Position numbers and translations under genes: made by a program | Notes under the pieces: model-generated | Databases searched by the model: none | Told to the model about the DNA's origin: nothing | Seen by the model: the letters and a program-made list of their open reading frames with translations, nothing else | Shown here: positions 1 through 64,000 of the stretch, piece after piece | Numbering within the stretch: position 1 is the first letter of the stretch | Layout of the letters: every line of letters begins with the position of its first letter | Assembly (NCBI GenBank): GCA_964508365.1 | Contig: CAZDTP010000003.1 | Span: forward strand, 27,559-91,558 | Source of the DNA: an uncultured archaeon | Lineage (GTDB): Archaea; Asgardarchaeota; Lokiarchaeia; Sigyniarchaeales; SOKP01 | Reading direction: 5' to 3' | DNA length: 64,000 bases

Positions 1-54
1 CTAAATAACTAAAATTTAGTGAAAAAATTAAAGAAAATAAAAAAAATTGTATTA

Positions 55-1080
55 TTATTTATATTTCTGTATCTTAACAATGTTATAGATGTTTTCAATC
101 GTTGTTAGGCATGTAATCGCGATGATAAAAGCCAAAATTCCTCTATACAAGCCATAATACTCTACAGAAATCCCAACATGTATCCATGGTTCTGAAAACC
201 ATGGAAAAATTTCAGGACGATTCATTAAGATACCAAATAGTGGGATTGCTGAAAGTTTGAGAGGGATCAATAATGCGTGCAATACCTGGTGCGTCGCAGG
301 TCGACGATTACCAATTATTCCCCGAGATATATCTAAAGAACCTTCGAGCATTGCAATTACTCCATAAATTCTTAGAAGATTTAAGAAATCTGGAAAAAAC
401 ATGTATGTAGGAAAAGGTTGGGATAAAAGCACGATACCAAATATCAAAGCGATGCCTCCACCAACAATAGTTTCTCCAGGTTTAATGAAAGGTTTCAAGG
501 ATTGCTTTAGAGTTTTAGAAGGAATGCCTCCTTCCTCAAGTTCTTGTTCCCTTAATTGTTTCATTAGTTTTTGCTCTTTTTCGGACTTAAAATCTTCGGG
601 AAAGTATCCTTCCATGGATAAAGCTACGAATATTACAGTAACAATTGCAAAAGCAAGGAGAAGTCCCGTTTGAATTCCATTAAAAAGACCTCCTATTAAT
701 GTTTCAAAAGAACCACCTCCAGTGAAAAAAGTCACTATTAACCCAATTATAACCAAGGTAACAATAACAGCAAAAACTGCTCCCAACGCTTTCGTGTAAT
801 ATGGGAAAAGTTCTTTCGTTATATAGTATTTAGGCTCTCCACGCCGTTTATATTCTTTGGCAATAGTTTGTGGAGTGCCCATATGATCTATTGCTAGATT
901 AACAGATTTTCCGTCTGGTTCACCCGTTTCTGATAATTCTGCTGCTTTACTCCATATGTGATCTTCTAAATCAGCCAAGATTTCCTTATGTTCTTTCTTT
1001 CCTTTAAGCCATTCGGGAAGACTCTTCTCAACTTCTTTTAAATATTCTCTAACAGAATAATTCATATTGTTTTCATTCAT
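55..1080 (-). CDS. PadR-associated membrane protein (DUF1700/HAAS-like N-terminal domain, multi-pass TM)
   Basis: 341-aa ORF. The N-terminus (REYLKEVEKSLPEWLKGKKEHKEILADLEDHIW) resembles the helical DUF1700/HAAS module that accompanies PadR regulators, and several long hydrophobic helices follow. Its ATG overlaps the stop of the upstream PadR gene (1073-1080). Confidence 0.5.
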   Translation of the reverse strand: MNENNMNYSVREYLKEVEKSLPEWLKGKKEHKEILADLEDHIWSKAAELSETGEPDGKSVNLAIDHMGTPQTIAKEYKRRGEPKYYITKELFPYYTKALGAVFAVIVTLVIIGLIVTFFTGGGSFETLIGGLFNGIQTGLLLAFAIVTVIFVALSMEGYFPEDFKSEKEQKLMKQLREQELEEGGIPSKTLKQSLKPFIKPGETIVGGGIALIFGIVLLSQPFPTYMFFPDFLNLLRIYGVIAMLEGSLDISRGIIGNRRPATHQVLHALLIPLKLSAIPLFGILMNRPEIFPWFSEPWIHVGISVEYYGLYRGILAFIIAITCLTTIENIYNIVKIQKYK

Positions 1081-1594
1081 TTTTTAAGCCTCTTTTATTT
1101 AATTCTTCTTCTATATTGTGCCCACATATATCGCAAAACCTTGCTTCGAAATTTTGTAAATCAATCTTATTTGCGCATGCTGGGCAATATATATATTTGT
1201 TTTGTTTTAAATGAACACTAACATCGAATAATGGTGCGATTTCTTCAGTGAGTATTGAATAAAACCCTGATAAATAGTTATATATTTTCTCCCCATAAGT
1301 TGTAATGTAGTAGAATTTTCTCTTTCTTCCTTCCTTCTCTCTTTTAGATGTTATTATTCTATCGTCTTCAAGCTTTCTTAAAATAGGATAAAGCGTGCCT
1401 TCTTCAATAACTAGTTTTTTATGTGTTTGTTCTAGAAGATCTTTTGAGATTTGATATCCATATACACCGTCTTCTCCATATTGATTGATAATGGATAGTA
1501 TACTGAGCGTTGAAATGCCTCGATTTATTTCGGATTCAAACTTAGAAGCATACTCTTGAAATTCAGTGTCCATTCCTTCCACTTTTTTTATCAA
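1073..1594 (-). CDS. PadR-family winged-helix transcriptional regulator with C-terminal four-Cys zinc ribbon
   Basis: YGYQISKDL...GTLYPILRKLEDDRIITSKREKEGRKRKFYYITTYGEKIY matches the PadR wHTH signature. The C-terminus carries CPAC-x13-CDIC. Confidence 0.75.
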   Translation of the reverse strand: MIKKVEGMDTEFQEYASKFESEINRGISTLSILSIINQYGEDGVYGYQISKDLLEQTHKKLVIEEGTLYPILRKLEDDRIITSKREKEGRKRKFYYITTYGEKIYNYLSGFYSILTEEIAPLFDVSVHLKQNKYIYCPACANKIDLQNFEARFCDICGHNIEEELNKRGLKNE

Positions 1595-1655
1595 TTTTTG
1601 TGGTAATAAATAAAAATTTATTACTCAGCAAGTTTTCTAACGAATTAGAATAACG

Positions 1656-2486
1656 ATGGATTTATCTAAGAATCTGAACGGTAAGCTTGAGAGTCTCACT
1701 TCCTTCTTAAAAAATAAAAAAGTAATAGTTGCATTTTCTGGAGGAGTTGACAGCAGTCTATTGGCGTTTCTTTCAATTAAATACGCTGAAAAAGCATTAC
1801 TTGTAACTGAAAAATCAATCCTCTATCCTGACGATGAGATTCAATTAACTAGTGAGTTTGCAAAAAAATATGACATAAATCATTTGATAATTGAGCGAGA
1901 TCCCTTAAAAGATAAGAATTTTAGAGTTAATCCTAAAAATCGGTGTTACATTTGTAAAACAGGCTTATATAAGGACATCATAAAAATTAAGGAAGAAAGG
2001 AATTATGATTTAATATTAGATGGATCAAATATAGACGATTTATCAGATTATAGACCAGGAATGCAAGCAGTGAAAGAATTAAATATTACTACTCCTTATA
2101 TAGATTTCAAAATAAACAAACAAGAGATTAGAGAGATATGCAAATACTTTAATTTAGAAGTGCAATCGAAACCTTCGATGGCGTGTTTTTCATCGCGTAT
2201 ACCTTATGATCAAGATATCAACAAGGAAAAATTAGATATGATTAGAGACGCTGAGAATTTCTTGAAAAACACGTACAATTTAAAACAATTACGAGTTAGA
2301 CTTCACGAAGGAAAACTAGCACGAATCGAACTAATGCCCCAAGACATTATAAAGGTTATGACTAATGATAACATCAAAAAGATTAAAGCTAAATTGAAGC
2401 AATTAGGATTTTGCTACATTACGGTTGATTTAGAAGGATTTAGGTCCGGATCATTAAACGAAGTTCTCGATCTTAATGAAGATTAA
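1656..2486 (+). CDS. PP-loop ATP pyrophosphatase, LarE/TIGR00268-like (sulfur-transferase family)
   Basis: PP-loop motif VAFSGGVDSSLLAF is present. Family-typical CYICK and SMACFSSRIPY motifs lie downstream. 276 aa is the usual size for the family. Confidence 0.75.
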   Translation: MDLSKNLNGKLESLTSFLKNKKVIVAFSGGVDSSLLAFLSIKYAEKALLVTEKSILYPDDEIQLTSEFAKKYDINHLIIERDPLKDKNFRVNPKNRCYICKTGLYKDIIKIKEERNYDLILDGSNIDDLSDYRPGMQAVKELNITTPYIDFKINKQEIREICKYFNLEVQSKPSMACFSSRIPYDQDINKEKLDMIRDAENFLKNTYNLKQLRVRLHEGKLARIELMPQDIIKVMTNDNIKKIKAKLKQLGFCYITVDLEGFRSGSLNEVLDLNED

Positions 2487-3334
2487 TTTTTAATATAATC
2501 AATAATTTTTTGTCTCTTTTTCAGAGCCTCTGAAGCTGCCTTTTCTATTTGTTTTTCCATTTCTAGCTTCTGGTCTGGAGAATCCTCTCCAATTACTTGT
2601 TTAATTTTTGTATAAGCAGATTCTCGAAATTGAGGGAGGATTGATTTTTTTTCTTCCCCCTTGAAAATCATGTTTACTTGATTAGAACTGTCGACATAGC
2701 CGATTTCAGCACATTTAATATTTTGGGTTGCCAAATCACGAATGATCTGTTCCGATATACTTTCGGAGCAATAAATTAGGAGTGCATCTAGAGATACTCC
2801 TAAATAATCGACTCCCACTTTAACTAATAATTCTAGCACTGCGGGATTAACAAGTTCTCTTACGCGCGGTTCATAGATTGTTACGCCCGATTTAGATTCG
2901 TAGTTTATTTCATATAAATCTCCTCTAAGACCCCCATTTGTTACATCGCACATAGCCCTAATGTCTTTAAGATATTCTTTTTTTAATAGGATATTACAAG
3001 CTTCAAGGAATTTAATGTTCATAGTCTCTTTTACGGCATCATGATTTCCCGAATATATTGCTGTAGTGGTTATAGTTCCACCTCCCGCACCTTCAGTCAT
3101 CAATATTTTATCTCCAACTTGAATATTGCGCCTTGCTAATAATTTGTTTCGAGCAACTCCAACCGCACTAATTCCACCTACTAATCTATTGCCAATAACC
3201 ATGTCTCCTCCTATTCTTAATGTGGAGCCTGCGGTTATTGGTACTCCTGATAATTCGGCAACTGTAGAAATACCGGCCATAAAATCAAATAATTTTCCTA
3301 CATCAGCGTCGTCGCCTAAATGAACATCAATCAT
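2483..3334 (-). CDS. AIR-synthase (PurM/ThiL/HypE/SelD superfamily)-related protein, portion downstream of an in-frame TGA
   Basis: MIDVHLGDDADV...GVPITAGSTLRIGG and the C-terminal domain are PurM-superfamily-like. It is in the same reading frame as ORF 3395-3889, separated only by TGA at 3395-3397 plus 20 sense codons (SVSRAALRDLYVKGAKPISI). Confidence 0.7.
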   Translation of the reverse strand: MIDVHLGDDADVGKLFDFMAGISTVAELSGVPITAGSTLRIGGDMVIGNRLVGGISAVGVARNKLLARRNIQVGDKILMTEGAGGGTITTTAIYSGNHDAVKETMNIKFLEACNILLKKEYLKDIRAMCDVTNGGLRGDLYEINYESKSGVTIYEPRVRELVNPAVLELLVKVGVDYLGVSLDALLIYCSESISEQIIRDLATQNIKCAEIGYVDSSNQVNMIFKGEEKKSILPQFRESAYTKIKQVIGEDSPDQKLEMEKQIEKAASEALKKRQKIIDYIKN

Positions 3335-3394
3335 AATAGATATTGGTTTAGCACCTTTTACATAGAGATCTCGTAGTGCGGCTCTCGATACGCT

Positions 3395-3889
3395 TCATGC
3401 AAACGCTTTACATGAAATTACGTGAAAACCACATAAGAATGGAAAGTCACTTAATCGACTATGGATTCCCTCCATTTTAGATACAATAATTAAATCATCG
3501 TCTGCTTTAAATCCTTCAATATCACTAATTTTCACAGCACCAGCATCATCCAAAGAACTAGGTTGCAAATATGCTTTTTTCTCTGTTTCAGACAACTTTG
3601 CAATGAGTTTATGAACAAAATAGTCGCCTGCTCCTCTACAACCCACTCCTTGTTTTCCAACAGTCACATTTGCCTTATTAATCTCCAACAAATATCTCAT
3701 AAAAGGATCTGAAACAATTTTTATATCACTCCTTTTACATTCTTCATAAATTGCAGTAGCAAGAGGAGTTGCGGACTCTTTTCCGATGTCTTTAAAATCC
3801 ATATATTCGTTAACAAGCCGTACAATAATTTCTTCCTTTGTTAAACCCTTTTTCATTAATTTTCTAGTTAAACCTTCTAAATCACTCAA
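3395..3889 (-). CDS. AIR-synthase-related protein, N-terminal portion (ends at in-frame TGA)
   Basis: GVGCRGAGDYFVHKLIA and SSLDDAGAV (the DDAAV-type motif of PurM N-domains) are present. The frame continues into 2483-3334 across the TGA. Confidence 0.65.
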   Translation of the reverse strand: MSDLEGLTRKLMKKGLTKEEIIVRLVNEYMDFKDIGKESATPLATAIYEECKRSDIKIVSDPFMRYLLEINKANVTVGKQGVGCRGAGDYFVHKLIAKLSETEKKAYLQPSSLDDAGAVKISDIEGFKADDDLIIVSKMEGIHSRLSDFPFLCGFHVISCKAFA

Positions 3890-4604
3890 TTATAAAACCT
3901 TTTGTATATAAATCAATCTATGTTAATTTATTGAATAAAGAGATTATAAAATATATTACCCTATCACATCTCTTTTTTTGGGAAAGTTTCTCTTATTACT
4001 TATACTTCTATAAGTTAAAAAGAATATTGCTCGATCAAAATATGTTTGATAATTTTGAAGTAGTTACATAGTGAAAGTTAAGACATCTTCATTTGTAAAA
4101 CTATTTATTATCTTTTTGGTTAAAACTGAATTTATTATAATTATTATGAGGGTGATTACAAAAATAATTATTTTAATCAACTTCTTTTTTTTTGACAAGG
4201 AAACTCAATTCCAAGATTACATTTGTTGGTATCCCAAATCAGTTAAGGAAATTATTAAAAAAATTATTTGAGAGTCTTTTTTTGATAAATTAAGCCATTT
4301 CTAATTCTCTTTATTTTTTTCCAAAAAAATAAATATTATAATTGTTTTTAATGATACAGATATAGAAATGATTTGATATCCTTAAATCTCAATTGTTACT
4401 TTAAATTAACCTGAATATCAAATGAGATATTCAAACGGAAATAAAATATAATAACTGTTGTTTTATCGTTAGGGTTTTTTAATTTATTTATTCAACTTGG
4501 TTAATTTAACGAAATAATTAATTATAGATTAAAAAATGATAAGAGGTTAATATCAACATTAGAATTTCTTGTAAAAATAGAAAAGATAATTTAATGGTGG
4601 TGAA

Positions 4605-4871
4605 ATGACCAAAAAAGAAAATTTTATAAAAAGAGTATATGATATTGCAACAGAATTAAAGCTTCCTTTGATGGATGAAAGAGTTCAAGATGATGTAAAT
4701 TTTAAAACAAATAAAGCGATTGCCACAGTAAAATTCTCCTTTGAGGAAGATGAAGCTGTAATACGAGGTTTTCTAGGATTAGCCGAATATTTCCACACAG
4801 TCATTATTAAGCGAAAAGATAAATTTTACATTCCCGATGACCATAAATTGTTTATATTAGAAAGTGGCTAA
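4605..4871 (+). CDS. hypothetical small protein
   Basis: 88-aa ORF with balanced composition, preceded by GGTGGTGA 4 nt upstream of the ATG. I recognise no motif. Confidence 0.35.
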   Translation: MTKKENFIKRVYDIATELKLPLMDERVQDDVNFKTNKAIATVKFSFEEDEAVIRGFLGLAEYFHTVIIKRKDKFYIPDDHKLFILESG

Positions 4872-4909
4872 ATCAAAATTTATAAAATTAGGAATATGTA
4901 AAGAAAATC

Positions 4910-5182
4910 GTGAATAAAATGCATAAATATTTTTGTAAAAAATGTAAAAAAAATCATTATCGAGGTAAAATCTATAAAGATCATTTGGTTTACAAAAGAA
5001 ATGAATTTATTAATGATATAAATCCTGAAATTGATTATATAAAAGTAGATCTCGACACATTAAGACCCATTGCCAAACGCCAGTTACGTAAGTTATTAAA
5101 AAAAGTGAAGTCATCTGACAATCATGAGCTTTATAGAAATGAAATTATTAAATTAATAGAATATGAAAATAGGAAAAGTTAA
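4910..5182 (+). CDS. small basic Cys/His protein translationally coupled to TBP
   Basis: 90-aa ORF (GTG start; an internal ATG at codon 4 gives MHKYFCKKCKKNHYRGKIYKDH). Its stop overlaps the TBP start in a TAATG. Confidence 0.4.
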   Translation: MNKMHKYFCKKCKKNHYRGKIYKDHLVYKRNEFINDINPEIDYIKVDLDTLRPIAKRQLRKLLKKVKSSDNHELYRNEIIKLIEYENRKS

Positions 5183-5805
5183 TGTCAAATATTAATAATA
5201 ATCAAAAAATAAGTGAAGTTCTATTAGATTATAAAATAAATAATATTGTTGCTACAGTAAAATTAAATCTTAATAAAAAAATAGATCTTACTGAATTAGC
5301 GCAGAAATTATGTAATACTGAATATAATCCTAAGAGATTTCCTGGAGTCATACATAGGCAAGAAAAACCTCGAGCTACATTTTTAATTTTTTCTACTGGT
5401 AAAATGGTTGTTACAGGGCTTGAAATTTTGGAAGATGTAGAGAAAGCTGTTAGAAAATTATTAAAAAAAATTAAAAAGGCTGGGATTAAACCATCTAATC
5501 TCATAATTGTTATTGAAAATATTGTAGCCAATGGTGATTTGCATACACTTATAAATTTGAATAAAGCAGTTTTACTGATGGATTTTGTTATGTACGAACC
5601 GGAAGTCTTTCCAGGATTAATTTATTATATGAAAAATCCCCGAGCAGTATTTCTATTATTTTCTACGGGTAAATTTGTTTGTACAGGAATAAAGGAGAAG
5701 AAAAATTTGAAAAAAGCTGTTTCAAAGTTAAAGCGAGAGATTAATAATTTAGCTGTAACCAGTGAAGAAGCTATCGAAGATGAGTTTGAATTAACATTTC
5801 TATAA
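5182..5805 (+). CDS. tbp: TATA-box binding protein
   Basis: Two direct TBP repeats: NIVATVKL...RFPGVIHRQEKPRATFLIFSTGKMVVTG and NIVANGDL...VFPGLIYYMKNPRAVFLLFSTGKFVCTG. Confidence 0.95.
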   Translation: MSNINNNQKISEVLLDYKINNIVATVKLNLNKKIDLTELAQKLCNTEYNPKRFPGVIHRQEKPRATFLIFSTGKMVVTGLEILEDVEKAVRKLLKKIKKAGIKPSNLIIVIENIVANGDLHTLINLNKAVLLMDFVMYEPEVFPGLIYYMKNPRAVFLLFSTGKFVCTGIKEKKNLKKAVSKLKREINNLAVTSEEAIEDEFELTFL

Positions 5806-5845
5806 AAAAATCAGTATGTATAAAAGAAGTGAAAATTAATTTAAA

Positions 5846-6061
5846 ATGGTTGAATTTTGTGAAAATTGTGGTGGAATAATGCTTCCATTTAAAGATTTAG
5901 GTGAAATTATTCTTGTATGTACTTCATGTGCTAAAATTAAACCATTAGAGGAAGAGGTTATCGAATCTTATAAATTTAATACTGAGATTTATCATCCACC
6001 AGGGGAAGAATTTAAAAATCTTGAGAATATGAAAGATTGGAAAAAAAAATTCACTCAATAA
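5846..6061 (+). CDS. small zinc-ribbon protein (Rpb9/TFS N-terminal-ribbon-like)
   Basis: FCENCGGIMLP...LVCTSCAKI forms CxxC-x17-CxxC at the N-terminus, in the style of archaeal RpoM/TFS N-ribbons. It lies immediately downstream of tbp. Confidence 0.45.
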   Translation: MVEFCENCGGIMLPFKDLGEIILVCTSCAKIKPLEEEVIESYKFNTEIYHPPGEEFKNLENMKDWKKKFTQ

Positions 6062-6108
6062 ATTCCCCAATTATCCACAAAAATTATAGAATAATCAAAA
6101 ACTTATAA

Positions 6109-6318
6109 GTGGTGAAAATTTTAACAGATAAAAATATTTTAAAAAGTAGAAGAGAAGAGTTGAAGATTAGAATTATCTCAAGGATTAAAAAGCGTTCTAA
6201 AAAGAAAAATGTTTTAAATGAGATATCAAAAGACATAGAAAAAACTGAACTCGAACCTGAAGATCTAATTTTAATAGATTATATTGACAAAAAAATATCA
6301 AAATCAATAGGTTTTTGA
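6109..6318 (+). CDS. hypothetical Lys-rich small protein
   Basis: 69-aa ORF with a GTG start and no recognisable motif. It may be spurious in AT-rich DNA. Confidence 0.2.
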   Translation: MVKILTDKNILKSRREELKIRIISRIKKRSKKKNVLNEISKDIEKTELEPEDLILIDYIDKKISKSIGF

Positions 6319-6524
6319 ATTTTAAGTAAAACAGTGGGAATAATCTGGATAAGAACTAAAAATTATTCGATTAAATTCTAAATATTATAATCTAATTCAT
6401 TTTTTCTACTTACCAGCAAATATCTTTCTGTTTATTACATTTAATTTTTTCTTTAAAGTCTTGATTTATTCCTTTTTGAATTTTTCAAAAATTCACGATT
6501 TGATATTTTTCGTTATTCTTTAAA

Positions 6525-7160
6525 TTAAAAATTATTTAATGCTTTATTTAATATGATAATATTAGACTTTGGATAATATTTTGAATAATCTAATATTTTT
6601 TCTTTTGAAGTTCCATCCAACAATTTGGAGAGTTCAATCAATATTCTATTTTCATTTCTATGAGTATAATCCCATAAATAAAGTAAATCTAAAATTGTTT
6701 TTTCAAGGTCTGAATATTTAACTTTTCCATTTATAATTCCGAAATTGAAGAGACCGTCTTGAAACCTGATAAACCTATAATTTTTACCTAAAATCTTTAT
6801 TGGTTTGTTTCTAAAAATTCGGTTATTTATAAGATAACAGTATTTATTCTGATGGTTATAGTCGATTTCATTAAGTTTTAATGCAGTAAATAGACCATAA
6901 TACCAATTATGAATATTCTTCAGTTTTAATGCTTTTGCTATAAGTTCTGAGATTGGAGGGTTTACTATATTTTGGATAATTTCATTAGATGTTTTTACAT
7001 AATATATATCATCTAAGATCTTTATCAAAAATTTACGAGATATTAAATAATTGCATTTAATCCTATAATTCAAATACAACTCTTTACAATAGTTTTTCAA
7101 TTCATCTAAACTAATAAGTTCTTTCTTTTCTTCCCTAATTTTCTTAAGAATTCGATTCAT
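6525..7160 (-). CDS. hypothetical protein, AbiEi-antitoxin-like architecture
   Basis: It has an N-terminal wHTH-like segment. YYGLFTALKLNEI and KYSDLEKTILDLLY resemble the AbiEi family (Y.SlesAL..hgl / s.Ek.llDll). This is weak similarity by eye only. Confidence 0.3.
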   Translation of the reverse strand: MNRILKKIREEKKELISLDELKNYCKELYLNYRIKCNYLISRKFLIKILDDIYYVKTSNEIIQNIVNPPISELIAKALKLKNIHNWYYGLFTALKLNEIDYNHQNKYCYLINNRIFRNKPIKILGKNYRFIRFQDGLFNFGIINGKVKYSDLEKTILDLLYLWDYTHRNENRILIELSKLLDGTSKEKILDYSKYYPKSNIIILNKALNNF

Positions 7161-7263
7161 AAATCATTCAAGGATATATAATTACAAATTAATATAAAAC
7201 ACACACACATTTAGTACAGTATCTATATAAGATGCCTCAACATTTATGCCTTTTCAGTAAAGA

Positions 7264-7851
7264 TTAGATATATTTTTTGTTACTCATATAAAAGCTAAAT
7301 TGGATTGAACCATTTATATTTTTTATTGAAAACTCTTTTTCTAAGAGTGGTTTTATATTCCTCAATAAGCTAGATTTAACTCGTTTATAATTCTGAGTAT
7401 AATTAATGATGCATAGTATTCCGTATTGATGTAGATAATATTTATATAAAAACTTGATAGAAAGATATCTTTTCTTTTTACTTAGTCGAGAATAAATTTT
7501 GTTAGCAATAACCATATCAAACTTACCATTATAAAAGATAAAATCATGAAGTGATACCCCTTTAGAAACATCGAGAAGATAAGTAGAATAATTTTTATGT
7601 TTCTTAAAATAATTTTTAAAGGATTCTAAAATCTTTTCTGATTTATTCGCAATAAAAAATTGCGAATCAGGAGAAATCTTATGTATTTGGGGATAAATTT
7701 CTATTAAAGATTCTCCAATTATCAAAATCTTATTCAATTTTCTATTTTGTTCTTGAGTTAAACCTTTAATCAGATTTGTTAATACTTGATATTCTCCAGA
7801 TTCAGTTGACTTTAAGTTATTGCGATTATAATTACTAATTTCTGTTTTCAC
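7264..7851 (-). CDS. hypothetical protein, possible Rossmann/methyltransferase-like fold
   Basis: 195-aa ORF. KILIIGESLIE ... FDMVIAN is loosely like class-I MTase motifs I and post-I, but degenerate. Confidence 0.3.
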   Translation of the reverse strand: MKTEISNYNRNNLKSTESGEYQVLTNLIKGLTQEQNRKLNKILIIGESLIEIYPQIHKISPDSQFFIANKSEKILESFKNYFKKHKNYSTYLLDVSKGVSLHDFIFYNGKFDMVIANKIYSRLSKKKRYLSIKFLYKYYLHQYGILCIINYTQNYKRVKSSLLRNIKPLLEKEFSIKNINGSIQFSFYMSNKKYI

Positions 7852-7880
7852 CTCTTTAAAATATGTATTTTACTTAGTAT

Positions 7881-8306
7881 CTAATAAAAAGGGAATCTAT
7901 TTCTTCTGTCTTTCTGAGAAGGTAACAATTTTTGGGAAATATCTTTATCTATTAGTCCTTCTATATGGCATAAATATTCGTATTCTTCTTTCAAAACTAA
8001 AGAAATTGCAATTCCATTTTTATTCATTCGAGATGTTCTGCCTATACGATGAACATAATTTTCTGGATAGTGTGGGATATCATAGTTAAAAACATGAGAT
8101 ATATTTTCTATGTCTAATCCTCTAGCAGCAACATCTGTAGCAATAAGCATATTAATCTTGTTTTTTTTGAAATTCTTTAAAACATTCTCCCTTTTATGTT
8201 GAGATAACTCTCCTGAAATTAATCCAATTTTATAAAATCTATTAAAGAAAGAATTGTTTAACATCTTGAACAACCATTTTCCTGTTTTTTTTGTATTCAC
8301 AAACAC
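7881..8306 (-). pseudogene. DEAD-box RNA helicase, C-terminal RecA2 domain only (N-terminal DEAD domain missing)
   Basis: FVNTKKTG...GELSQHKRENVLKNFKKNKINMLIATDVAARGLDIENISHVFNYDIPHYPENYVHRIGRTSR covers helicase motifs IV-VI. The helicase frame hits a stop 8 codons upstream of the GTG start, and no Q/I/II (DEAD) motifs exist upstream. Confidence 0.7.
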
Positions 8307-8599
8307 AAGAGAAAATTTATTAATTCCTCAATTTTCCAATCGAAATTATCATATTGCTTATTAATTCTCTTTTTTATGTTCCCAATCTCAGAATTGAGCT
8401 TTGTTTCAATATTTACAGATATACATTTAGGATTTACAACAATAAAGTCTAATAGCTCCTTTTTATTCAACTTTTTCCATTTCTCAACATCTTCTCTATT
8501 GACATAAATGTCATACCCCGTGCGACAACACTCTCCACACATCGCACATTTAAAATAACTGAAAGAAAAATCTTTTGCTCTTCTTTTCGGATAACTCAT
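8297..8599 (-). CDS. YkgJ/CxxCxxCC-type cysteine-cluster protein (possibly truncated)
   Basis: FKCAMCGECCRTGYDIYVNREDVEKW matches the CxxCxxCC zinc/iron-chelating domain N-terminus. The expected C-terminal Cys pair is absent, and the ORF runs into the helicase fragment with a 10-nt overlap. Confidence 0.45.
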   Translation of the reverse strand: MSYPKRRAKDFSFSYFKCAMCGECCRTGYDIYVNREDVEKWKKLNKKELLDFIVVNPKCISVNIETKLNSEIGNIKKRINKQYDNFDWKIEELINFLLCL

Positions 8600-8622
8600 C
8601 TTAACTCACCTGTCAAATTCTT

Positions 8623-10167
8623 TTATAATTCAAAAACGCTTGTAATTCCTATTTCTGAAATAGTTTCTAGAGTTGGCTTAAATTTTGATTTAAAAATTCT
8701 CCAATAATACAATTCTTCCTTAGATCTCACTGAAAAATCTGGTGTGATTTGTTTCTCATCATTGAACTCGGTATCAGATATAATTTTATTTAACTGATCT
8801 CTTAAAATGAATTGAGACCCTGCACCATCCGAAAACTTTTGCTTTTTCCTCCAAATAAATTTTTCAGGCATCTCGTTTTCAAATGCTTTCCTTAGGATCC
8901 ATTTTTTTGCTATCCCAACATTATTTTTCCTAAAAATTTTTAATTCGGAGGGTATCTTAAATGAAAATTCGGCTAATCTATGGTCGAATAAAGGGGCTCT
9001 AGCTTCGATGGAAAAGAAGTAAGGAATACGATCAACCCGTTGTAATCCTGTCTTATGCTCTACTTCTAACAAGTTTAAAAGTTCTTGATTCAATGACTCT
9101 TTGGACTCTAAATTGCCTAAATAGGAATATCCCCCAAAAAGTTCATCTCCCCCTTCTCCTGTAAGAAGAACGCATTCTCCTTGGTCTTCTTTAATTTTTT
9201 TTGAAATTAAAAACATAGGGACAGAACTTCTTATCAAAGCTGCATCAAATGTTTCAAGTGCAAATATTACATCCGGTAAACATTCAATCATATCCTTTAG
9301 ATTTACTTCAACAACAGTATGATTTAAATTATACAATTTAGCAAATTTTTTAGACATAAATATGTCTTTTGACCCTTCAACTCCAACGGTGTAAACATTT
9401 AAATCTTCGGTTAAATCCTTGGCAATGTAAGTAACTATTGAAGAATCTAATCCTCCGCTTAACAAAGTACATATTTTCTCCCCCTCCTGAATGTTATCTG
9501 CTACAATTAATTTCACTAATCTATTTAATTCGACCGTATAATTAAATATGATCTGACTTGTTAGTTTGTATTTCTTGATAAACTCTGGATAGTGATAAAA
9601 TTTCGCAGTTTTTCCCGAAGAATATCTTGCTCTTCCAGGTTTAATAGGGCTAATTTTATTGCCTAAAGAAGTAAGAGCTTTAAGTTCAGAAGAACAGATA
9701 AAGTAATCACTATTCTCACAATAATATAAGGGTTTTCCGCCTATTGGATCCTTAAAACCAATTAATTCATCTCCATTAAAAATAACTCCACTAAAAGAAC
9801 CCACTAATTGATTAAGAATTTCAATCCCACATTTATGATATCCCGCAATTACCCCTTCTAAGTTATTACTTTTATCTTTATCTATATCTTCATAAACATT
9901 TAAATACTTAGCATTAATTTCCATTAAATTATAGATTTGACCATCAATAATAATTAAATCATTCTTATTTCCATCAAAACTGAAATTTAAAGGTTTATTT
10001 GTTTCAATTTCCTTTCTTTGATAAAAAATGATTTCAATAGGAAAGTTTTCATGCTTAAATCTATGATTTGCACCCCGATGTTTCAAAGTAGAGGAGCCTT
10101 TTCTGATTTTGTCTAATAAATCTTTATTCAATTTATTCTTCTTATAAATTGCGAATATCCCTGCCAT
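8623..10167 (-). CDS. asparagine synthetase (AsnB)-like protein lacking the N-terminal nucleophile Cys
   Basis: LLSGGLDSSIVTYIA (PP-loop) and LTGEGGDELFGGY are AsnB synthetase-domain motifs. The Ntn-amidotransferase domain begins MAGIFAIY where MCGI is canonical. The ORF is open up to 10263, but the upstream 32 codons have no homology-like features. Confidence 0.8.
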   Translation of the reverse strand: MAGIFAIYKKNKLNKDLLDKIRKGSSTLKHRGANHRFKHENFPIEIIFYQRKEIETNKPLNFSFDGNKNDLIIIDGQIYNLMEINAKYLNVYEDIDKDKSNNLEGVIAGYHKCGIEILNQLVGSFSGVIFNGDELIGFKDPIGGKPLYYCENSDYFICSSELKALTSLGNKISPIKPGRARYSSGKTAKFYHYPEFIKKYKLTSQIIFNYTVELNRLVKLIVADNIQEGEKICTLLSGGLDSSIVTYIAKDLTEDLNVYTVGVEGSKDIFMSKKFAKLYNLNHTVVEVNLKDMIECLPDVIFALETFDAALIRSSVPMFLISKKIKEDQGECVLLTGEGGDELFGGYSYLGNLESKESLNQELLNLLEVEHKTGLQRVDRIPYFFSIEARAPLFDHRLAEFSFKIPSELKIFRKNNVGIAKKWILRKAFENEMPEKFIWRKKQKFSDGAGSQFILRDQLNKIISDTEFNDEKQITPDFSVRSKEELYYWRIFKSKFKPTLETISEIGITSVFEL

Positions 10168-10932
10168 TTTTAACTCATTTGATTTTAAAATTTTAATTTG
10201 AAAATCTGCCCCGATAAAACGAGTTTGATTATAAGAATGAAAAAAATTACAATCAAACTTCAATTATAACTCTAAAAAAATAATGGGATCAGCTGATTTG
10301 GGGGATAGCTCCTTATTAAATTGTTGGATTGCATCTTTTCAAATCAAAATTTTCTCACTAATATTTGTTTCGAAGCGTGAATGATATCAAGTTTAGGTAA
10401 TTCTTGTATCTTCTTAATGAATTCAACTTGATTTTTGATAGTATTCCAGTTCGAGTTGCTCAATTCAGAAATTTCACTTATTGTATGAAATTTACCATCA
10501 TCTAAAACTCTAAAAATATTTTCTAATATCTGCCATTTGGTTTTCCTGTGTGAAACGCTTACGGAAATATCATTTCACCAATTGATTTAATTTTTATATC
10601 TGTATTAACAGTTTTTCATTATGCAAATAATATTTTTCATTCTATATAAAAGTATATATGTCTATTTAATTTGCATATAAATATAATTCTTTAATAAGGG
10701 TGTTTATTTAATTTATAAATAGATTCTCTCTTATTTAAATGAACATTATATTTATATTACTAAAATTGCTATAATAATATAGTATCAACTATGTATATTT
10801 ATAAATTCACTCATAAAGTGGTGAATATTCCTCTTTTTATATCATATTGATCGGCTTTTGAAAGTCCCTCAAGCCGTTCTTTTGAATAATTGAGATATGA
10901 TAAATTAAAAATTCCGAAAAGGAGGTATTTTT

Positions 10933-12669
10933 ATGGTAAAAATTAATAATATTGGGTTTAAAAAACAAAAAGCAAGAAAAATTTTAACAGCATGTATTGG
11001 TCAATGTGTCCATGTAGCAGGAGTCCATAATTTTATGAAGATAGCAACCGAATTAGGGTTTGAATGTTTATTTTTAGGCCCTGCGACACCGGTTTCTGTG
11101 ATTATTAATAAATTAAAAACATTTGGACCTAACATTTTAGGACTTAGTTATCGGTTAACGCCCTCTACTCTTAGACCAATACTTCAAGAATTTAAAGAAA
11201 ATTATAAAGAACTGAAAGAAAAACCTCAGAAACTTTTGTTTGCTGGTACTACTGAAGTAGTTAAAGTTGCTAAAGAGAGTAATCTTTTTCAAGAATTTTT
11301 TACTGGGGGAGAATCAAAACATAAAATAATATCCATTTTAAGAAATGATTTATCTGCTTATAAGGAAGATTATATAATTCCTGAAGATTTAATTTCACGA
11401 ATAAAATGGAAAAGTCCATTTCCCGTATTAAGAGCACATTTTGGATTACCTACTTTAAAGGATACTTTAAAGGGAATAAAGAAAATAGCGGACTCAGAGG
11501 TTTTAGATATCATCTCAATTGCTCCTGATCAAAATACTCAAGCTAATTTTTTCCATCCTAAGGATCAAGTTAAAGAATTATCTGGAGCAGGAGGGGTTCC
11601 TATCAGAGCTAAAGATGATCTTTTCAAGTTACATAACGCAAGATTAACGGGAAACCAACCATTATTACGAATATATGCAGGCACTCGTGATATTATAGAA
11701 TTAGCCGAATTATTCAGGGAAACAATTCAAAATGCTTGGGCCGCTATTCCAATTTTTTGGTTTAACCAGATGGATGGTCGTGGACCTTTGACCTTAAAAG
11801 AATCAATTAAACAACATTTAGAAGCAATAAAATGGCACGCTAAAAATAATATTCCCGTTGAGATCAATGATTCTCACCATTGGAGCTTAAGAGATGCCCC
11901 AGATTCCATTGCAGTAGCAGACATGTATCTTTGCGGGATGATCGCTAAAAAGTTAGGGGTAAAACACTTTATAGCACAATTTATGTTCAACACGCCACCT
12001 TCAAGCTCACTAAATATGGATTTAGCTAAGATACTCGCAAAAAATGAACTACTTCATTCTTTAACAGACAAAAACTTTTCGGTGATAAAACAAGTAAGGG
12101 CTGGATTAGCTAGTTTTCCAATAGATTCAGACAAAGCTAAGGGTCAATTGGCATTAGCAACAATGGTTCAATTAACATTAAAACCAGATATCGTTCATGT
12201 CGTAAGTTACTCGGAAGCTAATAATGCTGCTCTTCCAGAAGATGTAATTGAGAGTTGTAAAATAGTGGATCAAGTCATAAATAGAATGTATTCAAGCGAA
12301 ATTGACATGATTGATAGTCAAATACTAAAAAGAAAAGAAGAATTAATTAAACAAGCAAAATGGATAATTAATTTAATACCTTCTCTAGCTAAAAACAAAA
12401 AAGAGGTTAAAAATCCATATATTAATTCTAATGTTTTAAATCGTCTTGTGAAATATGGGATATTTGATGCGCCACATTTAAAAAATAACGATTATGCTTT
12501 AGGTAAAATTAAAACTAAAATAATTGATGGCGCATGCTACTCTTGGGATGATTTAAGGCAAAAAAGATATAATGAAATACAAAGAATTACAGATGGTGTC
12601 TCTGATCTGCCTGATATTATATTACCTAATATGTTAAAACAAAAAATCTCTCTTTTAGGTGATATATAA
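10933..12669 (+). CDS. B12-binding-domain-like N-terminus fused to a large uncharacterised domain
   Basis: The first ~130 aa (ILTACIGQCVHVAGVHNF...ILGLSYRLT...LLFAGT) resemble a cobalamin-binding Rossmann domain with CVHVAG in place of DxHxxG. I do not recognise the remaining ~440 aa. The stop abuts the next gene's start (TAAATG). Confidence 0.4.
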   Translation: MVKINNIGFKKQKARKILTACIGQCVHVAGVHNFMKIATELGFECLFLGPATPVSVIINKLKTFGPNILGLSYRLTPSTLRPILQEFKENYKELKEKPQKLLFAGTTEVVKVAKESNLFQEFFTGGESKHKIISILRNDLSAYKEDYIIPEDLISRIKWKSPFPVLRAHFGLPTLKDTLKGIKKIADSEVLDIISIAPDQNTQANFFHPKDQVKELSGAGGVPIRAKDDLFKLHNARLTGNQPLLRIYAGTRDIIELAELFRETIQNAWAAIPIFWFNQMDGRGPLTLKESIKQHLEAIKWHAKNNIPVEINDSHHWSLRDAPDSIAVADMYLCGMIAKKLGVKHFIAQFMFNTPPSSSLNMDLAKILAKNELLHSLTDKNFSVIKQVRAGLASFPIDSDKAKGQLALATMVQLTLKPDIVHVVSYSEANNAALPEDVIESCKIVDQVINRMYSSEIDMIDSQILKRKEELIKQAKWIINLIPSLAKNKKEVKNPYINSNVLNRLVKYGIFDAPHLKNNDYALGKIKTKIIDGACYSWDDLRQKRYNEIQRITDGVSDLPDIILPNMLKQKISLLGDI

Positions 12670-13779
12670 ATGAATTTTTGTGTAATAGGAGCAGGAAATG
12701 GTGGTCGTGCATTCGCGGCATACCTATCTTCCAAAGGATATCAAGTGAATCTTTATAATCGTTCTTTTTCAAGAATTATTGATATAAAGAAGAAAGGGGG
12801 AGTTAAGGCATCTGGAGAAATAAAAGGTAAATTCCCATGTAATTTAGTTACACAGGATTTAGAAAAAGCAGTAAAAAATGTTGATGTTATATTAATAGTT
12901 GTCCCCGCTTCAGCACATAAAGGCATTGCTGAAAAAATTATACGGTATCTCTCTCATGATCAAATAATATTATTAAATCCTGGAAGAACTTTTGGTGCTG
13001 TTGAATTTCGAAAAATTATTGATAAGAAAGGTAGACCCTTTCCCATTTTTATTGCTGAAATTCAAACGCTACTTTTTACTTCAAGACAACTAAAAAAAAA
13101 TAGAGTAGAAGTCCTTAAAATTAAAAATCTTGTCGATTTTTCTGCTTTTCCTGAAAAAGATACTTCTTTTGTGTATGATACATTAAAAGGAGTATTTCCT
13201 CAATTAAATCCTGTAGATGATTATCTTGAAATGACATTGAATAATATTGGAATGTTAATGCATCCAATCATTTCACTACTAAATGCTGGTGCAATGGAAT
13301 ATGGAAAAGCTTTTAAATTTTATGCAGAGGGTGCAACTCCTCGCACTTGTAAGATTCTTGAATTTATTCAGAATGAAATTAATAAAATCTTTAATGTTTT
13401 AGGGTTAAAAGAATTTAGATTTTGTAATTGGGCAAATAAATCATATGGGGTTCGAAAGAAATGCATCCATGATGCAATTCATAATATAGGAGCATATGAA
13501 AATATAGTAGCACCAAAGAACTTAATTACAAGATATTTCACTGAAGATGTACCTACAGGTTTAGTACCAATTTCGTCTATAGCTAAGTTCTTGGGCATTG
13601 AAACACCCATAATTGATTCTGTGATTAATCTTTCTTCAATATTATGTGGAATAGATTTTAGAAGTGAAGGAAGAACCTTAAAAGGATTGGATCTCGAAAA
13701 ATTTATTCAAAATAGAATCAAAATTGAGGAATTTATAAATTTAGGAACAAAACAGAAAATTCCTACCAAGAGTATCTAG
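12670..13779 (+). CDS. NAD(P)-dependent opine (octopine/nopaline) dehydrogenase family protein
   Basis: N-terminal dinucleotide fold FCVIGAGNGGRAFAAYLSSKGYQV. The C-terminal family motif YFTEDVPTGLVPISSIAKFLGIETPIIDSVI is present. Confidence 0.7.
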   Translation: MNFCVIGAGNGGRAFAAYLSSKGYQVNLYNRSFSRIIDIKKKGGVKASGEIKGKFPCNLVTQDLEKAVKNVDVILIVVPASAHKGIAEKIIRYLSHDQIILLNPGRTFGAVEFRKIIDKKGRPFPIFIAEIQTLLFTSRQLKKNRVEVLKIKNLVDFSAFPEKDTSFVYDTLKGVFPQLNPVDDYLEMTLNNIGMLMHPIISLLNAGAMEYGKAFKFYAEGATPRTCKILEFIQNEINKIFNVLGLKEFRFCNWANKSYGVRKKCIHDAIHNIGAYENIVAPKNLITRYFTEDVPTGLVPISSIAKFLGIETPIIDSVINLSSILCGIDFRSEGRTLKGLDLEKFIQNRIKIEEFINLGTKQKIPTKSI

Positions 13780-13832
13780 ACTCTCTGAGTGATAGGGATA
13801 TGATCTTAGAATTTAATATAAATAAAAAAACA

Positions 13833-14828
13833 TTATTTAATATAACCATTTTCTCTGAACCAGTTAATTGCCTTCTCAATAGTTTTTTTGATGGGTGTCT
13901 GTTTTAACCCCAATTCATTTACAGCCTTAGAACAATCAAAATGTTCCCCCATCTTTCCTAAGCGTACCTGAGACACCGAAACTATAGGGGGATTTTTCGT
14001 AATACGGGCTCCTACCTGAAATAAGTATCCTAAAAATAGTGCTACTTTATAGGGAATCTTCCGCTTTGGTGGTTTGACTCCTGCTATTTCAGCAATTAAA
14101 TTAAAAAAATCTCCAACAAACAAATTTTCATTGCCGAAGAGATACCTCTCACCAATTCTTCCTTTCTGAGCTGCCAGAATTTGTCCGCGTGCCACATCTT
14201 CAACATCAATAACATTAATAGCTCCTTCAATATACCCTGGCATGGCTCCATTAGCAATATCGACAAGTAGTGCCCCAGAAGGTGTGGGTTTACAATCTCT
14301 CACCCCAATGACTAAAGTTGGATTTACTATTACTAAAGGAAGTCCTTTTTCGCAAATTTTTTTTGCTTCAATCTCAGCAAGGTACTTTGAGATTGCATAA
14401 TGGTCCCCTGCCTCCCATCCATTGAATTCAGCATCCTCTTTCACAAAGTTTCCAGCTCCATGAGATCCTATCGTATTAGAAGTGCTAGTATAAACAACTT
14501 TTTTTAATCCTTGAGAAAGTGCTTCCTCAAGAAGAGTTCTGGTCCCCTCGACATTTATATCATAAAATAATTTTTTATTAGGTGCCCAATGGGCAAATAA
14601 AGCAGCAACATGATAAAGTGTATCGCATCCCTTTAGTGCTATTATTACGGATTCCTTATCCCGAATATCACAATAGACCTTCTCCACATCTAGATCATCA
14701 ATATTTCGAGTATCACTATCCTTTCTAATAGTAACCCTTACATCTGTGCCGTCTTTAATCAGCTCTCTTACAACATTTGAACCCATAAAACCATTTGCGC
14801 CCGTAACTAATACTGTTATTTTAATCAC
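13833..14828 (-). CDS. NAD-dependent epimerase/dehydratase (extended SDR, dihydroflavonol-reductase-like)
   Basis: VLVTGANGFMGSNVVREL (TGxxGxxG). YAISKYLAE is the catalytic YxxxK. 331 aa. Confidence 0.8.
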   Translation of the reverse strand: MIKITVLVTGANGFMGSNVVRELIKDGTDVRVTIRKDSDTRNIDDLDVEKVYCDIRDKESVIIALKGCDTLYHVAALFAHWAPNKKLFYDINVEGTRTLLEEALSQGLKKVVYTSTSNTIGSHGAGNFVKEDAEFNGWEAGDHYAISKYLAEIEAKKICEKGLPLVIVNPTLVIGVRDCKPTPSGALLVDIANGAMPGYIEGAINVIDVEDVARGQILAAQKGRIGERYLFGNENLFVGDFFNLIAEIAGVKPPKRKIPYKVALFLGYLFQVGARITKNPPIVSVSQVRLGKMGEHFDCSKAVNELGLKQTPIKKTIEKAINWFRENGYIK

Positions 14829-15273
14829 CTTGTAAAATAATATTAATCTAAAAAAATCTTTCTACTATATATATTTTATAGACTAAGAATTCAATATCTT
14901 GTACTAAGACTAAAACTCCACTTTCAGCAAAATCTATTCATATAGAGAAGTCTTTGCTCTTAAAGCCGTCTAAAGACAATTACAAATAACAATGTAAGAT
15001 AATTTTTTTCATAATTATTTGTGTGTAAAATTAATACAAATTTAGATTCTTTTTTTTTCCCTTTTAAGAAATTAAGTTAAAAATATAACAATATATAATT
15101 AATGATAAATTAAATTATTAAAACTTAGAGTTTTGGTTTCACATTTCTTTATATCAAAATCAATAATCGTTGTTTTGGGAGAAATTTTTTGACTAATTAA
15201 CTAAAACTAAAAGGTTTAAATAAGTAGAATCTTTATTTTCAATTGGGAAACAAAAATTAAAATTAAAAAAAAA

Positions 15274-15585
15274 ATGCCATTCCAACCACGTCACCATAGA
15301 CCTCCTATACATCGTATAGCAAGTCAAAAAATAGGAACTCGACTCACAAAATGTCTAACTGAGTGCGAAAGCGGAGAGGAAGTTATCGTATTAAGGGTAA
15401 ATGCTGGATATGGGGCAAAGACACGTCTTGCTAATTTAGGAATTGTTCCTGGAGTAAAAGTTAAAAAAACGAAAAATGCTCCTTTTCGAGGACCAATAGA
15501 AATAAAAGTTAAAGGCTCATCCTTAGTCCTTGGTAGAGGTTTAGCATCTAAAATATTAGTAAGTTGTAACAATTCTTATACTTAA
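15274..15585 (+). CDS. feoA: ferrous iron transport protein A (FeoA domain)
   Basis: The SH3-like FeoA pattern GEEVIVLRVNAGYGAKTRLANLGIVPGVKVKK...LVLGRGLASKILV is present, directly upstream of feoB. Confidence 0.8.
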   Translation: MPFQPRHHRPPIHRIASQKIGTRLTKCLTECESGEEVIVLRVNAGYGAKTRLANLGIVPGVKVKKTKNAPFRGPIEIKVKGSSLVLGRGLASKILVSCNNSYT

Positions 15586-15670
15586 TAATCGCGTTATAAG
15601 ATTAAATTGGATTAATTTTATAAAAATTTCTAAGAGGAATTCATTAAAAAAAGATGGGTTGTTTTAATAA

Positions 15671-17809
15671 ATGAGTGATCACAGGCCAGATATTAAACTA
15701 AAGAACAAAGGGATGTATAAGGATACAATTAATATCGCTTTAGCAGGAAATCCAAATGTAGGAAAATCAGTTATTTTTAACCAACTTACTGGGTTAAGCC
15801 AAACCATAGGGAACTGGCCCGGTAAAACAGTTGAAAGAATGGAAGGCTATCTTAATTTTTTAGGATATCGTTTTAATATCGTTGATTTACCGGGTATTTA
15901 TTCTCTTTCTACCTACTCCTTAGAGGAAATAGTAAGTAGAGAATATATTGTTTCTGATGAGGTTGATGTTATTATAAATGTAGTTGATGCCACAAATTTA
16001 GAACGAAATTTATTTTTTACGTTTCAGTTATTAGAATTAGAAGTTCCATTAATTATTGCAATTAACCAAATGGATATTTTAAGAAGTAGGAATATAGAAA
16101 TTGATTTTAAAGCTCTGGAGAATATTTTTAAATTGCCTGTACTCCCTGTAGTTGCTGTACATGGTATAGGTGTCCATCAACTGTTAGAAGAAGCTATTGA
16201 AATGGTCGTTTTTCAGCATCCCCATACTCATTTCAACGAAAAAACCCGAGATGAGTACGACCATCATTCTCATAATTATTATCGAACAGAACATATTCAC
16301 GACAAAGTAAAAGTAAATAGTAAAGGGAAAAATAACTTTAAATTTCCTGATTTATCTAAAGTGCTCACCTTTGGGAAAGAAGTTGAGTCGTGTATTGGCA
16401 AATTAATCATGGAGATTAATAATAATCAACTATCTTCTGCTCTAATTAAATACCCACCAAGGTTTTTAGCAATAAAGTTATTGGAAAATGATGAAGAAAT
16501 TAAAAGTAGTATTACAAATAAAGAAATTATAAAAATTGCCGATGAGTTTAGAAATCAATTAGAAGTTATTCATGGAGAAGATGTTCATACAATAATGTCG
16601 TCAGAGATTTACAATAAAATTCATGACATAAGCGATAAAGTTTTAATAATAAAACCACATAAAGGAAAAAAGAAAGTCAGTCTCGCTGATGTAATCGATC
16701 ATCTTACTACTCATTCAATCTTAGGTTATTTTATTTTAGTTGCTGTACTATTTGGTATATATATCTTTACTTTTTCTTTTGGAAATTTTTTTAGTGGATT
16801 AATAGATGAGCTATATACGCTATGGAGTGAATTTATTTACAATTCTTTTGGAGAAGAAAATTTAATAGTTAAGATATTTTGGGATGGCGGGTTGGGAGGA
16901 TTTCTAGGCGGTATAGGCGGCGTTTTAGTATATGTCATACCTTTCTTTTTTGTAATTGAAATTCTACAAGACTCGGGTTATTTACCAAGAGCAGCGTTTT
17001 TAATGGATAAGATAATGCACTCACTCGGAGTCCATGGAAAAACCATTATTCCAATGATTTTAGGATTTGGGTGTAATGTTCCAGCATGTGCTGGGTGCAG
17101 AATAATGGAAACAGAACGAGAAAAAAAAATATCTGTCGCATTAACATCGCTAGTACCTTGTGCTGCCGTTATGACAGTTGTGTTAGGATTGGTAGGGAGA
17201 TATTTGGGATTTTTTTGGGTAATGATTTTGTTTTTAATAAACTTTGGTGTTATTTTTTTAATAGGTCGAATTCTAAATAAAGTAATGCCTGGTGAATGCA
17301 CAGAACTTATAATGGAAATGCATGAATACAGGATGCCAAATTCTAAAGTTATTCTTAAACAAACCTGGCTTAGAACTAAAGAATTTATTTACAAGGCTTT
17401 ACCAATAATAATCGTTTTTGGTATTCTTTTAGAAATATTATTAATATTCAACGCTTTAGAGCCAATAAATGTTGTTTTAAGTCCTGTCACAGTATTATGG
17501 TTAGGGCTACCTGCTATAACTGGCGTGTTCTTAATATATGGAATTTTAAGGAAAGAGTTAACCTTAGTTCTCTTATCGATTTTAGCTAATTCTTTAAATG
17601 TTACCCTTTTAGAATTACTTACTCCAATTCAGATGATTGTATTTTGTCTGGTTAGCATGCTTTATATTCCGTGTTTTGCAACAATCATAATTATTGCAAA
17701 ACAAACGAACTGGAAATATGCTGCTCAAATCTCATTTCTAGAGATAGGATTAGCCCTATTTATAGGTGGAATTATCAATCTTGGATTTCTAATATTAACA
17801 AGCTTTTAA
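15671..17809 (+). CDS. feoB: ferrous iron transporter FeoB
   Basis: The N-terminal G domain has IALAGNPNVGKS (G1), DLPG (G3) and NQMD (G4). A polytopic membrane domain follows. 712 aa. Confidence 0.9.
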   Translation: MSDHRPDIKLKNKGMYKDTINIALAGNPNVGKSVIFNQLTGLSQTIGNWPGKTVERMEGYLNFLGYRFNIVDLPGIYSLSTYSLEEIVSREYIVSDEVDVIINVVDATNLERNLFFTFQLLELEVPLIIAINQMDILRSRNIEIDFKALENIFKLPVLPVVAVHGIGVHQLLEEAIEMVVFQHPHTHFNEKTRDEYDHHSHNYYRTEHIHDKVKVNSKGKNNFKFPDLSKVLTFGKEVESCIGKLIMEINNNQLSSALIKYPPRFLAIKLLENDEEIKSSITNKEIIKIADEFRNQLEVIHGEDVHTIMSSEIYNKIHDISDKVLIIKPHKGKKKVSLADVIDHLTTHSILGYFILVAVLFGIYIFTFSFGNFFSGLIDELYTLWSEFIYNSFGEENLIVKIFWDGGLGGFLGGIGGVLVYVIPFFFVIEILQDSGYLPRAAFLMDKIMHSLGVHGKTIIPMILGFGCNVPACAGCRIMETEREKKISVALTSLVPCAAVMTVVLGLVGRYLGFFWVMILFLINFGVIFLIGRILNKVMPGECTELIMEMHEYRMPNSKVILKQTWLRTKEFIYKALPIIIVFGILLEILLIFNALEPINVVLSPVTVLWLGLPAITGVFLIYGILRKELTLVLLSILANSLNVTLLELLTPIQMIVFCLVSMLYIPCFATIIIIAKQTNWKYAAQISFLEIGLALFIGGIINLGFLILTSF

Positions 17810-18384
17810 ATCGATTATTACTACATTCCTAATAATCTTTAATAAAATTGGATATGTCTATATTCTCTCTTATAAATTTAAAACGAAGTATTTCCTTTAG
17901 CACAAAATATTAATTCTTGAAATTAAAGAAAAAGTTATTATTATTAATCATATAATATTCAAAAATGCCAATTAAGAGAGGAAAACATGTTAAATCAAGC
18001 ATACCATTTATCTCATTAGATTATATTTGTATCCCATTTTTTAGATTTAAGGATTATCTTATTAATACCAAGATTTTTAATCTCATTAAATCTTGTATTG
18101 GAAGAAAAAAAATAGAGCAAAATTTTTTAAAAGAGTTCGTTTTTATATAATTTCAATAACAAATTTTTAACTTAATGAAACAAAATAAAATTTGAATGAA
18201 ATTTTAAGTTAACTGATTAAGAATTAGATGAGATATAACAAAACAATTGACTTATTAAGAGGGATTAATCCCTGTGTTAATCTTTTTGATAACCTAATTA
18301 AATCATTAACAGCATCATTCAAGTTAAAATATCTTTATTTTCTTCAGAATTTATCTAAATTAAAATATCAAGTATAAAATAATA

Positions 18385-20319
18385 ATGCCAAATCAAACAG
18401 AAAGCAGAGATAAAAAAAAAAGAACTTCTGAAAGTAAAGAGAAACACACACTAAAATGTTTTGGACCTGTTGGTAACCTAGAAGAATATGTTAAAAAGGA
18501 CTGGTGGAAAAGGATATTTAACGCATTTTATTTAAAAACAGATGGTGATGTAGTAGAAGACCAGAATATTACTGAATTCGAAGTGAATTACTTTTCTAAA
18601 ATCATGAATTTTCAACCTGAACATCAGATTCTTGATCTCTGTTGTGGTCAAGGAAGACACTCCATTGAATTAGCTAATAAAGGTTTTAAAAACATATATG
18701 GTTTAGATCGTTCAAGATATTTAATTCAAAAAGCTAAATCAAATTCAAAAAAAAGGGGACTTTTATGTAAATTTCGAGAAGGTGACGCTAGAAACCTACC
18801 ATACAATCCAGATACATTTGATTTTATCTTGCTTTTAGGCAATAGTTTTGGATATTTTGAATCAATTAACGATGATATTCAAGTACTAAGAGAAGTATTC
18901 CGCGTATTAAAACCACGGGGAAAAATATTAATAGATCTAACTGATGGAGAATACATTAGAAACAATTTTCAAACACGTTCATGGGAATGGATTGATAAGG
19001 AACTTTTTGTATGTCGAGAACGATCTTTATCATTAGATCAGCAAAAATTGATTTCACGTGAAGTGATAACCCATGTTAATAAAGGAGTATTAGTGGATCA
19101 GTTTTACTCAGAAAGATTATATTCTCAAGAGGGGATTTCAGAGTTTTTAAAGAAGGTAGGGTTTAATGATGTAATTGTTCATGGTTCAATTACTCCTGAA
19201 TCTCAAAGGGATCAAGATTTAGGCATGATGGAAAAAAGAATTATAGTTAGCGGAATAGTTGAAAAAGAATGGACACAGATTAAAACGAAAGAAAAAACAG
19301 CTGCAAGAAATATTGTCGTAATTTTTGGAGACCCTAAAAAACCAGATATACTTAAACCCTTACATAAATTTGATGATGACGATATCTTTACAATAAATCA
19401 ATTAAAAGCTACACTAAAGGAGCTAGATGAATATAAAATCTCATATTTAGATAATCACACCACTTTTATTCAAGATTTGCAAAATGTACAAGGAAAAATT
19501 GATTTTGTTTTTAATTTATGTGATGAGGGCTATTACAATGAAGCTAGAAAGGAATTACATATACCTGCCTTGCTAGAAATTCTAAAAATTCCATATACCG
19601 GATCTGGACCTCAATGTCTCGCCTTCTGTTATGATAAATCTTTAGTAAGAGGTATAGCAAAAGAATTAGAAATTCCCGTTCCTGAAGCAGTTTTCATTAA
19701 ACCTGGAGAAAAAATTATAGATTTACCACTATACTTCCCTGCAATTGTAAAACCTAATTTTGGGGACTCTAGTTTCGGAATTACTCAGAAAAGCGTAGTG
19801 GAAAATGGAGAGGAATTATTAAGTGCAATTGCCGATATTCGTGAAAAATTTGGCTATGATAAACCTATTTTAGTGGAACAGTTCCTTCCTGACAAGGATC
19901 TCACCGTTGGAATTATCGGAAATTTACCTGAAAATTATATTATCCTCCCAATTATAGAAGAAGATTATTCAAGTTTACCTCCAGGATTACCAAAGATATG
20001 TGGTTATGAAGCAAAATGGTTAAAAGATTCTCCTTATTGGAATATTAAATCTATTCCTGCAAATCTTCCACAAAACACAATTGAAATTATTGAAAGTTGT
20101 TCTCTAAAATTATTTGAACGGTTAGAGTGTCAAGACTATGCGCGATTTGATTGGCGCTTGGATACCAAAGGAAATCCTAAACTTTTAGAAGTAAATCCTA
20201 ACCCCGGTTGGTGTTGGGATGGTCATCTAGCAAAAATGTGTAATTTTGCAAATATCACATATAAGGAAATGTTAAATAAAATCTTAGAAGCAGCAGCAAG
20301 AAGGATTGGATCAAAATAA
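18385..20319 (+). CDS. fusion protein: class-I SAM methyltransferase + D-Ala-D-Ala-ligase-family ATP-grasp
   Basis: The N-terminal half has ILDLCCGQGRHSIELA (motif I) and LKPRGKILID. The C-terminal half has ATP-grasp hallmarks PAIVKPNFGDSSFGI, ILVEQFL and LLEVNPNPGW. Confidence 0.75.
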   Translation: MPNQTESRDKKKRTSESKEKHTLKCFGPVGNLEEYVKKDWWKRIFNAFYLKTDGDVVEDQNITEFEVNYFSKIMNFQPEHQILDLCCGQGRHSIELANKGFKNIYGLDRSRYLIQKAKSNSKKRGLLCKFREGDARNLPYNPDTFDFILLLGNSFGYFESINDDIQVLREVFRVLKPRGKILIDLTDGEYIRNNFQTRSWEWIDKELFVCRERSLSLDQQKLISREVITHVNKGVLVDQFYSERLYSQEGISEFLKKVGFNDVIVHGSITPESQRDQDLGMMEKRIIVSGIVEKEWTQIKTKEKTAARNIVVIFGDPKKPDILKPLHKFDDDDIFTINQLKATLKELDEYKISYLDNHTTFIQDLQNVQGKIDFVFNLCDEGYYNEARKELHIPALLEILKIPYTGSGPQCLAFCYDKSLVRGIAKELEIPVPEAVFIKPGEKIIDLPLYFPAIVKPNFGDSSFGITQKSVVENGEELLSAIADIREKFGYDKPILVEQFLPDKDLTVGIIGNLPENYIILPIIEEDYSSLPPGLPKICGYEAKWLKDSPYWNIKSIPANLPQNTIEIIESCSLKLFERLECQDYARFDWRLDTKGNPKLLEVNPNPGWCWDGHLAKMCNFANITYKEMLNKILEAAARRIGSK

Positions 20320-20697
20320 TTATAATCATGGTTATAGATAATATTATGAAAAAAAATGAAGAGAGTTTTCCTACATCAAACATTTTCTTGTAAGCTTAGT
20401 ATTAAAAAACGGATTTAAAGGAATTAGATCAAGAAGTCAAATAAAAGGAGTATAAGATGTTAAACTTAAAGGAAATATGGAATTTAGCCCAAACTCGAGT
20501 CTTTATATTCTTAAAAAAAAAAAACTTTTTTTACTTTGGTTATTTGTATTAAATTCCAAGCTAAACCTCCTAAATCACTCAAATCACTCAAATTCTTTTA
20601 GATCTCTAAAAACTATGGATTAAAGTATATAATACATTTAAATTATCTTGAAAATTCTTATTTATAGTTTAAAGTTCCTTAATTTAAGAACATAAAT

Positions 20698-21714
20698 ATG
20701 ACCACTTTAAGGATAACAACCCCTTGTAGAATCCATCTTTCTTTAATCGATGAAAACGGATACACTGGCCGAGTTGATGGTGGAATCGGTCTAATGTTAG
20801 ACCGTCCTAACGTAATTATTGAAACTACGAATCACGCGGAAGAATTTAAAATTGAAGCTCATAAATATTATCGCGAATCAATTGAAGTGATTAATGAGCA
20901 AGCTTCAAAAATTTTTAAAGCGTTCAATATAAACAATAAGAACTTCCATTTTAATCTTAAAAGGTATTTTCCAAGCCATGTAGGTTTAGGTTCAAAAACA
21001 CAATTATCGTTGGCTATCGCTGTCGCGATAACTACATTGAAAAACATTACTCATCACTCTTTAAAGGATCTTACTCGACTTGTTAATAGAGGTGGAACTT
21101 CAGGAATAGGATGGAGGGGTTTCGAACAAGGTGGCTTTATAGTTGATGCCGGACACGAGTTTGGGAAAGGTAAAGAAAAAGAAACTTTTTTGCCTTCTTC
21201 AGCATCAAAAGAAGTTAATCCTGCACTTACAATTTTAAGATATCCTATCCCAGAACATTGGAGATTTGTATTAGTTATACCTAATGTAAAGAAAGGAGCT
21301 TACGGCGATGAAGAAATAAGTATTTTCCAAAGTCATGCTCCAATCCCAAAAGTAGAAGTTAATGAAGTTTCACATCAAATTTTAATGAAAATTGTGCCAG
21401 GAATTATTAAAAAAGATTTAGAATGTTTTGGGGAAGGTTTAAAAAGAATACAGAGCATAGGATTTAAAAAAATCGAAATCTCTCTACAACATGAAATCGT
21501 AAAAAAAACACTCAATCTTTTTGAAGATAATGGAGTTAAAGCTTTTGGAATGTCTTCTTTTGGCCCTAGTGTGATTGGGATTGTAGAATCTGATGAGGAT
21601 GCTAACAAACTTTTAAAAATTGTTCAGATATGTCTTAATAGTAATGGTGGGCACATCTACTTATGCAAACCTAATAATTATGGAGCAAAAATTGAATTTT
21701 TTGAGGAGAATTAA
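20698..21714 (+). CDS. mptG: beta-ribofuranosylaminobenzene 5'-phosphate (beta-RFAP) synthase, GHMP-kinase fold
   Basis: The N-terminal TPCRIHLSLIDENGYTGRVDGGIGLMLDRP is the family signature (RIH.gLiDl.g..GR.dGG.G). A GHMP-like GLGSKTQLSLA is present. It lies in a methanopterin gene context. Confidence 0.7.
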   Translation: MTTLRITTPCRIHLSLIDENGYTGRVDGGIGLMLDRPNVIIETTNHAEEFKIEAHKYYRESIEVINEQASKIFKAFNINNKNFHFNLKRYFPSHVGLGSKTQLSLAIAVAITTLKNITHHSLKDLTRLVNRGGTSGIGWRGFEQGGFIVDAGHEFGKGKEKETFLPSSASKEVNPALTILRYPIPEHWRFVLVIPNVKKGAYGDEEISIFQSHAPIPKVEVNEVSHQILMKIVPGIIKKDLECFGEGLKRIQSIGFKKIEISLQHEIVKKTLNLFEDNGVKAFGMSSFGPSVIGIVESDEDANKLLKIVQICLNSNGGHIYLCKPNNYGAKIEFFEEN

Positions 21715-22109
21715 TGTCAAACGGAAAAGAAAACGCCTATTTTTCTTTTGATATAAACGATAGAGAAAGGGCATGTTTTGAAGTAGGTATAAAATTAGGA
21801 GCTCTTTATCATATTTTGTGTGGGATGCCAATATCATCAAATTCTAATGTTATTGAGTCAATTGAAAAGGGTATTGAAGCATCGATTTCATGCCAGCCTT
21901 ATGTCATATCGGTCAAGATTAATGTAAATCGAGATGAAATTCAAGGTGATAAATCTACCGAGTTTGACTACGATGAAATTACTGGAAAGTTAATAACTGC
22001 AACTGTTGTTCTTGAGTTTAACTCGGTTGAAATTACCGCAAAAGTAGAGTGGATTCAAGAACTTAATTACCCTTTGATGTTTATTGAGAAAATAAGAAAT
22101 AAAAGCTAA
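21714..22109 (+). CDS. mptD: archaeal dihydroneopterin aldolase, MptD-like
   Basis: RERACFEVGIKLGALYHILCGMPIS and ISCQPYV resemble the MptD (MJ0408-type) family. The start overlaps the mptG stop (TAATG). Confidence 0.55.
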   Translation: MSNGKENAYFSFDINDRERACFEVGIKLGALYHILCGMPISSNSNVIESIEKGIEASISCQPYVISVKINVNRDEIQGDKSTEFDYDEITGKLITATVVLEFNSVEITAKVEWIQELNYPLMFIEKIRNKS

Positions 22110-22855
22110 GATTCTAATCTATTAATGTAGTTATAGACATGCTCAATCGCCTTTATGGCACTCTCATTTTTTCCAAATCTCCGTATTTCACTTACATTTT
22201 CTTCAATTTTATGCTTAATTGTTCTGATTAAGGTTTTGTCTTTTTTTTTTGTAGCGATATTTAATTTAGTGGCGAGTACGATAGTTTCCAATGTAAGATT
22301 TTCCGCTCTATTAAACAATTTAAAAGATTCTTTAAATTTTTTGTAGGAAATAACAGATAAATTTATTTCCATTAACTCTACCTGTCCGAAATTATCAGTC
22401 TTTACGGTTTGATTTTTATTCGTTGCTACGCATGAAATAATAGCCCACGCTTGATTTAAATATGGCAAATGAATAGTGTTATCTCGTATAATTCCTTTAA
22501 AAATTGCCTTATACTTGTTTTTCACATCAAAGGGAAAATAATTATAATATTGTTCCGATGATGTTTCGATACTATTAGAAAAATCAATAGCTTTTAAAGA
22601 TGTTATCGCATAAAGAAAGATGTCATCGACGAAATTTAAAGTAATTAATTTAGTACTATCGAGATTTTTATATGTAGTAGTATCTGGGAAAGGCCAAATT
22701 TTTATAGTATTATTTTCCAACAATCTTATACCCATAGCGGCAGTGTTTGGAATTATCTTATTATTCTTTATAGAATAAGTCGTAGCTAAAACTTCATATA
22801 AATAATTCATTTTCAGACCTATAGATGTAAGGTCTACTTGAGAATTGGATGACAT
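22106..22855 (-). CDS. DUF447-family protein (split-barrel, methanopterin-cluster associated)
   Basis: YLYEVLATTYS...PNTAAMGIRLL...IKIWPFPDTTTYKNL resembles the DUF447 N-terminal pattern (E.ivtT....N.APmG). It sits in a genomic context with mptG/mptD. Confidence 0.45.
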   Translation of the reverse strand: MSSNSQVDLTSIGLKMNYLYEVLATTYSIKNNKIIPNTAAMGIRLLENNTIKIWPFPDTTTYKNLDSTKLITLNFVDDIFLYAITSLKAIDFSNSIETSSEQYYNYFPFDVKNKYKAIFKGIIRDNTIHLPYLNQAWAIISCVATNKNQTVKTDNFGQVELMEINLSVISYKKFKESFKLFNRAENLTLETIVLATKLNIATKKKDKTLIRTIKHKIEENVSEIRRFGKNESAIKAIEHVYNYINRLES

Positions 22856-23030
22856 TACCTTTAATAATACAAATTCTTGGTGGTATAAGTAAGAATATAT
22901 CCAAGTTCTTTAATATTTTATAAAAATATAATCATATCTATACCTCGAACAAGAAGCATTAAAAATTAATAAAAATAAAAAGAATTGTTGAACTTTAATT
23001 ATAAGCAAAACAACTAGAACTTGATAATCA

Positions 23031-24122
23031 TTGAATAAGGTATTAGGAATCGACCCTGGCTCATTAACCTGGGATTTTTTCGCTTTAAAAGGTAAGCAAG
23101 TTATCTTAGATATTTCAATTCCTACAAAAGAAGTGATAGAAGAACCTTCTAAAGCGATTTCACTCATAAAATCAATAAAAAATCTTGATTTAATCGTCGC
23201 ACCAAGCGGTTTTGGATTACCACTCAAATATGTTAAGGATATTACCAAAAAAGATATTTTTTTAACACTTTTAAAATTTGACAAGAAGGAGAGGGAACAA
23301 TTAGTTGGATTAGGGGAAGTTCTTCGCTTGATTAAAGCAGAAAATCTTCCTGGGATCATTGTTCCTGGAGTTAAACATCTAGTTACAATCCCTCGATATC
23401 GTAAAATAAATAAAATCGATATGGGAACAGCAGATAAACTTTGTTCTGTCGTTACGGGAATTAGAGATCAAATGGAACGTTTAACAATATTACCTACAAA
23501 AACTAATTTCATTATGGTCGAACTTGGATTTGGTTTCACAGCAGTTTTAGCAATAGAAAACGGACAAGTGATTGATGGGATTGGGGGTTCCAACATTATG
23601 GGATTCAGAGCTTGTGGAAGTCTCGATGGAGAATTAGCCTATTTAATTAAAAACATTAAGAAAAACACCATATACGGAGGAGGATTATCCTCAATATCAG
23701 GGCATAGCGATTTAAACTTAAAACAATTTACTAGATTAGTTAAAGATGACCATCAAACAAGATTGGCTTTTCACGCTTACATTTCGGATTTAATCAAGGC
23801 AATTTATGCTATATCATCTTCTTTTTCGAATAAGGATCAAATAACTGAGATACTATTAGCTGGAAGAGTTGCAGATAATCATATTATTAAAGACGAAATT
23901 ACTAACAGGTTAGAAGGTTCCTTTATCGTTAAATTGATGCGAACCTACGGTAGTATTTCAAAACACGCAGCTCAAGGCGCTGCTTTTATTGCTAATGGTC
24001 TCCTTGAGGGAGAATTTAGCTCTATTGTAAATAATCTGAAAATTAAAGAAGCTGAAGGTTCAATTTTAGACGATATTTATATTCCTTTTGATAAAAACAA
24101 ATTATTGAGTGATTTAAATTAA
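23031..24122 (+). CDS. DUF1464-like ASKHA (sugar-kinase/actin-fold) protein
   Basis: KVLGIDPGSLTWDF is a phosphate-1-type motif and ELGFGFTAVLAIENGQVIDGIGG an ASKHA-like second motif. TTG start. Confidence 0.45.
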   Translation: MNKVLGIDPGSLTWDFFALKGKQVILDISIPTKEVIEEPSKAISLIKSIKNLDLIVAPSGFGLPLKYVKDITKKDIFLTLLKFDKKEREQLVGLGEVLRLIKAENLPGIIVPGVKHLVTIPRYRKINKIDMGTADKLCSVVTGIRDQMERLTILPTKTNFIMVELGFGFTAVLAIENGQVIDGIGGSNIMGFRACGSLDGELAYLIKNIKKNTIYGGGLSSISGHSDLNLKQFTRLVKDDHQTRLAFHAYISDLIKAIYAISSSFSNKDQITEILLAGRVADNHIIKDEITNRLEGSFIVKLMRTYGSISKHAAQGAAFIANGLLEGEFSSIVNNLKIKEAEGSILDDIYIPFDKNKLLSDLN

Positions 24123-25692
24123 AAACATTTTAATTATTACTGGTCAAAGCAGTTACCCAATTATTGAAAAAGTTATTTCTCCTATTAAAAACCACAAGAT
24201 TAAAGTTTATAAAGCTCCAATAACAATTTCTGCCTTTATTTCAGAAAACTTAGTTAAGGATATAATTAAAAAAATTGCTATTCAAGATTATGATTTAATT
24301 TTACTCCCTGGATTTATCCAGTGGGACACCACAAAATTAGAGGAACTAAATTCAATCGCAATAAGAAAAGGTCCAGAGTTTGCTTCCGATCTCCCTACGG
24401 TTTTGAAACACATAGACACTCTTAAACTTTCTAATTCTGCTCCTGCAAATAAAATATTGGAACTCTCAAGCGAACAAGAATACGAAGAGATTCTAAAAGA
24501 ACAGTTAGAAATTGCTAGAGATAACATAGATTCCAACACATTCTTTTTAAATGAAAACACCTCAAATCTAATGATCGGACCTAATCTTCCGCCTCCGATT
24601 ATTGCCGAAATAGTAAATTGCCCAGAAAAGAATAATCAAACAATACTTAGAAAAGTAAAGCATTACATAGAATCTGGTGCTGACATTATTGATATTGGCT
24701 GCGTCGCATACAAACCATATGCAGAAAAGATAAAAGAAATAGTTCATCTTATTCGTAATAATTTTAATGTCTTAATTAGCATTGATTCAATGGATAAAAG
24801 CGAAATTCTATCCGCGGTTGATGTAGGCGTTGATTTAATTTTAAGTTTGGATCGTGGTAATTATAAAGATTTTTTAAATCTCCCTCGAGATATTCCTATT
24901 GTGATATTACCAACAAATATTAAAGCAAATTATTTTCCTAAAGAACCTGAAATACGCGTTAAGAATTTGTTTAAGCTAACTCAAGAATTAAAACAAATTG
25001 GTTTTAAAAAGTTAATTGCCGATCCCCTATTAGAAACGCCTATTATTCCGGGAATTTGTAACTCTCTAGAGGCCTATTTTCTCTACAAAAAACAAGTGGC
25101 AAAAGAAGCAAACAAAAATCTGGAAATTCCTCTCTTTTTTGGCATATCTAATGTAGTAGAGCTTATGGATATTGATTCAGTGGGAATAAATGGATTATTA
25201 GCAAGTATTGCAATTGAATTAGATATGGGAATTCTATTTACAGTTGAACACAGCACTAAGCTAATGGAAGGAGTAAGAGAACTAAAAGAGAGTGTAAAAC
25301 TCAATTATATGTCAAATTATAAAAAAACTCCTCCTATAAATCACGGAATTACTGTTTTTAGGGCTAAAGGTAAGACTAGTCAAGCTCTTCCTGAAATTGG
25401 CACTTCTGACGTAATAAATGTAAAAGAATACGCTCTTGGCTACATAGCCGATAAAAATGGTTATTTTAAGTTTTATGTGAACCATTATACTAAAGAAATC
25501 TACGTATTATTTTTTTCGAATGACGATTTTCTTCTTAAAACTTTAGTAGGAACTAACGCTGAAGCACTTAGCAAAAAAGTTCTTGAACTAAATTTAACTA
25601 CAAACCTGCAACATATAAGCTATGTTGGAAGAGAGTTAGCTAAAGCAGAAGTTTGTTTAAACTTTGGTAAACCTTTTATACAGGATGAATAA
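24118..25692 (+). CDS. dihydropteroate-synthase-related protein (pterin-binding domain + DUF4346-like C-terminus); start codon unresolved
   Basis: Pterin-binding-like IESGADIIDIGCVAYKP...ISIDSMD. The C-terminal GYFKFYVNH...HISYVGRELAKAEVCLNFGKPFIQDE is DUF4346-like. The frame is open from 24118 (IKNILIITGQSSYPIIEKV...), but the first canonical start is TTG at 24403. Confidence 0.65.
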   Translation: MKNILIITGQSSYPIIEKVISPIKNHKIKVYKAPITISAFISENLVKDIIKKIAIQDYDLILLPGFIQWDTTKLEELNSIAIRKGPEFASDLPTVLKHIDTLKLSNSAPANKILELSSEQEYEEILKEQLEIARDNIDSNTFFLNENTSNLMIGPNLPPPIIAEIVNCPEKNNQTILRKVKHYIESGADIIDIGCVAYKPYAEKIKEIVHLIRNNFNVLISIDSMDKSEILSAVDVGVDLILSLDRGNYKDFLNLPRDIPIVILPTNIKANYFPKEPEIRVKNLFKLTQELKQIGFKKLIADPLLETPIIPGICNSLEAYFLYKKQVAKEANKNLEIPLFFGISNVVELMDIDSVGINGLLASIAIELDMGILFTVEHSTKLMEGVRELKESVKLNYMSNYKKTPPINHGITVFRAKGKTSQALPEIGTSDVINVKEYALGYIADKNGYFKFYVNHYTKEIYVLFFSNDDFLLKTLVGTNAEALSKKVLELNLTTNLQHISYVGRELAKAEVCLNFGKPFIQDE

Positions 25693-25721
25693 TAAAAGAT
25701 AAAAAAAGAAAGAATGTCCTT

Positions 25722-26036
25722 TTACACGATCTCAAAGCAGGTCTTTAAATCCATCCCAGGTACTAACAAAGGAACTAATTTTGCAGTAGATTTTCCTAAA
25801 TTAGCCATGTGTGTTTTCATCGCTTCTCCATCTTCATATTTTTCGTAGAAAATGATTTTATTTTTGAATTCGCTCCCTTTAACGGTGTGAGGAATATATT
25901 CTAAAGTTCCTGGTTCAGATGCTTTTATTTGTGGGACAATTTCTTTCAAAACTTCAATTACTTCTTGCATTTTGCCTTCTTTAACTTCAATTGTTGCTAT
26001 GATTGTAATCATTTTTATTTTACCTTCTAAATCCAA
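25722..26036 (-). CDS. antibiotic-biosynthesis-monooxygenase (ABM/Dabb) domain protein
   Basis: MITIIATIEVKEGKMQEVIEVLKEI...EPGTLEYIPH...IIFYEKYEDGEAMKTHMAN follows the ferredoxin-like ABM pattern. The likely true start is the internal MITII (26012). Confidence 0.6.
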   Translation of the reverse strand: MDLEGKIKMITIIATIEVKEGKMQEVIEVLKEIVPQIKASEPGTLEYIPHTVKGSEFKNKIIFYEKYEDGEAMKTHMANLGKSTAKLVPLLVPGMDLKTCFEIV

Positions 26037-26246
26037 TTTTGAATAAAGTAATTATCCTACCTACTTAAATGATAAACAAAAAAAAGAGGATTTACCATTC
26101 ATTTTATCGTTTATAGTTTTAGATCATATCTTTCAAGAAAATATAAGAGCAGATATTCATATTAAACAAGTCAAAACACTTTTAAAGTGTAAAATTCATA
26201 TAAGTTAATGTATCGCTAAAATTTTTCGTTATAAAAGGAAATAATC

Positions 26247-28109
26247 ATGCTACCCAAAAAAATGAAGGATTTTCTTAATGAACGCCTTCCAGAAGCCACG
26301 CTTCGAGCTAGAACTAAAAAAGACAATGAAAAATGTTATCTAGAATTTAGTAACTTTGACCAACACCTCTTATCAAGATTAGGAATTGTAAGTGATAAAC
26401 TTGGTCCTCAACTAGTTGCTTGTATCTGGGATGAAAATTCCGAACTTGAAATTGGTGGGTATTTAGTTGTTGATAATCTCTCTATGGGAAGACCTTCTAT
26501 GGGTGGAATTAGAATGCTTCCAAACATAACTCCTGCGGACATCCAAAATCTTGCTCGTGGCATGACGCTTAAAAATGCTGCTGCTAACTTACCATATGGT
26601 GGTGGAAAATCAGGAATAGTAGCTGAAACGAATATCTCATCGGAAATGCACGATAAAATTATAATTGGCTTCGCTCGATTAATAAGAAGATATAAAGATA
26701 TTTATGTGCCCGGTCCGGATGTTGGTACTAAAGATGCTGACATGAAATTAATTGCTATTGAGAACGGTTTAGATAGTGCAGTATCTAAAACTGCTGATAT
26801 GGGAGGTAATCGAATCGATGAATTAGGAGCTGCTGCAGGTGGAGTTGTGATCGCGTTACAGACTTTATTAAAAATTCTTCCCCGAATGAGAGTTTTACCT
26901 CAATTTGCAAATTTGGAAATACCCGATAATAAAAAACTTACTGTCATTATTCAGGGTTTTGGAGCTGTTGGAGCACACGCTTCACGAATACTGTATGAAC
27001 GAATACCTGATGCTAAAGTAATTGGTATAAGTGATCTAGAAGGATATCTATATAACGTTGATGGCCTTCCGATTAAAGATCTTTTTTCTTTATGGGAGGG
27101 TTCAGGATTAGTTACTTATAATTATTTCAACGAGAAGATTATTTCAGAAGGGTATAAACATCCAACTAAATTTTCTACTGAAGCAAATAATTTACTTCTT
27201 GAAAATGCATTTTGTTTGGTGCCTGCTGCACCAATCTTTAATTATTTAGGTGTGCGCGCTACTGACAATGCTTCTATGTTAGTTGAACGCATGGGAAAGT
27301 GGTCTGTAATTATTGAGGGTGCGAATACTTATTCTCCAGATCCAAATCGAAAAGCTGCTCGAACTCGTATGGAACAAATAGTATATGGTGAAAAAGGCGT
27401 AATGATTGCAAATGATTATTTAGTAAACTCCGGAGGAGTAATTTTCGCAGCTCAGGAACATATTATCAAAACTCCGGATAACCTTCAAATCCCGGAAAAT
27501 TTGTTAGGTGACCGTAAAGCAGTAGAGACTTGGTTAAAAGAGCACGAAAAAGATTTTGATGCGTTATCTAAAGAACGTCTTGCAGCGGGAGAAGATTGTA
27601 GAGAAAATGTAATTCATCATAATATGATTGAGTTGATTGATTTATTAGCAGCAAATCAAGACTTGTTGCCTTGTACTGCAGCGGAACGAGTTAGTCTTCA
27701 AAGACTCTCTGAAAAAGAAAAGCAACGTACTGCGAAAGATATCATGGTGTCGATTCCAACTATTGATATCAATAGTAGCATACAAGATGCGGCGAAACTC
27801 ATGATTGATAAAGCGAGCGGCATTATAGCAGTACTTTCTAAGGGAAAATTAAGTGGAGTTGTCACCGATTGGGATGTAACGCAAGCAACAGCTGAAGGTG
27901 TGAGTAACGTAACTTTAGAATTAGTAATGACTAAGAATGTTATAGCAGTCGCTCCTGATTATTCTTTACTCGACATTGTACGTGATTTAGAGCAATATCA
28001 AATTTCTGCCATGCCAGTTGTTAAAGATGGAATGGTTCTAGGAAAAGTTAGCTCAGACTTAATTGCACAGCGATATATGTCAAGTCTTTTACAAGATCGT
28101 AGCCTTTAA
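26247..28109 (+). CDS. Glu/Leu/Phe/Val dehydrogenase-family enzyme fused to a C-terminal CBS pair
   Basis: GGIRMLPNITPADIQNLARGMTLKNAAANLPYGGGKSGI is the catalytic-Lys region. IQGFGAVGAHASR is the NAD(P) fold. The last ~130 aa form two CBS-like repeats (IMVSIPTIDINSSIQDAAKLM.. / VMTKNVIAVAPDYSLLDIV..). Confidence 0.8.
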   Translation: MLPKKMKDFLNERLPEATLRARTKKDNEKCYLEFSNFDQHLLSRLGIVSDKLGPQLVACIWDENSELEIGGYLVVDNLSMGRPSMGGIRMLPNITPADIQNLARGMTLKNAAANLPYGGGKSGIVAETNISSEMHDKIIIGFARLIRRYKDIYVPGPDVGTKDADMKLIAIENGLDSAVSKTADMGGNRIDELGAAAGGVVIALQTLLKILPRMRVLPQFANLEIPDNKKLTVIIQGFGAVGAHASRILYERIPDAKVIGISDLEGYLYNVDGLPIKDLFSLWEGSGLVTYNYFNEKIISEGYKHPTKFSTEANNLLLENAFCLVPAAPIFNYLGVRATDNASMLVERMGKWSVIIEGANTYSPDPNRKAARTRMEQIVYGEKGVMIANDYLVNSGGVIFAAQEHIIKTPDNLQIPENLLGDRKAVETWLKEHEKDFDALSKERLAAGEDCRENVIHHNMIELIDLLAANQDLLPCTAAERVSLQRLSEKEKQRTAKDIMVSIPTIDINSSIQDAAKLMIDKASGIIAVLSKGKLSGVVTDWDVTQATAEGVSNVTLELVMTKNVIAVAPDYSLLDIVRDLEQYQISAMPVVKDGMVLGKVSSDLIAQRYMSSLLQDRSL

Positions 28110-29206
28110 TGATACTTAAGAATACGATATAAAGTGTCTCTTTGTGCCGGATGTTTTCCAGCTGATCGAATAATATCTATTATTTTCTCGGGAGTTAAAT
28201 ATTCTCCAAAATCAGCACCTGCACTTTTAGAGATATTCTCTTCCATTAACGTCCCCGAAAAATCATTAACACCAAAATTAAGAGACACTTGAGCAAATTT
28301 AGGACCCAATTTTACCCATGAGCATTGGATATTGTTTATATAGTTATTGAAAAATATTCTTGCTACAGCAAATAATTTCAAGTCAGCCATCCCATAACTT
28401 GCTTTTAAAGGGTATTCTGTTAGTTTAGATAAAACAGGGTTCATGCTAACAAAAGATAGAGGAACAAATTCGGTAAAACCAGAGGTTTCCGCCTGAATAT
28501 TCCTTAAAACTTGAAGGTGTTCTATTCTATGTTGTAAATCTTCTATATGTCCATACATCATAGTTGAAGTGGTAGGGATGCCTGAATTATGAGCGATTTT
28601 TATAATATCAATCCATTGAGAAGTTGATATTTTATTAGGACATATAACTTTCCTAATTTCATCTACTAATATTTCAGCAGCAGTTCCCGGCATTGAGTCT
28701 AACCCAGCTCTTTTTAATTCTTTTAAGACATCTTCAATAGAAGAACCGTATAATTTTGCCATGTGGAATACTTCTTGGGGAGAAAAAGCATGAGTATGCA
28801 TATTAGAATCAATTTCTTTAACAACCTTTAGAATATCTAGATAGTAATTAAAATCTAGCTCAGGGTTTATTCCTCCTTGTATACAAACTTCTGTACAACC
28901 TGCTCTTTTAGCATCAATTACATCTTCTCTGATTTCTTCATGGGTTTTTAAAAAACTCTCCTCACTTTTATTTGAAACGCTAAAAGAACAAAATTTACAT
29001 CCTTGATAGCAAACGTTTGTGAAATTAATGTTTCGATTTATAATAAAAGTCACAAGATTATTTTTCTTTTCAAAACAAATCTGATCAGCTACCTGTTGTA
29101 GAGCAAAGAAATCTTTGCCGGTAACTTTTAGAAGAGCTAAAGCTTCTTCTTGGTTGATCTCTTCTGAATCCTCAGCTTTTTTGAGAATCTTATTTATTCC
29201 TTTCAT
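28106..29206 (-). CDS. cofH: FO synthase subunit 2 (radical SAM), CofH-like
   Basis: NINFTNVCYQGCKFCSF carries the radical-SAM CxxxCxxC. 366 aa, paired and overlapping with a CofG-like gene. The MqnC/MqnE alternative is not fully excluded. Confidence 0.7.
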   Translation of the reverse strand: MKGINKILKKAEDSEEINQEEALALLKVTGKDFFALQQVADQICFEKKNNLVTFIINRNINFTNVCYQGCKFCSFSVSNKSEESFLKTHEEIREDVIDAKRAGCTEVCIQGGINPELDFNYYLDILKVVKEIDSNMHTHAFSPQEVFHMAKLYGSSIEDVLKELKRAGLDSMPGTAAEILVDEIRKVICPNKISTSQWIDIIKIAHNSGIPTTSTMMYGHIEDLQHRIEHLQVLRNIQAETSGFTEFVPLSFVSMNPVLSKLTEYPLKASYGMADLKLFAVARIFFNNYINNIQCSWVKLGPKFAQVSLNFGVNDFSGTLMEENISKSAGADFGEYLTPEKIIDIIRSAGKHPAQRDTLYRILKYH

Positions 29207-30308
29207 TCAAATTAATATTATCTATCGTTTTTTTAATATTTTCTGGGCAAAAACCATTTTTAGTAATATATTTCTCATAGACAGGAAGTCTCTCTACGAG
29301 TTGGTATCCCATCCTATTACAAATCGTCTCTAAGTATTCAATTTTAGGCCAAACATGTTTCGGGTTAATATAATCCAATGTATAGGGAGAAACACCTCCA
29401 AAATCATCAATTCCTAGCTCAATGGCTTCTTTTTCGTAATTTTGAATTAGATTTGGTGGTACTTGAATAGCTATCTCATTACCTAAAATAAGCTTTGCAA
29501 ATCCCGCGGTTTTTAAAGTTTCTTCAATTGTTAAGGGGTTATCCGGATGGTATTCTATCCCTTCTTTATCAGTGAATTTTTGTATTATGACTTCTTGAAT
29601 ATGACCATATTTAGAGTGAATATCCTTAATTAAAAGAAGGTCTTGTATTCTATCGTCAAAATTTTCTCCTATTCCTAGCAATAAACCCGTTGTAAAAGGG
29701 ATTTTTAATCTACCCGCGTTTTTAATGTGTTTAATTCTGTTTTCTGGAATCTTGCCAGGTGAATTATAGTGAACTCCTCCTTCTTTGAGGAGGAGCTTGT
29801 TTGTACTTTCTATCATTAGCCCCATACTTGCATTACATTCCTTCAAACTTTTTAATTGTTCGTAAGTTAGTAACCCTACATTAGTATGAGGCAAAATATT
29901 TGCATCTAACAATCTGAAACATAAATTCCTTACAAATTGGGTAAAATCTTTAAAATTTCTTCCTTCCAACTCACTACGAACTTCATTATAGCTATCGGGA
30001 AATTCGCCTGACATTAATAGAGCTTCTTTACAATTATATTGAGTGGCGGTTTGAATTAATTCATTAATTTTTTCCTCTCTAATTAATGCGACATTTTCTT
30101 CGTCAGAGCCCTTAGGAATTGTATGGTTGTAAAAACAATACTTACATCGGTTCTGACAATAGTTTGATAAGGATAAGGTAAAATTTTTGGAGTAAGTAAT
30201 TACATTATGCTTTTCTCTTGGTAATTCTGCCCTTACTTCACTTATTTCTTCTTTTAACCTCTTAAGTGATAAATTTTTTAATCTTTCTAGATTCTTTGGT
30301 GCATTCAT
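29190..30308 (-). CDS. cofG: FO synthase subunit 1 (radical SAM), CofG-like
   Basis: LSLSNYCQNRCKYCFY carries CxxxCxxC. It is adjacent to the cofH-like gene and to a diaminopyrimidinone reductase whose product feeds FO synthase. Confidence 0.7.
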   Translation of the reverse strand: MNAPKNLERLKNLSLKRLKEEISEVRAELPREKHNVITYSKNFTLSLSNYCQNRCKYCFYNHTIPKGSDEENVALIREEKINELIQTATQYNCKEALLMSGEFPDSYNEVRSELEGRNFKDFTQFVRNLCFRLLDANILPHTNVGLLTYEQLKSLKECNASMGLMIESTNKLLLKEGGVHYNSPGKIPENRIKHIKNAGRLKIPFTTGLLLGIGENFDDRIQDLLLIKDIHSKYGHIQEVIIQKFTDKEGIEYHPDNPLTIEETLKTAGFAKLILGNEIAIQVPPNLIQNYEKEAIELGIDDFGGVSPYTLDYINPKHVWPKIEYLETICNRMGYQLVERLPVYEKYITKNGFCPENIKKTIDNINLNERNK

Positions 30309-30988
30309 CGCTTCGTTTTTCTATATTTAAGAATTACATAATTATTTCTGCTGGTAACATTTATTAAACTATATCTTGGGCTCTCTATCATTTTTTCAAA
30401 CCCTTCCCCTTCCACTAAGCTTACTGCATCTTTACCACCTACCATCCAAGGCGCAATAAATATTCTGATCTCGTCTACTATATTTTCCCTAATAAAACTC
30501 CAGTTTAAATTTCCTCCACCCTCTAGGAGAATTCTTCTTATTCCCTTCTGATATAAAATGGGCATTAGTTTAATTATATCAACTCTACTCCCTGTCCCTG
30601 ACTTTATAATCTCAATGTCGTTAGATTCGAATTCTCTAATCCTCTCCACAGACGCATTTTCAGTAGTTGCTATTATGGTCGGATAAATTTCAGGTTTGTA
30701 TCTAACTACATTTGATTCGATAGGTATCGAAAGAGTGCTATCTAACACAATTCTATAATAACTTTTGTGATCGTAGAACTTGATGTGCAATTTTGGGTTA
30801 TCTGAAATAATCGAACATTTGCCAATCATGATGGCATCGACTTCTGTCCTGAGCTTGTGAACAGCCATCCAATCTTCTTCATCTGAAATTTCTGGATCTC
30901 CAGTTTTAGAAGCAATTTTTCCATCGATTGTCATAGCAGCACTTAAAATTATGTAAGGTCGTTTATCTCCTTTCAAATACCACCACAC
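30305..30988 (-). CDS. 2,5-diamino-6-ribosylamino-4(3H)-pyrimidinone 5'-phosphate reductase (RibD C-terminal domain type)
   Basis: PYIILSAAMTIDGKIASKTGDPEISDEEDWMAVHKLRTEVDAIMIGKCSIISDNPKL and RILLEGGGNLNWSF are typical of the RibD_C/archaeal reductase family. Confidence 0.75.
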   Translation of the reverse strand: MWWYLKGDKRPYIILSAAMTIDGKIASKTGDPEISDEEDWMAVHKLRTEVDAIMIGKCSIISDNPKLHIKFYDHKSYYRIVLDSTLSIPIESNVVRYKPEIYPTIIATTENASVERIREFESNDIEIIKSGTGSRVDIIKLMPILYQKGIRRILLEGGGNLNWSFIRENIVDEIRIFIAPWMVGGKDAVSLVEGEGFEKMIESPRYSLINVTSRNNYVILKYRKTKR

Positions 30989-32135
30989 CTTTAATGTAAG
31001 TCTTCTTTATATTCTCTGATTTAGTTCTTTGAACGATGATGTTGTAAATACTTTCAGAATCAATTTTATATGTATAATAATTTGGATGAGAAAGGTCAAC
31101 TAAAAAGAAATCAGCATATTTTCCTGCTGAAATTGAACCATATTCTTTTTCTAATCCCAAATTTCTAGCAGCAGTAATGGTAACCATTTCTAGTAGATCC
31201 TTTGATGTTAAATTCTTACAATCCTTATGCACGGCTAATACTCGGGAAATTCTATATAAATATCGCATTTCTTCGAATAAGTCAGTATTGTTAGCCATTA
31301 CATTATCAGTACCGAGACTAATTGGGATTCCAAGATCATAAATCTCATTTATTGGCGGAAATCCACTTCCAAAATAACCGTTGCATCTAGGACATAAGAC
31401 TAAAGAAATGTTTTTTTTTTTTAATCTTTCCAAATCATCTTTATTGTAGTGAGTTCCATGTATAACGACATCAATCAGCTGATCATTTATAATTAGATTG
31501 AAGAGTAACTCGTCTCTCGAGAGTTCACTATCATGAGTCGCAATAATTTTGTCTAAATATTCTCTCTTCAAACCTCTGATAATTTCTTTGTGTTCCGAAG
31601 ATAATTGATCGTAGCTAGCAAATCCCAAACCATCAGCACATTTAAAAACGGAATCGATCTCTGTTGTATCATTAAATCTTCCCAAGATGCGATAGTTAAT
31701 TGGAGACTTTTGCAATGCTTCTTTTAAAAGGGCAATGCCAATTAATCCATCTTCTCTAAAGTCGAAGAACATAGTTATACCGCTTGCAAGCATTTCTATC
31801 GCAGCCTCTCTTATTCCATGCATTTTTATTTCTTTTGAGGTTTTACTTAGTAATACATGCTTGATTCCATTTGGAGGAGCAACCGTTTCTATTAAATCTT
31901 TATTAAAGCCCTGTTCTTTCGCAAAACTATCACAAATATGAACATGGGAATTAATAAAACCAGGGATCAATAGGCAGAACTGTTTTTTTTTGGAGAAAGT
32001 AATATCCTCTTTAATAGTATCGTAGAAGATGTCTGTGATCTTTCCATTATCATCTAATTCTATTGAAATATTCTTTTTTAATTCTAATCTATCTCCAATC
32101 AAACCAAAGTTACTGCGAATGGTGGTGTTAGACAT
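30963..32135 (-). CDS. amidohydrolase-superfamily deaminase (TRZ/ATZ / DadD-like)
   Basis: PGFINSHVHICDS is the HxH metal motif, with a downstream SLGTDNV Asp motif. 390 aa. The substrate cannot be determined from sequence alone. Confidence 0.6.
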   Translation of the reverse strand: MSNTTIRSNFGLIGDRLELKKNISIELDDNGKITDIFYDTIKEDITFSKKKQFCLLIPGFINSHVHICDSFAKEQGFNKDLIETVAPPNGIKHVLLSKTSKEIKMHGIREAAIEMLASGITMFFDFREDGLIGIALLKEALQKSPINYRILGRFNDTTEIDSVFKCADGLGFASYDQLSSEHKEIIRGLKREYLDKIIATHDSELSRDELLFNLIINDQLIDVVIHGTHYNKDDLERLKKKNISLVLCPRCNGYFGSGFPPINEIYDLGIPISLGTDNVMANNTDLFEEMRYLYRISRVLAVHKDCKNLTSKDLLEMVTITAARNLGLEKEYGSISAGKYADFFLVDLSHPNYYTYKIDSESIYNIIVQRTKSENIKKTYIKGVVVFERR

Positions 32136-32202
32136 AGGACACTCAAAATTTTTTGTTCTTTCGATTAAAAAGCATTACCTTTAACGACAATCAAGACTAC
32201 AA

Positions 32203-32760
32203 CTAGCTCTTTAGAAGTTCTAACGCCTCTGATCTGGTAATAGGATTTGTTTTAAAAATACCTTTTATTGCCGATGTTATCATTATTGGGTTAGATTGCT
32301 TTACGCCTCTCATTATTTCACATAAGTGAGTTCCTTTTACAATAACCATCACTCCTCTCGGTTTTAAAGCACACTCCATTAAGTAATTAGCAATGTCATC
32401 TGTCATTTTTTCCTGAACATTTAACCTATGAGTAAAATAATTAACAACCCTTACGAATTTTGAAATTCCTAGAAGATATTCTCCGGGCATATATACGATA
32501 TCAATTGTACCATAAAAAGGTAAAATGTGGTGTTCACACATGCTGTAAAATTGAATATCCTTTGATATTATTATTTCACTATATTGTGCTTTAAAAATTT
32601 TTATATCCTTATCCAAATCCAGCTGATATCCGTCAAAAATTTCATTGTACGAGTTAGCTACTCGTCTTGGAGTTTCTAATGTTGCAGGTCTTAAATCGTC
32701 ATTACCTTCAATTTCTTTAATGAGTTGGGTAATTAATTCTTGTACTCTTTCTTTATTCAT
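32203..32760 (-). CDS. folE: GTP cyclohydrolase I (FolE type)
   Basis: FYSMCEHHILPFYGTIDIVYMPGEYLLGISKFVRVVNYFTHRLNVQEKMT is the FolE active-site block (CEHH...GLSK...R.QvQE). Confidence 0.9.
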   Translation of the reverse strand: MNKERVQELITQLIKEIEGNDDLRPATLETPRRVANSYNEIFDGYQLDLDKDIKIFKAQYSEIIISKDIQFYSMCEHHILPFYGTIDIVYMPGEYLLGISKFVRVVNYFTHRLNVQEKMTDDIANYLMECALKPRGVMVIVKGTHLCEIMRGVKQSNPIMITSAIKGIFKTNPITRSEALELLKS

Positions 32761-32915
32761 TTTTTTGTATTAATCTCTTTTTTAATTTATATATATTGAA
32801 ATTTAGGAAAATATAAATAAATATTAGAATTCGAAAAAAATCGCTGTTAAAGAATTTAAAAAAAGCTTTGAGCGTTCAATTCCTTTATTTTCAAGATTTA
32901 TCTAACTGTTTATCA

Positions 32916-34034
32916 TTACTTCTTTAGGAAATGTCTATAAATTGTCACATAGTTTTTTACACTTACTACTCTAGGATTACGCCTAAAATTAGAAGGAATA
33001 AGAGCACTACAGCGTGAACAGAGTTTTGAAGTCTGCATCCAATCTTTAAATTCATCAGCGTGGGAAGGATACCTGCAGTTTGGACATACAACTACTCCTC
33101 GTCCTCTATCTTCCGGAAGTTTTGGTAATTTAAAACAAAAGATACACTTGAAATCCTCTAATGTTAAATATGATCCTTTTGGTTTAAATTTGTCAAAATT
33201 TTGGATTTTTGAAGTTGATTTAGTTCTAGTTATATGAGTTGCATTTGATGTTTTTTTTCTAGTGGTTTGCTTTTTTGACGTAGGAGTTATTCTTGATGAT
33301 TGAGTTCTAGATCTTGTTGTACGAGTAGTTGCTCTAGTAGAGGGTGTTGGATTAGTTACCCTTGTTGTCCTTACATTCTGTCTCTGTATTGTAGGTGTGG
33401 TTAAACTATTAATAGTTCTAGTACGATTTGCGATGTAATCACGAGTTAATGTAGGTAGTGATGAGCGTGTATTAGTAAATCCAAAAAGTATTACTATTAA
33501 AATCGTAGCAATTAATAGCAGCAAGAGATTTAAGTCTAATGGAAAACTTTCAATAGAACCATAGAAAGTTATCCAATAAGTTAGAATGAAAATAAGAACT
33601 GAGATTGATAACATGTACCCTAGCGTTCTCGCTTTTACTGCCTTTGTTCCAAAGTATATTACATTGTATTTCTTAAAACAACGATATAAAGAGTAAGAAC
33701 CATACAATATGTAAGGAAAAGCAAAAATTAGGCTCCATAAACTAAAATATACCCCTCCGAGAAGATTTTCACCCAATACACCTGTATAAAAACCCCATAT
33801 AGAATAAAAAATTCCCACACATAACGGAAGAATTACAAAAAATGCAGTATTTTGTGGTGAATTAAACTCACGATGACGTTTTATGTTTTCAAATATTTTT
33901 AAAGTGAATATTAACCATAACCCAATTAATAACCAAGTAACAAAATTAGAAAAAGAATAGGAGAGTAAACCATGGATTGCACCAATTATTAGAAAAATAG
34001 TACATATTATTGTTATAGTTTTATTTCTTGCCAT
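32916..34034 (-). CDS. six-TM membrane protein with Thr/Arg-rich linker and C-terminal RING-like zinc finger (candidate E3)
   Basis: There are about six hydrophobic helices in residues 1-190. A low-complexity T/R/S linker follows (TRVTNPTPSTRATTRTTRSRTQSSRITPTS...). Then comes CIFC-x16-CPNC-x4-H-x13-CSRC. It is the last gene of the Ubl-E1-E2-JAMM operon. Confidence 0.55.
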   Translation of the reverse strand: MARNKTITIICTIFLIIGAIHGLLSYSFSNFVTWLLIGLWLIFTLKIFENIKRHREFNSPQNTAFFVILPLCVGIFYSIWGFYTGVLGENLLGGVYFSLWSLIFAFPYILYGSYSLYRCFKKYNVIYFGTKAVKARTLGYMLSISVLIFILTYWITFYGSIESFPLDLNLLLLLIATILIVILFGFTNTRSSLPTLTRDYIANRTRTINSLTTPTIQRQNVRTTRVTNPTPSTRATTRTTRSRTQSSRITPTSKKQTTRKKTSNATHITRTKSTSKIQNFDKFKPKGSYLTLEDFKCIFCFKLPKLPEDRGRGVVVCPNCRYPSHADEFKDWMQTSKLCSRCSALIPSNFRRNPRVVSVKNYVTIYRHFLKK

Positions 34035-34066
34035 GGTTTAGATATCACCAAAGGTGTTTTTTATCT

Positions 34067-34873
34067 TTATTCATCATATTCTAAATATGCTGGTTTCCCT
34101 TCAATAATTGGATTCATGAATTCTAAAATTTCTGGTAACATTCTCACATCTAAATGGCCCTTAATATCAAAAGGTACCGAGTACCATTTTTTAGTTTTAA
34201 AATTTGCACGATAGATCTCAAAACCTACAGATTTTCCGTTAATTTGATAAGGATCAATTACTAAAGCTACTGATTTATCCCAAAATTGCTGATATCGCCT
34301 TTGAGTCCCTAAGTCTTCTCTAGACATGAAACATCCATATGAGGGATGAGAATGATACCATCCACAAATAAATTGCTTACTTTTTACAATATCTTCATAT
34401 GCTCGAGTAAAATTGTTATAATCTTTAATTTCAGCATAGACTGCAGTGCCGTGACCCATTGGATATGCATCTTCTAAATATAATATTCCATTGTCATAGC
34501 TTCCAGCGAGTAACCCAATCACCTCAACCCAGTTCTCTTTCCTAATTTTGGAATTCGCATATTTCAACGAATGACTTGAGATCTTTAGGATAGCTTTTAC
34601 AGTTATTTTTATCTTTGCAGAAATTTTATCACTTTTATCACCTTTAGCGATAGTTATTACAGGTTCCATTGGAATTGGTTCTAATTTGGTTTTTATACTT
34701 TCTGAATGGTTTAAAGATTTCGCATCAAAAATTTCAGCGGTTATTTCTTCCTGTAATTCTTCGAGTTGTAATTCGGTGTATACTTCCTCAAGTATTTCTT
34801 TTTTGATCTTTTCCTTTATTTTTTGTTTAATTGCATCTCTAATTTTTTCACCATTCTCATCGTTAATTTTCAT
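34067..34873 (-). CDS. JAMM/MPN+ metalloprotease (Rpn11/CSN5-like deubiquitinase candidate)
   Basis: EVIGLLAG supplies the conserved Glu, and GWYHSHPSYGCFMSREDL is HxH-x7-S-x2-D. It has a ~110-aa K/E-rich N-terminal extension. Confidence 0.85.
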   Translation of the reverse strand: MKINDENGEKIRDAIKQKIKEKIKKEILEEVYTELQLEELQEEITAEIFDAKSLNHSESIKTKLEPIPMEPVITIAKGDKSDKISAKIKITVKAILKISSHSLKYANSKIRKENWVEVIGLLAGSYDNGILYLEDAYPMGHGTAVYAEIKDYNNFTRAYEDIVKSKQFICGWYHSHPSYGCFMSREDLGTQRRYQQFWDKSVALVIDPYQINGKSVGFEIYRANFKTKKWYSVPFDIKGHLDVRMLPEILEFMNPIIEGKPAYLEYDE

Positions 34874-34877
34874 AAAA

Positions 34878-35405
34878 TCACCATTTATCCTTCGCGTATT
34901 TCTTTACCAAATTCCTAACTTTTTTTTCAAAATTTTTCTGATCTTTCATCATCTCAATAGCTGCCTTTTTGTTAAAAACATCAGTTGGATTAACATATTT
35001 TCCACGAGTGTTTAACATAGCAATTATTGCTTGAACAACTGTAACCGCTGTTTTTGAAGGACTCCATCCCCCTTTTTTGCCAGTTAGAGAAGGATCTACT
35101 AAAGCTAAGCAGATATTTCTTTGTCCTTTATATTCACTTGGCTTTGGCCAAAAGTTTGGATGCCATATCGGAGTATGCAATCTAACAAAAGGAGGCTGAT
35201 TTGGATATTGAACAGGAAACTTCATTTCTAATTTAAACAATCCTCCTGCATAAGCAGTGCCTTTAGGACCTTTAATCGTAACAGCTAAGTGATCGATGCT
35301 CTTTTTTTTTGGATTAAATGGCTTTAATTGGATAATTGTACCTTCCTTTAGCAACTTTTTTAGTCCCGCAAAATCTCGGGAAACTCGACTACTTCTTATA
35401 CTCAT
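34878..35405 (-). CDS. ubiquitin-conjugating enzyme (E2/UBC fold)
   Basis: GPKGTAYAGGLFKLEMKFPVQYPNQPPFVRLHTPIWHPNF...RNICLALV contains the UBC core with the HPN motif and catalytic Cys. The downstream GGWSPSKT...AIIAML matches the W-P helix region. Confidence 0.85.
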   Translation of the reverse strand: MSIRSSRVSRDFAGLKKLLKEGTIIQLKPFNPKKKSIDHLAVTIKGPKGTAYAGGLFKLEMKFPVQYPNQPPFVRLHTPIWHPNFWPKPSEYKGQRNICLALVDPSLTGKKGGWSPSKTAVTVVQAIIAMLNTRGKYVNPTDVFNKKAAIEMMKDQKNFEKKVRNLVKKYAKDKW

Positions 35406-35471
35406 ATTCTTAACCCCGTTTTTTCTTTTTTTTCTTTTTAATATTTTAAAATTATATTTTGGATTAAAATT

Positions 35472-36707
35472 TTATTTAAATTTTAAGGTTACATAAATCT
35501 CTCCACCTTTAAACCCCGCAACTGTGAGAAATTCGTAATTCCTCAAATCGTTTTGTACAAGAGTTTGGTCATTATCTAAAACGACAATATCATTAAAATC
35601 TAATAAAGTTAAAACCGGTTCAAATTCAGATTCCAATTCATATCCATTTCTTTCTAGTGTTTTAATTAAATTTGTACAAGGTGAAGTACTCTTCATTTTA
35701 ATGGAAACTCGTCTTACCTTTTTACCGCACTGAGAACATTCTGGATTTCTCTTCTTTTCAATGTGGTATAGTTTCATTGTCACAGCATTAAATATCACAT
35801 AACTTGTAATAGGCTGACCTAATCCTTTATGACCCCTTTTCCAATGAAGGATTTTAACCACCTCATGAGATTGTAATGCCGAAATAGTTGCGTTAATTGT
35901 AATTATCCCAGGATCGTGGCGATCAATAATTTTTACAATATCATCTTCGGTATATTCAGGTAAGAAATTGTGTTTTACAACAAGTTCATTTGCAACTTTT
36001 TGAATAAATCTAATATCTTCTACATTTTTAGGATTTGGATCTGTGTCAAATTTATCTTTAAAGGCCATATCTCCTTTAAAGACACAATGAATTCTTTTTC
36101 GAGGGATGCCAACCACCGTGCAAGCTGCCATTTCATCACTTTTGAGATCTGGCAATGGATTGCATTCATAACATGCATTTCGATATGGAAATATCGTATA
36201 TATGTGACCATAATAACCAGAAACCCCTCCATCTACTAAAGGTTTTCTGAATCTAATGCATTGAGCGTTTAAATTTAGCCTTGCGTTCATTGAATCAAGA
36301 CCTCCAATTACAACATCTGCATTATAATAGAGTGCAGGGTTTAATCTTTCTAAGGATGAATGATACCCTTTAACAATAATATTTGGATTAATTTCGACTA
36401 ATTTTCTTGCAGCTGCAATTGCTTTGGGTTCTCCTAACTTTGCGCCCACAAACAGAATTTGACGGTTCAGGTTAGAATGTTCAATTATGTCTAAATCGAC
36501 AAGATCTATATGACCTACCCCTAACATGGTTAAGTTTTTAGCAATTTCACATCCTAAACCTCCTACGCCAGCTATTAATACTCTCGACTTTTTTACTAAT
36601 TTCTGGGACCATCCTTCTAAACGAAATTGACGATCGTATAAGTCTCTCTCTTCTTCTGACATTCCCTTTGCAAAAAAATCTGAATTCTTACGCAATATTA
36701 TCACCAT
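35472..36707 (-). CDS. E1-like ubiquitin-activating adenylyltransferase (ThiF/MoeB/UBA family)
   Basis: YDRQFRLEGW...VLIAGVGGLGCEIAKNLTMLGVGHIDLVDLDIIEHSNLNRQILF is the adenylation-domain signature. There are two CxxC pairs (CYEC, CSQC), a candidate catalytic Cys in AACTVVG, and an extra ~85-aa C-terminal domain. Confidence 0.85.
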   Translation of the reverse strand: MVIILRKNSDFFAKGMSEEERDLYDRQFRLEGWSQKLVKKSRVLIAGVGGLGCEIAKNLTMLGVGHIDLVDLDIIEHSNLNRQILFVGAKLGEPKAIAAARKLVEINPNIIVKGYHSSLERLNPALYYNADVVIGGLDSMNARLNLNAQCIRFRKPLVDGGVSGYYGHIYTIFPYRNACYECNPLPDLKSDEMAACTVVGIPRKRIHCVFKGDMAFKDKFDTDPNPKNVEDIRFIQKVANELVVKHNFLPEYTEDDIVKIIDRHDPGIITINATISALQSHEVVKILHWKRGHKGLGQPITSYVIFNAVTMKLYHIEKKRNPECSQCGKKVRRVSIKMKSTSPCTNLIKTLERNGYELESEFEPVLTLLDFNDIVVLDNDQTLVQNDLRNYEFLTVAGFKGGEIYVTLKFK

Positions 36708-36710
36708 TAA

Positions 36711-36753
36711 TATTAATCAAAAAAATAAAAAAATTGAAGGGCTTTATGCCCTT
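36711..36753 (-). terminator. hairpin plus oligo-T tract between Ubl and E1 genes (candidate terminator/attenuator)
   Basis: On the minus strand: AAGGGC-ATAAA-GCCCTT (perfect 6-bp stem, 36737-36753), immediately followed by CAATTTTTTTATTTTTTTG. It ends about 10 nt before the E1 ATG. Confidence 0.35.
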
Positions 36754-36780
36754 ACTATATATTATATTTTATGAAAAGAA

Positions 36781-37116
36781 TTATTTAAAAGTACCCGCTG
36801 TGCTTGCAGGGATTAAAAGTATATCGTCGCCATCATTAACATTATAGTCTTTTAACTGGCTACTCTCATCCATTGTTCTTCCACCAGAAGAAAGATGGAA
36901 CTCATCTGGATCAAGTCCGAATAGATTTCCTAATGTTTGTTTGATATCGCTTACGTTATTTGCGTCATTTACAGTTAACTTTTCCTTCTTTTCACCAGGA
37001 CCAATAGTTGACATGAAATATAAAGTCAACTTCTTACCTGTTGAGGGAACTTTGCTTGATGGGGTTTTAGATTTAACTGGTTCTAACTCCTCATCAAAAT
37101 CTTCATTATAACCCAT
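36781..37116 (-). CDS. ubiquitin-like beta-grasp protein precursor (Ubl-1)
   Basis: 111 aa: an acidic or disordered N-terminus, then a ~75-aa segment with Ub-like periodicity (KLTLYFMS...SDIKQTLGNLFGLDPDEFHLSSGGRTMDESSQLKDYNVNDGDDILLIPASTAG-TFK). It is the first gene of the E1/E2/JAMM operon. Confidence 0.7.
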   Translation of the reverse strand: MGYNEDFDEELEPVKSKTPSSKVPSTGKKLTLYFMSTIGPGEKKEKLTVNDANNVSDIKQTLGNLFGLDPDEFHLSSGGRTMDESSQLKDYNVNDGDDILLIPASTAGTFK

Positions 37117-37378
37117 TTTAATCGTTTCTCTTATTTTTTTTTTAAAGTTTTTTTTTTAAACTTAATAATATCAAGTTAAAATGATATTAAAAAACCCATT
37201 GGAATGATTTTGAAGTTTTTTGAATTTTTGTTTAAAATATAAGTATCTACATCAAAAAACCTAATATCATATATTTATAAATTAAATGAATGACTATCAA
37301 TATATATAAATAGGAAAATATCGTATTAGAGAGAAGATTTGATTATATAAATCAATTTATTCAACACGTTAAAATCAA

Positions 37379-38062
37379 TTGCTTATGAGCACTCCAGATA
37401 ACCTTCAATCTATTGTTTGTAATCTAATAAAGGAATATCTAAAAAAGAAACCTTTCTTTTCAATAGAAGATATTGTAATGTTCATCAGTAATAGGGTAAG
37501 AACTAACCCTAATTTGAACAAACGCAGCATTGAAATCATCATTAAAAATCTCATTAAAAGAAGAATTCTAATCCCTGGAACTAAATTAATGAAAAATAAT
37601 ATCATCGAGCATCCAATAAGAAATGAAATCTATAATTATATAAGAAAGAATCCTTCGAATGTTAATGATATAATGAAAGCAATTAATATTGGGAGTAATC
37701 AAGCGTTATGGCATTTATCTTGCTTAGAAAAATTTAGATTTACAAGATCAACAAAAATCGAGAATCAAAGAATAATTTTTGAATATGAATCAAATTCAGA
37801 TCTAGATGAGTTGTATTACTATTTAAAACAGGATATTGTACAAGATATTATCAACCTACTGAAAAAAGAAAACACCTCATTTAAAATTACGGAAATTGCT
37901 GCCAATTTAAAAAAAAATTACAATACTGTAAAAAAATATCTTGAAATATTAGGAACTCTGAAAATATTAAAAATTGAAAAAAATAAAAAAAGAGTTTTAT
38001 TCAGATTAGATCAAGAGAAATATGATAATATTAGGAAATCCATTATTGATGGTGAATTATAA
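37379..38062 (+). CDS. double winged-helix (ArsR/TrmB-like) transcriptional regulator
   Basis: There are two wHTH-like units (IRNEIYNYIRKNPSNVNDIMKAINIGSNQALWHLSCLEKFRF and ITEIAANLKKNYNTVKKYLEILGTLKILKIEK). It is divergent from Ubl-1. TTG start. Confidence 0.5.
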   Translation: MLMSTPDNLQSIVCNLIKEYLKKKPFFSIEDIVMFISNRVRTNPNLNKRSIEIIIKNLIKRRILIPGTKLMKNNIIEHPIRNEIYNYIRKNPSNVNDIMKAINIGSNQALWHLSCLEKFRFTRSTKIENQRIIFEYESNSDLDELYYYLKQDIVQDIINLLKKENTSFKITEIAANLKKNYNTVKKYLEILGTLKILKIEKNKKRVLFRLDQEKYDNIRKSIIDGEL

Positions 38063-38141
38063 AATTTACAAAGTTATTCCAATGGAATTTATATTTTGAA
38101 TTATATATTAGAAAATTAGATAATACTTTAATCAAAAAATC

Positions 38142-38930
38142 ATGAAGAAGAAATATAGAGTTTTAAATATCATAACTCTTTATGTTGTTTTCACTTTAAT
38201 TTATTTGATTTTTTTCATATTCCAAATAGAGAGTTTACCTTTATTTCTCTTTCTAACTATTGGGAGTGTTGCTGTATTATCTACCAGCACGATCTATACC
38301 GTTGTTAAATCTAAAAGCAGTCCAGCGAAGAGGATAAAAAAAGATAAATATTATCAAAAACCAAAATCAATCAAAAGAATATCGAGTGATTTGATTGAGG
38401 ATTACTTCGAAGCCATGCCATTAATAGATCAATACGCTGATACTGATGTATCTTTTGAAAATGTAGAATCAATCGATGATTATATCTTCACTTTTTTCAA
38501 ACAAGAGGAAGTAGATAAAATCGATTTGTTAGGGTTTTCAAAAATGGATAAAATCTTTTTTATCAGAGAGATGTTGTATTTTGATGCTGGTGAGAGAAAG
38601 CAGCTAATCGAAGATATTTTGAAAAATAAAGATATAACTGATGAACAGATAAAATACTACCCGCCTTTAAACATAATTGGATTGAATGATAAATTACGCG
38701 TTTACATAAGGTCATTAGTCGAACCTGGTGAGAAGACCAAAATACTCATAATTGAAACCTCCGAATTAATAAGTATAATCAAAGAACAAGTTGGAATTCT
38801 ATTTGATTATGGTTTAGAAGATTTTTCCCTATCCACAGGAGGTTTAATATTAGATGAAACTAAGCAGATAAAGGACTATTTTATTGACGAGGATGACGAA
38901 ATTGCTTTAATTCCATCAAAAAAAAAATAG
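38142..38930 (+). CDS. two-TM membrane protein with C-terminal ubiquitin-like domain lacking a conjugatable terminus
   Basis: The N-terminus has a hydrophobic hairpin (VLNIITLYVVFTLIYLIFFIF / LPLFLFLTIGSVAVLSTSTIYTVV). The C-terminal 80 aa align by eye with Ubl-1/2 (EPGEKTK..., LSTGGLILDETKQIKDY, DDEIALIPSKKK) but end in KKK rather than AG/GG. Confidence 0.6.
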   Translation: MKKKYRVLNIITLYVVFTLIYLIFFIFQIESLPLFLFLTIGSVAVLSTSTIYTVVKSKSSPAKRIKKDKYYQKPKSIKRISSDLIEDYFEAMPLIDQYADTDVSFENVESIDDYIFTFFKQEEVDKIDLLGFSKMDKIFFIREMLYFDAGERKQLIEDILKNKDITDEQIKYYPPLNIIGLNDKLRVYIRSLVEPGEKTKILIIETSELISIIKEQVGILFDYGLEDFSLSTGGLILDETKQIKDYFIDEDDEIALIPSKKK

Positions 38931-38949
38931 AATTATTTTTTTTATAGTT

Positions 38950-39369
38950 TTATATCCTTTCAATATAACAACCAGCAACACTCGCTGGAATTAATAAAAT
39001 GTCATCTCCATCATCTACATTGTAATCACTCAGCGTAGATTCTTCATCCATGGTAACTCCTCCAGAAGACAAATAAAAATCAGATGGATCTAAAGCAAAT
39101 AAATTCGCTATAGTATCTTTAATATCTCTTACCATATTACCCGTGAAGACGGTAAGCTTTTGTTTTTTCTCCCCTGGTCCTATAGTGGATAAAAAAAAAA
39201 CTGAAATCTTTTTTCCTTCAGAAGAGATTGTGGGTTCTGGAGTTTTAGATCTAATATCTTCTGTTTGGTCCTTTTTAGACTGATCATCAATATCTTTATC
39301 CAAGCTTTCATCAATTTCCTCATCGAATTCTTCATCGAACTCCTCTTCAAATTCATCGTCAAAATCCAT
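38950..39369 (-). CDS. ubiquitin-like beta-grasp protein precursor (Ubl-2), paralog of Ubl-1
   Basis: 139 aa with a strongly acidic repeat N-terminus (DFDDEFEEEFDEEFDEEIDE). The Ubl core is closely similar to Ubl-1 (STIGPGEKK.KLTV, LSSGG.TMDE, GDDILLIPASVAG-CYIERI). Confidence 0.7.
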   Translation of the reverse strand: MDFDDEFEEEFDEEFDEEIDESLDKDIDDQSKKDQTEDIRSKTPEPTISSEGKKISVFFLSTIGPGEKKQKLTVFTGNMVRDIKDTIANLFALDPSDFYLSSGGVTMDEESTLSDYNVDDGDDILLIPASVAGCYIERI

Positions 39370-39548
39370 TAGATTAACACCATAAATTTAGATTACTTAA
39401 TTTTATATTACTTTTAAAAAATAAAGGAATTTATGTTATATAAATAGACTTCACAAAACCAAAAAAATTCTTAAATTGAAATTACAAACACTTTAGAATT
39501 TGAGTTAATATAATATAATTAATAATTTACATAAGTTTAAGAACTACC

Positions 39549-40652
39549 ATGAAGGATAAACCTATTCCTAAGTATCAAATTCGAGAAAAAACACCCGAAG
39601 AGCAACTAGACACCATTCCTAAAACAAAATTACTTAAAAAAATTAAGGAAGAAAGAATTAAATTAAATAGAGAAAAAACTGAATGGGAGAGCGTTATTAG
39701 CAAAGTTGAAGGTTATCAAGATAATATTCAAGATTTAGAAAAAAAAAGAAAAGAAAAAGAACTTCAAGTCAGAGACCTTCAAAATCAACACGAAAAACTA
39801 AAAAACGATCTAGACAATATGAGAAATGAATTAAAAGAAAGTAAAAATAATCTATATGAGAAAGAAAGGGAGTTAGATCAAAAAAATGCTGACTTAGAGC
39901 GATATCAAGAGAGATTAGATGGACTAAGAGATGAATTAGAGAGTGAGAAGAAAGACTTAGAAAGAGAAAAAGAAAAAGCAAAAGAAAGAATTAAAGAAAT
40001 TAAAACCAAATTACCCGGAATGGAACGGAGAGAGAGTGCCTTAGAGAGAACAATTGAAAAGTTGGAAAACAATTTAATGGATTTAAGAAACGAAGGTAAG
40101 AGTTTAACGAGAGAAAGAGATAATTTAAACAATGAAATCAATAGTTTGAGAAGAGAGATAGTAGATGAAAAAAATCGAATTGATGATGAGAAAAGAAGAT
40201 TAAAAGATGAAAAAGAAAAGGTTCGCTATAAGAAAAAAGACTTAAGTCTCAAAGCTCGTGATATTGAAAAAAAAAAAGAGCAATTGGGAAAATTTAAAGA
40301 GGATGTAGATCACGATGTAAAAGACTTAGAAAGAAAGAAAAAAGGGCAAGAAGTAAGATTAAAGGAATTAGATAGGAAGGTACCTAAGGCAGAAGATACT
40401 TATTTTTCATTAGAACATAAAATTGGTAACTTAGAAAATAAACTGAAAAGCTTAAAAGATGAAATAAAAAAACTGGAAAAGGAAAAATCGAAAATAGAAG
40501 ACGATAAATTTTCAATTAGAAAGGAGAGGCAAAGATTAGAAAGTGATAAAGAGAGATTTCTTAAAGAAAAAAGAGATTTTGAAAGAGAATTGAAAAAAAC
40601 AAAAGAAATCCCAAAATATAAAATCAAATCAAAAACGCCTTCGAGATATTAA
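39549..40652 (+). CDS. long K/E-rich coiled-coil protein with matching N- and C-terminal IPKY.I..KTP motifs
   Basis: 367 aa, almost entirely heptad-like charged sequence (EKERELDQKNADLERYQERLDGLRDELESEKKDLEREKEKAKE...). The termini carry PIPKYQIREKTP and EIPKYKIKSKTP. Confidence 0.6.
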   Translation: MKDKPIPKYQIREKTPEEQLDTIPKTKLLKKIKEERIKLNREKTEWESVISKVEGYQDNIQDLEKKRKEKELQVRDLQNQHEKLKNDLDNMRNELKESKNNLYEKERELDQKNADLERYQERLDGLRDELESEKKDLEREKEKAKERIKEIKTKLPGMERRESALERTIEKLENNLMDLRNEGKSLTRERDNLNNEINSLRREIVDEKNRIDDEKRRLKDEKEKVRYKKKDLSLKARDIEKKKEQLGKFKEDVDHDVKDLERKKKGQEVRLKELDRKVPKAEDTYFSLEHKIGNLENKLKSLKDEIKKLEKEKSKIEDDKFSIRKERQRLESDKERFLKEKRDFERELKKTKEIPKYKIKSKTPSRY

Positions 40653-40672
40653 TTAGTATAGTTGGGGGATTT

Positions 40673-41710
40673 ATGAAAATTCCAAAAGGAATTGAAGGGG
40701 ATTACCTTGAAACAAAAGAAAACAACCTTTTTTTCGATATAAAAGGTTATCACCATCCCCGAGACCGTAGAATTTGTTTTTTAAGATTTTATCCAGATCA
40801 AAATGGGGAAAGAATAAAAGAAGGCAAAAAATTTAATAAAATCTATTCTTTAGATGAAAGATATTTGAAATTAAGAGAGGAATACCCACAGTATCTTTTT
40901 TTTTCAAATGAACTTGATTTAGAGCTTCAGGGCGTAGAAATTAAAGATATAAAGAAAATTTATACGCCCCGAGAATACTATGATGCATTAAAAATGAGGA
41001 ATAATTTGTCAGAAATCGAAATCCATTCCAAAAATTTGTGTGAGTTATTTATTACAGGCGGTTCCATACCAGAAGATGCAATCGGTATTTCTGGTTCCCC
41101 CATGATCGGATTAAGTAAAGATGATTCTGATATAGATGTAATAATATATGGAACTCGTGCTAGTTTAGAGTTTCAAGATAAATTAAAAACAATACTGCTT
41201 ACTTCAAACAATTGTAGGGCGTATAACTTAAGCGAATATAAAACTCATTATAATTGGAGGGTAGGAGGTTCTGGCATTAGTTTCGAGAATTTTTTGAGAA
41301 GTGAAAAAAGAAAGTTACATCAAGGAAAATTCTATGGAATTGATTTCTTTATACGATATATTAAAAGCCCTAATGATTGGAATGGAACTTTCTACGATTA
41401 CAAATTCAAGAACTTAGGAAGGATTGAAATAAAAGCAAAAATTGTAGATTCAACCGATTCCATTTTTACTCCCTGCTCTTATAAAATTAATGGTATAGAA
41501 ATCGTAGATAAAAAATTTATTAGAAATGATATAAATTTAAAAGATATTACTGAAATCAACTCATTTCGCGGTAGATTTTGTGAACACGCTAAAGATGGAG
41601 AAACTGTGTTAGTTAAAGGAAAACTAGAAGAAGTAGTTTTCAAAAATAACAAAAAATATCTAAGAATTCTACTTACGGATCAAAAACAAGATATTTTTTG
41701 CGTAATATAG
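40673..41710 (+). CDS. predicted Pol-beta-superfamily nucleotidyltransferase (COG1665-like) with OB-like C-terminus
   Basis: GISGSPMIGLSKDDSDIDVIIYG fits the NTase motif hG[GS]-x9-13-DhD. The C-terminal region resembles the OB part of TiaS-related proteins. This call is by eye only. Confidence 0.45.
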   Translation: MKIPKGIEGDYLETKENNLFFDIKGYHHPRDRRICFLRFYPDQNGERIKEGKKFNKIYSLDERYLKLREEYPQYLFFSNELDLELQGVEIKDIKKIYTPREYYDALKMRNNLSEIEIHSKNLCELFITGGSIPEDAIGISGSPMIGLSKDDSDIDVIIYGTRASLEFQDKLKTILLTSNNCRAYNLSEYKTHYNWRVGGSGISFENFLRSEKRKLHQGKFYGIDFFIRYIKSPNDWNGTFYDYKFKNLGRIEIKAKIVDSTDSIFTPCSYKINGIEIVDKKFIRNDINLKDITEINSFRGRFCEHAKDGETVLVKGKLEEVVFKNNKKYLRILLTDQKQDIFCVI

Positions 41711-41813
41711 CTCTAATTATCCGACTTAAAATAACAAAACACTTTTTTTCCTAAAACAAAAAAAATAATAGGTATCCACCATTAAATTATTTCAGAAATA
41801 TCTGATTTAAAAT

Positions 41814-42887
41814 ATGATTGAGCGATATAAAAAATCAGTCGAAATAGACCCGAAAGACGCAGACGCGTGGATTAACTTAGGGGATGCCTATTACGACGAA
41901 ACAAATTTTGATGAGGCAATAAAAGCATATCAGAAAGCAATTGATATTAATCCTTTTTTTTCCGAAGTATGGAATAATTTAGGTCTAGCACTCAGTATGA
42001 TACATAAATTTAAAGATGCAATAGAATGTTATCAAGAAGCGCTTAAAATCGAACCAGACGACGCAATTTCTTACTATAACATGGGATTTGCATATGAGGA
42101 TTTAGAAGATTATGATAATGCGTTAAAATTTTACAAGATTGCACTAGAATATGAACCAAGCTACACAGATGTGTGGAATAATATTGCTTTAATTTATAGA
42201 GAAAATGAACAATATGATGAAGCAATAGAATGCTACAAAAAAGCGATAAGAATCAACCCAGATGAGCAAATGTTATATAATAATATAGCCATCATCTATT
42301 ACGATACCCAAAACTTCGATGAAGCCATAAAGTATTATAAAAAAGCTATTGATCTAGATCCCAACAATGCAGAGTTATGGTTTGATTTAGGTGACATTGC
42401 ATATGAACAAAACGACTATGAATTGGCAATATCCTGTTATAAAAAAGCAACTGAGCTTAATCCTCAATTCATTGAAGCATGGAATAATTTGGGGTTATCC
42501 TACACATTTACGAAAGAATTTAAAAAATCTATCAAGTGCTATGAAGAAGCACTAAGTTTACAATCTGAGGACCCAGTACTTTATGAAAATTTAGCGTTTA
42601 GCTATAGTGCTTTAAATGATTTTGATAATGCTATTTTATATTATCAAAACACTCTTAGAATCGATCCTGAGAACATCAACGTACTTAAGAAATTAGGCCG
42701 AATTTATTGCGATGTAAGAAAAAATTATGAAGAAGCAATAAAACATTTTAATAAAATTGTCGCTTTGGATCCTTCTGAATTAGATTTTTGGGAATCAGCG
42801 GTAAGTTGTCATGAAAAACTAGGAAATTTTGAAAAAGCTAAAGAATGGAATGAAAAAGGGTCTAAACTAAAAGCAAATGATTATTAA
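41814..42887 (+). CDS. tetratricopeptide (TPR) repeat protein
   Basis: About 10 tandem 34-aa repeats of the form W.NLG.AY....fdeAI..YkKAleidP. Confidence 0.9.
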   Translation: MIERYKKSVEIDPKDADAWINLGDAYYDETNFDEAIKAYQKAIDINPFFSEVWNNLGLALSMIHKFKDAIECYQEALKIEPDDAISYYNMGFAYEDLEDYDNALKFYKIALEYEPSYTDVWNNIALIYRENEQYDEAIECYKKAIRINPDEQMLYNNIAIIYYDTQNFDEAIKYYKKAIDLDPNNAELWFDLGDIAYEQNDYELAISCYKKATELNPQFIEAWNNLGLSYTFTKEFKKSIKCYEEALSLQSEDPVLYENLAFSYSALNDFDNAILYYQNTLRIDPENINVLKKLGRIYCDVRKNYEEAIKHFNKIVALDPSELDFWESAVSCHEKLGNFEKAKEWNEKGSKLKANDY

Positions 42888-42911
42888 TCGATTCTAGTTT
42901 TAAATTAACTA

Positions 42912-44222
42912 ATGGATTCATTTAATGCTGACTTACACATCCACTCACCTCATTCAATTGCAGTATCTAAAAATCTTAATTTAGATACTATGGTAGAAAC
43001 CTGTAAGAAAAAAGGGTTGGATATCCTTGGAACCGGAGATGTGTTGCAACCGGATTGGTTAAAGTATTTAGAAAAGAATTTGAAAAAAGACCATGTCGGA
43101 GCTTTCTCTTATAAGGATATTTACTTTATTTTACAAACTGAGATTGAAGACGAAAATTCGATTCACGAAGTGGTTTTTTTCCCCGATTTTTCAACCGTAA
43201 GAGAAGTCCAAAAAAAGATTAAACCATATTCAAAAAATATTTTGGGTGAATGGGGGGGTCGCCCAAGGGTAAATTTACCTCCTGCGGAATTAGTTGACAT
43301 TATCACAGATTTTGGAGCAATAATAGGTCCTGCTCATGCTTTTACTCCATTTAAAGCAATTTTTCGCCAAAGTAAATATGCGACTCTCGAAGAGTGCTAT
43401 CAAGACGCTACTAAAAAAGTGAAATTTTTAGAATTAGGACTCTCTGCTAATACAGATTTAGCCGATAAATTAGAATCTCTTAAAAATATATCTTTTTTAA
43501 GCAATAGCGATGCGCATTCTGAAAGTCCCCGCTCTTTAGGGAGAGAATTCAACAAAATTAAAATGGAAAACCCTTCGTTTGATGAGCTAGCCTTAGCCTT
43601 AGAAAGAAAAAGTCAACGCAAAATTGAACTAAATGTAGGACTTCACCCGAAGCTAGGAAAATATTATAATATGTTCTGCAACAAATGTAGAAGAAGAGTA
43701 ATATTTGTTAAATCAGAAAAAACTAAAGATACACTATTAAATGAATATACTATTTCAGAAGACTTCATAAAAATTTTATCAGAAAACCCCTTAAATGCGA
43801 GAAAAGAATACATAAACAATGTTTCCAAGGAGAAAATTACTTGTCCTGCTTGTAAAGAAAAAATTAACAAGAACATTAAAATTAAATTAGGAGTCAGTGA
43901 GAGAATAGATGTTATTTCTACATCAATCGAACCAATACATCCAAATCATAGGCCTCCATACATCAATGCGGTTCCTTTAATAGATATTATTCGCGCGGTA
44001 AAAAAAATTAAGAGCGCTACGAGTGTTACAGTTTTAAAATCATATGAGAAAATGTTAAATGAACTAGGCGCCGAATTTATTATTTTATTTGATACAGAAA
44101 TTGAAGAAATCAAGAAATTTGACAAGAATATTGCCACAGTTATCGAAGCAATAAGAAAAAATAAAGTTAAATATACACCTGGTGGCGGTGGGACTTATGG
44201 GCAAATTCAACTCGAAATGTAA
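42912..44222 (+). CDS. PHP-domain nuclease, endonuclease Q (EndoQ/TIGR00375)-like
   Basis: ADLHIHSPHSIAVSKN...KGLDILGTGDVLQPDW is a PHP metal site. An internal zinc finger CNKCRRRV...CPACKEKI is present. The C-terminal YTPGGGGTYGQIQLE is typical of the family. Confidence 0.65.
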   Translation: MDSFNADLHIHSPHSIAVSKNLNLDTMVETCKKKGLDILGTGDVLQPDWLKYLEKNLKKDHVGAFSYKDIYFILQTEIEDENSIHEVVFFPDFSTVREVQKKIKPYSKNILGEWGGRPRVNLPPAELVDIITDFGAIIGPAHAFTPFKAIFRQSKYATLEECYQDATKKVKFLELGLSANTDLADKLESLKNISFLSNSDAHSESPRSLGREFNKIKMENPSFDELALALERKSQRKIELNVGLHPKLGKYYNMFCNKCRRRVIFVKSEKTKDTLLNEYTISEDFIKILSENPLNARKEYINNVSKEKITCPACKEKINKNIKIKLGVSERIDVISTSIEPIHPNHRPPYINAVPLIDIIRAVKKIKSATSVTVLKSYEKMLNELGAEFIILFDTEIEEIKKFDKNIATVIEAIRKNKVKYTPGGGGTYGQIQLEM

Positions 44223-44291
44223 CTATCTAAAGAAGAATTTAAGTAGCTGTTAATAAGGAAATCTAAGTATTGAAAAAAGTTCAAAATTTGG

Positions 44292-44531
44292 CTATATTTC
44301 AAACTCTAAATCAAGATTTAAAAGTTCTCCACATTTAGAGCAAGTCATAAAATCAAAAATTTTAAATGCTACAACCATAAGCTCTAAATCTTTTCTAGGA
44401 AATCGATTTTTAAACTTTTTTTTATAATCTCCGGAAGGACAGCTAATAATCGCTCGTACATTAATAATGTCCTCCGCTTCCGAACTATCGAAAGCTTGTT
44501 CAGTTGTATTCTTATTCATATCAATTTCCAT
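44292..44531 (-). CDS. hypothetical small protein
   Basis: 79-aa ORF. One CSKCG pair plus a distant Cys. No recognisable family. Confidence 0.3.
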   Translation of the reverse strand: MEIDMNKNTTEQAFDSSEAEDIINVRAIISCPSGDYKKKFKNRFPRKDLELMVVAFKIFDFMTCSKCGELLNLDLEFEI

Positions 44532-44739
44532 TTTAATTAACCCCGAGCATATAAAATATGAAAATTCGGTCTTTTAAATTTATCTACTTCGAAATTTATC
44601 CTTTTTATCACGCGAACAAGTGGAAATTTGATGTATTTTCATTGTAATACTCATATAACATCTATATTAATAATATTAATTTTGATATGTATTATTAGCG
44701 TATTATATAGCTAATTACTCCATATTATGGTAATGATTA

Positions 44740-45882
44740 ATGAACAACGATGAATTTGATCTAAGCGAAATTGTAAAATCTAGAGAATCTGTTAGAACTA
44801 GGTTTAATGAGATAGCGCGTCAGAATGTTAAATCAAATAACGTGTCAAATCTAGATAACGACACTTATCTAGCGGATCTGCTAAAAGTTATAAAAATTAA
44901 GTCTTTAGTTATTGGAGTCGGTGGAGCTGGGAATAACACCGTATCGAGAATGCACGATATTGACTCTGATTACATCGACTCGCTCACTATTAATACGGAT
45001 GCTCACGATTTATATTACTCAAATTCTAGCCAGAAACTTTTAATCGGAAAAGAGATTTGCAACGGATTAGGGTCTGGTAATGATCCCAGCATCGGTAGTG
45101 CGGCTGCTGAAGAAGATGTAGATCGCCTTTCTCAAGTGTTAAACGCTGATGTAGTTTTCCTTACTTTTGGCTTGGGTGGTGGTACTGGTACTGGTGCAGC
45201 TCCTATTATTGCTAGGGAAGCCAAAAAAAATAATGCCACAGTTGTATCGTTTTGTTCAGTACCTTTTAAATCTGAAGGAGTGGAACGAAATTTAAGAGCA
45301 AGAAAAGGTCTAGAGGAACTTATGAAATATTCTGATACATTAATCCCTATACCAAATGATAATCTTCTCCGATTTAACCAAAAATTACCTATTCTAGCAG
45401 GTTTTAAGATTATGGATGAGGTTTTAATCAGGTGTATTAAAGAAATAATTAATCTAATAAATAACTGTGGTTTGATTAATATTGATTACGCAGATGTTAG
45501 AAAAGTTTTAGAAAAAAAGGGAAATTACCCTTCTGGGCTAATTGGTATTACAGAATCGTTAGGTGAAGAAAGAGATTTAATAAGAAAGTCTAAACTAGCA
45601 TTACATAATCCTCTTTTAGAACCGGACATAAAAAAAGTTGATAAATGCATAGTTTCTGTTTCTGGTGATCATCAATTATCGTTATCTAATATTGATAGGA
45701 TTATTTCAACAATTTCAAGTGAAATCCCCGAGGATGCATCTCTTAAATTCGGAACTTCATTAAATCCAACCCTAGGATCGAAAATTAGGATTATGGCGTT
45801 AGGGCGAGGCCCAATCTCGCCATATGTTCAAGCGGCAATAGATGGGACTGAATTTCCACACACTCACATAAGCCAGCTGTAA
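44740..45882 (+). CDS. ftsZ: cell-division GTPase FtsZ (tubulin/FtsZ family)
   Basis: VIGVGGAGNNTVSRM, the tubulin signature GLGGGTGTGAAPIIA and the T7 loop NIDYADV are present. It has a ~50-aa N-terminal extension. Confidence 0.9.
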   Translation: MNNDEFDLSEIVKSRESVRTRFNEIARQNVKSNNVSNLDNDTYLADLLKVIKIKSLVIGVGGAGNNTVSRMHDIDSDYIDSLTINTDAHDLYYSNSSQKLLIGKEICNGLGSGNDPSIGSAAAEEDVDRLSQVLNADVVFLTFGLGGGTGTGAAPIIAREAKKNNATVVSFCSVPFKSEGVERNLRARKGLEELMKYSDTLIPIPNDNLLRFNQKLPILAGFKIMDEVLIRCIKEIINLINNCGLINIDYADVRKVLEKKGNYPSGLIGITESLGEERDLIRKSKLALHNPLLEPDIKKVDKCIVSVSGDHQLSLSNIDRIISTISSEIPEDASLKFGTSLNPTLGSKIRIMALGRGPISPYVQAAIDGTEFPHTHISQL

Positions 45883-46002
45883 AAAATTTTTATGTAAAAC
45901 GGGTATTTAATAATCAAACTACATCATTCATTAAACTTTTTTTTAAAAAAATCTTATAACTAATAACAATTGCGATTAGGTGAATCTATCATCGGAAATA
46001 AA

Positions 46003-46440
46003 ATGTCAGAAGAGGATTTAAAAAAAAAAATCCGAGATTTTTTAGATAAAAGAAAGATACTCGTACTTTGTACTTGTTCGGATAACACGCCTCGCGCAAC
46101 ACCTATGGATTTTTACATGGATAAGAAATCTAATGATTTTAATATATATGTAGGACCTGCTCCTGGGAGAAAGGTAAAAAACATCGAAGAAAATCCAAAT
46201 GTCAGTATTGGGATATATACACCAATGAACACTGGTAAAATACAGGGCATGCAAATTACAGCATCCGGGAAAGAAAGACTGATTTTTTTGAGGGAAGGGG
46301 ACAAAGATTTTGATGAAGCTCAAAAAATAGTGCGGGGAAAGAGAAAGCTCCTCTTGAAGATCATTCCAGAGAAAATCGAATTACTAGATTATGATTTCAT
46401 TAAAAAAGGGTATTCAAGACTTCAATATTTAGAATTATAG
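46003..46440 (+). CDS. pyridoxamine-5'-phosphate-oxidase-like FMN-binding split-barrel protein
   Basis: KILVLCTCSDNTPRATPMDFY...PNVSIGIY...GMQITASG follows the PNPOx-like beta-barrel pattern. An alternative TTG start at 45970 adds 11 codons. Confidence 0.55.
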   Translation: MSEEDLKKKIRDFLDKRKILVLCTCSDNTPRATPMDFYMDKKSNDFNIYVGPAPGRKVKNIEENPNVSIGIYTPMNTGKIQGMQITASGKERLIFLREGDKDFDEAQKIVRGKRKLLLKIIPEKIELLDYDFIKKGYSRLQYLEL

Positions 46441-46453
46441 TAAATTTAAAATC

Positions 46454-46744
46454 TTAGATACTGAAATTACAAGAGAACTGAAATTAGAAGGAATAGCTAG
46501 AAATTTAATAAGAAATATTAATAACCACAGAAAGAAAATGAGATTATCAACGAAAAACAGAATAAGATTATATTTAAATGCTGAAGACGATGAGATTTTA
46601 GCATCAATATCTAAGTATCAAAATTACATCAAAAAAATGGTACAAGCAGATATAATTTTTGATAAATTAGATAATAACAGAGAGATAAAGATATTTAAAG
46701 TAAACCAGAGCGAAGTTTCAACCTATCTCGAGGTAATAACTTAA
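46454..46744 (+). pseudogene. ileS: isoleucyl-tRNA synthetase C-terminal remnant (last ~95 codons only)
   Basis: The frame open from 46433 reads LDTEITRELKLEGIARNLIRNINNHRKKMRLSTKNRIRLYLNAEDDEILASISKYQNYI... This is the IleRS C-terminal block (LD..it.eL..EG.aRe..r.iq..RK...l...drI.l). No catalytic domain lies upstream. Confidence 0.6.
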
Positions 46745-46846
46745 TATTACTTATTTATTTTTGAAATTTAAGAAGTGAACATAAAGAAAGAAGAAAGAAA
46801 TAATATTAGTTCTTAGATGTTATTTTTTAAAAGTTAATTTTTGGAA

Positions 46847-47155
46847 CTACTTTTTTAACATCAGCTTTATTGCTTCATCAGCATCCATAAGTAACTCCAT
46901 TGTGTATGTAACTCCTTCTACCGAAGCATAAAAACTAAATCTTTTAGAAAGAGCAGTAAAACCTTCAACAATTTTATCATCCGGGCATTCATATATAGCG
47001 TAAGTTTTATGTCTATCATCAGTTACTTGTGCTGCCCAAGCTCCTACTTTCTTTAAATAATCAGGATAAACTGGTTTATTTGAAGACATATAGTTTTTTA
47101 TTACTTCATTAATTTTATGAGGAGGGTATTTAGATATCATCATTATTTTAGCCAT
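46847..47155 (-). CDS. hypothetical protein
   Basis: 102-aa ORF with globular-looking composition. I recognise no motif. Confidence 0.4.
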   Translation of the reverse strand: MAKIMMISKYPPHKINEVIKNYMSSNKPVYPDYLKKVGAWAAQVTDDRHKTYAIYECPDDKIVEGFTALSKRFSFYASVEGVTYTMELLMDADEAIKLMLKK

Positions 47156-47353
47156 ACAATTTTCACCATTTTACCTATTTTTTAATTTTGGATTAGAAAT
47201 GTTAAGAAATAGTATGAAATTTCTCTATAAAAACTTTTACAATTTAGTAAAATAAAAACTCTCAAGTTTTATTATACCACCTTTCAAATTTGATTTCCTT
47301 AATTTAGAAGAAAAGATTTTAGGAAATCATTAATTGTACTAATTAAATATCAG

Positions 47354-50341
47354 ATGATCATCAACACCAAGCTTTTGATTAATATGTTATCCGATGAAGA
47401 TAGAAAGCAATTAAAAGGCGCTAATAACGATAAAGAGCTTAAAAAAATATTCAAATTAATCGCATCAAATAATCCCGACGAATTCTTTCCAACCGAGGAA
47501 CTGAAACATTTGGGTTACATTAGAAGGCAATGTGAATGTTGCGGTGTTTATTTCTGGACCACCATCAATGAAAGAAAGGTATGTGGAGATCCTGTTTGTT
47601 CTGGGGGATTTCAAGTCACTATTAATAATCCTGCGAAAGTAAAGCTCTCCTATATTGGTGTATGGAAAAAAATTGTTGAGATACTAGAGCCTCGGGGGTA
47701 CGTCCCTATTAAAAGATACCCCTGCGTAGCAAGATGGAACCCTACTTCAGAATTCACTATAGCATCAATTTCTGCTTTTCAACCTTATGTTATTACGGGT
47801 GAAGTTGAACCACCTGCAAAAAAATTAATAATACCTCAATTCTGTTTAAGATTTAATGATATTGAAAATGTAGGAGTAACTTCAAGCCACAACACTGGCT
47901 TCGTAATGATAGGGCAGCATTTTTTTGGTACATCTTTAGAGTGGAATCAAGGAGAATTCTTTTTAGACATTCATGCTTTTATCCACGAAGGTGTAGGTTT
48001 ACCAAAGGAAGAAATCACGATTCACGAAGACAGCTGGGCAGGAGGTGGCTCCTTTGGATGTAGTCTTGAATTTTTTAGTCGAGGAGTCGAATTGTTCAAT
48101 CAAGTGTATACTATGTTTGAGCAAACTCCAGATGGCCCTCGAGAATTGAGTTTAAAAGTTTTAGATATGGGGCTAGGTCAAGAACGTGTAGCATGGTTCT
48201 CCCAAGGAACTCCAAACATTTACGAAGCAACATTTCCATTTGTGATCTCTAAATTAAAAGACATTACCAAAGTTAAAACACATTTTGAGTTATATAATAA
48301 ATTTTCGAGATACTCTGCTTATTTAAACATAGATGAAGTAGACGACATGGATGCAGCCTGGGAGAAAGTAGGAATAGAGCTTAATATAGATGTAAATGAG
48401 TTGAAAGAAAAGATTTTACCTATGACAGCGATATACTCTATTGCTGACCATGCTAGGACTTTACTATTTGCAATAAACGATGGAAAACTACCCTCAAATG
48501 TTGGGGGAGGATACAACCTAAGAGTTATATTAAGACGCGCTTTAAGTTTTATCGATAAATTTGGTTGGGATATCGAAATTTCTGATGTTTGTAATTGGCA
48601 TGCGAAAGAACTGAAAGAACTATTTCCGGAAGTTTCTGAACGGTTAGATGAAATAAAGAAGATTTTGAGCGTTGAAAAAGAGAAGTTTTATACTACAAAA
48701 CGAAAAGCGAGTAAAATGCTAGAAAAATTACTTGCTGAAGGAGATATTTCTACCGAAACATTGATAGAAATTTATGATTCAAGAGGCATAAATCCAGAGA
48801 TGGTTAAAGAAATGGCGACAAAATTTGGCAAAAAAATCAAAATTCCTGACAATTTTTATAGTCTAGTAGTAGAAAGACACGAAAATAGAGAAAAAATCGA
48901 CGCTATATTAGACGAAATCAAATTAGACTTAAATAATGTTTTAGAAACCAAATCTCTTTACTATTACAATTATACTGAGACATCTAACAATGCTAAAGTA
49001 TTAAAACTAATTGGAAATAATGTAATCCTTGATCAATCCGTTGCTTATCCAACATCCGGTGGGCAGGAACATGATGTTGGAACTATTAATGGTCAAAAAT
49101 TCAATAATGTGTTTAAACAGGGTACTCACGTTATTCATGTTTTATCTGAAAAACCTAAATTCAAAGAAGGAGATATGGTTAAAGTTGAAGTTGATAAAAA
49201 GTGGCGCACACAACTTTCTCAACATCATACTGCTACTCATATTGTAAATGCTGCAGCTCGTTTTGTATTGGGGGCCCATATTAATCAAGCTGGAGCGAAG
49301 AAGACTATGAAACATTCCACCTTGGATATTACTCATTACGAACAGATTTCTCGAGAAGATCTGTTAAAAATAGAAAAAAAAGCAAATGAAATAGTTGACA
49401 ATGCAATTGATATGAAACTCTTTTTTATACCCCGTTCTGAGGCTGAACAGAAATATGGTATGGCAATTTACCAAGGAGGTGCTGTTCCTGGAAAAAGCAT
49501 TAGAATCGTTGAGATTCCAGATGTGGATGTAGAAGCTTGTGGTGGTACGCATTTGAATAATACTTCAGAGACAGGGAGAATTAAAATAATTAAATCACAA
49601 AAAATACAAGACGGAATTGTCAGATTAACATTTACAGCAGGCTCAGCGACTAAGGAACTTGAAGGAGAGGAATCTCGAATCTTGGATCAATTAAAAACTT
49701 TATTGGATGTTCCACAGAATCAAATTGTTGGACGAGTTGAAGAGTTATTAGAAAAGTGGAAAAATTTAAACAAATCACTACAAACTGGAAAAGTAAATGA
49801 AAAAGATCTAACGCTTAAATCAGAGCTTATACACGAAACGAAGATTTTAACAGAATTATCGAGAATTTTAAACACAAAAAAAGAAGATATTCCTCTAAAA
49901 GTAAATAAAATCTATTCTGAATGGAAAAATGCCAAATCTAAATTAAAAGATATAGAAGATTTGTATAACAAAGAATCCATTAAGCTCCTTGTCGAATCAG
50001 CAATTCCTTTGATGGACACAAAAATGATTCTTAAAACCTTCGATAATCTTTCTTTAAAAGATATTAAAAATCTTAGCGTGAATATTCTCCATATGTCTGA
50101 GGAATTAAGCACAATTATTATAAACAAAGATGAGAAGGGAATAAAAGTTATTGGAATGGTTGGTAAAGAACTTTTGAAAAAATCTGATTTCAACATGGGT
50201 AGTCTTGTTAAAAAAATCGCTTCAAAATACGGTGGCAAGGGCGGCGGTAAGAAAGATTATGGTCAAGTTTTTATCGGAGACATAGGTTTAGAAGTTGAAG
50301 AATTATTAAATTTTGTAAGAAAGATTTTATCGAATTATTAG
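47354..50341 (+). CDS. alaS: alanyl-tRNA synthetase, archaeal type
   Basis: N-terminal CECCGVYFWT...CGDPVC is an archaeal AlaRS feature. The editing domain has QHHTATHIVNAAARFVLG and CGGTHL. A DHHA1-like C-terminus is present. 995 aa. Confidence 0.95.
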   Translation: MIINTKLLINMLSDEDRKQLKGANNDKELKKIFKLIASNNPDEFFPTEELKHLGYIRRQCECCGVYFWTTINERKVCGDPVCSGGFQVTINNPAKVKLSYIGVWKKIVEILEPRGYVPIKRYPCVARWNPTSEFTIASISAFQPYVITGEVEPPAKKLIIPQFCLRFNDIENVGVTSSHNTGFVMIGQHFFGTSLEWNQGEFFLDIHAFIHEGVGLPKEEITIHEDSWAGGGSFGCSLEFFSRGVELFNQVYTMFEQTPDGPRELSLKVLDMGLGQERVAWFSQGTPNIYEATFPFVISKLKDITKVKTHFELYNKFSRYSAYLNIDEVDDMDAAWEKVGIELNIDVNELKEKILPMTAIYSIADHARTLLFAINDGKLPSNVGGGYNLRVILRRALSFIDKFGWDIEISDVCNWHAKELKELFPEVSERLDEIKKILSVEKEKFYTTKRKASKMLEKLLAEGDISTETLIEIYDSRGINPEMVKEMATKFGKKIKIPDNFYSLVVERHENREKIDAILDEIKLDLNNVLETKSLYYYNYTETSNNAKVLKLIGNNVILDQSVAYPTSGGQEHDVGTINGQKFNNVFKQGTHVIHVLSEKPKFKEGDMVKVEVDKKWRTQLSQHHTATHIVNAAARFVLGAHINQAGAKKTMKHSTLDITHYEQISREDLLKIEKKANEIVDNAIDMKLFFIPRSEAEQKYGMAIYQGGAVPGKSIRIVEIPDVDVEACGGTHLNNTSETGRIKIIKSQKIQDGIVRLTFTAGSATKELEGEESRILDQLKTLLDVPQNQIVGRVEELLEKWKNLNKSLQTGKVNEKDLTLKSELIHETKILTELSRILNTKKEDIPLKVNKIYSEWKNAKSKLKDIEDLYNKESIKLLVESAIPLMDTKMILKTFDNLSLKDIKNLSVNILHMSEELSTIIINKDEKGIKVIGMVGKELLKKSDFNMGSLVKKIASKYGGKGGGKKDYGQVFIGDIGLEVEELLNFVRKILSNY

Positions 50342-50501
50342 TATCCGAATATATATTTAAAAAATTTCTTTACAAAATCTGCTTTTTTTTAGATTAGGAT
50401 ATCTTTCTGAACTATATAGAATCTATATATTATGTCGAAATTATTTAAATAAGAACGAAATCTCTTATAATATAAGAAAAAACGAAGAAATTAGATGAAC
50501 T

Positions 50502-50663
50502 ATGTTTGAAGAAATCTTAGATGAAATGAACGAAAAGGTAGAAGATCATCCAGAACTCAAGAGGAATTATACGGAAACACCTTTTGAAAAATCAATTGAT
50601 ATTATTCTGGATCAGATTAATTTAGATATAGTTAAAATCTTAAGATATAACAGAATTGAATAG
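50502..50663 (+). CDS. hypothetical acidic small protein (53 aa, below the ORF-track cutoff)
   Basis: My manual translation gives MFEEILDEMNEKVEDHPELKRNYTETPFEKSIDIILDQINLDIVKILRYNRIE. No motif. Confidence 0.2.
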   Translation: MFEEILDEMNEKVEDHPELKRNYTETPFEKSIDIILDQINLDIVKILRYNRIE

Positions 50664-50674
50664 TGAAATTTAAT

Positions 50675-50836
50675 ATGAAGTTAGTATATCAAGAATTTAT
50701 ATGTCCTGAATGTGGCCAAGTTAGATGGCTAAAAGTTGAAAATATGTGCGTAGATTGTAAAGATAAGCTGTTTTTAGATGAAGTGTCTCAATCTAGAAAA
50801 GAGCAACATGTTTTTAACGAGCAAATATGTTTTTAA
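50675..50836 (+). CDS. small zinc-ribbon protein (53 aa, below the ORF-track cutoff)
   Basis: My manual translation gives MKLVYQEFICPECGQVRWLKVENMCVDCKDKLF..., with CPEC-x11-CVDC. Confidence 0.3.
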   Translation: MKLVYQEFICPECGQVRWLKVENMCVDCKDKLFLDEVSQSRKEQHVFNEQICF

Positions 50837-51013
50837 AAAAAAGGTAGAAACTTACCTTAATAACTTAATTTTTTAATTTAAGATTTTTTATTTAGAATTT
50901 ATTAGATTGGTTTTCTTAGAATTTAATTAAATTCATTAATATTGTTAAAATTTTATATACATTAAAACACCTTATATATATAATAGTTTGTTAAGAGATG
51001 GAGATGAGAGATT

Positions 51014-51820
51014 TTGGTTGAAATTGTTCATATTTCTGACTTACATTATGGTAGCGAGTTTGTTAGTGAGTATCTTGAAAATATTATAAGTTTTATCAGG
51101 GACGAAAAGCCAGATGTGGTAGTGTGTACTGGGGATTTAGTTCATAAAGGGAGAGTTACTCAATTTCAAGCGATTCTTCCTTATATTCAGAGAATAAGGA
51201 GTATCACCAAATTTTTAGTAGTGCCAGGTAACCACGATGCGAAAAATTCAGGTATAATTTACTTCGAGAAAATAATTGGGCCTCGACGCTCCAGATTAGT
51301 AATGGATGAATTGGACACCATAATTGTTGGAGTCTGCTCAGCGAGGGATGACATGAGCGAAGGAATGATTGGGGACGAACAGCTAGACTACCTCGGCAGG
51401 AGCTTCAATAAAAACTTAGAAAATAGGATAATGGCACTTCACCATCACTTAATACCTGTACCTCTTTCAGGGCAAAAATTCACAACAGTGAGAGATGCGG
51501 GAGAAATTCTCGAGTTTACCCAACTATTCGAACTAGATTTGGTTTTAATGGGACATAGACACGTTCCACATGCTTATGTAATCGGACCAACAACATTCCT
51601 CTACTGTGGCACATCTGCTTCTAATAAAGTGAGAGCAGACGATAGTCCTAGCTTCAATCACATTTTTTTAAATGAGGGTGATATCGAAGTCTATATGGTT
51701 AATTCAACAAATCTCGAAAAACACCTACTACTGGAACGAAAATTAAGTCGTACTAAATTTGTTAGACCACGAAGAACGCGAATAGAGCATCTATTAAGCT
51801 CTGATGTATGGGATGATTAA
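51014..51820 (+). CDS. calcineurin-like metallophosphoesterase
   Basis: ISDLHYG, CTGDLVHKG, VPGNHD, LHHHL and GHRHVP cover the complete metallophosphoesterase motif set. TTG start. Confidence 0.85.
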   Translation: MVEIVHISDLHYGSEFVSEYLENIISFIRDEKPDVVVCTGDLVHKGRVTQFQAILPYIQRIRSITKFLVVPGNHDAKNSGIIYFEKIIGPRRSRLVMDELDTIIVGVCSARDDMSEGMIGDEQLDYLGRSFNKNLENRIMALHHHLIPVPLSGQKFTTVRDAGEILEFTQLFELDLVLMGHRHVPHAYVIGPTTFLYCGTSASNKVRADDSPSFNHIFLNEGDIEVYMVNSTNLEKHLLLERKLSRTKFVRPRRTRIEHLLSSDVWDD

Positions 51821-51822
51821 AA

Positions 51823-52242
51823 ATGGCAAGACCTATAACTCCAATAGTGGCTGTTGATGCGGTTATAAGATTTAAAAAAACTTCGATAGTGCTAATTCGG
51901 AGGAAAAATCCCCCCTTTAAAGGAGAGTTCGCTTTACCTGGAGGATTTGTTGATGTTGGAGAGAGCGTCGAGGACGCGTGTATTAGAGAAGCTTATGAAG
52001 AAACAAATATTAAGGTAAAAATTAAAAAACTGATTGGTGTTTTTTCAGCACCCAATAGAGATCCTAGAGGACATACCATATCAGTAGCTTATTTATGTGA
52101 ACCATTAACAAATTCAGAGAAGCCAATGGCCAAAGACGATGCTCAGTCTTTAAAAATTGTAAAATTAACAGATATTTCATCTTTAAAACTAGCGTTTGAT
52201 CATAAAGATATCATAAATGCGTCAGGTATTATTAAGATTTAG
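51823..52242 (+). CDS. NUDIX hydrolase
   Basis: The Nudix box GGFVDVGESVEDACIREAYEETNI (Gx5Ex7REUxEExGU) is present. Confidence 0.9.
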   Translation: MARPITPIVAVDAVIRFKKTSIVLIRRKNPPFKGEFALPGGFVDVGESVEDACIREAYEETNIKVKIKKLIGVFSAPNRDPRGHTISVAYLCEPLTNSEKPMAKDDAQSLKIVKLTDISSLKLAFDHKDIINASGIIKI

Positions 52243-52257
52243 AAAGTATATTATCAT

Positions 52258-53031
52258 TTAATCGAAAATCTTTTTATAACACTCGCAACAAGGAATTCCA
52301 AGACTAATTTTATTGGAGTAATCAACTCTTATTTCCTCAATATTATTAACTAATCTGATTAGGCTCTCTTTAAATTTCAATACTTCGGGATCCAAAATAT
52401 TTTTATATATATTTTTTAATCCAACATTGTTATGAATTCTCTTTTTGCAAATGGGGCATCGATCAAAGAAATTTTTTAACCTTATCAATTGCTCGTCTTC
52501 TTTATTAATAGTTAAACGAAAGTGAGATAAAGTGTGTCCTGGATGTAGTGTTATAATTAATTTCTTAAATATTTCCTCTAAATTTTCTTCTAGACTTAAT
52601 AGCGAGGTGTGTTCGATATATACGAGGTCTTCCTCAGCTATCAAGTTATTAATCGCTTCTTCTGATACTTCCCTATTTGCTAAATTGGCTTTGATCCCAA
52701 TTAAAATAATTGGAATATCATTCACATTCTCCTTAAAAAGAGTTATCCACCTATTTAAGTCGGAGAAAGTTTCTTTATTAGATATGTTAAAGCATAACAA
52801 TCCTGTACAGGCACCTCGACAGAATACAGGAAAAAGAAACCTAAATCTTTTGCTATCTTTCAAATCCCAAATAATAAACTTATAGTTATCTTCCTCATTA
52901 ACTTGACATTCCACAGATTTAAACGAAACACCAATCGGGCTTCCGTTATTTCCATTATTATCAATAACGGTATTTTTACCCGAGTTAAATGATCCTCCTA
53001 AAACCAATTTTAACTTATAAGATTTGGGCAT
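52258..53031 (-). CDS. Rab/Ras-like small-GTPase-fold protein with degenerate G motifs and C-terminal zinc ribbon
   Basis: It aligns by eye with Rab along the whole G domain: KLVLGGSFNSGKNT / IIWDLKDSKRFRFL / ILIGIKANL versus GDSGVGKS / WDTAGQERF / NKxD. The G1 Ser/Thr, G3 Gly and G4 NKxD are all substituted. The C-terminus has CPICKK...CCEC. Confidence 0.65.
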   Translation of the reverse strand: MPKSYKLKLVLGGSFNSGKNTVIDNNGNNGSPIGVSFKSVECQVNEEDNYKFIIWDLKDSKRFRFLFPVFCRGACTGLLCFNISNKETFSDLNRWITLFKENVNDIPIILIGIKANLANREVSEEAINNLIAEEDLVYIEHTSLLSLEENLEEIFKKLIITLHPGHTLSHFRLTINKEDEQLIRLKNFFDRCPICKKRIHNNVGLKNIYKNILDPEVLKFKESLIRLVNNIEEIRVDYSNKISLGIPCCECYKKIFD

Positions 53032-53112
53032 TTTAACTATTCTCGTTAATTACTCGAGGACATATTATAAGGCTTCATGTTCTAATAAAAATCCACTCTA
53101 AAAAATATTACT

Positions 53113-53505
53113 CTATTTAATTTCAAATAAATTCCCATAAAAATCTTTTAAAAATAAGTAGAAACTATCACTATTTTTTCTAGGTACTTGAATCACTTCA
53201 AAATTTAATTCTTTCGCTCTTTCGATTAATTTATTACGATCCTCAACGATTAAGCAAGTATGGGTAAATTTATCTTGTGCTTGATTTTTATCGTCAGTTA
53301 TAAACGCTTCCACGCCCAAATCTTCATTTTCATATCTAAGAACCCTCTGTTCCTTCTTAATATTAAAAAATTTTTCCATTAAGTCATCAGATACTACAAA
53401 GGATCTAACTTTTTTCATATTTAAGAGATTAATGAAAAATTCATCTGCCTTTTCTTCGCTATTTGAGCTTACTGCAATATGCTCTATTTTCAAAATTAAT
53501 ATCAC
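53113..53505 (-). CDS. VOC/glyoxalase-family protein
   Basis: IEHIAVSSNSEEKADEFFINLLNM ... THTCLIVEDRNKLIERAKE ... FLKDFYGNLFEI follows the paired beta-alpha-beta-beta-beta VOC pattern. Confidence 0.55.
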   Translation of the reverse strand: MILILKIEHIAVSSNSEEKADEFFINLLNMKKVRSFVVSDDLMEKFFNIKKEQRVLRYENEDLGVEAFITDDKNQAQDKFTHTCLIVEDRNKLIERAKELNFEVIQVPRKNSDSFYLFLKDFYGNLFEIK

Positions 53506-53631
53506 TTATCTTTTTGAGTTTTTCTGAAATTTATTAATGTATTACTTATCTTAAATGAAACTTTAATAATTTTTAGTGTTTAATATTTATTAATTTTAAA
53601 TTGAGTAGCTAGAAAGTTAAGGGATTCTTGG

Positions 53632-54495
53632 ATGACTAATGTAACTTCAGAAATGTTTTTGAATAAACTATTTAGTGTTGTATACAAACTATATACTATT
53701 GCAAAAACACAATCCGAACGGCTTAAAAAGGAATGGGATGAAGATTTCGCCTTATTAACTGAAAAACCTCATTTAGTTCGCTACATTCGAGCTGAAAAAG
53801 AACAATTTCTGACCAATATAGATTATCGTATTAAAATTCTAAACACTATAAAGTTATCGTTTGAGGATGGATTCTATTCTATAAAATCCATATTAAATGC
53901 TCTATATCATTCGTATTTTAAGGATTCAGAAATCTTTACACAGAATTTTTTTGGAGAGGATCAAAATAAACTCAAGTACTTAGTGGCTAAAGAAATTTTG
54001 GGAAATTTAATTCAGTACAATCAACTTGATCATGAAACTGTACCAGTAAAATATAATATCCTAGCAAGAAATTACTTATTAATTAAATTTAAAGAACAGA
54101 GCGCTAAAGATATCAATGAGAACCTAAAAAAAATTAAAATAGCACTTAAACTCCCAGAATTAAAAAAAATCTTGAATGAGATAATTGCTGAAGGATTTTT
54201 AAAAAAAAAAAAGGTGGGCAAAATTATGTATTACAGTTTAAAACAGGAATTAGAATTGTCGGAAAAAGGTAAAGCAACTTACAATCAAACTATACGACCA
54301 TTAGTAGATTGGCCAACTTTGTTTTATCGTAGCTATTATAATATAAGAGAGTTAAATGTTACAGTGGATGACGATTCTAAGCATCCAGAGTTCCTCAATA
54401 CAGTTTTACAAAAAGCAGCTACACAAGGTTATACTGCTTGCCACTATGTCTTTAAAAATTTAGTAAAATATTACGAGAAATTAAAAGATGAGTAG
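53632..54495 (+). CDS. hypothetical protein (possible internal wHTH)
   Basis: 287-aa ORF. LKKILNEIIAEGFLKKKKVGKIMYYSLK looks like a winged-helix wing. Otherwise unrecognised. Confidence 0.35.
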   Translation: MTNVTSEMFLNKLFSVVYKLYTIAKTQSERLKKEWDEDFALLTEKPHLVRYIRAEKEQFLTNIDYRIKILNTIKLSFEDGFYSIKSILNALYHSYFKDSEIFTQNFFGEDQNKLKYLVAKEILGNLIQYNQLDHETVPVKYNILARNYLLIKFKEQSAKDINENLKKIKIALKLPELKKILNEIIAEGFLKKKKVGKIMYYSLKQELELSEKGKATYNQTIRPLVDWPTLFYRSYYNIRELNVTVDDDSKHPEFLNTVLQKAATQGYTACHYVFKNLVKYYEKLKDE

Positions 54496-54524
54496 TATTT
54501 TTCCGCTGTGAATATTAATCCTGC

Positions 54525-55394
54525 TTAAATTGTTGAAAAACTCCTTGTTTTCCTAACGGGAATATCAAACTTTTCAAGTAAAGGAATCAAGTGTTCTTTG
54601 TCTTTAGAATTAGTACCCTTCCAATCTACTATGAAGTAATCAATTTCTTCTAATGTGTTGTTGATCATCATTTTAATTAGGTTCTCGTTCAATACTTGGA
54701 CATAATACTTCGGACAAATAAATGAAAGTGCAATGTTATTATTGGTTATTAACCTATTAAAATTAGGAGCGTAGTGAGTACCACCGAACCCTAAACCAAC
54801 TTTTTGATTTTTCTCCTTTTTAAAAATCAGATATTTAAAAATAGAATTAACAATAGCATTCGCTACGAGTTGACCTGCTTCTTTAATTACCCATTCTTGC
54901 TTACTACTACCTAATTCTATAAAAATTAAAGGTATTTCTAAATTCGTCGGTCCATGATGAGTTACTTCAATATCTAAGGAGAAACCAGTAAAATTTTCTA
55001 TTACTATTTGTTCTCTTAAAGATTCAAAGTTGGCTTTATGAATTAAAGCACTCGTTTTTGATAACATTTGAGGTATTCCTCCAAAATCATTATTTCTACC
55101 CCAGTTCCCGGTTGTGTGAACCAAAAATGCGGGTCGCGCTGTTTTTGATGTATGCCTGCTTGCAAATAATAGGAGATCCGGTTTGATTTTTGATTTATCA
55201 AAATTTAAATTTTCCAAGAAAATCAATGGTTTTTCTGTTAAACCTAAATAAATTTGGTTGGTATTAAGAAGATTATTCAGATTACTCTGAGATATTACTT
55301 TTTTTAAATAAAATACCGGATTCTCATCCCATCTTGCATTTACCTCTTTAAAGGAATAGGAGTTAGAATTTAACAAATTTTCTCTCATATTCAT
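54525..55394 (-). CDS. dtdA: D-aminoacyl-tRNA deacylase, archaeal DTD2 type
   Basis: FASRHTSKTARPAFLVHTTGNWG...FGGIP ... DIEVTHHGPTNLEIPLIFIELGSSKQEW matches the tRNA_deacylase (DTD2) family blocks. Confidence 0.8.
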   Translation of the reverse strand: MNMRENLLNSNSYSFKEVNARWDENPVFYLKKVISQSNLNNLLNTNQIYLGLTEKPLIFLENLNFDKSKIKPDLLLFASRHTSKTARPAFLVHTTGNWGRNNDFGGIPQMLSKTSALIHKANFESLREQIVIENFTGFSLDIEVTHHGPTNLEIPLIFIELGSSKQEWVIKEAGQLVANAIVNSIFKYLIFKKEKNQKVGLGFGGTHYAPNFNRLITNNNIALSFICPKYYVQVLNENLIKMMINNTLEEIDYFIVDWKGTNSKDKEHLIPLLEKFDIPVRKTRSFSTI

Positions 55395-55608
55395 AGATGC
55401 TGTGTCTTCTTTTGAAGTAATAATAAAGAATTGAATTAGGACTCACCTCTGAAAGAATTCGTAGTAATTATAAACATTATCATTATAAAATTCAAGTAAA
55501 AATGACTTAAATATTTATGATCTTAATTCTTTTATTCGTTCAGAATGTAATATTAACCCAGATTTAATACTAAAAACCTTTTAAATAAAAATCGTATTAA
55601 AACATTTA

Positions 55609-56574
55609 ATGTCAATTGATTTTGTATTTGTAGCTGCCATTTCATTAATTTTTGGTACTTTGTTCTTCATAATTGATTTTTATCAACGTACCCATCCTAA
55701 AATCAATATTTCCTTAATTGCAGGTATCTCTATCTCTTATTTCTTCTTAGTACTCCTTCCAGAAATTGCTGAAAATATTCCCGTATTCCCATTTGAACTC
55801 ACAATTTTTGAGTATTTATTTGTGTTAATTGGTTTTATATTTGTTCACACTTCTGAAAAATTAATTTTACAAAAGGTAGAGTCTAAGTCGCAAAAGAGAA
55901 TGCGTAAATTAATTGAAAAAGAAAGAATTTTGGAAAGTGTTGAAGAAAATATCGAGAACATATTAACTAAAGAATTAGAAAAAGAGGATTTAGACGATAT
56001 AGCTCTGAAGGATTTAGCCCAAACATTAGTTGATTTAAAAAAAAAAGGTGGAGAGTTCATAGAGAAAATAAATCGCTATAAGGCTAAGATTCAAACACAC
56101 ATCAACGAAGATTTAAGCAATCTTCGTTTTTTCACTAATTTTTCATATCATCTTCTTGTAGGGATTATTGTTGTAGGGTTATTAACTATTGATTTAGTTG
56201 GAGGGATATTATTTTTCCTTTTCGCCTGGTTTAGAGCAGTTATAACAAACAGATCAGAAAGCCATATCGTATTTACTGATCTGGAAATCTATGAAACATA
56301 CGATATTGAAGATAATTTGGCCAGAAAATATGTTCTAGCTCTTTCAAATTTTTTAGGAGTTTTATTTGGATTATTTTTAGATTTAATAGGTTTTGAATAC
56401 TCTGAGTTATTCTATGTTTTTTATTCTTTTATATCAGGAGTTATTCTGTATACTATTGTAAGGGAAGTTCTACCCGAAAAAGAAAAAGGAAATCCATTAT
56501 TTTTTCTCATTGGATTCTTTGGATTTACACTTGTAATCTTTATTATAAATATCTTCACAAGTATAATTTATTAA
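55609..56574 (+). CDS. polytopic membrane protein with central charged coiled-coil loop
   Basis: Three N-terminal and four to five C-terminal hydrophobic helices flank a ~90-aa K/E-rich segment. No transporter signature recognised. Confidence 0.45.
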   Translation: MSIDFVFVAAISLIFGTLFFIIDFYQRTHPKINISLIAGISISYFFLVLLPEIAENIPVFPFELTIFEYLFVLIGFIFVHTSEKLILQKVESKSQKRMRKLIEKERILESVEENIENILTKELEKEDLDDIALKDLAQTLVDLKKKGGEFIEKINRYKAKIQTHINEDLSNLRFFTNFSYHLLVGIIVVGLLTIDLVGGILFFLFAWFRAVITNRSESHIVFTDLEIYETYDIEDNLARKYVLALSNFLGVLFGLFLDLIGFEYSELFYVFYSFISGVILYTIVREVLPEKEKGNPLFFLIGFFGFTLVIFIINIFTSIIY

Positions 56575-56794
56575 GAAAAAACCTCATATTAATCCCTCTT
56601 ATTAAAAATAAATAGTATGGAACCCGTTTTTTATAATTAAAAAATAAATTGGATTTGTTCCTTATTTTTTGTAATTATTACATTATAAAATTTTAAAACT
56701 ATTAAATATAAATTTATATTATCATTTAGTTATGAACTATTTGGTAATGTGTATATAAAAAAAATAATAAAAAAGATTAAATTTAAGGAGCGAA

Positions 56795-57373
56795 ATGATG
56801 ATTAAAAAGACCTTTAAGGAAATTTTAGGTATTGATGATGACGATTATAAGATCATTGAGATGATGGAAAAAAATCCATCCGTAACGCACAGTGACATAG
56901 CACGTGAAATCGATAAGTCTCAGCCGGCAGTAGGGGCAAGAATTATTAAATTAGAACGAAAACATTTACTTACAAAACAGGTTGGATTTAATATAAAAAA
57001 AGTTGATATTAAAGTTGCGATTGTTTTCGTGTCAACCAAAGATGTAGAAGTAATAGTAAAAAAAATAGAAAAGTGTCCTTTCATTAATCATGCATTCAAG
57101 ATTTCTGGGGAATTTAATCTTTTGTGCTTTGTTGCTGCTTCAGATCTTCAAACAATTGAGAAATTAGTAGATTTATGTTTTAGAAAAGATTCGAATGTAA
57201 TTAACGTAAAAACTAACATACTTATTGATTCCGTTCATGATTTCATCGTGCCCATTGATTTCCAAATCGAAAAGTTTGATTTTCTTTCAAATGTATGTGG
57301 TCCTGATTGTAATTTGAACGTAAATCTACCTAAGTATAAATTTGATACTGCTCAAGAAGAGGAAGAAGAATAG
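56795..57373 (+). CDS. Lrp/AsnC-type wHTH regulator with Cys-containing C-terminal domain (paralog A)
   Basis: DDDDYKIIEMMEKNPSVTHSDIAREIDKSQPAVGARIIKLERKHLL is an AsnC-type HTH. It shares CPF, PIDF and CGxxC blocks with the convergent neighbour. Confidence 0.6.
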   Translation: MMIKKTFKEILGIDDDDYKIIEMMEKNPSVTHSDIAREIDKSQPAVGARIIKLERKHLLTKQVGFNIKKVDIKVAIVFVSTKDVEVIVKKIEKCPFINHAFKISGEFNLLCFVAASDLQTIEKLVDLCFRKDSNVINVKTNILIDSVHDFIVPIDFQIEKFDFLSNVCGPDCNLNVNLPKYKFDTAQEEEEE

Positions 57374-57386
57374 AAAAAGGAAGTAT

Positions 57387-57944
57387 TTACTCTAATTTAC
57401 TAGTTAATCCTTTCAGTTGAGCAATTTTGTATCTACATTTCTCCCCACAACCTTCTTCTAAAGTAGGATTATGTTCTTCGCTTGTGAAATCTATGGGTAA
57501 TATAAAGTCCTTAGCAATTTCTGTTATCATATTCATCGAGACTGAAGTTACTTCAGGATCGCTTCTAAAGTGGTAATTTACTATGTTATCCAGTTTGGTA
57601 ATATTAGAACTTGCGAGTAGAATACATATATTATGGGAACCACTTAATCTAAATGCGTTCAACATGAATGGACAGAACCTAGCCATATCAAGAATCTCAT
57701 TTGGGTGTTTTGTATTCAGTTCCACAGTTGCTAAGAAGAGATCTACCTTTTTAAAATTAATACCGGGTTGGAATTGTAGTATTCCTTCTTTTTCAAGCTT
57801 CTTTATTCTCATCCCAACAGTTGGCTGAGATCTATTAATTTTTTCCGCAATTTGAGTATGAGTTAAGTTTGGATCTTCTTGTACTAATGTAATGATACGG
57901 CGATCGATATCATCAAGTTTTAATTTGTCTGAAATCATATCCAT
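57387..57944 (-). CDS. Lrp/AsnC-type wHTH regulator with Cys-containing C-terminal domain (paralog B)
   Basis: DDIDRRIITLVQEDPNLTHTQIAEKINRSQPTVGMRIKKLEKEGIL. It shares the CPFMLNAFRLSG, DFILPIDF and CGEKC blocks. Confidence 0.65.
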   Translation of the reverse strand: MDMISDKLKLDDIDRRIITLVQEDPNLTHTQIAEKINRSQPTVGMRIKKLEKEGILQFQPGINFKKVDLFLATVELNTKHPNEILDMARFCPFMLNAFRLSGSHNICILLASSNITKLDNIVNYHFRSDPEVTSVSMNMITEIAKDFILPIDFTSEEHNPTLEEGCGEKCRYKIAQLKGLTSKLE

Positions 57945-58101
57945 TAATCAATTAAAATTTTAGTTCTTTTATCTAGATAATGACTTTTCACATTAAAAAG
58001 ATACTTATATTTTATAAATTTTGAAAAAATTGTACAAGATTAAAATGCGTATTACATTAATGGGCTAAGATGTGTTTAGACAAAAACTTACCTACTTAAT
58101 C

Positions 58102-58341
58102 TCAATCAATGGTTAAAGCCCTCAACTTGCACGCAGTTGTACAAATATGACATTTTACGCAATGATCTTCTCGATCTTCTACAACAATGCTCCTAGGTTC
58201 AGATTCTTTATTTATAACTTTATAGATTCCTCTGAAACACGCATCTTCACAAAAAAAGCCTTCACATATCTTGCATTTATTTACATCAATATGGTGAAAC
58301 TTGTAATTAACGATATTGGTTTGTTCGGGTGCATCGCTCAT
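58102..58341 (-). CDS. 2x[4Fe-4S]-type ferredoxin
   Basis: Two cluster motifs are present: CKICEGFFCEDAC and CVKCHICTTAC. 79 aa. Confidence 0.8.
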   Translation of the reverse strand: MSDAPEQTNIVNYKFHHIDVNKCKICEGFFCEDACFRGIYKVINKESEPRSIVVEDREDHCVKCHICTTACKLRALTID

Positions 58342-58443
58342 TATTTTAGTTAAAATGCAACTCCTTTTATCTCTATAGTTTATATAATATAATGGAATTT
58401 ATTAAAATCAATTTAAATTATTTTTAATTAAATTAATTTTATT

Positions 58444-59127
58444 GTGAGTAGTTTTGGAATGCGTAACGCTAAGATTCCCCTCTTTGAAATCCCAAATCTC
58501 AAAAAAGGTACATTTTTACGGCGCCCTAATCGATTTGTAAGTGAAATTGAATACAAGCATCAAATAAATACTGCTCACATTCATGATCCTGGAAGACTAA
58601 AAGAGTTATTAATCCAAGGAAAAGAAGTCCTTTTCACCGAATCTCGTGGGAAACTAGATTATTATATTAAAGCAGTAAAAATTCAAGATGATTGGATCTT
58701 AATTGACACTGCACTTCATTCTAAAATTGCTTTAAAAGTTTTTCCATGCATTAGTGAATTTTCAAATGTGAGGGAGATAAGGAAAGAAGTTAAAATTGGA
58801 AAGAGTCGAATAGACTTTGTATTAGATGGAGTTCCTTTAGAAGTAAAGGGAGTGACACTTGTCAAAGATAATTTAGCTTTATTTCCCGACGCGCCTACAG
58901 AGAGAGGGACTAGGCACGTACAAGAAATTATTGACAATCATGGTATGCTTTTATTTTTAGTATTTCGTAAGGCGTCTAAGTTTAAGCCTAATTTCATTAT
59001 GGACCCACAATTTTCGAATAAATTATCTGAAGCTAGAAAAAAAGGTGTAAAAATTTTTGTTATACAGCTTAGTTTTGATGGAAAAATAATATATTACAAC
59101 GGTAGTATTCCTTTAGCAGATTTTTAG
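58444..59127 (+). CDS. sfsA: SfsA-family (sugar fermentation stimulation / nuclease-fold) protein
   Basis: GTFLRRPNRFVSEIEY...AHIHDPGRLKELL...RIDFVL...LEVKGVTL are SfsA family blocks. GTG start. Confidence 0.85.
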   Translation: MSSFGMRNAKIPLFEIPNLKKGTFLRRPNRFVSEIEYKHQINTAHIHDPGRLKELLIQGKEVLFTESRGKLDYYIKAVKIQDDWILIDTALHSKIALKVFPCISEFSNVREIRKEVKIGKSRIDFVLDGVPLEVKGVTLVKDNLALFPDAPTERGTRHVQEIIDNHGMLLFLVFRKASKFKPNFIMDPQFSNKLSEARKKGVKIFVIQLSFDGKIIYYNGSIPLADF

Positions 59128-59297
59128 GTTGCTATTCTATCCGATTTATAAAATAAAAAAACACACAAATAACAAGCTGTTTTTTAATAGCAAACCTAAA
59201 AGAAATCTTGTATTTCATTAAACAGACTTTTAAATTGTCTAAATTAGATTTAAAGAAATAAAGTTAAACCTAAATAAATTCAACAAGGAGAAATAAA

Positions 59298-59606
59298 ATG
59301 TCAGAAGTAAAAGAAAAATATGTAACATCTCCGGAAATTTGTGCATGGGCTGATGATGAACACGACAGTTACCACTTTGAAATTACAATGCCTGGTGTTG
59401 AAAAAGACACGATCAAACTCAAAATCCACGAGGATTCATTTCTCGTGAAGGGTGAAACAGACGGTACAATCTATGTAGGCTCTTATGCTATTTGTTGTCC
59501 TGTTAAGGCTAAAGAATCAAAAGCTACTTATAAAAATGGAATATTAAAAGTCGATGTACCATTTAAAGATCCAATGGAAGATGCCATTGAGGTTAATATC
59601 GAATAA
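59298..59606 (+). CDS. small heat-shock protein (Hsp20/alpha-crystallin domain)
   Basis: YHFEITMPGVEKDTIKLKIHEDSFLVKGE ... ATYKNGILKVDVP forms the alpha-crystallin core. Confidence 0.85.
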   Translation: MSEVKEKYVTSPEICAWADDEHDSYHFEITMPGVEKDTIKLKIHEDSFLVKGETDGTIYVGSYAICCPVKAKESKATYKNGILKVDVPFKDPMEDAIEVNIE

Positions 59607-59712
59607 ATTTCTTTTTTTTCCTACTTTTTTGGATTTAAAATGAGTTAACTGATTAAGGATTTAAAATCTAAGTTATTTTAGATTATTGAAAATAGTTTGA
59701 ATTTGGTTAATG

Positions 59713-60009
59713 TCATTTTTTCTTCTTCTTTTTACGTTTTTTATCCCGTTTTTCCGGCTCTGGAGTGATATCAACGTCAACTTCTGCGATAATGAACGCC
59801 AGTAGAATAGGTCCCGCGTTAGAATAGCGGGGATCAGAAAAAGCACTAAATTTAATATCTTTTAATTTAAAGTTCTTATCGCTTTGTTTTAAGATCATTA
59901 GGTTTTTATTAACCTTTTGAGTAAATTCTGATGGATCTTCGAACGTCCCTCCGACGGCAAAAACTTGATCCATTCTTATAATTTGGTGAATTGGAGTTTC
60001 TTCTTCCAT
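59713..60009 (-). CDS. hypothetical protein with poly-lysine C-terminal tail
   Basis: 98-aa ORF ending PEPEKRDKKRKKKKKK. The N-terminal ~80 aa look globular. Confidence 0.4.
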   Translation of the reverse strand: MEEETPIHQIIRMDQVFAVGGTFEDPSEFTQKVNKNLMILKQSDKNFKLKDIKFSAFSDPRYSNAGPILLAFIIAEVDVDITPEPEKRDKKRKKKKKK

Positions 60010-60124
60010 ATTTTTTTACCGATTATTTACTTCTTTTAATAAAAATTAAAATTCTTTGTTTTATAATTATTAGCCTTTTTTCACAATATTCAAAAAATAA
60101 CCAATTAAGTGAATCCTAACCAAG

Positions 60125-61069
60125 CTAATATTCTATATTCATTTCTTTAATAAAATCGAAGGCTGAATATGCCGCTATAACGCCTTCTGATACTCCAGTA
60201 ATCGCCTGCTTAAATGGTGCGTCTGCGACATCGCCAGCTGCGAATACACCCGGTATATTTGTTTCCGACTTTCTATTGATAATAATTTCATCCTTTTCAT
60301 TCGTTCTTATGCCTATATGTTTTGCAAGATCTGAGTTAGGTATAGACCCTACTTCGATAAAAACACCATCTATTTCAAATTCTTTGCCATTATCGAAAAT
60401 TACTGATTTTACCGTATTATCTCCTTTAATTTCTGTGACATTGGTTTTATATATGATTTCAATTTTTTGATTCTCCTCTACTCTTTTCTTATTAATTGGT
60501 TCTGCCCGTATTTCTTCCCCCCGATATATTATATAAACCTTTTTTACATTTTGAGATAAAAATAACGCTTCCTTGGCTGCAGAATCACTTCCGCCAATCA
60601 CACATACCGTTTTATCTTTGTAAAATGGACCGTCACATGTAGCGCAATAAGAAACACCCCTTCCAGCAAATTCCAGTTCTCCTGGGATTCCTAACTTCTT
60701 CCTTTCAGATCCTGTGGCGATAACCACACTCTTCGCTTTAAATTTTTGAAAAAACGAATACAGAATGAAGTGATCACTTGCTTGCTCTATATTTCTAATT
60801 TCGTCTGTTATGTAAGGAATACATAAAGAATTCATGTGTTCTTTAAACATTTCCATTAAACCTTGACCACTCGTAGAGGTGACTCCAGGATAATTTTCTA
60901 CAAGATGAGTTGTGGCAATCAAACCTCCGAAAATTTTCCCTATGACTAAAACATCCAATGCAAATCGAGCAGCATAGATTGCGCAACCTATCGCAGTTGG
61001 TCCACCACCTAAAACAATAAGATCGTACCTCTTTTCTAGATCAATGTCTTCCATATCAATATTATACAT
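60125..61069 (-). CDS. trxB: thioredoxin reductase (low-Mr type)
   Basis: LIVLGGGPTAIGCAIYAAR is the FAD GxGxxG, CATCDG the redox-active site, and VIGGSDSAAKEALFL the NAD(P)H fold. GVFAAGDV is also present. Confidence 0.9.
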   Translation of the reverse strand: MYNIDMEDIDLEKRYDLIVLGGGPTAIGCAIYAARFALDVLVIGKIFGGLIATTHLVENYPGVTSTSGQGLMEMFKEHMNSLCIPYITDEIRNIEQASDHFILYSFFQKFKAKSVVIATGSERKKLGIPGELEFAGRGVSYCATCDGPFYKDKTVCVIGGSDSAAKEALFLSQNVKKVYIIYRGEEIRAEPINKKRVEENQKIEIIYKTNVTEIKGDNTVKSVIFDNGKEFEIDGVFIEVGSIPNSDLAKHIGIRTNEKDEIIINRKSETNIPGVFAAGDVADAPFKQAITGVSEGVIAAYSAFDFIKEMNIEY

Positions 61070-61139
61070 TCTTAAATCCTTCTTTTATGTAATATCTAAT
61101 AACTAATTGTAAGGTATTGATTTTTAAATGTAATTTAAT

Positions 61140-61823
61140 TTAGTATTGTACTTTAATGTTTCCTCCGATAAGTGCTCCTAGTATTTCATTCGCCCCAACC
61201 ATACCAACTAAAGTTTTCTTATCGTTTATAATCGTATAAGGCACTCCCGAAGCATCATAGAATTGTCCAATATCTGGATTCGCCAGAATATCAACGATCA
61301 CGGTTCTAATCTTTCCTTCAGATGCAAGTGCAAATTGAGAGGCTGTAGATACAACACTAGGACAATATGGGCACATCTCTGTTATCATTACTTTGATAGT
61401 TGATGGTTGAATACGATCAAGATTTTGTTTTATTGTTGCTTCGTAATAATTCGGCGCTCCCGCAAATGTAAATAATGATTGAACAAACGGTTGGATTTCG
61501 CCACCTCTTGGTGCTGCTAAATAGCGTATTATTTCTCTTCCGTCGTCATTAATAAATAAAATGGTTGGTACCCGCTGAATATCATAACTCTTTACGAATT
61601 CGGGATTATTATCTATTGATAGTTCTTCTATCGTTAACATCCCATTCGAGTTTTCTTCATAGATTCTTAAGAGTGCCATGAATTGCCCACAATCCATACA
61701 AGCTCTTATTTTACTCCCATCTGCTTCTGTTCTTTGCGATGTGAAAATCTTTAGCCTTGCAGGTTTAGTGAGTTTCGCCATCTCTTTTTTAATAATTTCC
61801 TTATATTTATCATCCTGAGACAA
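61140..61823 (-). CDS. protein-disulfide oxidoreductase (PDO/glutaredoxin-like, two thioredoxin folds), copy 1
   Basis: Two Trx units with CMDC and CPYC active sites. The size and layout match archaeal PDO (TIGR02187-type). Confidence 0.75.
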   Translation of the reverse strand: MSQDDKYKEIIKKEMAKLTKPARLKIFTSQRTEADGSKIRACMDCGQFMALLRIYEENSNGMLTIEELSIDNNPEFVKSYDIQRVPTILFINDDGREIIRYLAAPRGGEIQPFVQSLFTFAGAPNYYEATIKQNLDRIQPSTIKVMITEMCPYCPSVVSTASQFALASEGKIRTVIVDILANPDIGQFYDASGVPYTIINDKKTLVGMVGANEILGALIGGNIKVQY

Positions 61824-61849
61824 ATTTAAAACACCTCTTAGTATACAGA

Positions 61850-62542
61850 TTATGCGTACATTCCTCCAAAATCTCTTTGACCTTTTGTTAATTTATCTAA
61901 CAAATCTTGTGGAGTAAACATCCCAACAATTCTTTCACTCTCGTTTACGACTGTTAGTGGAACACCTTGAACATCATACTTTTTTGCGATGTCAGGATTT
62001 AAGCTAACATCGATAACTTCTGCTGTAATCTTCCCTTTAGAAACTATAGCAAATAATGTTAAAACTGGAACGGTCGCAGGACAATAAGGACAAGTTGGGG
62101 TTATAAAAATCTTCATCTCTGATTTATCGATTTTTTTGAGATGAGTAAGGATTTGATCAGCATAATAAGGTCTTATGCCTGAAAAATATTGAATTGAATT
62201 TAGAAAGGGTACAAATTCAGAACCGGTGGGGTGTGCTGAGTATCGGATAATTTCCTTACCGTCATCAGTAACGAATAAAATCGCCGGAATTCGGGTAACA
62301 TTGTATTTTTTTGCTTCTTCTGGATTTTCTTCAATAGATATCTCTTCGACACCCAACTTCCCGTTTGATAGTTCCTCAAGCGTTTTTAATAAATTATAAG
62401 CACCCTCACATGCCATACACACCCTAATTCTTGAGCCGTCTTCTTGAGTTTTAAAATCGGTAAACAATTTCAACACCACTTTGTCTTTTAATTTATTCAT
62501 TTCTCTCTTAACATTATCAAGTTCATTTTGGGAAAATAACAT
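61850..62542 (-). CDS. protein-disulfide oxidoreductase (PDO/glutaredoxin-like), copy 2
   Basis: Tandem paralog of 61140-61823 with CMAC and CPYC sites. It shares blocks such as DGSRIR.CM.C and V.GVP.T..N. Confidence 0.75.
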   Translation of the reverse strand: MLFSQNELDNVKREMNKLKDKVVLKLFTDFKTQEDGSRIRVCMACEGAYNLLKTLEELSNGKLGVEEISIEENPEEAKKYNVTRIPAILFVTDDGKEIIRYSAHPTGSEFVPFLNSIQYFSGIRPYYADQILTHLKKIDKSEMKIFITPTCPYCPATVPVLTLFAIVSKGKITAEVIDVSLNPDIAKKYDVQGVPLTVVNESERIVGMFTPQDLLDKLTKGQRDFGGMYA

Positions 62543-62594
62543 TATATCACCATTTAAATTTCATTCTATTGTGGATATTTTTATGTTTAACGAA

Positions 62595-63581
62595 TTAAGT
62601 ATTTTTTGTTAATAGTTCTTCTCTTCTACGACGGTAATACAGAATGGGATAATCACCCTGAATAAGTTTTTCACCCATTTTTAATTGAGTTTTAATTGGT
62701 TGTTGTGTTAAAACAACACATCTATCCTGATGGAGGATAATGAAATTAAATTTATTGGCTAGCCAATTAACAAATGATTTTAAAATGGGGATTCTTAGAA
62801 ATTTTTGATAGAATCTCATGTAAAACTTTGTATGTGTCTCATCTATCGGAACGAAAGCTATAAATATCCGAACATTATTCCCAAGGTAATTCTGCCATAT
62901 ATGTGGAAATTTAAACTGAAGATGGAAAAATTTCATTTCATCAGTAAATTCTTCAGGTTTTAAAGGTCTGGTCTTTCCATCATCCTTTTGGTTATAAACC
63001 CAAATTATAAACTCATTTCCGTCTTCGGAAGGCTCAACCAATGGTCCATGAACAAGTGTTTGATAACCTCGACCAATTGTATTATGATGGACATAAGGTA
63101 AATGAATTACATCCAATTGATTTTCTATTGCCCGAGAATAATGAACTGGCCATACTTCTGTATGAGTTTTATATGAGAATTTTTTATCAATATCTTGGAA
63201 AAAGGGTACTGGAGGATATTTCGGTTGATGTTCTCCCCACCATATCCATATAAAATCATGTTTTTCTTTAGTAGGATAAGCTATAACTTTAAAGCGCTCT
63301 GGCACCGGAGTGTTTTTGCCATTTGCAGGTATTATAGTACATTTTCCTGTCTCATCATACCTTAAACCATGGAATGGACATTCTACCTTTTCTCCATTAT
63401 CGCATATTTTTCCTATACTAAGCGCCGCACCTCGATGAGCACATTTATCTTTTAAACATATAACATCTCCATTTTTCTTACGCCAGAAAACTAACTTTTC
63501 TCCAAGCCTTGTAACTCCAATTAGTTTGCCTTTTGGAACTTCTTTAGATTCTAATACTGCATACCATTGATTCCTAATCAT
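62595..63581 (-). CDS. Rieske [2Fe-2S] non-heme-iron oxygenase, alpha-subunit-like
   Basis: Rieske motif CAHRGAALS...CPFHGLRY (CxH-x17-20-CxxH). The downstream mononuclear-iron motif NQLDVIHLPYVH (D-x2-H-x4-H) is present. Confidence 0.8.
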   Translation of the reverse strand: MIRNQWYAVLESKEVPKGKLIGVTRLGEKLVFWRKKNGDVICLKDKCAHRGAALSIGKICDNGEKVECPFHGLRYDETGKCTIIPANGKNTPVPERFKVIAYPTKEKHDFIWIWWGEHQPKYPPVPFFQDIDKKFSYKTHTEVWPVHYSRAIENQLDVIHLPYVHHNTIGRGYQTLVHGPLVEPSEDGNEFIIWVYNQKDDGKTRPLKPEEFTDEMKFFHLQFKFPHIWQNYLGNNVRIFIAFVPIDETHTKFYMRFYQKFLRIPILKSFVNWLANKFNFIILHQDRCVVLTQQPIKTQLKMGEKLIQGDYPILYYRRRREELLTKNT

Positions 63582-63810
63582 ATTTAATCGATAGCAAAAA
63601 TTTAACTGAATTTAAGATTTTGTGTTTAATAATTTATAAATTGATTTATTTAAATCCTCGATCTATTAAATTAGTAAACATATGTTTAAATATACTATTT
63701 TTAATTTTAACCAATATTTATTATCGGAGAAATTCTCTCGATAAAGTTAAGATAAATGAAATCGAAAAGGATTATTGCAAAATTCTATTTATGATTAATC
63801 AAATGTTTTC

Positions 63811-63993
63811 TTATTCTGTTAGTAACTCACACATACCTATGAGTTTGTATTTAGTTCTTTGCTTTTTCCCAAAGAATTTTAAAATCCAATACGCATCAGG
63901 GCAATAGGTGGTGATATAGGTATCGTTATCTGCAATTTCTGAATTATAATATTCATTATCCTTAAACTCTTTCATTCTCTTAGTCGCAATCAT
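63811..63993 (-). CDS. hypothetical protein, possibly 5'-truncated by the window edge
   Basis: The frame stays open upstream of the listed ATG to position 64000, so the real start may lie outside the window. No motif. Confidence 0.15.
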   Translation of the reverse strand: MIATKRMKEFKDNEYYNSEIADNDTYITTYCPDAYWILKFFGKKQRTKYKLIGMCELLTE

Positions 63994-64000
63994 TTCAGAG

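What the first reader, a model, noticed from the sequence alone, without database searches (positions are those of the whole stretch)
36781..39369. Two paralogous Ubl precursors end in AG plus a tail (not GG) and carry acidic N-terminal extensions
Seen in sequence: Ubl-1 ends ...GDDILLIPASTAG-TFK. Ubl-2 ends ...GDDILLIPASVAG-CYIERI. Their cores share long identical blocks (STIGPGEKK, LSSGG, DILLIPAS). If ILLIPAS.AG corresponds to ubiquitin's LVLRLRGG, the mature C-terminus would be Ala-Gly, exposed only after removal of a 3- or 6-residue tail. The operon's JAMM protease is the plausible processing enzyme. Both proteins also have 35-65 residue N-terminal extensions that ubiquitin lacks, and Ubl-2's is a striking acidic repeat (DFDDEFEEEFDEEFDEEIDE). 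Established: eukaryotic Ub and Ubls are made as precursors with C-terminal tails, and the Caldiarchaeum Rpn11 homolog processes its pro-Ub. Inference: there are two differently tailed modifiers, possibly differentially regulated or targeted.
Basis: partly seen in the sequence, partly recalled or inferred. Interest (0 to 1): 0.7.

Follow-up and report, generated by a model that had tools for sequence, protein, structure and literature searches.

The report
Loki archaeal ubiquitin-like modifiers ending Ala-Gly
Two small ubiquitin-fold proteins of a Lokiarchaeon belong to a large Asgard family that always ends in Ala-Gly, not ubiquitin's Gly-Gly; the short tails after it are evolutionary accidents, while the N-terminal arms carry a conserved motif shared with a neighbouring protein.

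Summary
Ubl-1 (36781..37116, -) ends LLIPASTAG-TFK. Ubl-2 (38950..39369, -) ends LLIPASVAG-CYIERI. They are 63% identical. Ubl-1 models as a beta-grasp whose best solved match is Caldiarchaeum ubiquitin, and AG falls on ubiquitin G75-G76 without gaps.

Ala-Gly marks the whole family: 138/138 orthologues in species-representative genomes and 39/39 divergent family domains end AG, and none ends GG.

The tails are not a conserved feature. Most orthologues stop directly after AG (Ubl-1 44/68, Ubl-2 45/57). The CYIERI tail comes from a single TGA-to-TGT change that reads into the 3' UTR. TFK differs from the neighbours' YF by a 1-nt indel. The Rpn11-like JAMM is kept in 30 of the 32 clusters with no tail, so trimming is at most a side job. 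"Two differently tailed, differentially regulated modifiers" is therefore not supported.

New points:
- A third beta-grasp domain without a terminal Gly sits on a membrane protein between the two genes.
- Tandem poly-Ubl genes exist elsewhere.
- The acidic arms carry a motif, Phi-[KR]-x-K-T-P, also found at both ends of the adjacent coiled-coil protein.

Verdict: a real, new variant of the known archaeal E1/E2/RING/Rpn11 ubiquitin system.

The parts
36781..37116 (-). Ubl-1, 111 aa. Disordered acidic arm (residues 1-28, 37033..37116), beta-grasp core ending Ala107-Gly108 (36793..37032), tail TFK plus stop (36781..36792).
   Evidence: ORF. Pfam PF00240 at 32.7 bits. AF2 beta-grasp model, with pLDDT below 50 for residues 1-24 and 109-111. 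Foldseek top hit is Caldiarchaeum ubiquitin. Coordinates checked.
37060..37077 (-). Motif VKSKTP (Ubl-1 residues 14-19), an instance of Phi-[KR]-x-K-T-P.
   Evidence: Present in 80/81 Ubl-1-like orthologues. K17, T18 and P19 are at least 90% conserved in alignment A1.
38950..39369 (-). Ubl-2, 139 aa. Strongly acidic arm (residues 1-53, 39211..39369), core ending Ala132-Gly133 (38971..39210), tail CYIERI plus stop (38950..38970).
   Evidence: ORF. 63% identical to Ubl-1. Pfam PF00240 at 25.2 bits. The arm is conserved in orthologues. Coordinates checked.
38968..38970 (-). TGT (Cys134) codon. It is TGA (stop) in sister contigs, and this single base creates the CYIERI tail.
   Evidence: L001/L004 read GCT GGT TGA TAT ATT GGA AGG ATA TAA, while the window and L003 read GCT GGT TGT TAT ATT GAA AGG ATA TAA.
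39238..39255 (-). Motif IRSKTP (Ubl-2 residues 39-44).
   Evidence: 54/57 Ubl-2 orthologues carry K[TSI]P in the arm.
38142..38930 (+). Membrane protein, 262 aa. It has two N-terminal helices and a helical domain. A third, non-conjugatable Ubl domain (residues 184-258, 38691..38915) ends ...ALIPSKKK with no terminal Gly.
   Evidence: 37% identical to Ubl-1. AF2 beta-grasp at 184-258 with pLDDT 77-91. Foldseek matches ISG15, ubiquitin and CsUb at E about 1e-6, rmsd 1.1-1.4 A. 60 orthologues were found and none of the C-terminal endings listed has a terminal Gly.
37379..38062 (+). Protein with two winged-helix (ArsR/HrcA-like) domains, a possible regulator of the cluster.
   Evidence: Pfam HTH_5 at 5e-6 and HrcA_DNA-bdg at 3.5e-5. 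Found at this position in 63/80 loci.
35472..36707 (-). E1-like activating enzyme, 411 aa.
   Evidence: Pfam ThiF at 2.7e-56. Nearest solved relatives are SAE2/UBA2, UBA1 and UBA3. GxGxxGxE, Cys195 in AACTVVG and two CxxC motifs are conserved in 65 sequences.
34878..35405 (-). E2 conjugating enzyme, 175 aa.
   Evidence: Pfam UQ_con at 7.8e-27. Nearest solved relatives are eukaryotic E2s. HPN 82-84 and Cys99 are invariant.
34067..34873 (-). Rpn11-like JAMM metalloprotease, 268 aa, with an N-terminal charged helical extension.
   Evidence: Pfam JAB at 8.7e-14. Nearest solved structure is CsRpn11 6fjv at 4e-16, then Rpn11 and CSN5. E116, H174xH176, S185 and D188 are conserved.
32916..34034 (-). 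Multi-pass membrane protein with a C-terminal Cys/His zinc domain, a candidate RING-like E3.
   Evidence: Only weak Pfam RING and Zn-ribbon hits, E 0.03-0.3. C297, C300, C317, C320, H325, W332, C339 and C342 are conserved in 57 sequences. Last gene of the operon in 56/80 loci.
39549..40652 (+). Coiled-coil protein, 367 aa, transcribed divergently from Ubl-2. It carries the same motif at both ends: IREKTP (39579..39596) and IKSKTP (40623..40640).
   Evidence: The motif is at the N-terminus in 54/56 and at the C-terminus in 52/56 orthologues, and occurs 0 times in 204,110 aa of other ORFs from the same loci.
36737..36753 (-). GC-rich hairpin AAGGGC-ATAAA-GCCCTT followed by a T-run, between Ubl-1 and E1. 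It looks like a terminator or attenuator.
   Evidence: A perfect 6-bp stem plus T-run is found in 48/64 orthologous intergenic regions, with a few compensatory variants.

Best explanation
Ubl-1 and Ubl-2 are conjugatable ubiquitin-type modifiers. They belong to a large Asgard family, mostly Promethearchaeota/Loki, whose invariant C-terminus is Ala-Gly.

Most likely mechanism:
1. The terminal Gly carboxylate is adenylated and thioesterified by the operon's E1.
2. It is passed to the E2.
3. It is then ligated to lysines, probably with the help of the membrane-anchored RING-like protein.
4. The Rpn11-like JAMM reverses the linkage.

The residues after AG are not functional pro-peptides. They are short, unselected translations of AT-rich 3' non-coding DNA that appear whenever the stop codon is lost or shifted. 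They are tolerated because the JAMM, or another peptidase, trims them. The same activity is needed for the tandem poly-Ubl genes found in other members.

The two paralogues differ in their disordered acidic N-terminal arms. Each arm carries a conserved Phi-[KR]-x-K-T-P motif. The neighbouring coiled-coil protein has this motif at both ends. I take it to be a recognition element of the system, either an acceptor-lysine consensus or a docking site.

Shown here: fold, register, conservation, origin of the tails, gene context, intact catalytic motifs.
Inferred: activation, conjugation, trimming by JAMM, role of the motif.
For: - Fold and register: AF2 beta-grasp, with Foldseek top hits Caldiarchaeum ubiquitin and then ubiquitin, ISG15 and Hub1. 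Ungapped HMMER register puts AG on G75-G76.
- AG is the mature end and is under selection. It is found in 138/138 sequences from species-representative genomes and in 39/39 full domains among 50%-identity cluster representatives, with 0 GG. The stop codon follows directly in 44/68 Ubl-1, 45/57 Ubl-2 and 10/13 solo paralogues, and in 107/120 Ubl-2 clusters.
- Tails are accidental: TGA to TGT; a 1-nt indel turning YF* into TFK* within conserved DNA; more than 20 different tails of 1-9 aa rich in K, N, I, Y, F and L.
- A processing activity must exist. P0241 and P0242 are head-to-tail tri- and di-Ubl proteins joined directly after AG, and P0241 was seen in two independent assemblies.
- Enzymes: E1, E2, JAMM and TM-RING follow Ubl-1 in at least 56 of 80 loci. 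The same is seen in divergent lineages. Catalytic motifs are intact. The nearest solved JAMM is CsRpn11, which cleaves pro-ubiquitin and conjugates (PMC6043591, PMC5654768).
- Motif.
Against: - No biochemistry. Neither activation of an Ala-Gly end by this E1 nor cleavage after Ala-Gly by this JAMM has been shown.
- In known structures the Gly-Gly tail lies in narrow grooves of E1 and JAMM enzymes, so a penultimate Ala needs an adapted pocket. I could not examine this because no complex prediction was available.
- The RING assignment is weak (Pfam E about 0.3).
- Ubl-2 falls 0.2 bits below the Pfam cut-off.
- The synteny evidence comes from fairly close relatives (at least 74% identical Ubl-1). 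It partly reflects shared ancestry rather than selection.
- The role of the motif is pure inference.
Confidence: 0.7

Rival explanations
1. One reading: the two different tails are functional pro-peptides that keep each modifier inactive until cleaved, giving two separately regulated or targeted modifiers.
For: Both window proteins do carry tails. An uncleaved tail blocks E1 activation in Caldiarchaeum (PMC5654768). Eukaryotic Ubls are made as precursors (my own knowledge).
Against: Tails are absent in most orthologues and have no conserved length or sequence. Strains carrying an identical Ubl-1 gene have a tail-less Ubl-2 that differs at the stop codon by one base. The Ubl-1 tail changes reading frame between close relatives.
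Confidence: 0.05
2. The tails are not removed. Tail-bearing alleles such as this window's Ubl-2 are crippled or inactive copies, tolerated because other paralogues (Ubl-1, solo copies) cover the function. JAMM then acts only as an isopeptidase.
For: The CYIERI tail is a recent stop-loss. Several paralogues per genome exist: 13 solo copies, and a second copy in the window's own MAG (L040). JAMM is retained without any tails to process.
Against: About a third of species representatives carry a tail on Ubl-1, the operon copy. 86/120 close Ubl-1 clusters have one, which is too common for null alleles. Poly-Ubl genes require cleavage after AG. CsRpn11 cleaves both linear and isopeptide bonds (PMC6043591).
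Confidence: 0.17
3. The proteins are not protein modifiers. They would be sulfur carriers of the ThiS/MoaD/SAMP kind, or non-covalent ubiquitin-domain adaptors.
For: The E1 belongs to the ThiF/MoeB superfamily. The neighbouring TM-Ubl3 shows that non-conjugatable Ubl domains exist in this cluster.
Against: No ThiS or MoaD family match; the best match is ubiquitin. A eukaryote-type E2 with HPN and a catalytic Cys, a catalytic-Cys E1 and an Rpn11-like JAMM are encoded in the same operon. An invariant free terminal Gly is selected. No sulfurtransferase or cofactor-synthesis gene lies inside the conserved block.
Confidence: 0.05
4. Sub-hypothesis rival: the Phi-[KR]-x-K-T-P motif is not an acceptor-lysine consensus. 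It would instead be a docking peptide for a shared partner, or a proline-directed phosphorylation site (K-T-P).
For: The Thr-Pro pair is as conserved as the Lys. The motif lies in regions predicted disordered. No acidic residue follows, unlike the SUMO consensus.
Against: Nothing discriminates between the two readings with the present data. The motif's restriction to the Ubl arms and the coiled-coil protein's termini fits either one.
Confidence: 0.5

Closest known systems
Caldiarchaeum subterraneum ubiquitin operon (Ub, E1, E2, small RING finger protein, CsRpn11)
   Same: Eukaryote-type E1, E2 and an Rpn11-like JAMM are encoded next to a ubiquitin-fold modifier. The modifier can carry a C-terminal extension that the JAMM removes. 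CsUb is the best structural match of Ubl-1 and CsRpn11 is the closest solved JAMM (PMC5654768, PMC6043591).
   Different: CsUb ends Gly-Gly plus a 9-aa pro-peptide and has no long N-terminal arm. Here the end is an invariant Ala-Gly and tails are sporadic. The arm is acidic and carries a motif, the candidate E3 is a multi-pass membrane protein, and there are several Ubl paralogues plus a membrane-bound Ubl domain.
Other Asgard ubiquitin cascades (Helarchaeia Ub/E1/E2/RING acting on UEV-Vps23; Heimdall and Odin ubiquitin binding ESCRT-I)
   Same: Asgard archaea and the same enzyme classes. Helarchaeial ubiquitin is also a short-tailed precursor, GG-SPKN (bioRxiv 10.1101/2023.07.25.550441; PMC9192718).
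   Different: Those modifiers end Gly-Gly and are linked to ESCRT genes. No ESCRT or UEV gene lies in this window. By alignment the Ile44 position is an invariant Ser here.
SUMO / Smt3
   Same: A disordered N-terminal arm precedes the beta-grasp. In Smt3 and SUMO-2/3 that arm carries consensus lysines used for chain formation, and a short C-terminal tail is trimmed before use (my own knowledge). The E1's best solved match is the SUMO E1 subunit UBA2.
   Different: The Pfam Rad60-SLD score is below its cut-off (18.5 vs 23.8 bits). The end is AG, not GG. The E1 is encoded by a single gene. The motif is Phi-K-x-K-T-P, not psi-K-x-E.
UFM1 and ATG8/ATG12 (modifiers whose penultimate residue is not Gly)
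   Same: The mature end is X-Gly (UFM1 is Val-Gly with a 2-aa tail removed by UfSP). This shows that only the last Gly is chemically required (my own knowledge).
   Different: Those use non-canonical E1s (UBA5, ATG7) and belong to other sequence families. Here the sequence family is ubiquitin (PF00240) and the E1 is closest to canonical UBA1, UBA2 and UBA3.
Eukaryotic polyubiquitin genes
   Same: Related family members P0241 (3 units) and P0242 (2 units) are head-to-tail repeats ending in a 2-aa tail (VL, IY). They must be cut after each terminal Gly.
   Different: Each unit keeps its own roughly 40-aa acidic arm, so the units are not seamless. The window itself has single-unit genes.
Bacterial Bil/Bub ubiquitin-like proteins
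   Same: Prokaryotic E1/E2/JAMM operons whose Ubls have diverse N-terminal tails, coiled coils or domains in front of a C-terminal beta-grasp (PMC11601603). Here too the family includes Zn-ribbon/coiled-coil-Ubl, vWA-like-Ubl and ATPase-like-Ubl fusions that end in AG.
   Different: Different sequence families and a bacterial, partly antiphage, context. Here the setting is a chromosomal housekeeping neighbourhood in Asgard archaea.

Membership tests
Ubiquitin family (Pfam PF00240), conjugatable type | Beta-grasp fold with ubiquitin topology | tested here: met
   AF2 model shows strands 29-36, 43-50, 73-77 and 98-103 with helix 55-66 and core pLDDT about 90. Foldseek hits to CsUb, ubiquitin and ISG15 have probability 1.00.
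Ubiquitin family (Pfam PF00240), conjugatable type | Sequence score at or above Pfam's gathering cut-off (25.4 bits) | tested here: met
   Ubl-1 scores 32.7 bits. Ubl-2 scores 25.2 bits, just under the cut-off, but is 63% identical to Ubl-1.
Ubiquitin family (Pfam PF00240), conjugatable type | C-terminal Gly-Gly | tested here: not met
   Ala-Gly in both proteins. 138/138 orthologues and 39/39 divergent domains end AG and none ends GG. The terminal Gly itself is present.
Ubiquitin family (Pfam PF00240), conjugatable type | Leu8-Ile44-Val70 hydrophobic patch used by most ubiquitin receptors | tested here: not met
   In the HMMER register (offset 32), Ile44 corresponds to Ser76, which is invariant in alignment A1. 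Val70 corresponds to Ile102.
Ubiquitin family (Pfam PF00240), conjugatable type | Covalent attachment to lysines through E1 and E2 | not testable with these tools
   Only the genes and their catalytic motifs could be checked.
Archaeal eukaryote-like ubiquitin operon (Caldiarchaeum/Asgard type) | Ub-like gene clustered with E1, E2 and an Rpn11-like JAMM | tested here: met
Archaeal eukaryote-like ubiquitin operon (Caldiarchaeum/Asgard type) | RING-type E3 in the cluster | tested here: inconclusive
   Pfam RING and Zn-ribbon hits reach only E 0.03-0.3. A conserved C-x2-C...C-x2-C-x4-H...W...C-x2-C pattern is present in 57 orthologues. No structure was predicted.
Archaeal eukaryote-like ubiquitin operon (Caldiarchaeum/Asgard type) | Modifier made as a precursor that needs JAMM cleavage | tested here: inconclusive
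   True for the two window genes and for the poly-Ubl genes, but most orthologues are made ready-ended. Cleavage itself was not testable.
SUMO (Rad60-SLD, PF11976) | Pfam score at or above the cut-off (23.8 bits) | tested here: not met
   18.5 bits for Ubl-1 and no hit for Ubl-2.
SUMO (Rad60-SLD, PF11976) | Disordered N-terminal arm with a lysine-containing consensus | tested here: inconclusive
   The arm is predicted disordered and a conserved K-containing motif is present. The motif is not psi-K-x-E and its role is unknown.
Sulfur-carrier Ubls (ThiS/MoaD/SAMP) | ThiS/MoaD family match, a Gly-Gly end, and an E1 without an E2 | tested here: not met
   No ThiS or MoaD hit for either Ubl. The end is AG. 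An E2 is present.

The most novel reading that the evidence does not exclude
The AG-ending Ubls define a separate conjugation system of Loki-type Asgard archaea. The Ala-Gly end and a Ser at the Ile44 position would keep it orthogonal to Gly-Gly pathways. In this reading it works like SUMO: the E2/E3 recognises a short consensus, Phi-[KR]-x-K-T-P, and modifies its lysine. The modifiers carry that consensus in their own N-terminal arms, allowing chain formation. The cluster-encoded coiled-coil protein carries it at both ends and would be a dedicated substrate, perhaps cross-linked into a membrane-associated scaffold together with the membrane RING protein and the membrane-bound Ubl domain.
Probability: 0.2. 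Interest if true: 0.8.

Novelty: new variant of a known kind. Interest (0 to 1): 0.55.

Why it matters
Asgard ubiquitin systems are used to argue that eukaryotic ubiquitin signalling predates eukaryotes. The operon-linked ubiquitin-family modifier in this window, whose relatives turned up in many Loki-lineage MAGs, differs from ubiquitin at two places that tools and receptors rely on: the Gly-Gly end and the Ile44 patch.

This has practical consequences.
- Di-Gly remnant proteomics would miss its conjugates. The tryptic remnant of Ubl-1 would be the 19-residue DYNVNDGDDILLIPASTAG.
- Gly-Gly-based probes and ubiquitin-binding-domain assays may fail.

It also offers simple, testable questions in an organism group that now has cultured members:
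- What does a penultimate Ala do for E1 and JAMM specificity?
- What reads the K-T-P motif?

Finally, the finding is a caution. A C-terminal tail on a Ubl is not by itself evidence of regulated precursor processing.

Tried and rejected
- Tails as conserved pro-peptides: rejected by comparison.
- Terminator-like hairpins that overlap the last codons of both genes (36794..36810 and 38972..38988). The codons for Pro-Ala (CCN GCN) and Ala-Gly (GCN GGN) are complementary by nature. Relatives break the variable pair without compensation, for example CCA GCA...GCG GGA and CCT GCT...GCT GGT. I treat this as a by-product of the peptide motif, not an RNA element.
- SUMO membership: Pfam score below the cut-off.
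- Sulfur-carrier reading: no family match, and an E2 is present.
- The sigma-70 promoter scan is not meaningful for an archaeon and was ignored.
- NCBIfam gave nothing useful for the Ubls, TM-Ubl3, TM-RING or the 345-aa protein.
- No tRNA or Rfam family in the window.
- Four literature searches and five papers read gave no description of an Ala-Gly-ending Asgard Ubl, of the K-T-P motif or of the membrane Ubl protein. This shows only absence from the held library.
- PDB entries 8HM1-3, which looked like possible Asgard ubiquitins, are Bacteroides fragilis BfUbb.
- The rest of the window was scanned for further ubiquitin, ESCRT or proteasome genes and none was found.
- I could not test E1 or JAMM pocket adaptation to Ala because no complex prediction was available.

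Full report
**What is there.** The interval 36781..39369 lies in a low-GC (about 30%) chromosomal region. An identical Ubl-1 gene and the same gene order occur in MAG GCA_019894885.1 (Promethearchaeota bin41) and in several metagenome contigs.

On the minus strand, five genes run in this order:

| Gene | Coordinates |
|---|---|
| Ubl-1 | 36781..37116 |
| ThiF-type E1 | 35472..36707 |
| UQ_con E2 | 34878..35405 |
| JAB/MPN protease (JAMM) | 34067..34873 |
| Multi-pass membrane protein with a C-terminal Cys/His zinc domain | 32916..34034 |

Upstream, on the plus strand, lie a double winged-helix protein (37379..38062) and a 262-aa membrane protein (38142..38930). Ubl-2 follows on the minus strand (38950..39369). 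A 367-aa coiled-coil protein (39549..40652, +) is transcribed divergently from Ubl-2.

**Checking the observation.**
- Ubl-1 ends LLIPASTAG-TFK and Ubl-2 ends LLIPASVAG-CYIERI.
- The two are 63% identical over 102 residues.
- Both hit Pfam ubiquitin, at 32.7 and 25.2 bits against a 25.4-bit cut-off.
- An AlphaFold2 model of Ubl-1, built on 58 homologues, gives the ubiquitin beta-grasp with core pLDDT about 90. Residues 1-24 and the tail 109-111 fall below 50.
- Foldseek against the PDB ranks Caldiarchaeum subterraneum ubiquitin first (6fno_D, E = 1e-7), followed by ubiquitin, ISG15 and Hub1.
- HMMER aligns residues 46-100 to ubiquitin 14-68 without gaps. So strand 5 (98-103) matches ubiquitin strand 5, and A107-G108 fall on G75-G76.
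- In the same register the tail PASTAG replaces LRLRGG. Position 72 is Ala, as in NEDD8 (my own knowledge), and Ile44 is replaced by Ser76, which is invariant in the family.

**Ala-Gly is a family hallmark.**
- Close homologues number in the hundreds: 800 and 861 proteins at E <= 1e-3.
- In the 120 best Ubl-1 clusters...IP[AS]S[TS]AG is conserved and conservation stops at the Gly.
- I searched 1.84 billion cluster representatives and re-aligned the best 150 locally. All 39 full-length family domains, down to about 40% identity, end in AG (IPHSTAG, IPVSTAG, IPSSTAG, IPSSRAG, IPASHAG, IPISLAG). The eukaryote-type polyubiquitin hits end in GG.
- In one-genome-per-species archaeal and bacterial genomes, 222 stretches encode relatives. 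Of the best 80, 79 are labelled archaeal, mostly Promethearchaeota; L008 carries a bacterial label and looks mis-binned. All 138 Ubl genes found in them end AG.
- A GCN-to-GGN change is a single base, so the Ala is under strong selection.

**The tails are accidents.**
- In the species-representative set the stop codon follows AG directly in 44/68 Ubl-1, 45/57 Ubl-2 and 10/13 extra solo paralogues. Among Ubl-2 clusters, 107/120 are tail-less.
- The tails that exist are 1-9 residues long, differ from each other, and are rich in the residues encoded by AT-rich DNA.
- For Ubl-2 the origin is visible. Sister contigs whose Ubl-1 is identical read GCT GGT TGA TAT ATT GGA AGG ATA TAA. The window reads GCT GGT TGT TAT ATT GAA AGG ATA TAA. 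One base turns the stop into Cys and the ribosome runs to the next in-frame stop.
- For Ubl-1 the DNA after AG is a conserved non-coding element. Relatives read GGA TAC TTT TAA (YF) or GGA TAA. The window reads GGT ACT TTT AAA TAA (TFK), a 1-nt indel away.
- So the tails do not distinguish two modifiers and are not regulatory pro-peptides.
- Their frequent occurrence does suggest they are harmless, which in turn suggests they are trimmed. In Caldiarchaeum an uncleaved tail blocks E1 activation (PMC5654768).
- Independent support for cleavage after AG comes from P0241 and P0242. These are three- and two-unit head-to-tail Ubl proteins whose junctions lie directly after AG. P0241 was found in two unrelated assemblies.

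**The enzymes.**
- The JAMM's nearest solved relative is CsRpn11 (E = 4e-16), then eukaryotic Rpn11 and CSN5. CsRpn11 cleaves both the pro-peptide and conjugates (PMC6043591).
- Its Glu116, His174-x-His176, Ser185 and Asp188 are conserved in 56 sequences.
- The E1's nearest solved relatives are UBA2, UBA1 and UBA3. It keeps the nucleotide-binding motif, two CxxC pairs and a Cys in an invariant AACTVVG segment.
- The E2 keeps HPN and the catalytic Cys.
- The membrane protein's C-terminal domain keeps seven Cys/His and a Trp, but matches RING models only weakly. I call it a candidate E3.
- JAMM is present in 30 of the 32 complete clusters in which neither Ubl has a tail; in the other two it was not found within the DNA held. 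Its conserved job is therefore more likely deconjugation.

**Context is strongly conserved.**
- The block 345-aa protein / coiled-coil / Ubl-2 / TM-Ubl3 / wHTH / Ubl-1 / E1 / E2 / JAMM / TM-RING recurs in at least 54 of the 80 loci. These are fairly close relatives, so part of this is shared ancestry.
- More divergent AG-type Ubls also sit directly upstream of E1 (-E2-JAB). One locus has two AG-Ubl genes in tandem.

**A third Ubl domain.** The C-terminal 75 residues of the membrane protein 38142..38930 are 37% identical to Ubl-1. They model as a beta-grasp with pLDDT 77-91 and match ISG15, ubiquitin and CsUb at 1.1-1.4 A. The protein ends ...ALIPSKKK, and none of the orthologue endings listed has a terminal Gly. 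It is a non-conjugatable, membrane-anchored ubiquitin-like domain. I suggest, by inference only, that it recruits some component of the system to the membrane, where the candidate E3 also sits.

**The N-terminal arms.** They are real and conserved, not mis-called starts.
- The acidic sequence is conserved in orthologues and is also present as the linker inside the poly-Ubl proteins.
- Besides the acidic/aromatic head, both arms contain Phi-[KR]-x-K-T-P: VKSKTP in Ubl-1 and IRSKTP in Ubl-2. The motif is present in 80/81 Ubl-1-like and, in relaxed form, 54/57 Ubl-2-like proteins. It is also present in 24 of 38 divergent domain instances.
- In the window's roughly 18,600 residues of ORFs, the strict pattern occurs only four times. 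Two are in the Ubls and two are at the ends of the adjacent coiled-coil protein: IREKTP at residue 11 and IKSKTP at residue 359 of 367.
- Across the 80 loci it occurs in 54/56 N-termini and 52/56 C-termini of that protein, and never in 204,110 residues of other ORFs.
- This points to a shared reader. By analogy with SUMO and Smt3, whose N-terminal arms carry the consensus lysines used for chains (my own knowledge), it could be an acceptor-site consensus. A docking or Thr-Pro phosphorylation role is equally open.

**Comparison with the known.** Asgard and Caldiarchaeum ubiquitin cascades, short pro-peptides and Rpn11 processing are established (PMC5654768, PMC6043591, PMC9192718, bioRxiv 10.1101/2023.07.25.550441). 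All those modifiers end Gly-Gly. Bacterial Bil and Bub Ubls show that N-terminal additions to a conjugatable beta-grasp are common in prokaryotes (PMC11601603). I found no paper in the held library that describes an Ala-Gly-ending Asgard family, the motif or the membrane Ubl protein. That is a limited search.

**Verdict.** This is a new variant of a known kind of system.
- Well supported: the fold, the AG hallmark and the accidental nature of the tails.
- Inferred: conjugation, trimming by JAMM and the motif's role.

Noticed in passing
window 38142..38930 (+): A membrane protein whose C-terminal domain is a third paralogue of the Ubls (37% identical, predicted beta-grasp). It ends ...ALIPSKKK, and none of the orthologue C-terminal endings listed has a terminal Gly. 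It is a membrane-anchored, non-conjugatable ubiquitin-like domain sitting between the two modifier genes.
   Followed up: yes
window 39549..40652 (+), motifs at 39579..39596 and 40623..40640: The coiled-coil protein next to Ubl-2 carries the same Phi-[KR]-x-K-T-P motif as the Ubl arms at both of its ends (KPIPKYQIREKTPEE and EIPKYKIKSKTPSRY). This is conserved in more than 50 orthologues and absent from all other ORFs of the loci. Weaker internal copies exist (IKTKLP, LDRKVP).
   Followed up: partly
window 36737..36753 (- strand), between Ubl-1 and E1: A GC-rich hairpin AAGGGC-N5-GCCCTT followed by a long T-run, inside an otherwise conserved 70-90 nt intergenic element. A perfect 6-bp stem plus T-run recurs in 48/64 orthologous spacers, with a few compensatory variants. 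It could attenuate read-through, so that the modifier is made in excess over its enzymes.
   Followed up: partly
window 36794..36810 and 38972..38988 (- strand): The last codons of both Ubl genes form terminator-like hairpins. Pro-Ala (CCN GCN) and Ala-Gly (GCN GGN) codons are inherently complementary. Relatives do not compensate at the variable pair, so this looks like a by-product of the peptide motif.
   Followed up: partly
L087 59..1177 and L088 59..1177 (protein P0241); protein P0242: Tandem poly-Ubl genes of the same family, with three and two units. Each unit has its own acidic arm and K-T-P motif. Junctions lie directly after AG and the last unit ends with a 2-aa tail. This is an archaeal counterpart of polyubiquitin genes. 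The contigs are too short to show context.
   Followed up: partly
L091 8001..8825 (protein P0250), compared with window 45882..45970: In a related MAG, a fourth Ubl gene (Zn-ribbon-like CxxC domain, coiled coil, K-T-P motifs, Ubl ending AG) sits between the PNPOx-like gene and FtsZ. In the window those two genes are only 88 nt apart and the gene is absent.
   Followed up: no
proteins P0245, P0264, P0282, P0296, P0249-P0258: Many family members are long proteins with the AG-ending Ubl at the extreme C-terminus. The N-terminal parts look, by eye from sequence, like a vWA-type domain, a P-loop ATPase, a roadblock-type domain or a Zn-ribbon plus coiled coil. No domain search was run on them. Whole proteins might be conjugated through their Ubl end.
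   Followed up: no
L089 8001..8890: A divergent lineage has two different AG-type Ubl genes in tandem (IPHSTAG with the K-T-P motif; IPVSTAG-LL without it), directly upstream of E1-E2-JAB.
   Followed up: no
L008 (contig DATKTW010000176.1); proteins P0122, P0392: A contig carrying this Loki cluster at 95-99% protein identity is labelled 'Candidatus Nanopelagicaceae bacterium' in its public record. This is most likely a mis-binned contig.
   Followed up: no
L040 (JAGXNP010000209.1) and 12 other loci (L029, L035, L047, L051, L052, L061, L071, L072, L074, L078, L084, L085): Extra solo Ubl-1-like paralogues (74-93% identical, mostly tail-less) lie outside the cluster. One is in the same MAG as the window, so genomes hold at least three conjugatable copies.
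   Followed up: partly
window 40673..41710 (+): A conserved 345-aa neighbour of the cluster has no family match. It contains a G-S...D-x-D stretch (GISGSPMIGLSKDDSDIDVIIYG) that resembles Pol-beta-type nucleotidyltransferases.
   Followed up: no
window 7881..8306 (-): A 141-aa ORF consisting only of a helicase C-terminal domain (Pfam Helicase_C, 5e-26) with no room upstream for the N-terminal half. It may be a truncated or split gene. The surrounding 4-8 kb has the lowest GC of the window (0.23-0.25).
   Followed up: no
window 52258..53031 (-) and 44740..45882 (+): A Ras-family small GTPase and an FtsZ/tubulin-family gene lie in the same window. The rest is housekeeping: TBP, FeoB, alanyl-tRNA synthetase, and pterin and F420-related synthesis genes.
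   Followed up: no

Follow-up and report, generated by a model that had tools for sequence, protein, structure and literature searches.

The 64,000-nucleotide stretch of Lokiarchaeal DNA analysed here (the window) raises the question of what a membrane-anchored ubiquitin-like (Ubl) protein, apparently unfit for conjugation, does beside a cluster of ubiquitin-system genes. The gene in question, TM-Ubl (38142..38930, + strand), is an open reading frame with an ATG start that encodes 262 aa plus a stop. To its left, all on the - strand, lie genes for a Ubl of the conjugatable type (Ubl-1, 36781..37116; Pfam ubiquitin 6.5e-8; ending ..PASTAG plus a TFK extension), an E1-like ThiF protein (35472..36707; Pfam 2.7e-56), an E2 (UQ_con, 34878..35405; Pfam 7.8e-27), an Rpn11-like JAMM/MPN+ protein (34067..34873; Pfam JAB 8.7e-14) and a multi-TM protein with a C-terminal RING-like finger (32916..34034). 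To its right, a second Ubl of the conjugatable type (Ubl-2, 38950..39369, - strand; ..PASVAG plus CYIERI) is convergent with TM-Ubl over a 19-bp gap. Sequence scores lend this RING assignment weak backing: Pfam RING families match at E ~0.3, and the best profile matches in the PDB are Zn domains of IFT144/WDR19 (0.03-0.07), with RING E3s at 2.4-9. The finger follows the pattern C-x2-C-x16-C-P-x-C-x4-H-x2-E-F-x2-W-x6-C-S-R-C, with seven invariant Cys/His, a Glu as ligand 6 and an F-x2-W motif.

TM-Ubl has 375 homologues at E<=1e-3, and nearly all of the 120 matches listed are full length (236-279 aa). Hydropathy analysis (19-residue Kyte-Doolittle means up to 2.46) predicts two TM segments at residues 8-28 and 34-55, linked by the 5-residue loop IESLP. 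TM helix 1 (38163..38225, +; hydropathy up to 2.46) orients the hairpin N-in. TM helix 2 (38241..38306, +) carries the conserved polar motif IGSVAV.S.S..YT, with G41, S42, S47, T50, Y52 and T53 as its invariant residues, and belongs to a module common to the surface-protein family discussed below. Four K/R precede the hairpin (MKKKYR) and 11 K/R fall within the 30 residues after it (aa 56-85); because K/R flank the hairpin on both sides, the N- and C-terminus of TM-Ubl should both be cytoplasmic (N-in/C-in). The basic juxtamembrane stretch (aa 56-80; 38307..38381, +) is modelled at pLDDT <50 and is probably disordered, a prediction of low confidence.

The protein closes with a beta-grasp Ubl domain (aa 184-259; 38691..38918, +). 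Residues 174-259 align with Ubl-1 at 37% identity (BLASTP, E 6e-19), and the corresponding values against Ubl-2 are 35% and 2e-16. In the Pfam ubiquitin family (PF00240), TM-Ubl scores 15.3 bits, under the cut-off of 25.4, while Ubl-1 passes with 32.7 bits and Ubl-2, at 25.2 bits, falls just below. AlphaFold2, given a 61-sequence alignment, folds residues 184-258 into a beta-beta-alpha-beta-beta arrangement at pLDDT 74-88; prediction from the single sequence was uninformative (mean pLDDT 39.9), and the alignment-based model was the one used. Foldseek searches of the PDB with this model gave solely ubiquitin-fold proteins as top matches, the best being the Dsk2 UBL (2bwf; E 3e-6, TMt 0.85, rmsd 1.5 A) and others including Caldiarchaeum ubiquitin (6fno), NEDD8 and ISG15, a ranking that is non-discriminating among ubiquitin folds.

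The C-terminal Gly at the end of the beta-grasp tail, the mark of a type-1 conjugatable modifier, is absent from TM-Ubl. A basic KKK terminus (38919..38927, +) stands where the free Ubls have their T-A-G end, so that the protein reads ...LIPSKKK, close to the family consensus of LIPSRK plus basic residues. In the 78 distinct orthologues the LIP is followed by a basic tail, and Gly occurs within the last 8 residues in three. Free Ubls, by comparison, end in S-[TIV]-A-G in 138 of 144 distinct sequences, with 0-8 extra residues, and the invariant A-G that they carry five residues past LIP is never found in the TM-Ubl family. Having no S-T/I/V-A-G end, TM-Ubl should therefore escape E1 activation and JAMM release and remain fixed in the membrane. 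The idea that it is a cryptic modifier precursor, cleaved and then conjugated, is nearly refuted: two of the 78 orthologues do end in Gly (..SRKNRG and ..SRKDRG), but at a non-homologous position, and a Gly after LIP is nowhere conserved. Sequence comparison strongly supports a Ubl domain that is a paralogue of both conjugatable Ubls of the locus and that itself has no conjugation terminus. The preliminary description of this gene had proposed an N-terminal two-TM hairpin with positive flanks, with which hydropathy and the K/R counts agree, a C-terminal domain alignable with Ubl-1 and Ubl-2, of which every quoted string was found, and a non-conjugatable KKK terminus without Gly, now seen as a basic tail across the orthologues. 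The structural comparison left its claim of a shared fold standing, and its picture of an integral, cytoplasm-facing UBL-domain protein is borne out by the predicted hairpin topology, the beta-grasp model and the missing conjugation terminus.

The signatures PGEK, DF.LSSGG, DY and D.I.LIP are conserved in alignments of both the TM-Ubl family and the free Ubls, which suggests common binding partners. One alternative role is recruitment of the degradation machinery, in which Cdc48/PAN-20S, or else ESCRT ubiquitin receptors, would be drawn to the membrane by a Ubl that works in the manner of the Rad23/Dsk2 UBL or the Ubx2/UBXD8 UBX. Proteasome or Cdc48 receptors are common binding partners of type-2 UBL domains, and the Dsk2 UBL is the best structural match. 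Archaea are reported to possess Cdc48-20S (PMC13328587), and a link between ubiquitin and Asgard ESCRT-I/II components has been described (PMC9192718). Recruitment of this kind is nonetheless decidedly unlikely: the Foldseek ranks do not single out Dsk2, the position of ubiquitin Ile44 is Ser/Thr in the TM-Ubl family alignment, and the conserved neighbourhood showed no gene for Cdc48, the proteasome or ESCRT. By analogy with UFD-like signals, TM-Ubl might also be a substrate or primer, on whose non-removable Ubl and Lys-rich flanks the E2 and E3 would build Ubl chains. The Lys-rich juxtamembrane stretch and C-terminus and the conserved Lys residues within the Ubl would suit such a role, but the positive-inside rule would account for these basic flanks just as well and the argument is purely analogical, so that the odds against it are long.

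The region between the membrane and the Ubl was described at first as a cytoplasmic linker of ~110 aa. That reading is incomplete, as residues 56-183 contain a conserved helical tail domain (aa ~81-165; 38382..38636, +) with the core consensus EEL.KIDLL.LS.EEKK.FIKE.L.L...ERK.LIDEML. AlphaFold2 predicts its helices at 112-162 with moderate confidence (pLDDT 55-80). The domain belongs to no Pfam or NCBIfam family, its profile found no match in the PDB, and it has no recognisable fold relative. Recurrent weak Pfam matches below the cut-offs, all over short helical stretches, to TRI4_N in 8 of 34 sequences (best 9e-4) and to Cue1_U7BR in 3 of 34 (best 0.01), are leads only. As judged from these profile comparisons, the tail domain is new, lying outside the families of Pfam, NCBIfam and the PDB, and it is this domain, not a mere linker, that holds most of the new information in TM-Ubl. 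By eye, residues 121-162 resemble UBA/CUE three-helix bundles, a likeness on which no claim is made. A match to the tail HMM at 51896-52015 is noise, being weak and out of frame within a Nudix-like gene.

The tail domain and the TM helix before it also form the cytoplasmic end of large surface proteins from Lokiarchaeota that fall into ~40 clusters, and a RING-like finger is present in 16 of these. Profile matches of these proteins run continuously over TM-Ubl from position ~32 to 164, with E values of 1e-10 to 1e-4 against 1.84e9 proteins, and TM-Ubl has the arrangement typical of the family, namely a TM helix with IGS..S..Y followed by a basic stretch and an ~85-aa tail domain. The ectodomains of the large members are of LamG/TSP3, NosD beta-helix and WD40/propeller types. 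Their 16 Zn fingers give weak PDB matches, nearly all to RING or PHD domains (MDM4/MDM2, RNF4, RBBP6, TRIM25); kinship between the receptor Zn finger (A4) and the operon RING finger (A5) was considered and set aside, as hhalign showed no relationship (probability 23%). Homologue searches returned one protein with the tail alignment and three with a wHTH paralogue, from an index too insensitive to gauge family size. The profile matches strongly support a place for TM-Ubl in a family of single-pass Lokiarchaeal surface proteins, as a 'headless' member in which the ectodomain has shrunk to a 5-residue loop. Support is likewise strong for the layout of this cytoplasm-facing protein, which runs from the N-in TM hairpin through the basic juxtamembrane stretch and the helical tail domain of ~85 aa to the beta-grasp Ubl.

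TM-Ubl lies outside the transcription unit of the RING protein and is paired instead with a gene for a winged helix-turn-helix (wHTH) DNA-binding protein (37379..38062, +; two wH domains and an N-terminal region), found upstream of TM-Ubl in every locus with DNA present there. Its start is likely the ATG at 37385, giving 225 aa, the length at which it is also called. It matches Pfam HTH_5 (5e-6) and the NCBIfam models for ArsR/SmtB (5e-9) and SdpR (3e-7). In the PDB, DNA-binding wH proteins are all that its profile matches, and on this ground an ESCRT-II-like (Vps25/Vps22) identity for this double-wH protein was rejected. Paralogues of the wHTH gene occur immediately 5' of tail-domain genes in loci L084, L086 and L087, and tandem cassettes are present in L094 and L085. 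No wHTH gene accompanies a Zn-only protein that lacks the tail domain, and no stray wHTH copies were found in the 1.5 Mb searched. The layout of the window, with a wHTH gene (37379-38062), a TTCCA/TATA box (38077-38094) and a gene (38142), is repeated in L084, L086 and L094, and L085 has the box after its wHTH gene; the gene pair of L087 has no clear box. The pairing is thus documented beyond the TM-Ubl locus by three cassettes with usable upstream DNA and two tandem arrangements, and where upstream DNA is available there is strong support for members of the tail-domain family being encoded after a paralogous wHTH gene and behind such a box. A regulator gene may, however, adjoin a tail-domain gene without any physical contact between its product and the tail domain.

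The box itself (consensus TTCCA-N3-GR-N-TTTWTAW, 18 bp) combines a TTCCA element with an abutting TATA-like box. One copy, at 38077..38094 (+), is 47 nt before the ATG of TM-Ubl and includes the inverted repeat ATTCCA-A-TGGAAT. The other, at 37187..37204 (-), is ~71 nt before the ATG of Ubl-1, in the promoter of the Ubl-1-E1-E2-JAMM-RING operon. These are the two exact sites in the window, against 0.01 expected; a third ATTCCAATGG 10-mer, at 34666 inside the JAMM ORF, departs from the extended pattern and is put down to chance. Across 1.435 Mb there are 76 sites, of which the two orthologous promoter positions account for 71 and paralogous cassettes for 4, leaving 1 elsewhere. Since the pattern was derived from the sites it matches, the one valid test of it is its absence from other places. 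At <=1 mismatch the box precedes Ubl-1 in 62 of 69 promoters. Among 74 distinct loci, only 24 have an exact box upstream of TM-Ubl, a number that rises to 45 when <=2 mismatches are allowed, and in the clade of loci L074 and L077-L079 the Ubl-1-side box is absent.

Linkage of TM-Ubl to ubiquitin genes extends to all ~80 species-level loci compared, from which L045 was left out on account of masked N runs. The expectation that TM-Ubl homologues would be co-located with ubiquitin-system genes was therefore upheld. In a rearranged clade, E1, E2 and JAMM have moved away and the core of RING-Ubl and wHTH-TMUbl is kept. Retained across ~80 species, the TM-Ubl gene appears to be co-regulated with the conjugation machinery.

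This conservation bears on the proposal that TM-Ubl is a scaffold analogous to HERP/Usa1, which would organise the multi-TM RING ligase of the locus into an ERAD-like membrane quality-control module, as HERP/Usa1 do with Hrd1. Both genes share one conserved locus in ~80 species, the RING gene stays beside Ubl, wHTH and TM-Ubl even where E1, E2 and JAMM are elsewhere, both products are predicted to be membrane-anchored in most lineages, and a TTCCA box precedes TM-Ubl and the operon of the RING gene alike. However, the RING protein of clade L074/L077-L079 is devoid of TM segments although TM-Ubl retains its hairpin there, the similarity to HERP/Usa1 is restricted to the Ubl fold within a reversed domain order, and the two genes belong to separate transcription units. 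Among the genes of the conserved neighbourhood none was seen for a Derlin, Hrd3 or Cdc48 partner, and the proposal leaves the tail domain and the wHTH pairing unexplained. The analogy with the HERP/Usa1-Hrd1 scaffold, drawn in the preliminary description, is consequently unlikely to apply.

Another reading is a switch that works by sequestration at the membrane, as in the SdpI/SdpR or anti-sigma type. Here the tail domain would hold the cognate wHTH protein at the membrane, and the Ubl (in the large paralogues, the RING finger) would make the factor's release or degradation depend on the ubiquitin machinery, creating feedback on the operon. Recurrence of the wHTH-to-tail-domain gene pair in paralogous cassettes, the SdpR/ArsR-like signature of the wHTH protein and the presence of the box at both promoters are consistent with this, as is the fact that only the tail domain and TM helix are common to all cassette members. 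Regulators and their target genes, though, often adjoin without binding each other, and paralogous cassettes with complete context are few; such a switch is a possibility, if an improbable one.

The reading we favour, with a probability of roughly 0.45, is that TM-Ubl is a co-regulated, membrane-fixed Ubl docking adaptor. The wHTH protein of the locus would be the transcription factor for the TTCCA box and, acting on the box at both promoters, would so co-regulate TM-Ubl and the conjugation machinery. TM-Ubl would serve as a non-transferable Ubl 'handle' at the membrane, docking proteins that recognise the Ubl of the locus, whether E1, E2, JAMM, the RING E3 or Ubl receptors. Through its TM helix and tail domain it may associate with partners from the family, whether RING-tail receptors or the cognate wHTH protein, and ubiquitin-type chemistry or recognition would in this way be brought to the membrane. 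If this is true, the design of a membrane-anchored, non-conjugated Ubl already exists in Lokiarchaeota, and the archaeal ubiquitin system is tied to the membrane, which bears on the origins of ERAD and of ubiquitin-dependent sorting. The parts are clonable: a soluble 200-aa TM-Ubl fragment, the wHTH factor with its 18-bp box, and the E1, E2, JAMM and RING proteins of the locus.

The unannotated tail domain connects many receptor-like RING proteins with dedicated regulators, and a broader, doubtful reading takes Lokiarchaeal receptor-like proteins to signal through a cytosolic RING-like finger and tail domain to a cognate wHTH protein by ubiquitin-type chemistry. TM-Ubl would then be the ectodomain-less member that tethers the regulator of the ubiquitin operon, reports the state of the Ubl machinery and so governs how far the conjugation system is expressed. 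If true, this would amount to a transmembrane receptor-E3-transcription-factor pathway in an archaeon. In another version, the Ubl, being fixed, would be a built-in 'ubiquitinated cargo' mark at the membrane for ESCRT or Cdc48 recruitment.

Known systems close to this one include the ubiquitin operons of Caldiarchaeum subterraneum and Asgard archaea, which are reported to comprise Ub, E1, E2, a small RING and an Rpn11-like JAMM (PMC5654768, PMC6043591, PMC9192718). The five enzyme and modifier types are clustered at the Lokiarchaeal locus too, and the modelled Ubl matches 6fno, but the Ubls of this locus end in A-G rather than G-G. Full-text literature searches, with subscription-only papers outside their scope, found no description of a gene for a membrane-anchored Ubl-domain protein of this kind, nor of its tail domain, its wHTH partner, the box in its promoter or the cassette as a whole.

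Membrane-anchored, non-conjugated ubiquitin-domain proteins are known from eukaryotic ER quality control. HERP (HERPUD1) and yeast Usa1 are the integral UBL-domain proteins of the Hrd1 ERAD complex, and they resemble TM-Ubl in having a membrane hairpin and a cytosolic, non-conjugated UBL; the TM-Ubl gene, for its part, shares its locus with the gene of a RING-like protein that is mostly membrane-bound. They differ in placing an N-terminal UBL before a C-terminal TM hairpin, whereas TM-Ubl has the order TM hairpin, tail domain, UBL. TM-Ubl further differs in its extra conserved tail domain, a RING partner that is soluble in one clade and the lack of visible Derlin/Hrd3-type partners, and it has no HERP/Usa1-related match in Pfam or NCBIfam. 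TMUB1/TMUB2 and the UBX membrane adaptors Ubx2 and UBXD8, eukaryotic ER proteins that work with p97/Cdc48, are likewise membrane-anchored, with a ubiquitin-fold docking module facing the cytosol; the likeness is one of description, and no linkage to Cdc48 is seen at the TM-Ubl locus. The large paralogues recall membrane E3s of the gp78/AMFR type (TM-RING-CUE-G2BR) in having a TM anchor, then a RING-type finger and then a small cytosolic helical accessory domain, but they are distinguished by receptor- or adhesin-like ectodomains, pairing with a wHTH gene and a tail domain with sub-threshold resemblance to Cue1 U7BR/TRI4_N. BlaR1/BlaI and SdpI/SdpR, pairs of a membrane sensor and a wHTH repressor, share with the Lokiarchaeal cassettes a membrane-protein gene adjoining that of an ArsR/SdpR/BlaI-like winged-helix factor; instead of a protease or SdpI-like domain, the cassettes have a cytosolic RING-like finger, tail domain or Ubl, to which the factor may be coupled.

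The ubiquitin locus of the window (G+C ~30%), mapped from ORFs and Pfam, comprises on the reverse strand an ORF for a multi-TM protein with a C-terminal, RING-like Zn finger (32916-34034), a JAMM/MPN protease (34067-34873; Pfam E = 8.7e-14), an E2 (34878-35405; 7.8e-27), an E1/ThiF (35472-36707; 2.7e-56) and the free ubiquitin-like protein Ubl-1 (36781-37116; ubiquitin family, 6.5e-8). On the forward strand follow a winged-helix (wHTH) protein (37379-38062) and the ORF of the membrane-anchored protein TM-Ubl (38142-38930), and on the reverse strand a second free protein, Ubl-2 (38950-39369). Database matches to TM-Ubl are named Lokiarchaeota or Promethearchaeota; in the current NCBI taxonomy the phylum Promethearchaeota contains Promethearchaeia, the former Lokiarchaeia. 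The ubiquitin locus directly adjoins a gene cluster (28106-32760, reverse strand) with two CofH/CofG-like radical-SAM genes and genes for RibD_C, an amidohydrolase and GTP cyclohydrolase I; the cluster resembles a pathway for a cofactor of the F420 or pterin type, and its order is collinear in related genomes. Divergent after Ubl-2 (39549-41710), a coiled-coil protein of 367 aa and a protein of 345 aa that faintly recalls nucleotidyltransferases are syntenic in most related loci and absent or moved in a rearranged clade. The window also encodes a 257-aa small-GTPase-like protein with a double CxxC zinc motif at its C-terminus (52258-53031, reverse strand).

TM-Ubl, a protein of 262 aa, begins with two hydrophobic segments (residues 8-28 and 34-55; 19-residue Kyte-Doolittle means up to 2.46) separated by a 5-residue loop, with 4 K/R before this hairpin and 11 within 30 residues after it, in agreement with the positively flanked two-TM hairpin of the preliminary description. 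Because of these flanks, the positive-inside rule predicts that both termini should be cytoplasmic. Residues 174-259 align with Ubl-1 (37% identity, E = 6e-19) and Ubl-2 (35%, E = 2e-16), which are 63% identical to each other; the kinship of the C-terminal domain with both, originally seen by eye, is thus borne out. An AlphaFold2 model with 61 homologues has the beta-beta-alpha-beta-beta pattern of a beta-grasp at 184-258 (pLDDT 74-88), and its top Foldseek matches in the PDB are ubiquitin folds only, the best being the Dsk2 UBL (2bwf; E = 3e-6, TMt 0.85, rmsd 1.5 Å), along with Caldiarchaeum ubiquitin (6fno), NEDD8 and ISG15. As TM-Ubl alone scores below the Pfam ubiquitin cut-off (15.3 vs 25.4 bits), the assignment rests on paralogue similarity and the model. 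Further membrane-associated Ubl architectures occur among protein representatives (P0198, P0200, P0210, P0212): in some, Ubl repeats are followed by a TM anchor at the C-terminus, and one has an N-terminal TM and a Ubl ending in IPAKYKVK, likewise without a terminal Gly.

In these organisms the C-terminus of the free Ubls reads S-[TIV]-A-G instead of G-G. Among 144 distinct ones from the related loci, 113 end exactly at the Gly and 25 carry 1-8 residues beyond it. The window's Ubl-1 and Ubl-2 have such extensions, TFK (3 residues) and CYIERI (6 residues), and would thus need processing, for which the adjacent JAMM protease is the presumed enzyme. All 78 distinct TM-Ubl orthologues run from LIP into S/K-R-K and further basic residues; three have a Gly among the last 8 residues, and in two a Gly is terminal, at a non-homologous position. 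The missing conjugation terminus, reported earlier for the window protein, is therefore a family trait. The signatures PGEK, DF.LSSGG, DY and D.I.LIP are common to TM-Ubl proteins and free Ubls, which may have retained a common recognition surface. It is very unlikely that TM-Ubl primes chains, and extremely improbable that it is a cryptic modifier. Ubls of the conjugatable type (..STAG) are also fused behind other domains (P0140, P0146, P0149, P0151, P0135; locus L045, 2449-4002), as in Roadblock/LC7-Ubl, zinc-ribbon/coiled-coil-Ubl and a triple-Ubl polyprotein, which suggests that they may be N-terminally extended or polyprotein modifier precursors.

In family alignments, TM-Ubl residues ~81-165 match the Ubl domain in conservation. 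The ~110-aa cytoplasmic linker of the preliminary description is thus more than a linker, and we call the conserved stretch the tail domain. No relative of it was found in Pfam, NCBIfam or the PDB; TRI4_N and Cue1_U7BR match it below threshold and count as no more than leads. A profile search with the TM-Ubl family against 1.84 billion cluster representatives returned only five or six full-length relatives. Query positions ~32/72-164, spanning TM helix 2 and the tail domain, match many proteins, 160-2081 aa long, at their far C-terminal end (E = 1e-10 to 1e-4). These surface proteins are single-pass: ahead of the TM helix there is usually a signal/anchor sequence and a large N-terminal region (LamG/TSP3, NosD beta-helix, WD40/propeller or SBBP repeats), and past the helix come a basic stretch and, at the very end, the tail domain, sometimes in two tandem copies. 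A finger of conserved pattern, C-x2-H-x10-C-x2-C-x4-C-x2-C-x10-C-W-S-C, is present in sixteen representatives and in most cases separates the TM helix from the tail domain; the PDB profile matches of this receptor finger are weak and almost all RING/PHD (MDM4/MDM2 0.017-0.2, RNF4 0.027, RBBP6 0.03, TRIM25 0.08). Topologically, TM-Ubl is a headless member of this family: its TM1 only gives TM2 the orientation of the single TM in the type-I proteins.

A scan of species-representative genomes identified 80 TM-Ubl loci (42-96% identity), and BLASTP of the window proteins against their ORFs revealed the near-constant gene order RING-JAMM-E2-E1-Ubl / wHTH-TMUbl / Ubl. The association with ubiquitin-system genes seen in the window thus recurs in 80 loci, the rearranged clade included. 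Much of this synteny amounts to plain collinearity of related genomes; the telling loci are the four of the clade (L074, L077-L079; ~44% identity), which have different flanks, still keep RING-Ubl and wHTH-TMUbl together, and have no E1, E2 or JAMM gene detected within 10 kb. A small GTPase gene follows TM-Ubl in this clade (e.g. L077, 7865-10807), and its RING-like protein has 220-229 aa and no TM segment. The invariant operon finger, C-x2-C-x16-C-P-x-C-x4-H-x2-E-F-x2-W-x6-C-S-R-C, has RING-H2-like spacing and Glu as ligand six, but sequence scores favour a RING only weakly; comparison with the receptor finger showed no relationship. The RING-like protein of the window has this Glu at the would-be ligand 6, and a long Thr/Arg/Ser-rich low-complexity linker (residues ~190-280) between TM region and finger. 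The preliminary description had raised the speculative possibility of an ERAD-like module in which TM-Ubl would scaffold the RING ligase as HERP/Usa1 do. This is unlikely, and the proposal is weakened by the soluble RING protein of the rearranged clade and by TM-Ubl's stronger tie to the wHTH gene.

In the window and loci together (1.5 Mb), members of the wHTH family were found at no position other than immediately upstream of TM-Ubl. Ten loci came from a metagenome scan for the receptor finger, and HMM searches were run on them. In L084, L086 and L087 a same-strand paralogue of the window wHTH stands before the Zn-plus-tail gene (35-40% identity over ~200 aa, BLASTP E = 1e-40 to 1e-44), and L085 and L094 contain tandem cassettes of tail protein, wHTH and next large protein. 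L091, whose Zn-finger protein is the only complete one to lack the tail domain, has no wHTH neighbour. Assembly errors, pseudogenes or split genes may account for neighbouring ORFs in L092 (2-643; stop codon between Zn finger and tail-domain ORFs) and L086 (2368-8324; a 1395-aa ORF closely followed by a 578-aa Zn+tail ORF). The wHTH proteins resemble ArsR/SmtB, SdpR, HVO_0163_N and TrmB-type factors and DNA-binding wH structures; an ESCRT-II-like identity was rejected on the latter ground. That this factor is sequestered at the membrane is conceivable but doubtful.

An ungapped alignment of six sites (before TM-Ubl, Ubl-1 and the receptor genes of L084, L086, L094 and L085) yields the box TTCCA-N3-G-R-N-TTTWTAW. 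The window contains two exact matches, at 38077-38094 (+) and 37204-37187 (-), with 0.01 expected, and 1.435 Mb of loci contain 76: 44 in Ubl-1 promoters, 27 before TM-Ubl, 4 in paralogous cassettes and 1 elsewhere. As the pattern was derived from its own sites, only its absence elsewhere is a real test, and this scarcity argues against a generic promoter consensus. If one mismatch is allowed, the box is present in 62 of 69 Ubl-1 promoters; if two are allowed, in 45 of 74 TM-Ubl spacers. It was not found upstream of Ubl-2 and is missing on the Ubl-1 side in L074, L077, L078 and L079. Across 69 distinct loci, the region between Ubl-1 and wHTH contains blocks with conservation of 90% or more, and the short wHTH/TM-Ubl spacer likewise contains a conserved core. 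Besides the box, the blocks of this divergent region (37117-37378) are AAACTTAATAA; TTATAAATT.AATGAATG.CTAT.AATATATATA; and TTTAGAGAGAA; its GAATGA repeats could be extra factor sites. We infer that the box is recognised by the wHTH family and that TM-Ubl is co-regulated with the conjugation operon.

Beyond the established anatomy, family relationships, synteny and cis-element specificity, the Ubl domain of TM-Ubl would be unable to enter the E1 pathway and would therefore be a fixed docking module, on the cytoplasmic membrane face, for proteins recognising this Ubl type. Through its TM helix and tail domain, TM-Ubl would connect to family-specific partners. Recruitment of Cdc48, the proteasome or ESCRT is distinctly unlikely.

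Ubiquitin operons of Asgard archaea and Caldiarchaeum are already known (PMC5654768, PMC6043591, PMC9192718). In term searches of full-text literature, neither a Ubl-domain protein anchored in the membrane and encoded in such operons, nor the tail domain, nor the wHTH cassette was found described; one database entry for a TM-Ubl homologue is auto-named "Ubiquitin-like domain-containing protein". TM-Ubl itself can be grouped with the integral UBL-domain proteins, which are already known, and the receptor-RING-tail/wHTH family is possibly more novel.

Follow-up and report, generated by a model that had tools for sequence, protein, structure and literature searches.

A Rab-like protein of one Lokiarchaeial family that joins an eroded GTPase domain to a conserved cysteine-rich module

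The protein described here is best read as a non-switching Rab-like pseudoGTPase platform fused to a new Cys5-His module that probably holds one structural zinc, a reading to which a probability of about 0.55 is assigned. Its gene lies in a stretch of 64,000 nucleotides from an uncultured archaeon (Asgardarchaeota; Lokiarchaeia; Sigyniarchaeales; assembly GCA_964508365.1, contig CAZDTP010000003.1, positions 27,559 to 91,558), called the window throughout. A preliminary description of the sequence had proposed a nucleotide-independent or atypically regulated scaffold, and a scaffold that does not switch stands as the best interpretation. The protein combines a conserved G fold with the disappearance of the catalytic motifs, and on this sequence and structure definition it would be classed as a pseudoGTPase. 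The switch-I Thr, the G3 Gly, and the catalytic Gln, which serve gamma-phosphate sensing and hydrolysis, are gone in the whole ortholog group. With the residues of the GTP switch lost, the domain is most likely a fixed binding platform rather than a switch.

In the mechanism proposed, the G domain would have stopped cycling between GTP and GDP and, held in one conformation, would bind a partner protein through its strongly conserved interswitch and switch-II surface, by which Rabs engage their effectors. The tethered module, which is basic (pI ~9, compared with 5.3 for the G domain), would add a second function in interaction or localization. The small GTPases of Asgard archaea are investigated as forerunners of the switches in eukaryotic membrane traffic, and here one Lokiarchaeial family has expanded a Rab-like lineage with a dedicated Cys-rich domain. 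The GTPase motifs decay in a readable order with sister groups as intermediates, which amounts to a set of natural mutants for biochemistry, and the module itself is a domain without classification that occurs alone, in tandem, and in fusions. The bearing on eukaryogenesis is limited because the module is confined to one family.

The features are listed below with nucleotide positions in the window and amino acid positions in the protein.

52258–53031, minus strand: whole open reading frame, 257 aa plus stop, with 93 full-length homologs
52540–53031, minus strand: Rab-like G domain, aa 1–164, from the Pfam Ras match, the Ypt32/Rab11 match, the AlphaFold2 (AF2) model, and Foldseek
52972–52998, minus strand: P-loop, aa 12–20, GGSFNSGKN; Walker GxxxxGK core (13–19) intact, Mg-ligand Ser/Thr replaced by Asn
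52921–52968, minus strand: shortened alpha1/switch I, aa 22–37; 6 residues fewer than Rab, Pro32 at the switch-I Thr, RabF1-like IGVSF kept
52849–52869, minus strand: G3 and start of switch II, aa 55–61, WDLKDSK; Asp kept, Gly60 and Gln61 (Ras numbering) lost
52681–52701, minus strand: G4, aa 111–117, IGIKANL; Asn replaced by Ile/Thr, Asp by Asn
52597–52611, minus strand: G5, aa 141–145, HTSLL; Ser kept, Ala replaced by Leu
52261–52539, minus strand: linker and Cys module, aa 165–257, from models and the alignment of module copies
52432–52458, minus strand: first candidate ligand set, aa 192–200, CPICKKRIH; both Cys and the Pro invariant in 57 diverse modules, His conserved in >90%
52279–52299, minus strand: second candidate ligand set, aa 245–251, GIPCCEC, at the N terminus of the last helix
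53113–53505, minus strand: VOC/glyoxalase-fold protein of 130 aa, the upstream neighbor on the same strand, which adjoins the orthologs too

The N terminus of the protein, MPKSYKLKL, is as in all orthologs. A decaying pseudogene was ruled out because the 93 homologs are intact and full length and share about 37 invariant columns; the fusion to a Cys-rich tail, whose conservation had been left as a question, is a stable property of the family.

Fold and Relatives of the G Domain

Residues 1–164 are a bona fide Ras/Rab fold. Pfam Ras (PF00071) matches the protein with an E value of 1.6e-17 and 64 bits against a cut-off of 21.6, which is therefore far beyond chance, and Roc also matches (E = 6e-11). 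The best sequence match among solved structures, found with HMMER, is Ypt32/Rab11 (E = 3e-16, residues 5–163), with weaker matches to Rab22, Rab5, and Rab4. The earlier assignment of a Rab-like G domain is upheld by these matches.

An AF2 model of the full-length protein built on 31 homologs (pLDDT 81, pTM 0.66) shows the complete Rab order of strands and helices, with six strands and helices alpha2 to alpha5; alpha1 is cut to about 3 residues, and residues 26–30 are disordered (pLDDT <50). Superposition of a predicted structure on Rab had been suggested in the preliminary description, and a Foldseek search with the model returns Ypt32, Rab4, Rab11, and Rab8 at E ~1e-13, with TM scores of 0.70–0.78 by target. 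The predicted arrangement of the two domains relative to each other is only moderately confident (pTM 0.66).

The Rab family motifs were read by eye from the Ypt32 alignment: RabF1 is present as IGVSF, RabF2 is broken in its DTAGQE half, and RabF3 to RabF5 are similar (RFRFLF, FCRGA, and LCFNIS). Almost invariant in the orthologs are the interswitch and switch-II surface (PIGVSF, KFxxWDLKD, RFRFLFPxFCRGA) and the module. The genome from which the window comes has 66 Ras-family matches in all.

Loss of the GTPase Motifs

The register of the motifs was fixed by the HMMER alignment of the protein to Ypt32, which bears out every substitution listed earlier for G1, G3, G4, and G5. From Ypt32 to the window protein, G1 changes from GDSGVGKS to GGSFNSGKN, switch I from TIGVEF to PIGVSF, G3 from WDTAGQE to WDLKDSK, G4 from GNKSDL to GIKANL, and G5 from ETSAL to HTSLL, and alpha1/switch I carries a 6-residue deletion. 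None of the five G motifs (G1–G5) has the form expected of a switch GTPase. The earlier statement that all nucleotide-binding motifs had degenerated is right in that each departs at a key residue and too sweeping in that the protein retains the phosphate-binding GxxxxGK core of the Walker motif, Asp in G3, Lys in G4, and Ser in G5.

A pattern scan of the protein for displaced G motifs gave two matches. The first, DNNG at 24–27, is the only DxxG in the protein and is present in 2/35 close orthologs. The second, NKED at 176–179, lies after alpha5, outside the G fold, and is KKED or unconserved in the sister groups. Because these matches are unconserved or outside the fold, shifted motifs were ruled out, and the motifs are truly lost, as had been claimed.

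Motif states were tabulated over 90 orthologs in three nested groups of 35, 26, and 29 sequences, the first being the window clade (at least 74% identity) and the other two the outer groups (39–60% identity). All three have S-[IL] in G5, WDLKD for DxxGQ, a switch I of reduced length, and Pro (occasionally Ser) in place of the switch-I Thr. Of the 35 window-clade sequences, 31 have Pro, 3 Ser, and 1 Thr at this last site; D59, the Asp that stands for the G3 Gly, is found in 35/35, 26/26, and 25/29 members of the three groups. Both outer groups retain GxxxxGK[ST] and TKxD. Only the window clade has GK-N (N20 in 35/35, with T/S in the sister groups) and xKxN (N116 in 33/35). The comparison of groups indicates that motif erosion is stepwise. 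Since the sister orthologs keep GK[ST] and TKxD, the family ancestor probably still bound nucleotide.

These states have counterparts in well-known small GTPases. In Ras, S17N lowers GTP affinity and Mg binding and is the classical dominant-negative mutation, D119N moves specificity to xanthine nucleotides, and the switch senses the gamma-phosphate through Thr35 and Gly60. TKxD is the G4 form used by Rho-family GTPases. We take GK-N to be a natural Ras-S17N state and xKxN a natural D119N state, both fixed in the window clade. By analogy, the S17N-like and D119N-like substitutions would weaken nucleotide binding and not necessarily abolish it.

A Remodeled Nucleotide Pocket

Part of the pocket argues against the platform reading. 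The P-loop Lys19 is present in 35/35, 25/26, and 29/29 members of the three groups, Walker Gly13 is invariant, and the Asn residues at 20 and 116 are fixed rather than scattered, which points to continued selection on the pocket and fits a retained ligand better than a dead site. An alternative that is possible, though somewhat unlikely, is that the remodeled pocket still takes up a nucleotide, either Mg-free or of altered specificity (GDP-like, ATP, or a xanthine nucleotide). Regulation would then come from occupancy rather than hydrolysis, as in the Rnd/RhoH-type constitutively loaded GTPases and fast-exchanging mutants. The retention of GK[ST] and TKxD in the sister groups and of the G3 Asp and G5 Ser agrees with this alternative, as does the D-to-N change in G4, which is the classical xanthine-specificity change.

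What weighs against a working pocket is the number of elements missing at once from the window protein, seven in all: the P-loop Ser/Thr and the switch-I Thr (both Mg ligands), the sensor Gly, the catalytic Gln, the G4 Asn, the G4 Asp, and the G5 Ala. The 6-residue deletion takes the segment of switch I lying over the base in Rabs, and the near absence of alpha1 and the disorder at residues 26–30 in the model count in the same direction. The G4 Lys is also relaxed within the window clade (24 Lys, 7 Arg, 3 Asn, and one Gln, or 11/35 non-Lys), and the P-loop Gly18 is lost in 2/35. Under the fixed-platform reading, weak, Mg-independent occupancy by nucleotide or phosphate as a structural cofactor would be possible because the P-loop Lys is still invariant; it would drive no switch.

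The C-Terminal Cysteine Module

The tail of the protein carries CPIC at 192–195 and CCEC at 248–251, with 52 residues between C195 and C248 where the preliminary description had counted 54. Across 57 diverse module copies, C192, P193, C195, G245, P247, C248, C249, and C251 are invariant (numbering of the window protein), and H200 is conserved in more than 90%, giving a consensus of CPxC..H...GIPCCxC over ~90 aa. A model of the module by itself (pLDDT 80) was compared with the full-length AF2 model. In the full-length model, residues 165–257 begin with a strand (171–174) and a helix; the CPIC knuckle comes next, and three helices then lead to GIPCCEC and the terminal helix. CPxC sits between two beta bridges, as a knuckle, in both the full-length and the domain-only models. 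The second Cys pair, following the three helices, is predicted to start the helix at 249–256, and as CCxC opens this last helix, C248 and C251 would form a CxxC in its first turn. Strand 171–174, with the invariant F171, appears only in the full-length model with the G domain, which suggests that it may pack on that domain.

The placement of the Cys residues in the models is treble-clef-like, interrupted by a helical insert of ~50 residues. Taken with the conservation pattern, it makes one structural zinc the most likely occupant of the module. The probable ligands are C192 and C195 in the beta-hairpin knuckle together with C248 and C251, which lie in the first helical turn; C249 and H200 would be left over as spare conserved ligands. 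In proteins of ~485 aa with tandem modules, a degenerate copy keeps just the four Cys of CxxC...CxxC, and these four would mark the core metal site. A complex prediction for a module homodimer with Zn scored 0.28 against a mark of 0.42, which counts neither for nor against such an assembly.

The tail had been called a zinc ribbon. A zinc ribbon consists of two CxxC knuckles, each in a beta-hairpin, in a three-stranded sheet. In this module, the second Cys pair is at a helix N terminus beyond the helical insert and no zinc-ribbon family or fold matches, and the zinc ribbon was therefore ruled out. Pfam gave nothing significant on the 57 module copies; none of its zinc-ribbon families matched more than one copy, and none did so significantly. 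A profile of the module searched against PDB sequences reached E values of 0.02–0.06 at best (PF0385 and the Rad50 hook), which are not significant. Foldseek against the PDB gave E values above 3 only, with no fold match, and with VIA-align the highest Z over 48,161 chains was 4.8, a value within noise. A shape search of the ESM Atlas with the module recovered only the family itself, and a feature search of the Atlas gave no usable match.

The module also occurs apart from this architecture. Standalone module proteins of ~150 aa exist, and in paralogs the module stands behind the G domain after low-complexity linkers of 60–200 residues. A search of a 5.8-billion-protein set with the module profile gave 74 matches among longer proteins, in which its partners are Ras/Roc domains or Pfam-less regions only. 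These arrangements indicate that the module, a previously undescribed Cys5-His domain, is autonomous. The sole support for nucleic-acid binding, raised as a possibility in the preliminary description, is the mildly basic character of the module.

A different use of the same residues is an improbable alternative. On this view, the module is redox-active through thiol-disulfide chemistry of CPxC, in the manner of CcmH or thioredoxin, or holds a five-Cys Fe-S center; it would make the protein a redox- or metal-responsive regulator, with the module supplying the input formerly supplied by GTP. Five invariant Cys and a conserved His exceed what a single Zn requires, CPxC is widespread as a redox motif, and the ortholog group has conserved Cys in the G domain as well (C42, C71, and C80). 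CcmH, a helical CxxC protein, is the top match by three routes (Pfam on one member, E = 0.028; Foldseek rank 1, E = 3.4; Atlas TM 0.40), but every one of these resemblances is below significance. The pairing of a CxxC in a hairpin knuckle with a CxxC at a helix N terminus is the textbook geometry of structural Zn(Cys)4, and exactly those four Cys are kept by the degenerate tandem copy, both of which favor the structural zinc of the main reading.

A Rab-style prenylation signal in CCxC, serving as a membrane anchor, is highly improbable and was rejected: the protein is Rab-like and eukaryotic Rabs end in CC, CXC, or CCXX, but CCxC is never terminal here (at least 5 and a median of 7 residues follow it in 172 modules), is internal in tandem-module proteins, and covaries with the invariant CPxC ~52 residues upstream in a confidently predicted fold. 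Such a signal would be notable because archaeal Rab-likes are reported without such Cys (PMC4915359, PMC10933270), and no REP/RabGGTase homologs were found in searches of Asgard databases (Tran et al. 2024, PMC10933270).

Distribution and Evolutionary History

A word-indexed search found the 93 homologs, nearly all of them 255–277 aa and full length, under submitter labels of Loki-, Thor-, Hermod-, or Hodarchaeota. An exhaustive search extends the family to ~28% identity, where the same module follows longer linkers. The named sources of the 74 longer module proteins are all Loki- or Promethearchaeia-type MAGs. Among 301 sampled genomes of the phylum, 68 come from one GTDB family, and the module was found in 62/68 of these; the remaining genomes, from 29 other families, gave 0/233. 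The preliminary description had framed the protein in terms of Asgard archaea at large, which is too broad for a module found in a single family among those sampled from the phylum. Genus g2 has the short module form only, in frames of 147–177 aa, one of which was examined and is a standalone protein; the window's genome has a single module copy.

The phylogenetic placement among small GTPases that had been suggested earlier was carried out as a tree of G domains from 60 module-bearing proteins and 41 canonical paralogs of the window's genome; as it carries no root and contains long branches, any direction of change taken from it is a deduction. With a loose cut, the module-bearing proteins fall on one side of a branch with an SH-aLRT of 100. 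With a strict cut, in which everything within 28 residues of CPxC was removed, a free quick search puts one canonical paralog inside the module-bearing set. A tree constrained to monophyly under the same strict cut has a lnL 56 higher than the free search, which makes it the best tree obtained, and is not rejected (p-AU 0.98). The phylogeny agrees with one fusion event, after which the switch decayed repeatedly in separate lineages under an invariant module, and this would be the simplest history.

Loss of G motifs is much more frequent among the module-bearing proteins than among the canonical paralogs. DxxG is found in 10/60 module-bearing proteins versus 37/41 canonical paralogs of the same genome, and GxxxxGK[ST] in 38/60 versus 41/41. 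Proteins such as P0180, P0197, and P0126, in which G1, DxxG, and xKxD are near-canonical, lie toward the edge of the clade. Nested most deeply is the window clade, in starred sets of 5, 8, and 16 rows, and its additional losses would therefore be derived.

A wider reading of this history is speculative and rather doubtful. It holds that a new Cys5-His domain, sensing metal or redox state, arose in a Lokiarchaeial lineage and was fused once to a Rab-like GTPase, whose switch then decayed stepwise, with the module coming to control or localize the effector surface. If true, the module would replace nucleotide as the input of a small GTPase, making the family a natural experiment, and the clade would be the first of pseudoGTPases described in archaea. 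No description of the clade or of the module was found in the literature searched on Asgard GTPases or archaeal pseudoGTPases.

Comparison with Known Systems

Archaeal and Asgard Rab-like proteins have been described with canonical motifs and with no C-terminal extension or Cys (PMC4915359, PMC10933270). The window protein has the Ras/Rab fold and IGVxF in common with them (Thor-Rab, PDB 7EZB; Surkont & Pereira-Leal 2016, PMC4915359; Tran et al. 2024, PMC10933270), and its switch II resembles RabF3/4 (RFRxxF and xxRGA). Whereas those proteins have canonical G1–G5 and bind GDP/GTP, the window protein is without the switch and catalytic residues and has the Cys module of ~90 aa.

The classes of pseudoGTPases and their precedents, including Rnd, CENP-M, and the p190RhoGAP pG domains, have been reviewed (PMC10211241). 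The window protein is like CENP-M, p190RhoGAP pG1/pG2, and Rnd1/3 in having a G fold under purifying selection that is presumably a binding platform. It arose independently of these eukaryotic proteins, within a Lokiarchaeial Rab-like clade. Its Walker Gly and Lys are retained, in contrast to CENP-M and the pG domains, and its losses extend to the switch-I Thr and the G3 Gly, which sets it apart from Rnd.

The RGK GTPases (Rad, Gem, and Rem) have DxWE for DxxG in G3 and are without the switch-I Thr, with G1 and G4 intact. This state resembles that of the sister orthologs with GK[ST], WDLKD, and TKxD; in the window clade, the Ser/Thr of G1 and the Asp of G4 have gone as well. There is no homology to RGK proteins beyond the superfamily, and their extensions bind calmodulin and 14-3-3 and have no Cys module.

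As modeled, the module shares with treble-clef and zinc-knuckle Zn(Cys)4 sites and with the Rad50 zinc hook a hairpin CPxC flanked by helices and a CxxC at a helix N terminus. It differs from the treble clef and the Rad50 hook in the three-helix insert of ~50 residues that parts the ligand pairs, and the profile matches are not significant.

Gene Neighborhood

Orthologs at 47–59% identity share the block of the window from alaS to DTD2. The block holds AsnC-type regulators, a ZIP-like membrane protein, DTD2, a Pfam-less protein of 287 aa, the VOC/glyoxalase protein, and then the Rab-like gene. These genes converge on NUDIX, a metallophosphatase, two small ORFs, and alaS. Since the whole block of ~10 kb is syntenic within one family, the adjacency of the VOC gene is not evidence of a functional link, and no functional hint was found among the neighbors of the window gene or its orthologs in the syntenic block. 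The loci of a paralog and of a standalone module have unrelated neighbors, and no roadblock or longin partner adjoins the loci examined. Reading by eye shows a T6 run 8 nt past the stop codon of the VOC gene and a TTATAATA box roughly 32 nt ahead of the ATG, which suggests that the Rab-like gene has its own promoter.

Distribution of the Cys module

The putative zinc-binding Cys module (CPxC..H...GIPCCxC, ~90 aa) that ends the Rab-like protein also occurs in standalone and tandem forms in related genomes. Within the genome sample, all module-bearing genomes fall in one GTDB family. The standalone and tandem proteins lie at the following loci from these relatives:

L006, 270-731, plus strand: standalone Cys-module protein, ~150 aa
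L007, 69-521, minus strand: standalone Cys-module protein, ~150 aa
L009, 259-750, plus strand: standalone Cys-module protein, ~150 aa
L008, 70-1527, plus strand: ~485-aa protein with two tandem Cys modules at its C terminus

The standalone form, which is absent from the window's own genome, has an acidic N terminus followed by an LRxEMLxELxxLRxLI-type helix and then the module. GTPase paralogues with long linkers, P0180 and P0197, have the same type of helix ahead of their module. The tandem protein has no Pfam match, and its first module copy (CPIC...CDDC) has lost both the middle Cys and the His. Six or more genomes of the module-bearing family contain similar frames, 430-499 aa long.

Submitter labels on close relatives read Hod-, Hermod- or Thorarchaeota (L002/L003, from GCA_048887165.1 and GCA_048886165.1; L013). 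Given the single GTDB family, and given that L013 and the window share a genus, the phylum assigned to these metagenome-assembled genomes at NCBI looks unreliable.

The Rab-like G domain and other Ras-family proteins

Three extra Cys residues in the Rab-like G domain are invariant or almost so across the orthologue group and are missing from the paralogue groups:

52258-53031, minus strand: Rab-like gene; extra Cys at aa 42 (beta2), aa 71 (RabF4 Tyr position) and aa 80 (beta4)

The window's genome holds 66 Ras-family matches. Several (C18:18740-19222, C26:10473-15788, C115:1522-1947) sit inside open frames of 520-585 aa and are therefore multidomain small-GTPase proteins; in the tree, three of the long-frame proteins group closely together as paralogues.

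Neighboring genes and signals

The surroundings of the Rab-like gene include the following features:

50502-50663, plus strand: tiny ORF 1 after alaS
50663-50836, plus strand: tiny ORF 2 after alaS, CxxC...CxxC protein
53063-53105, minus strand: terminator-like and promoter-like elements
53632-54495, plus strand: 287-aa protein, divergent neighbor of the VOC (glyoxalase-fold) gene
55609-56574, plus strand: 321-aa ZIP-like membrane protein

The tiny ORFs are probably real genes, because counterparts of 52-55 aa occupy the equivalent place in orthologous loci (L001 7177-7338 and 7353-7511; L005 7348-7515). Between the VOC and Rab-like genes, inspection by eye found two elements: a terminator-like T6 run, 8 nt past the stop codon of the VOC gene, and a promoter-like TTATAATA box, ~32 nt 5' of the Rab-like ATG.

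The 287-aa protein has no Pfam match and keeps its position in every orthologous locus examined (L001 3537-4400, L002 3490-4353, L004 3506-4372); to the eye, its C-terminal half looks winged-helix-like.

The ZIP-like protein, with a weak, below-cut-off match to ZIP zinc transporters (E 0.001), is conserved within the syntenic block that also holds the putative zinc protein encoded by the Rab-like gene. Their sharing one block is probably coincidence.
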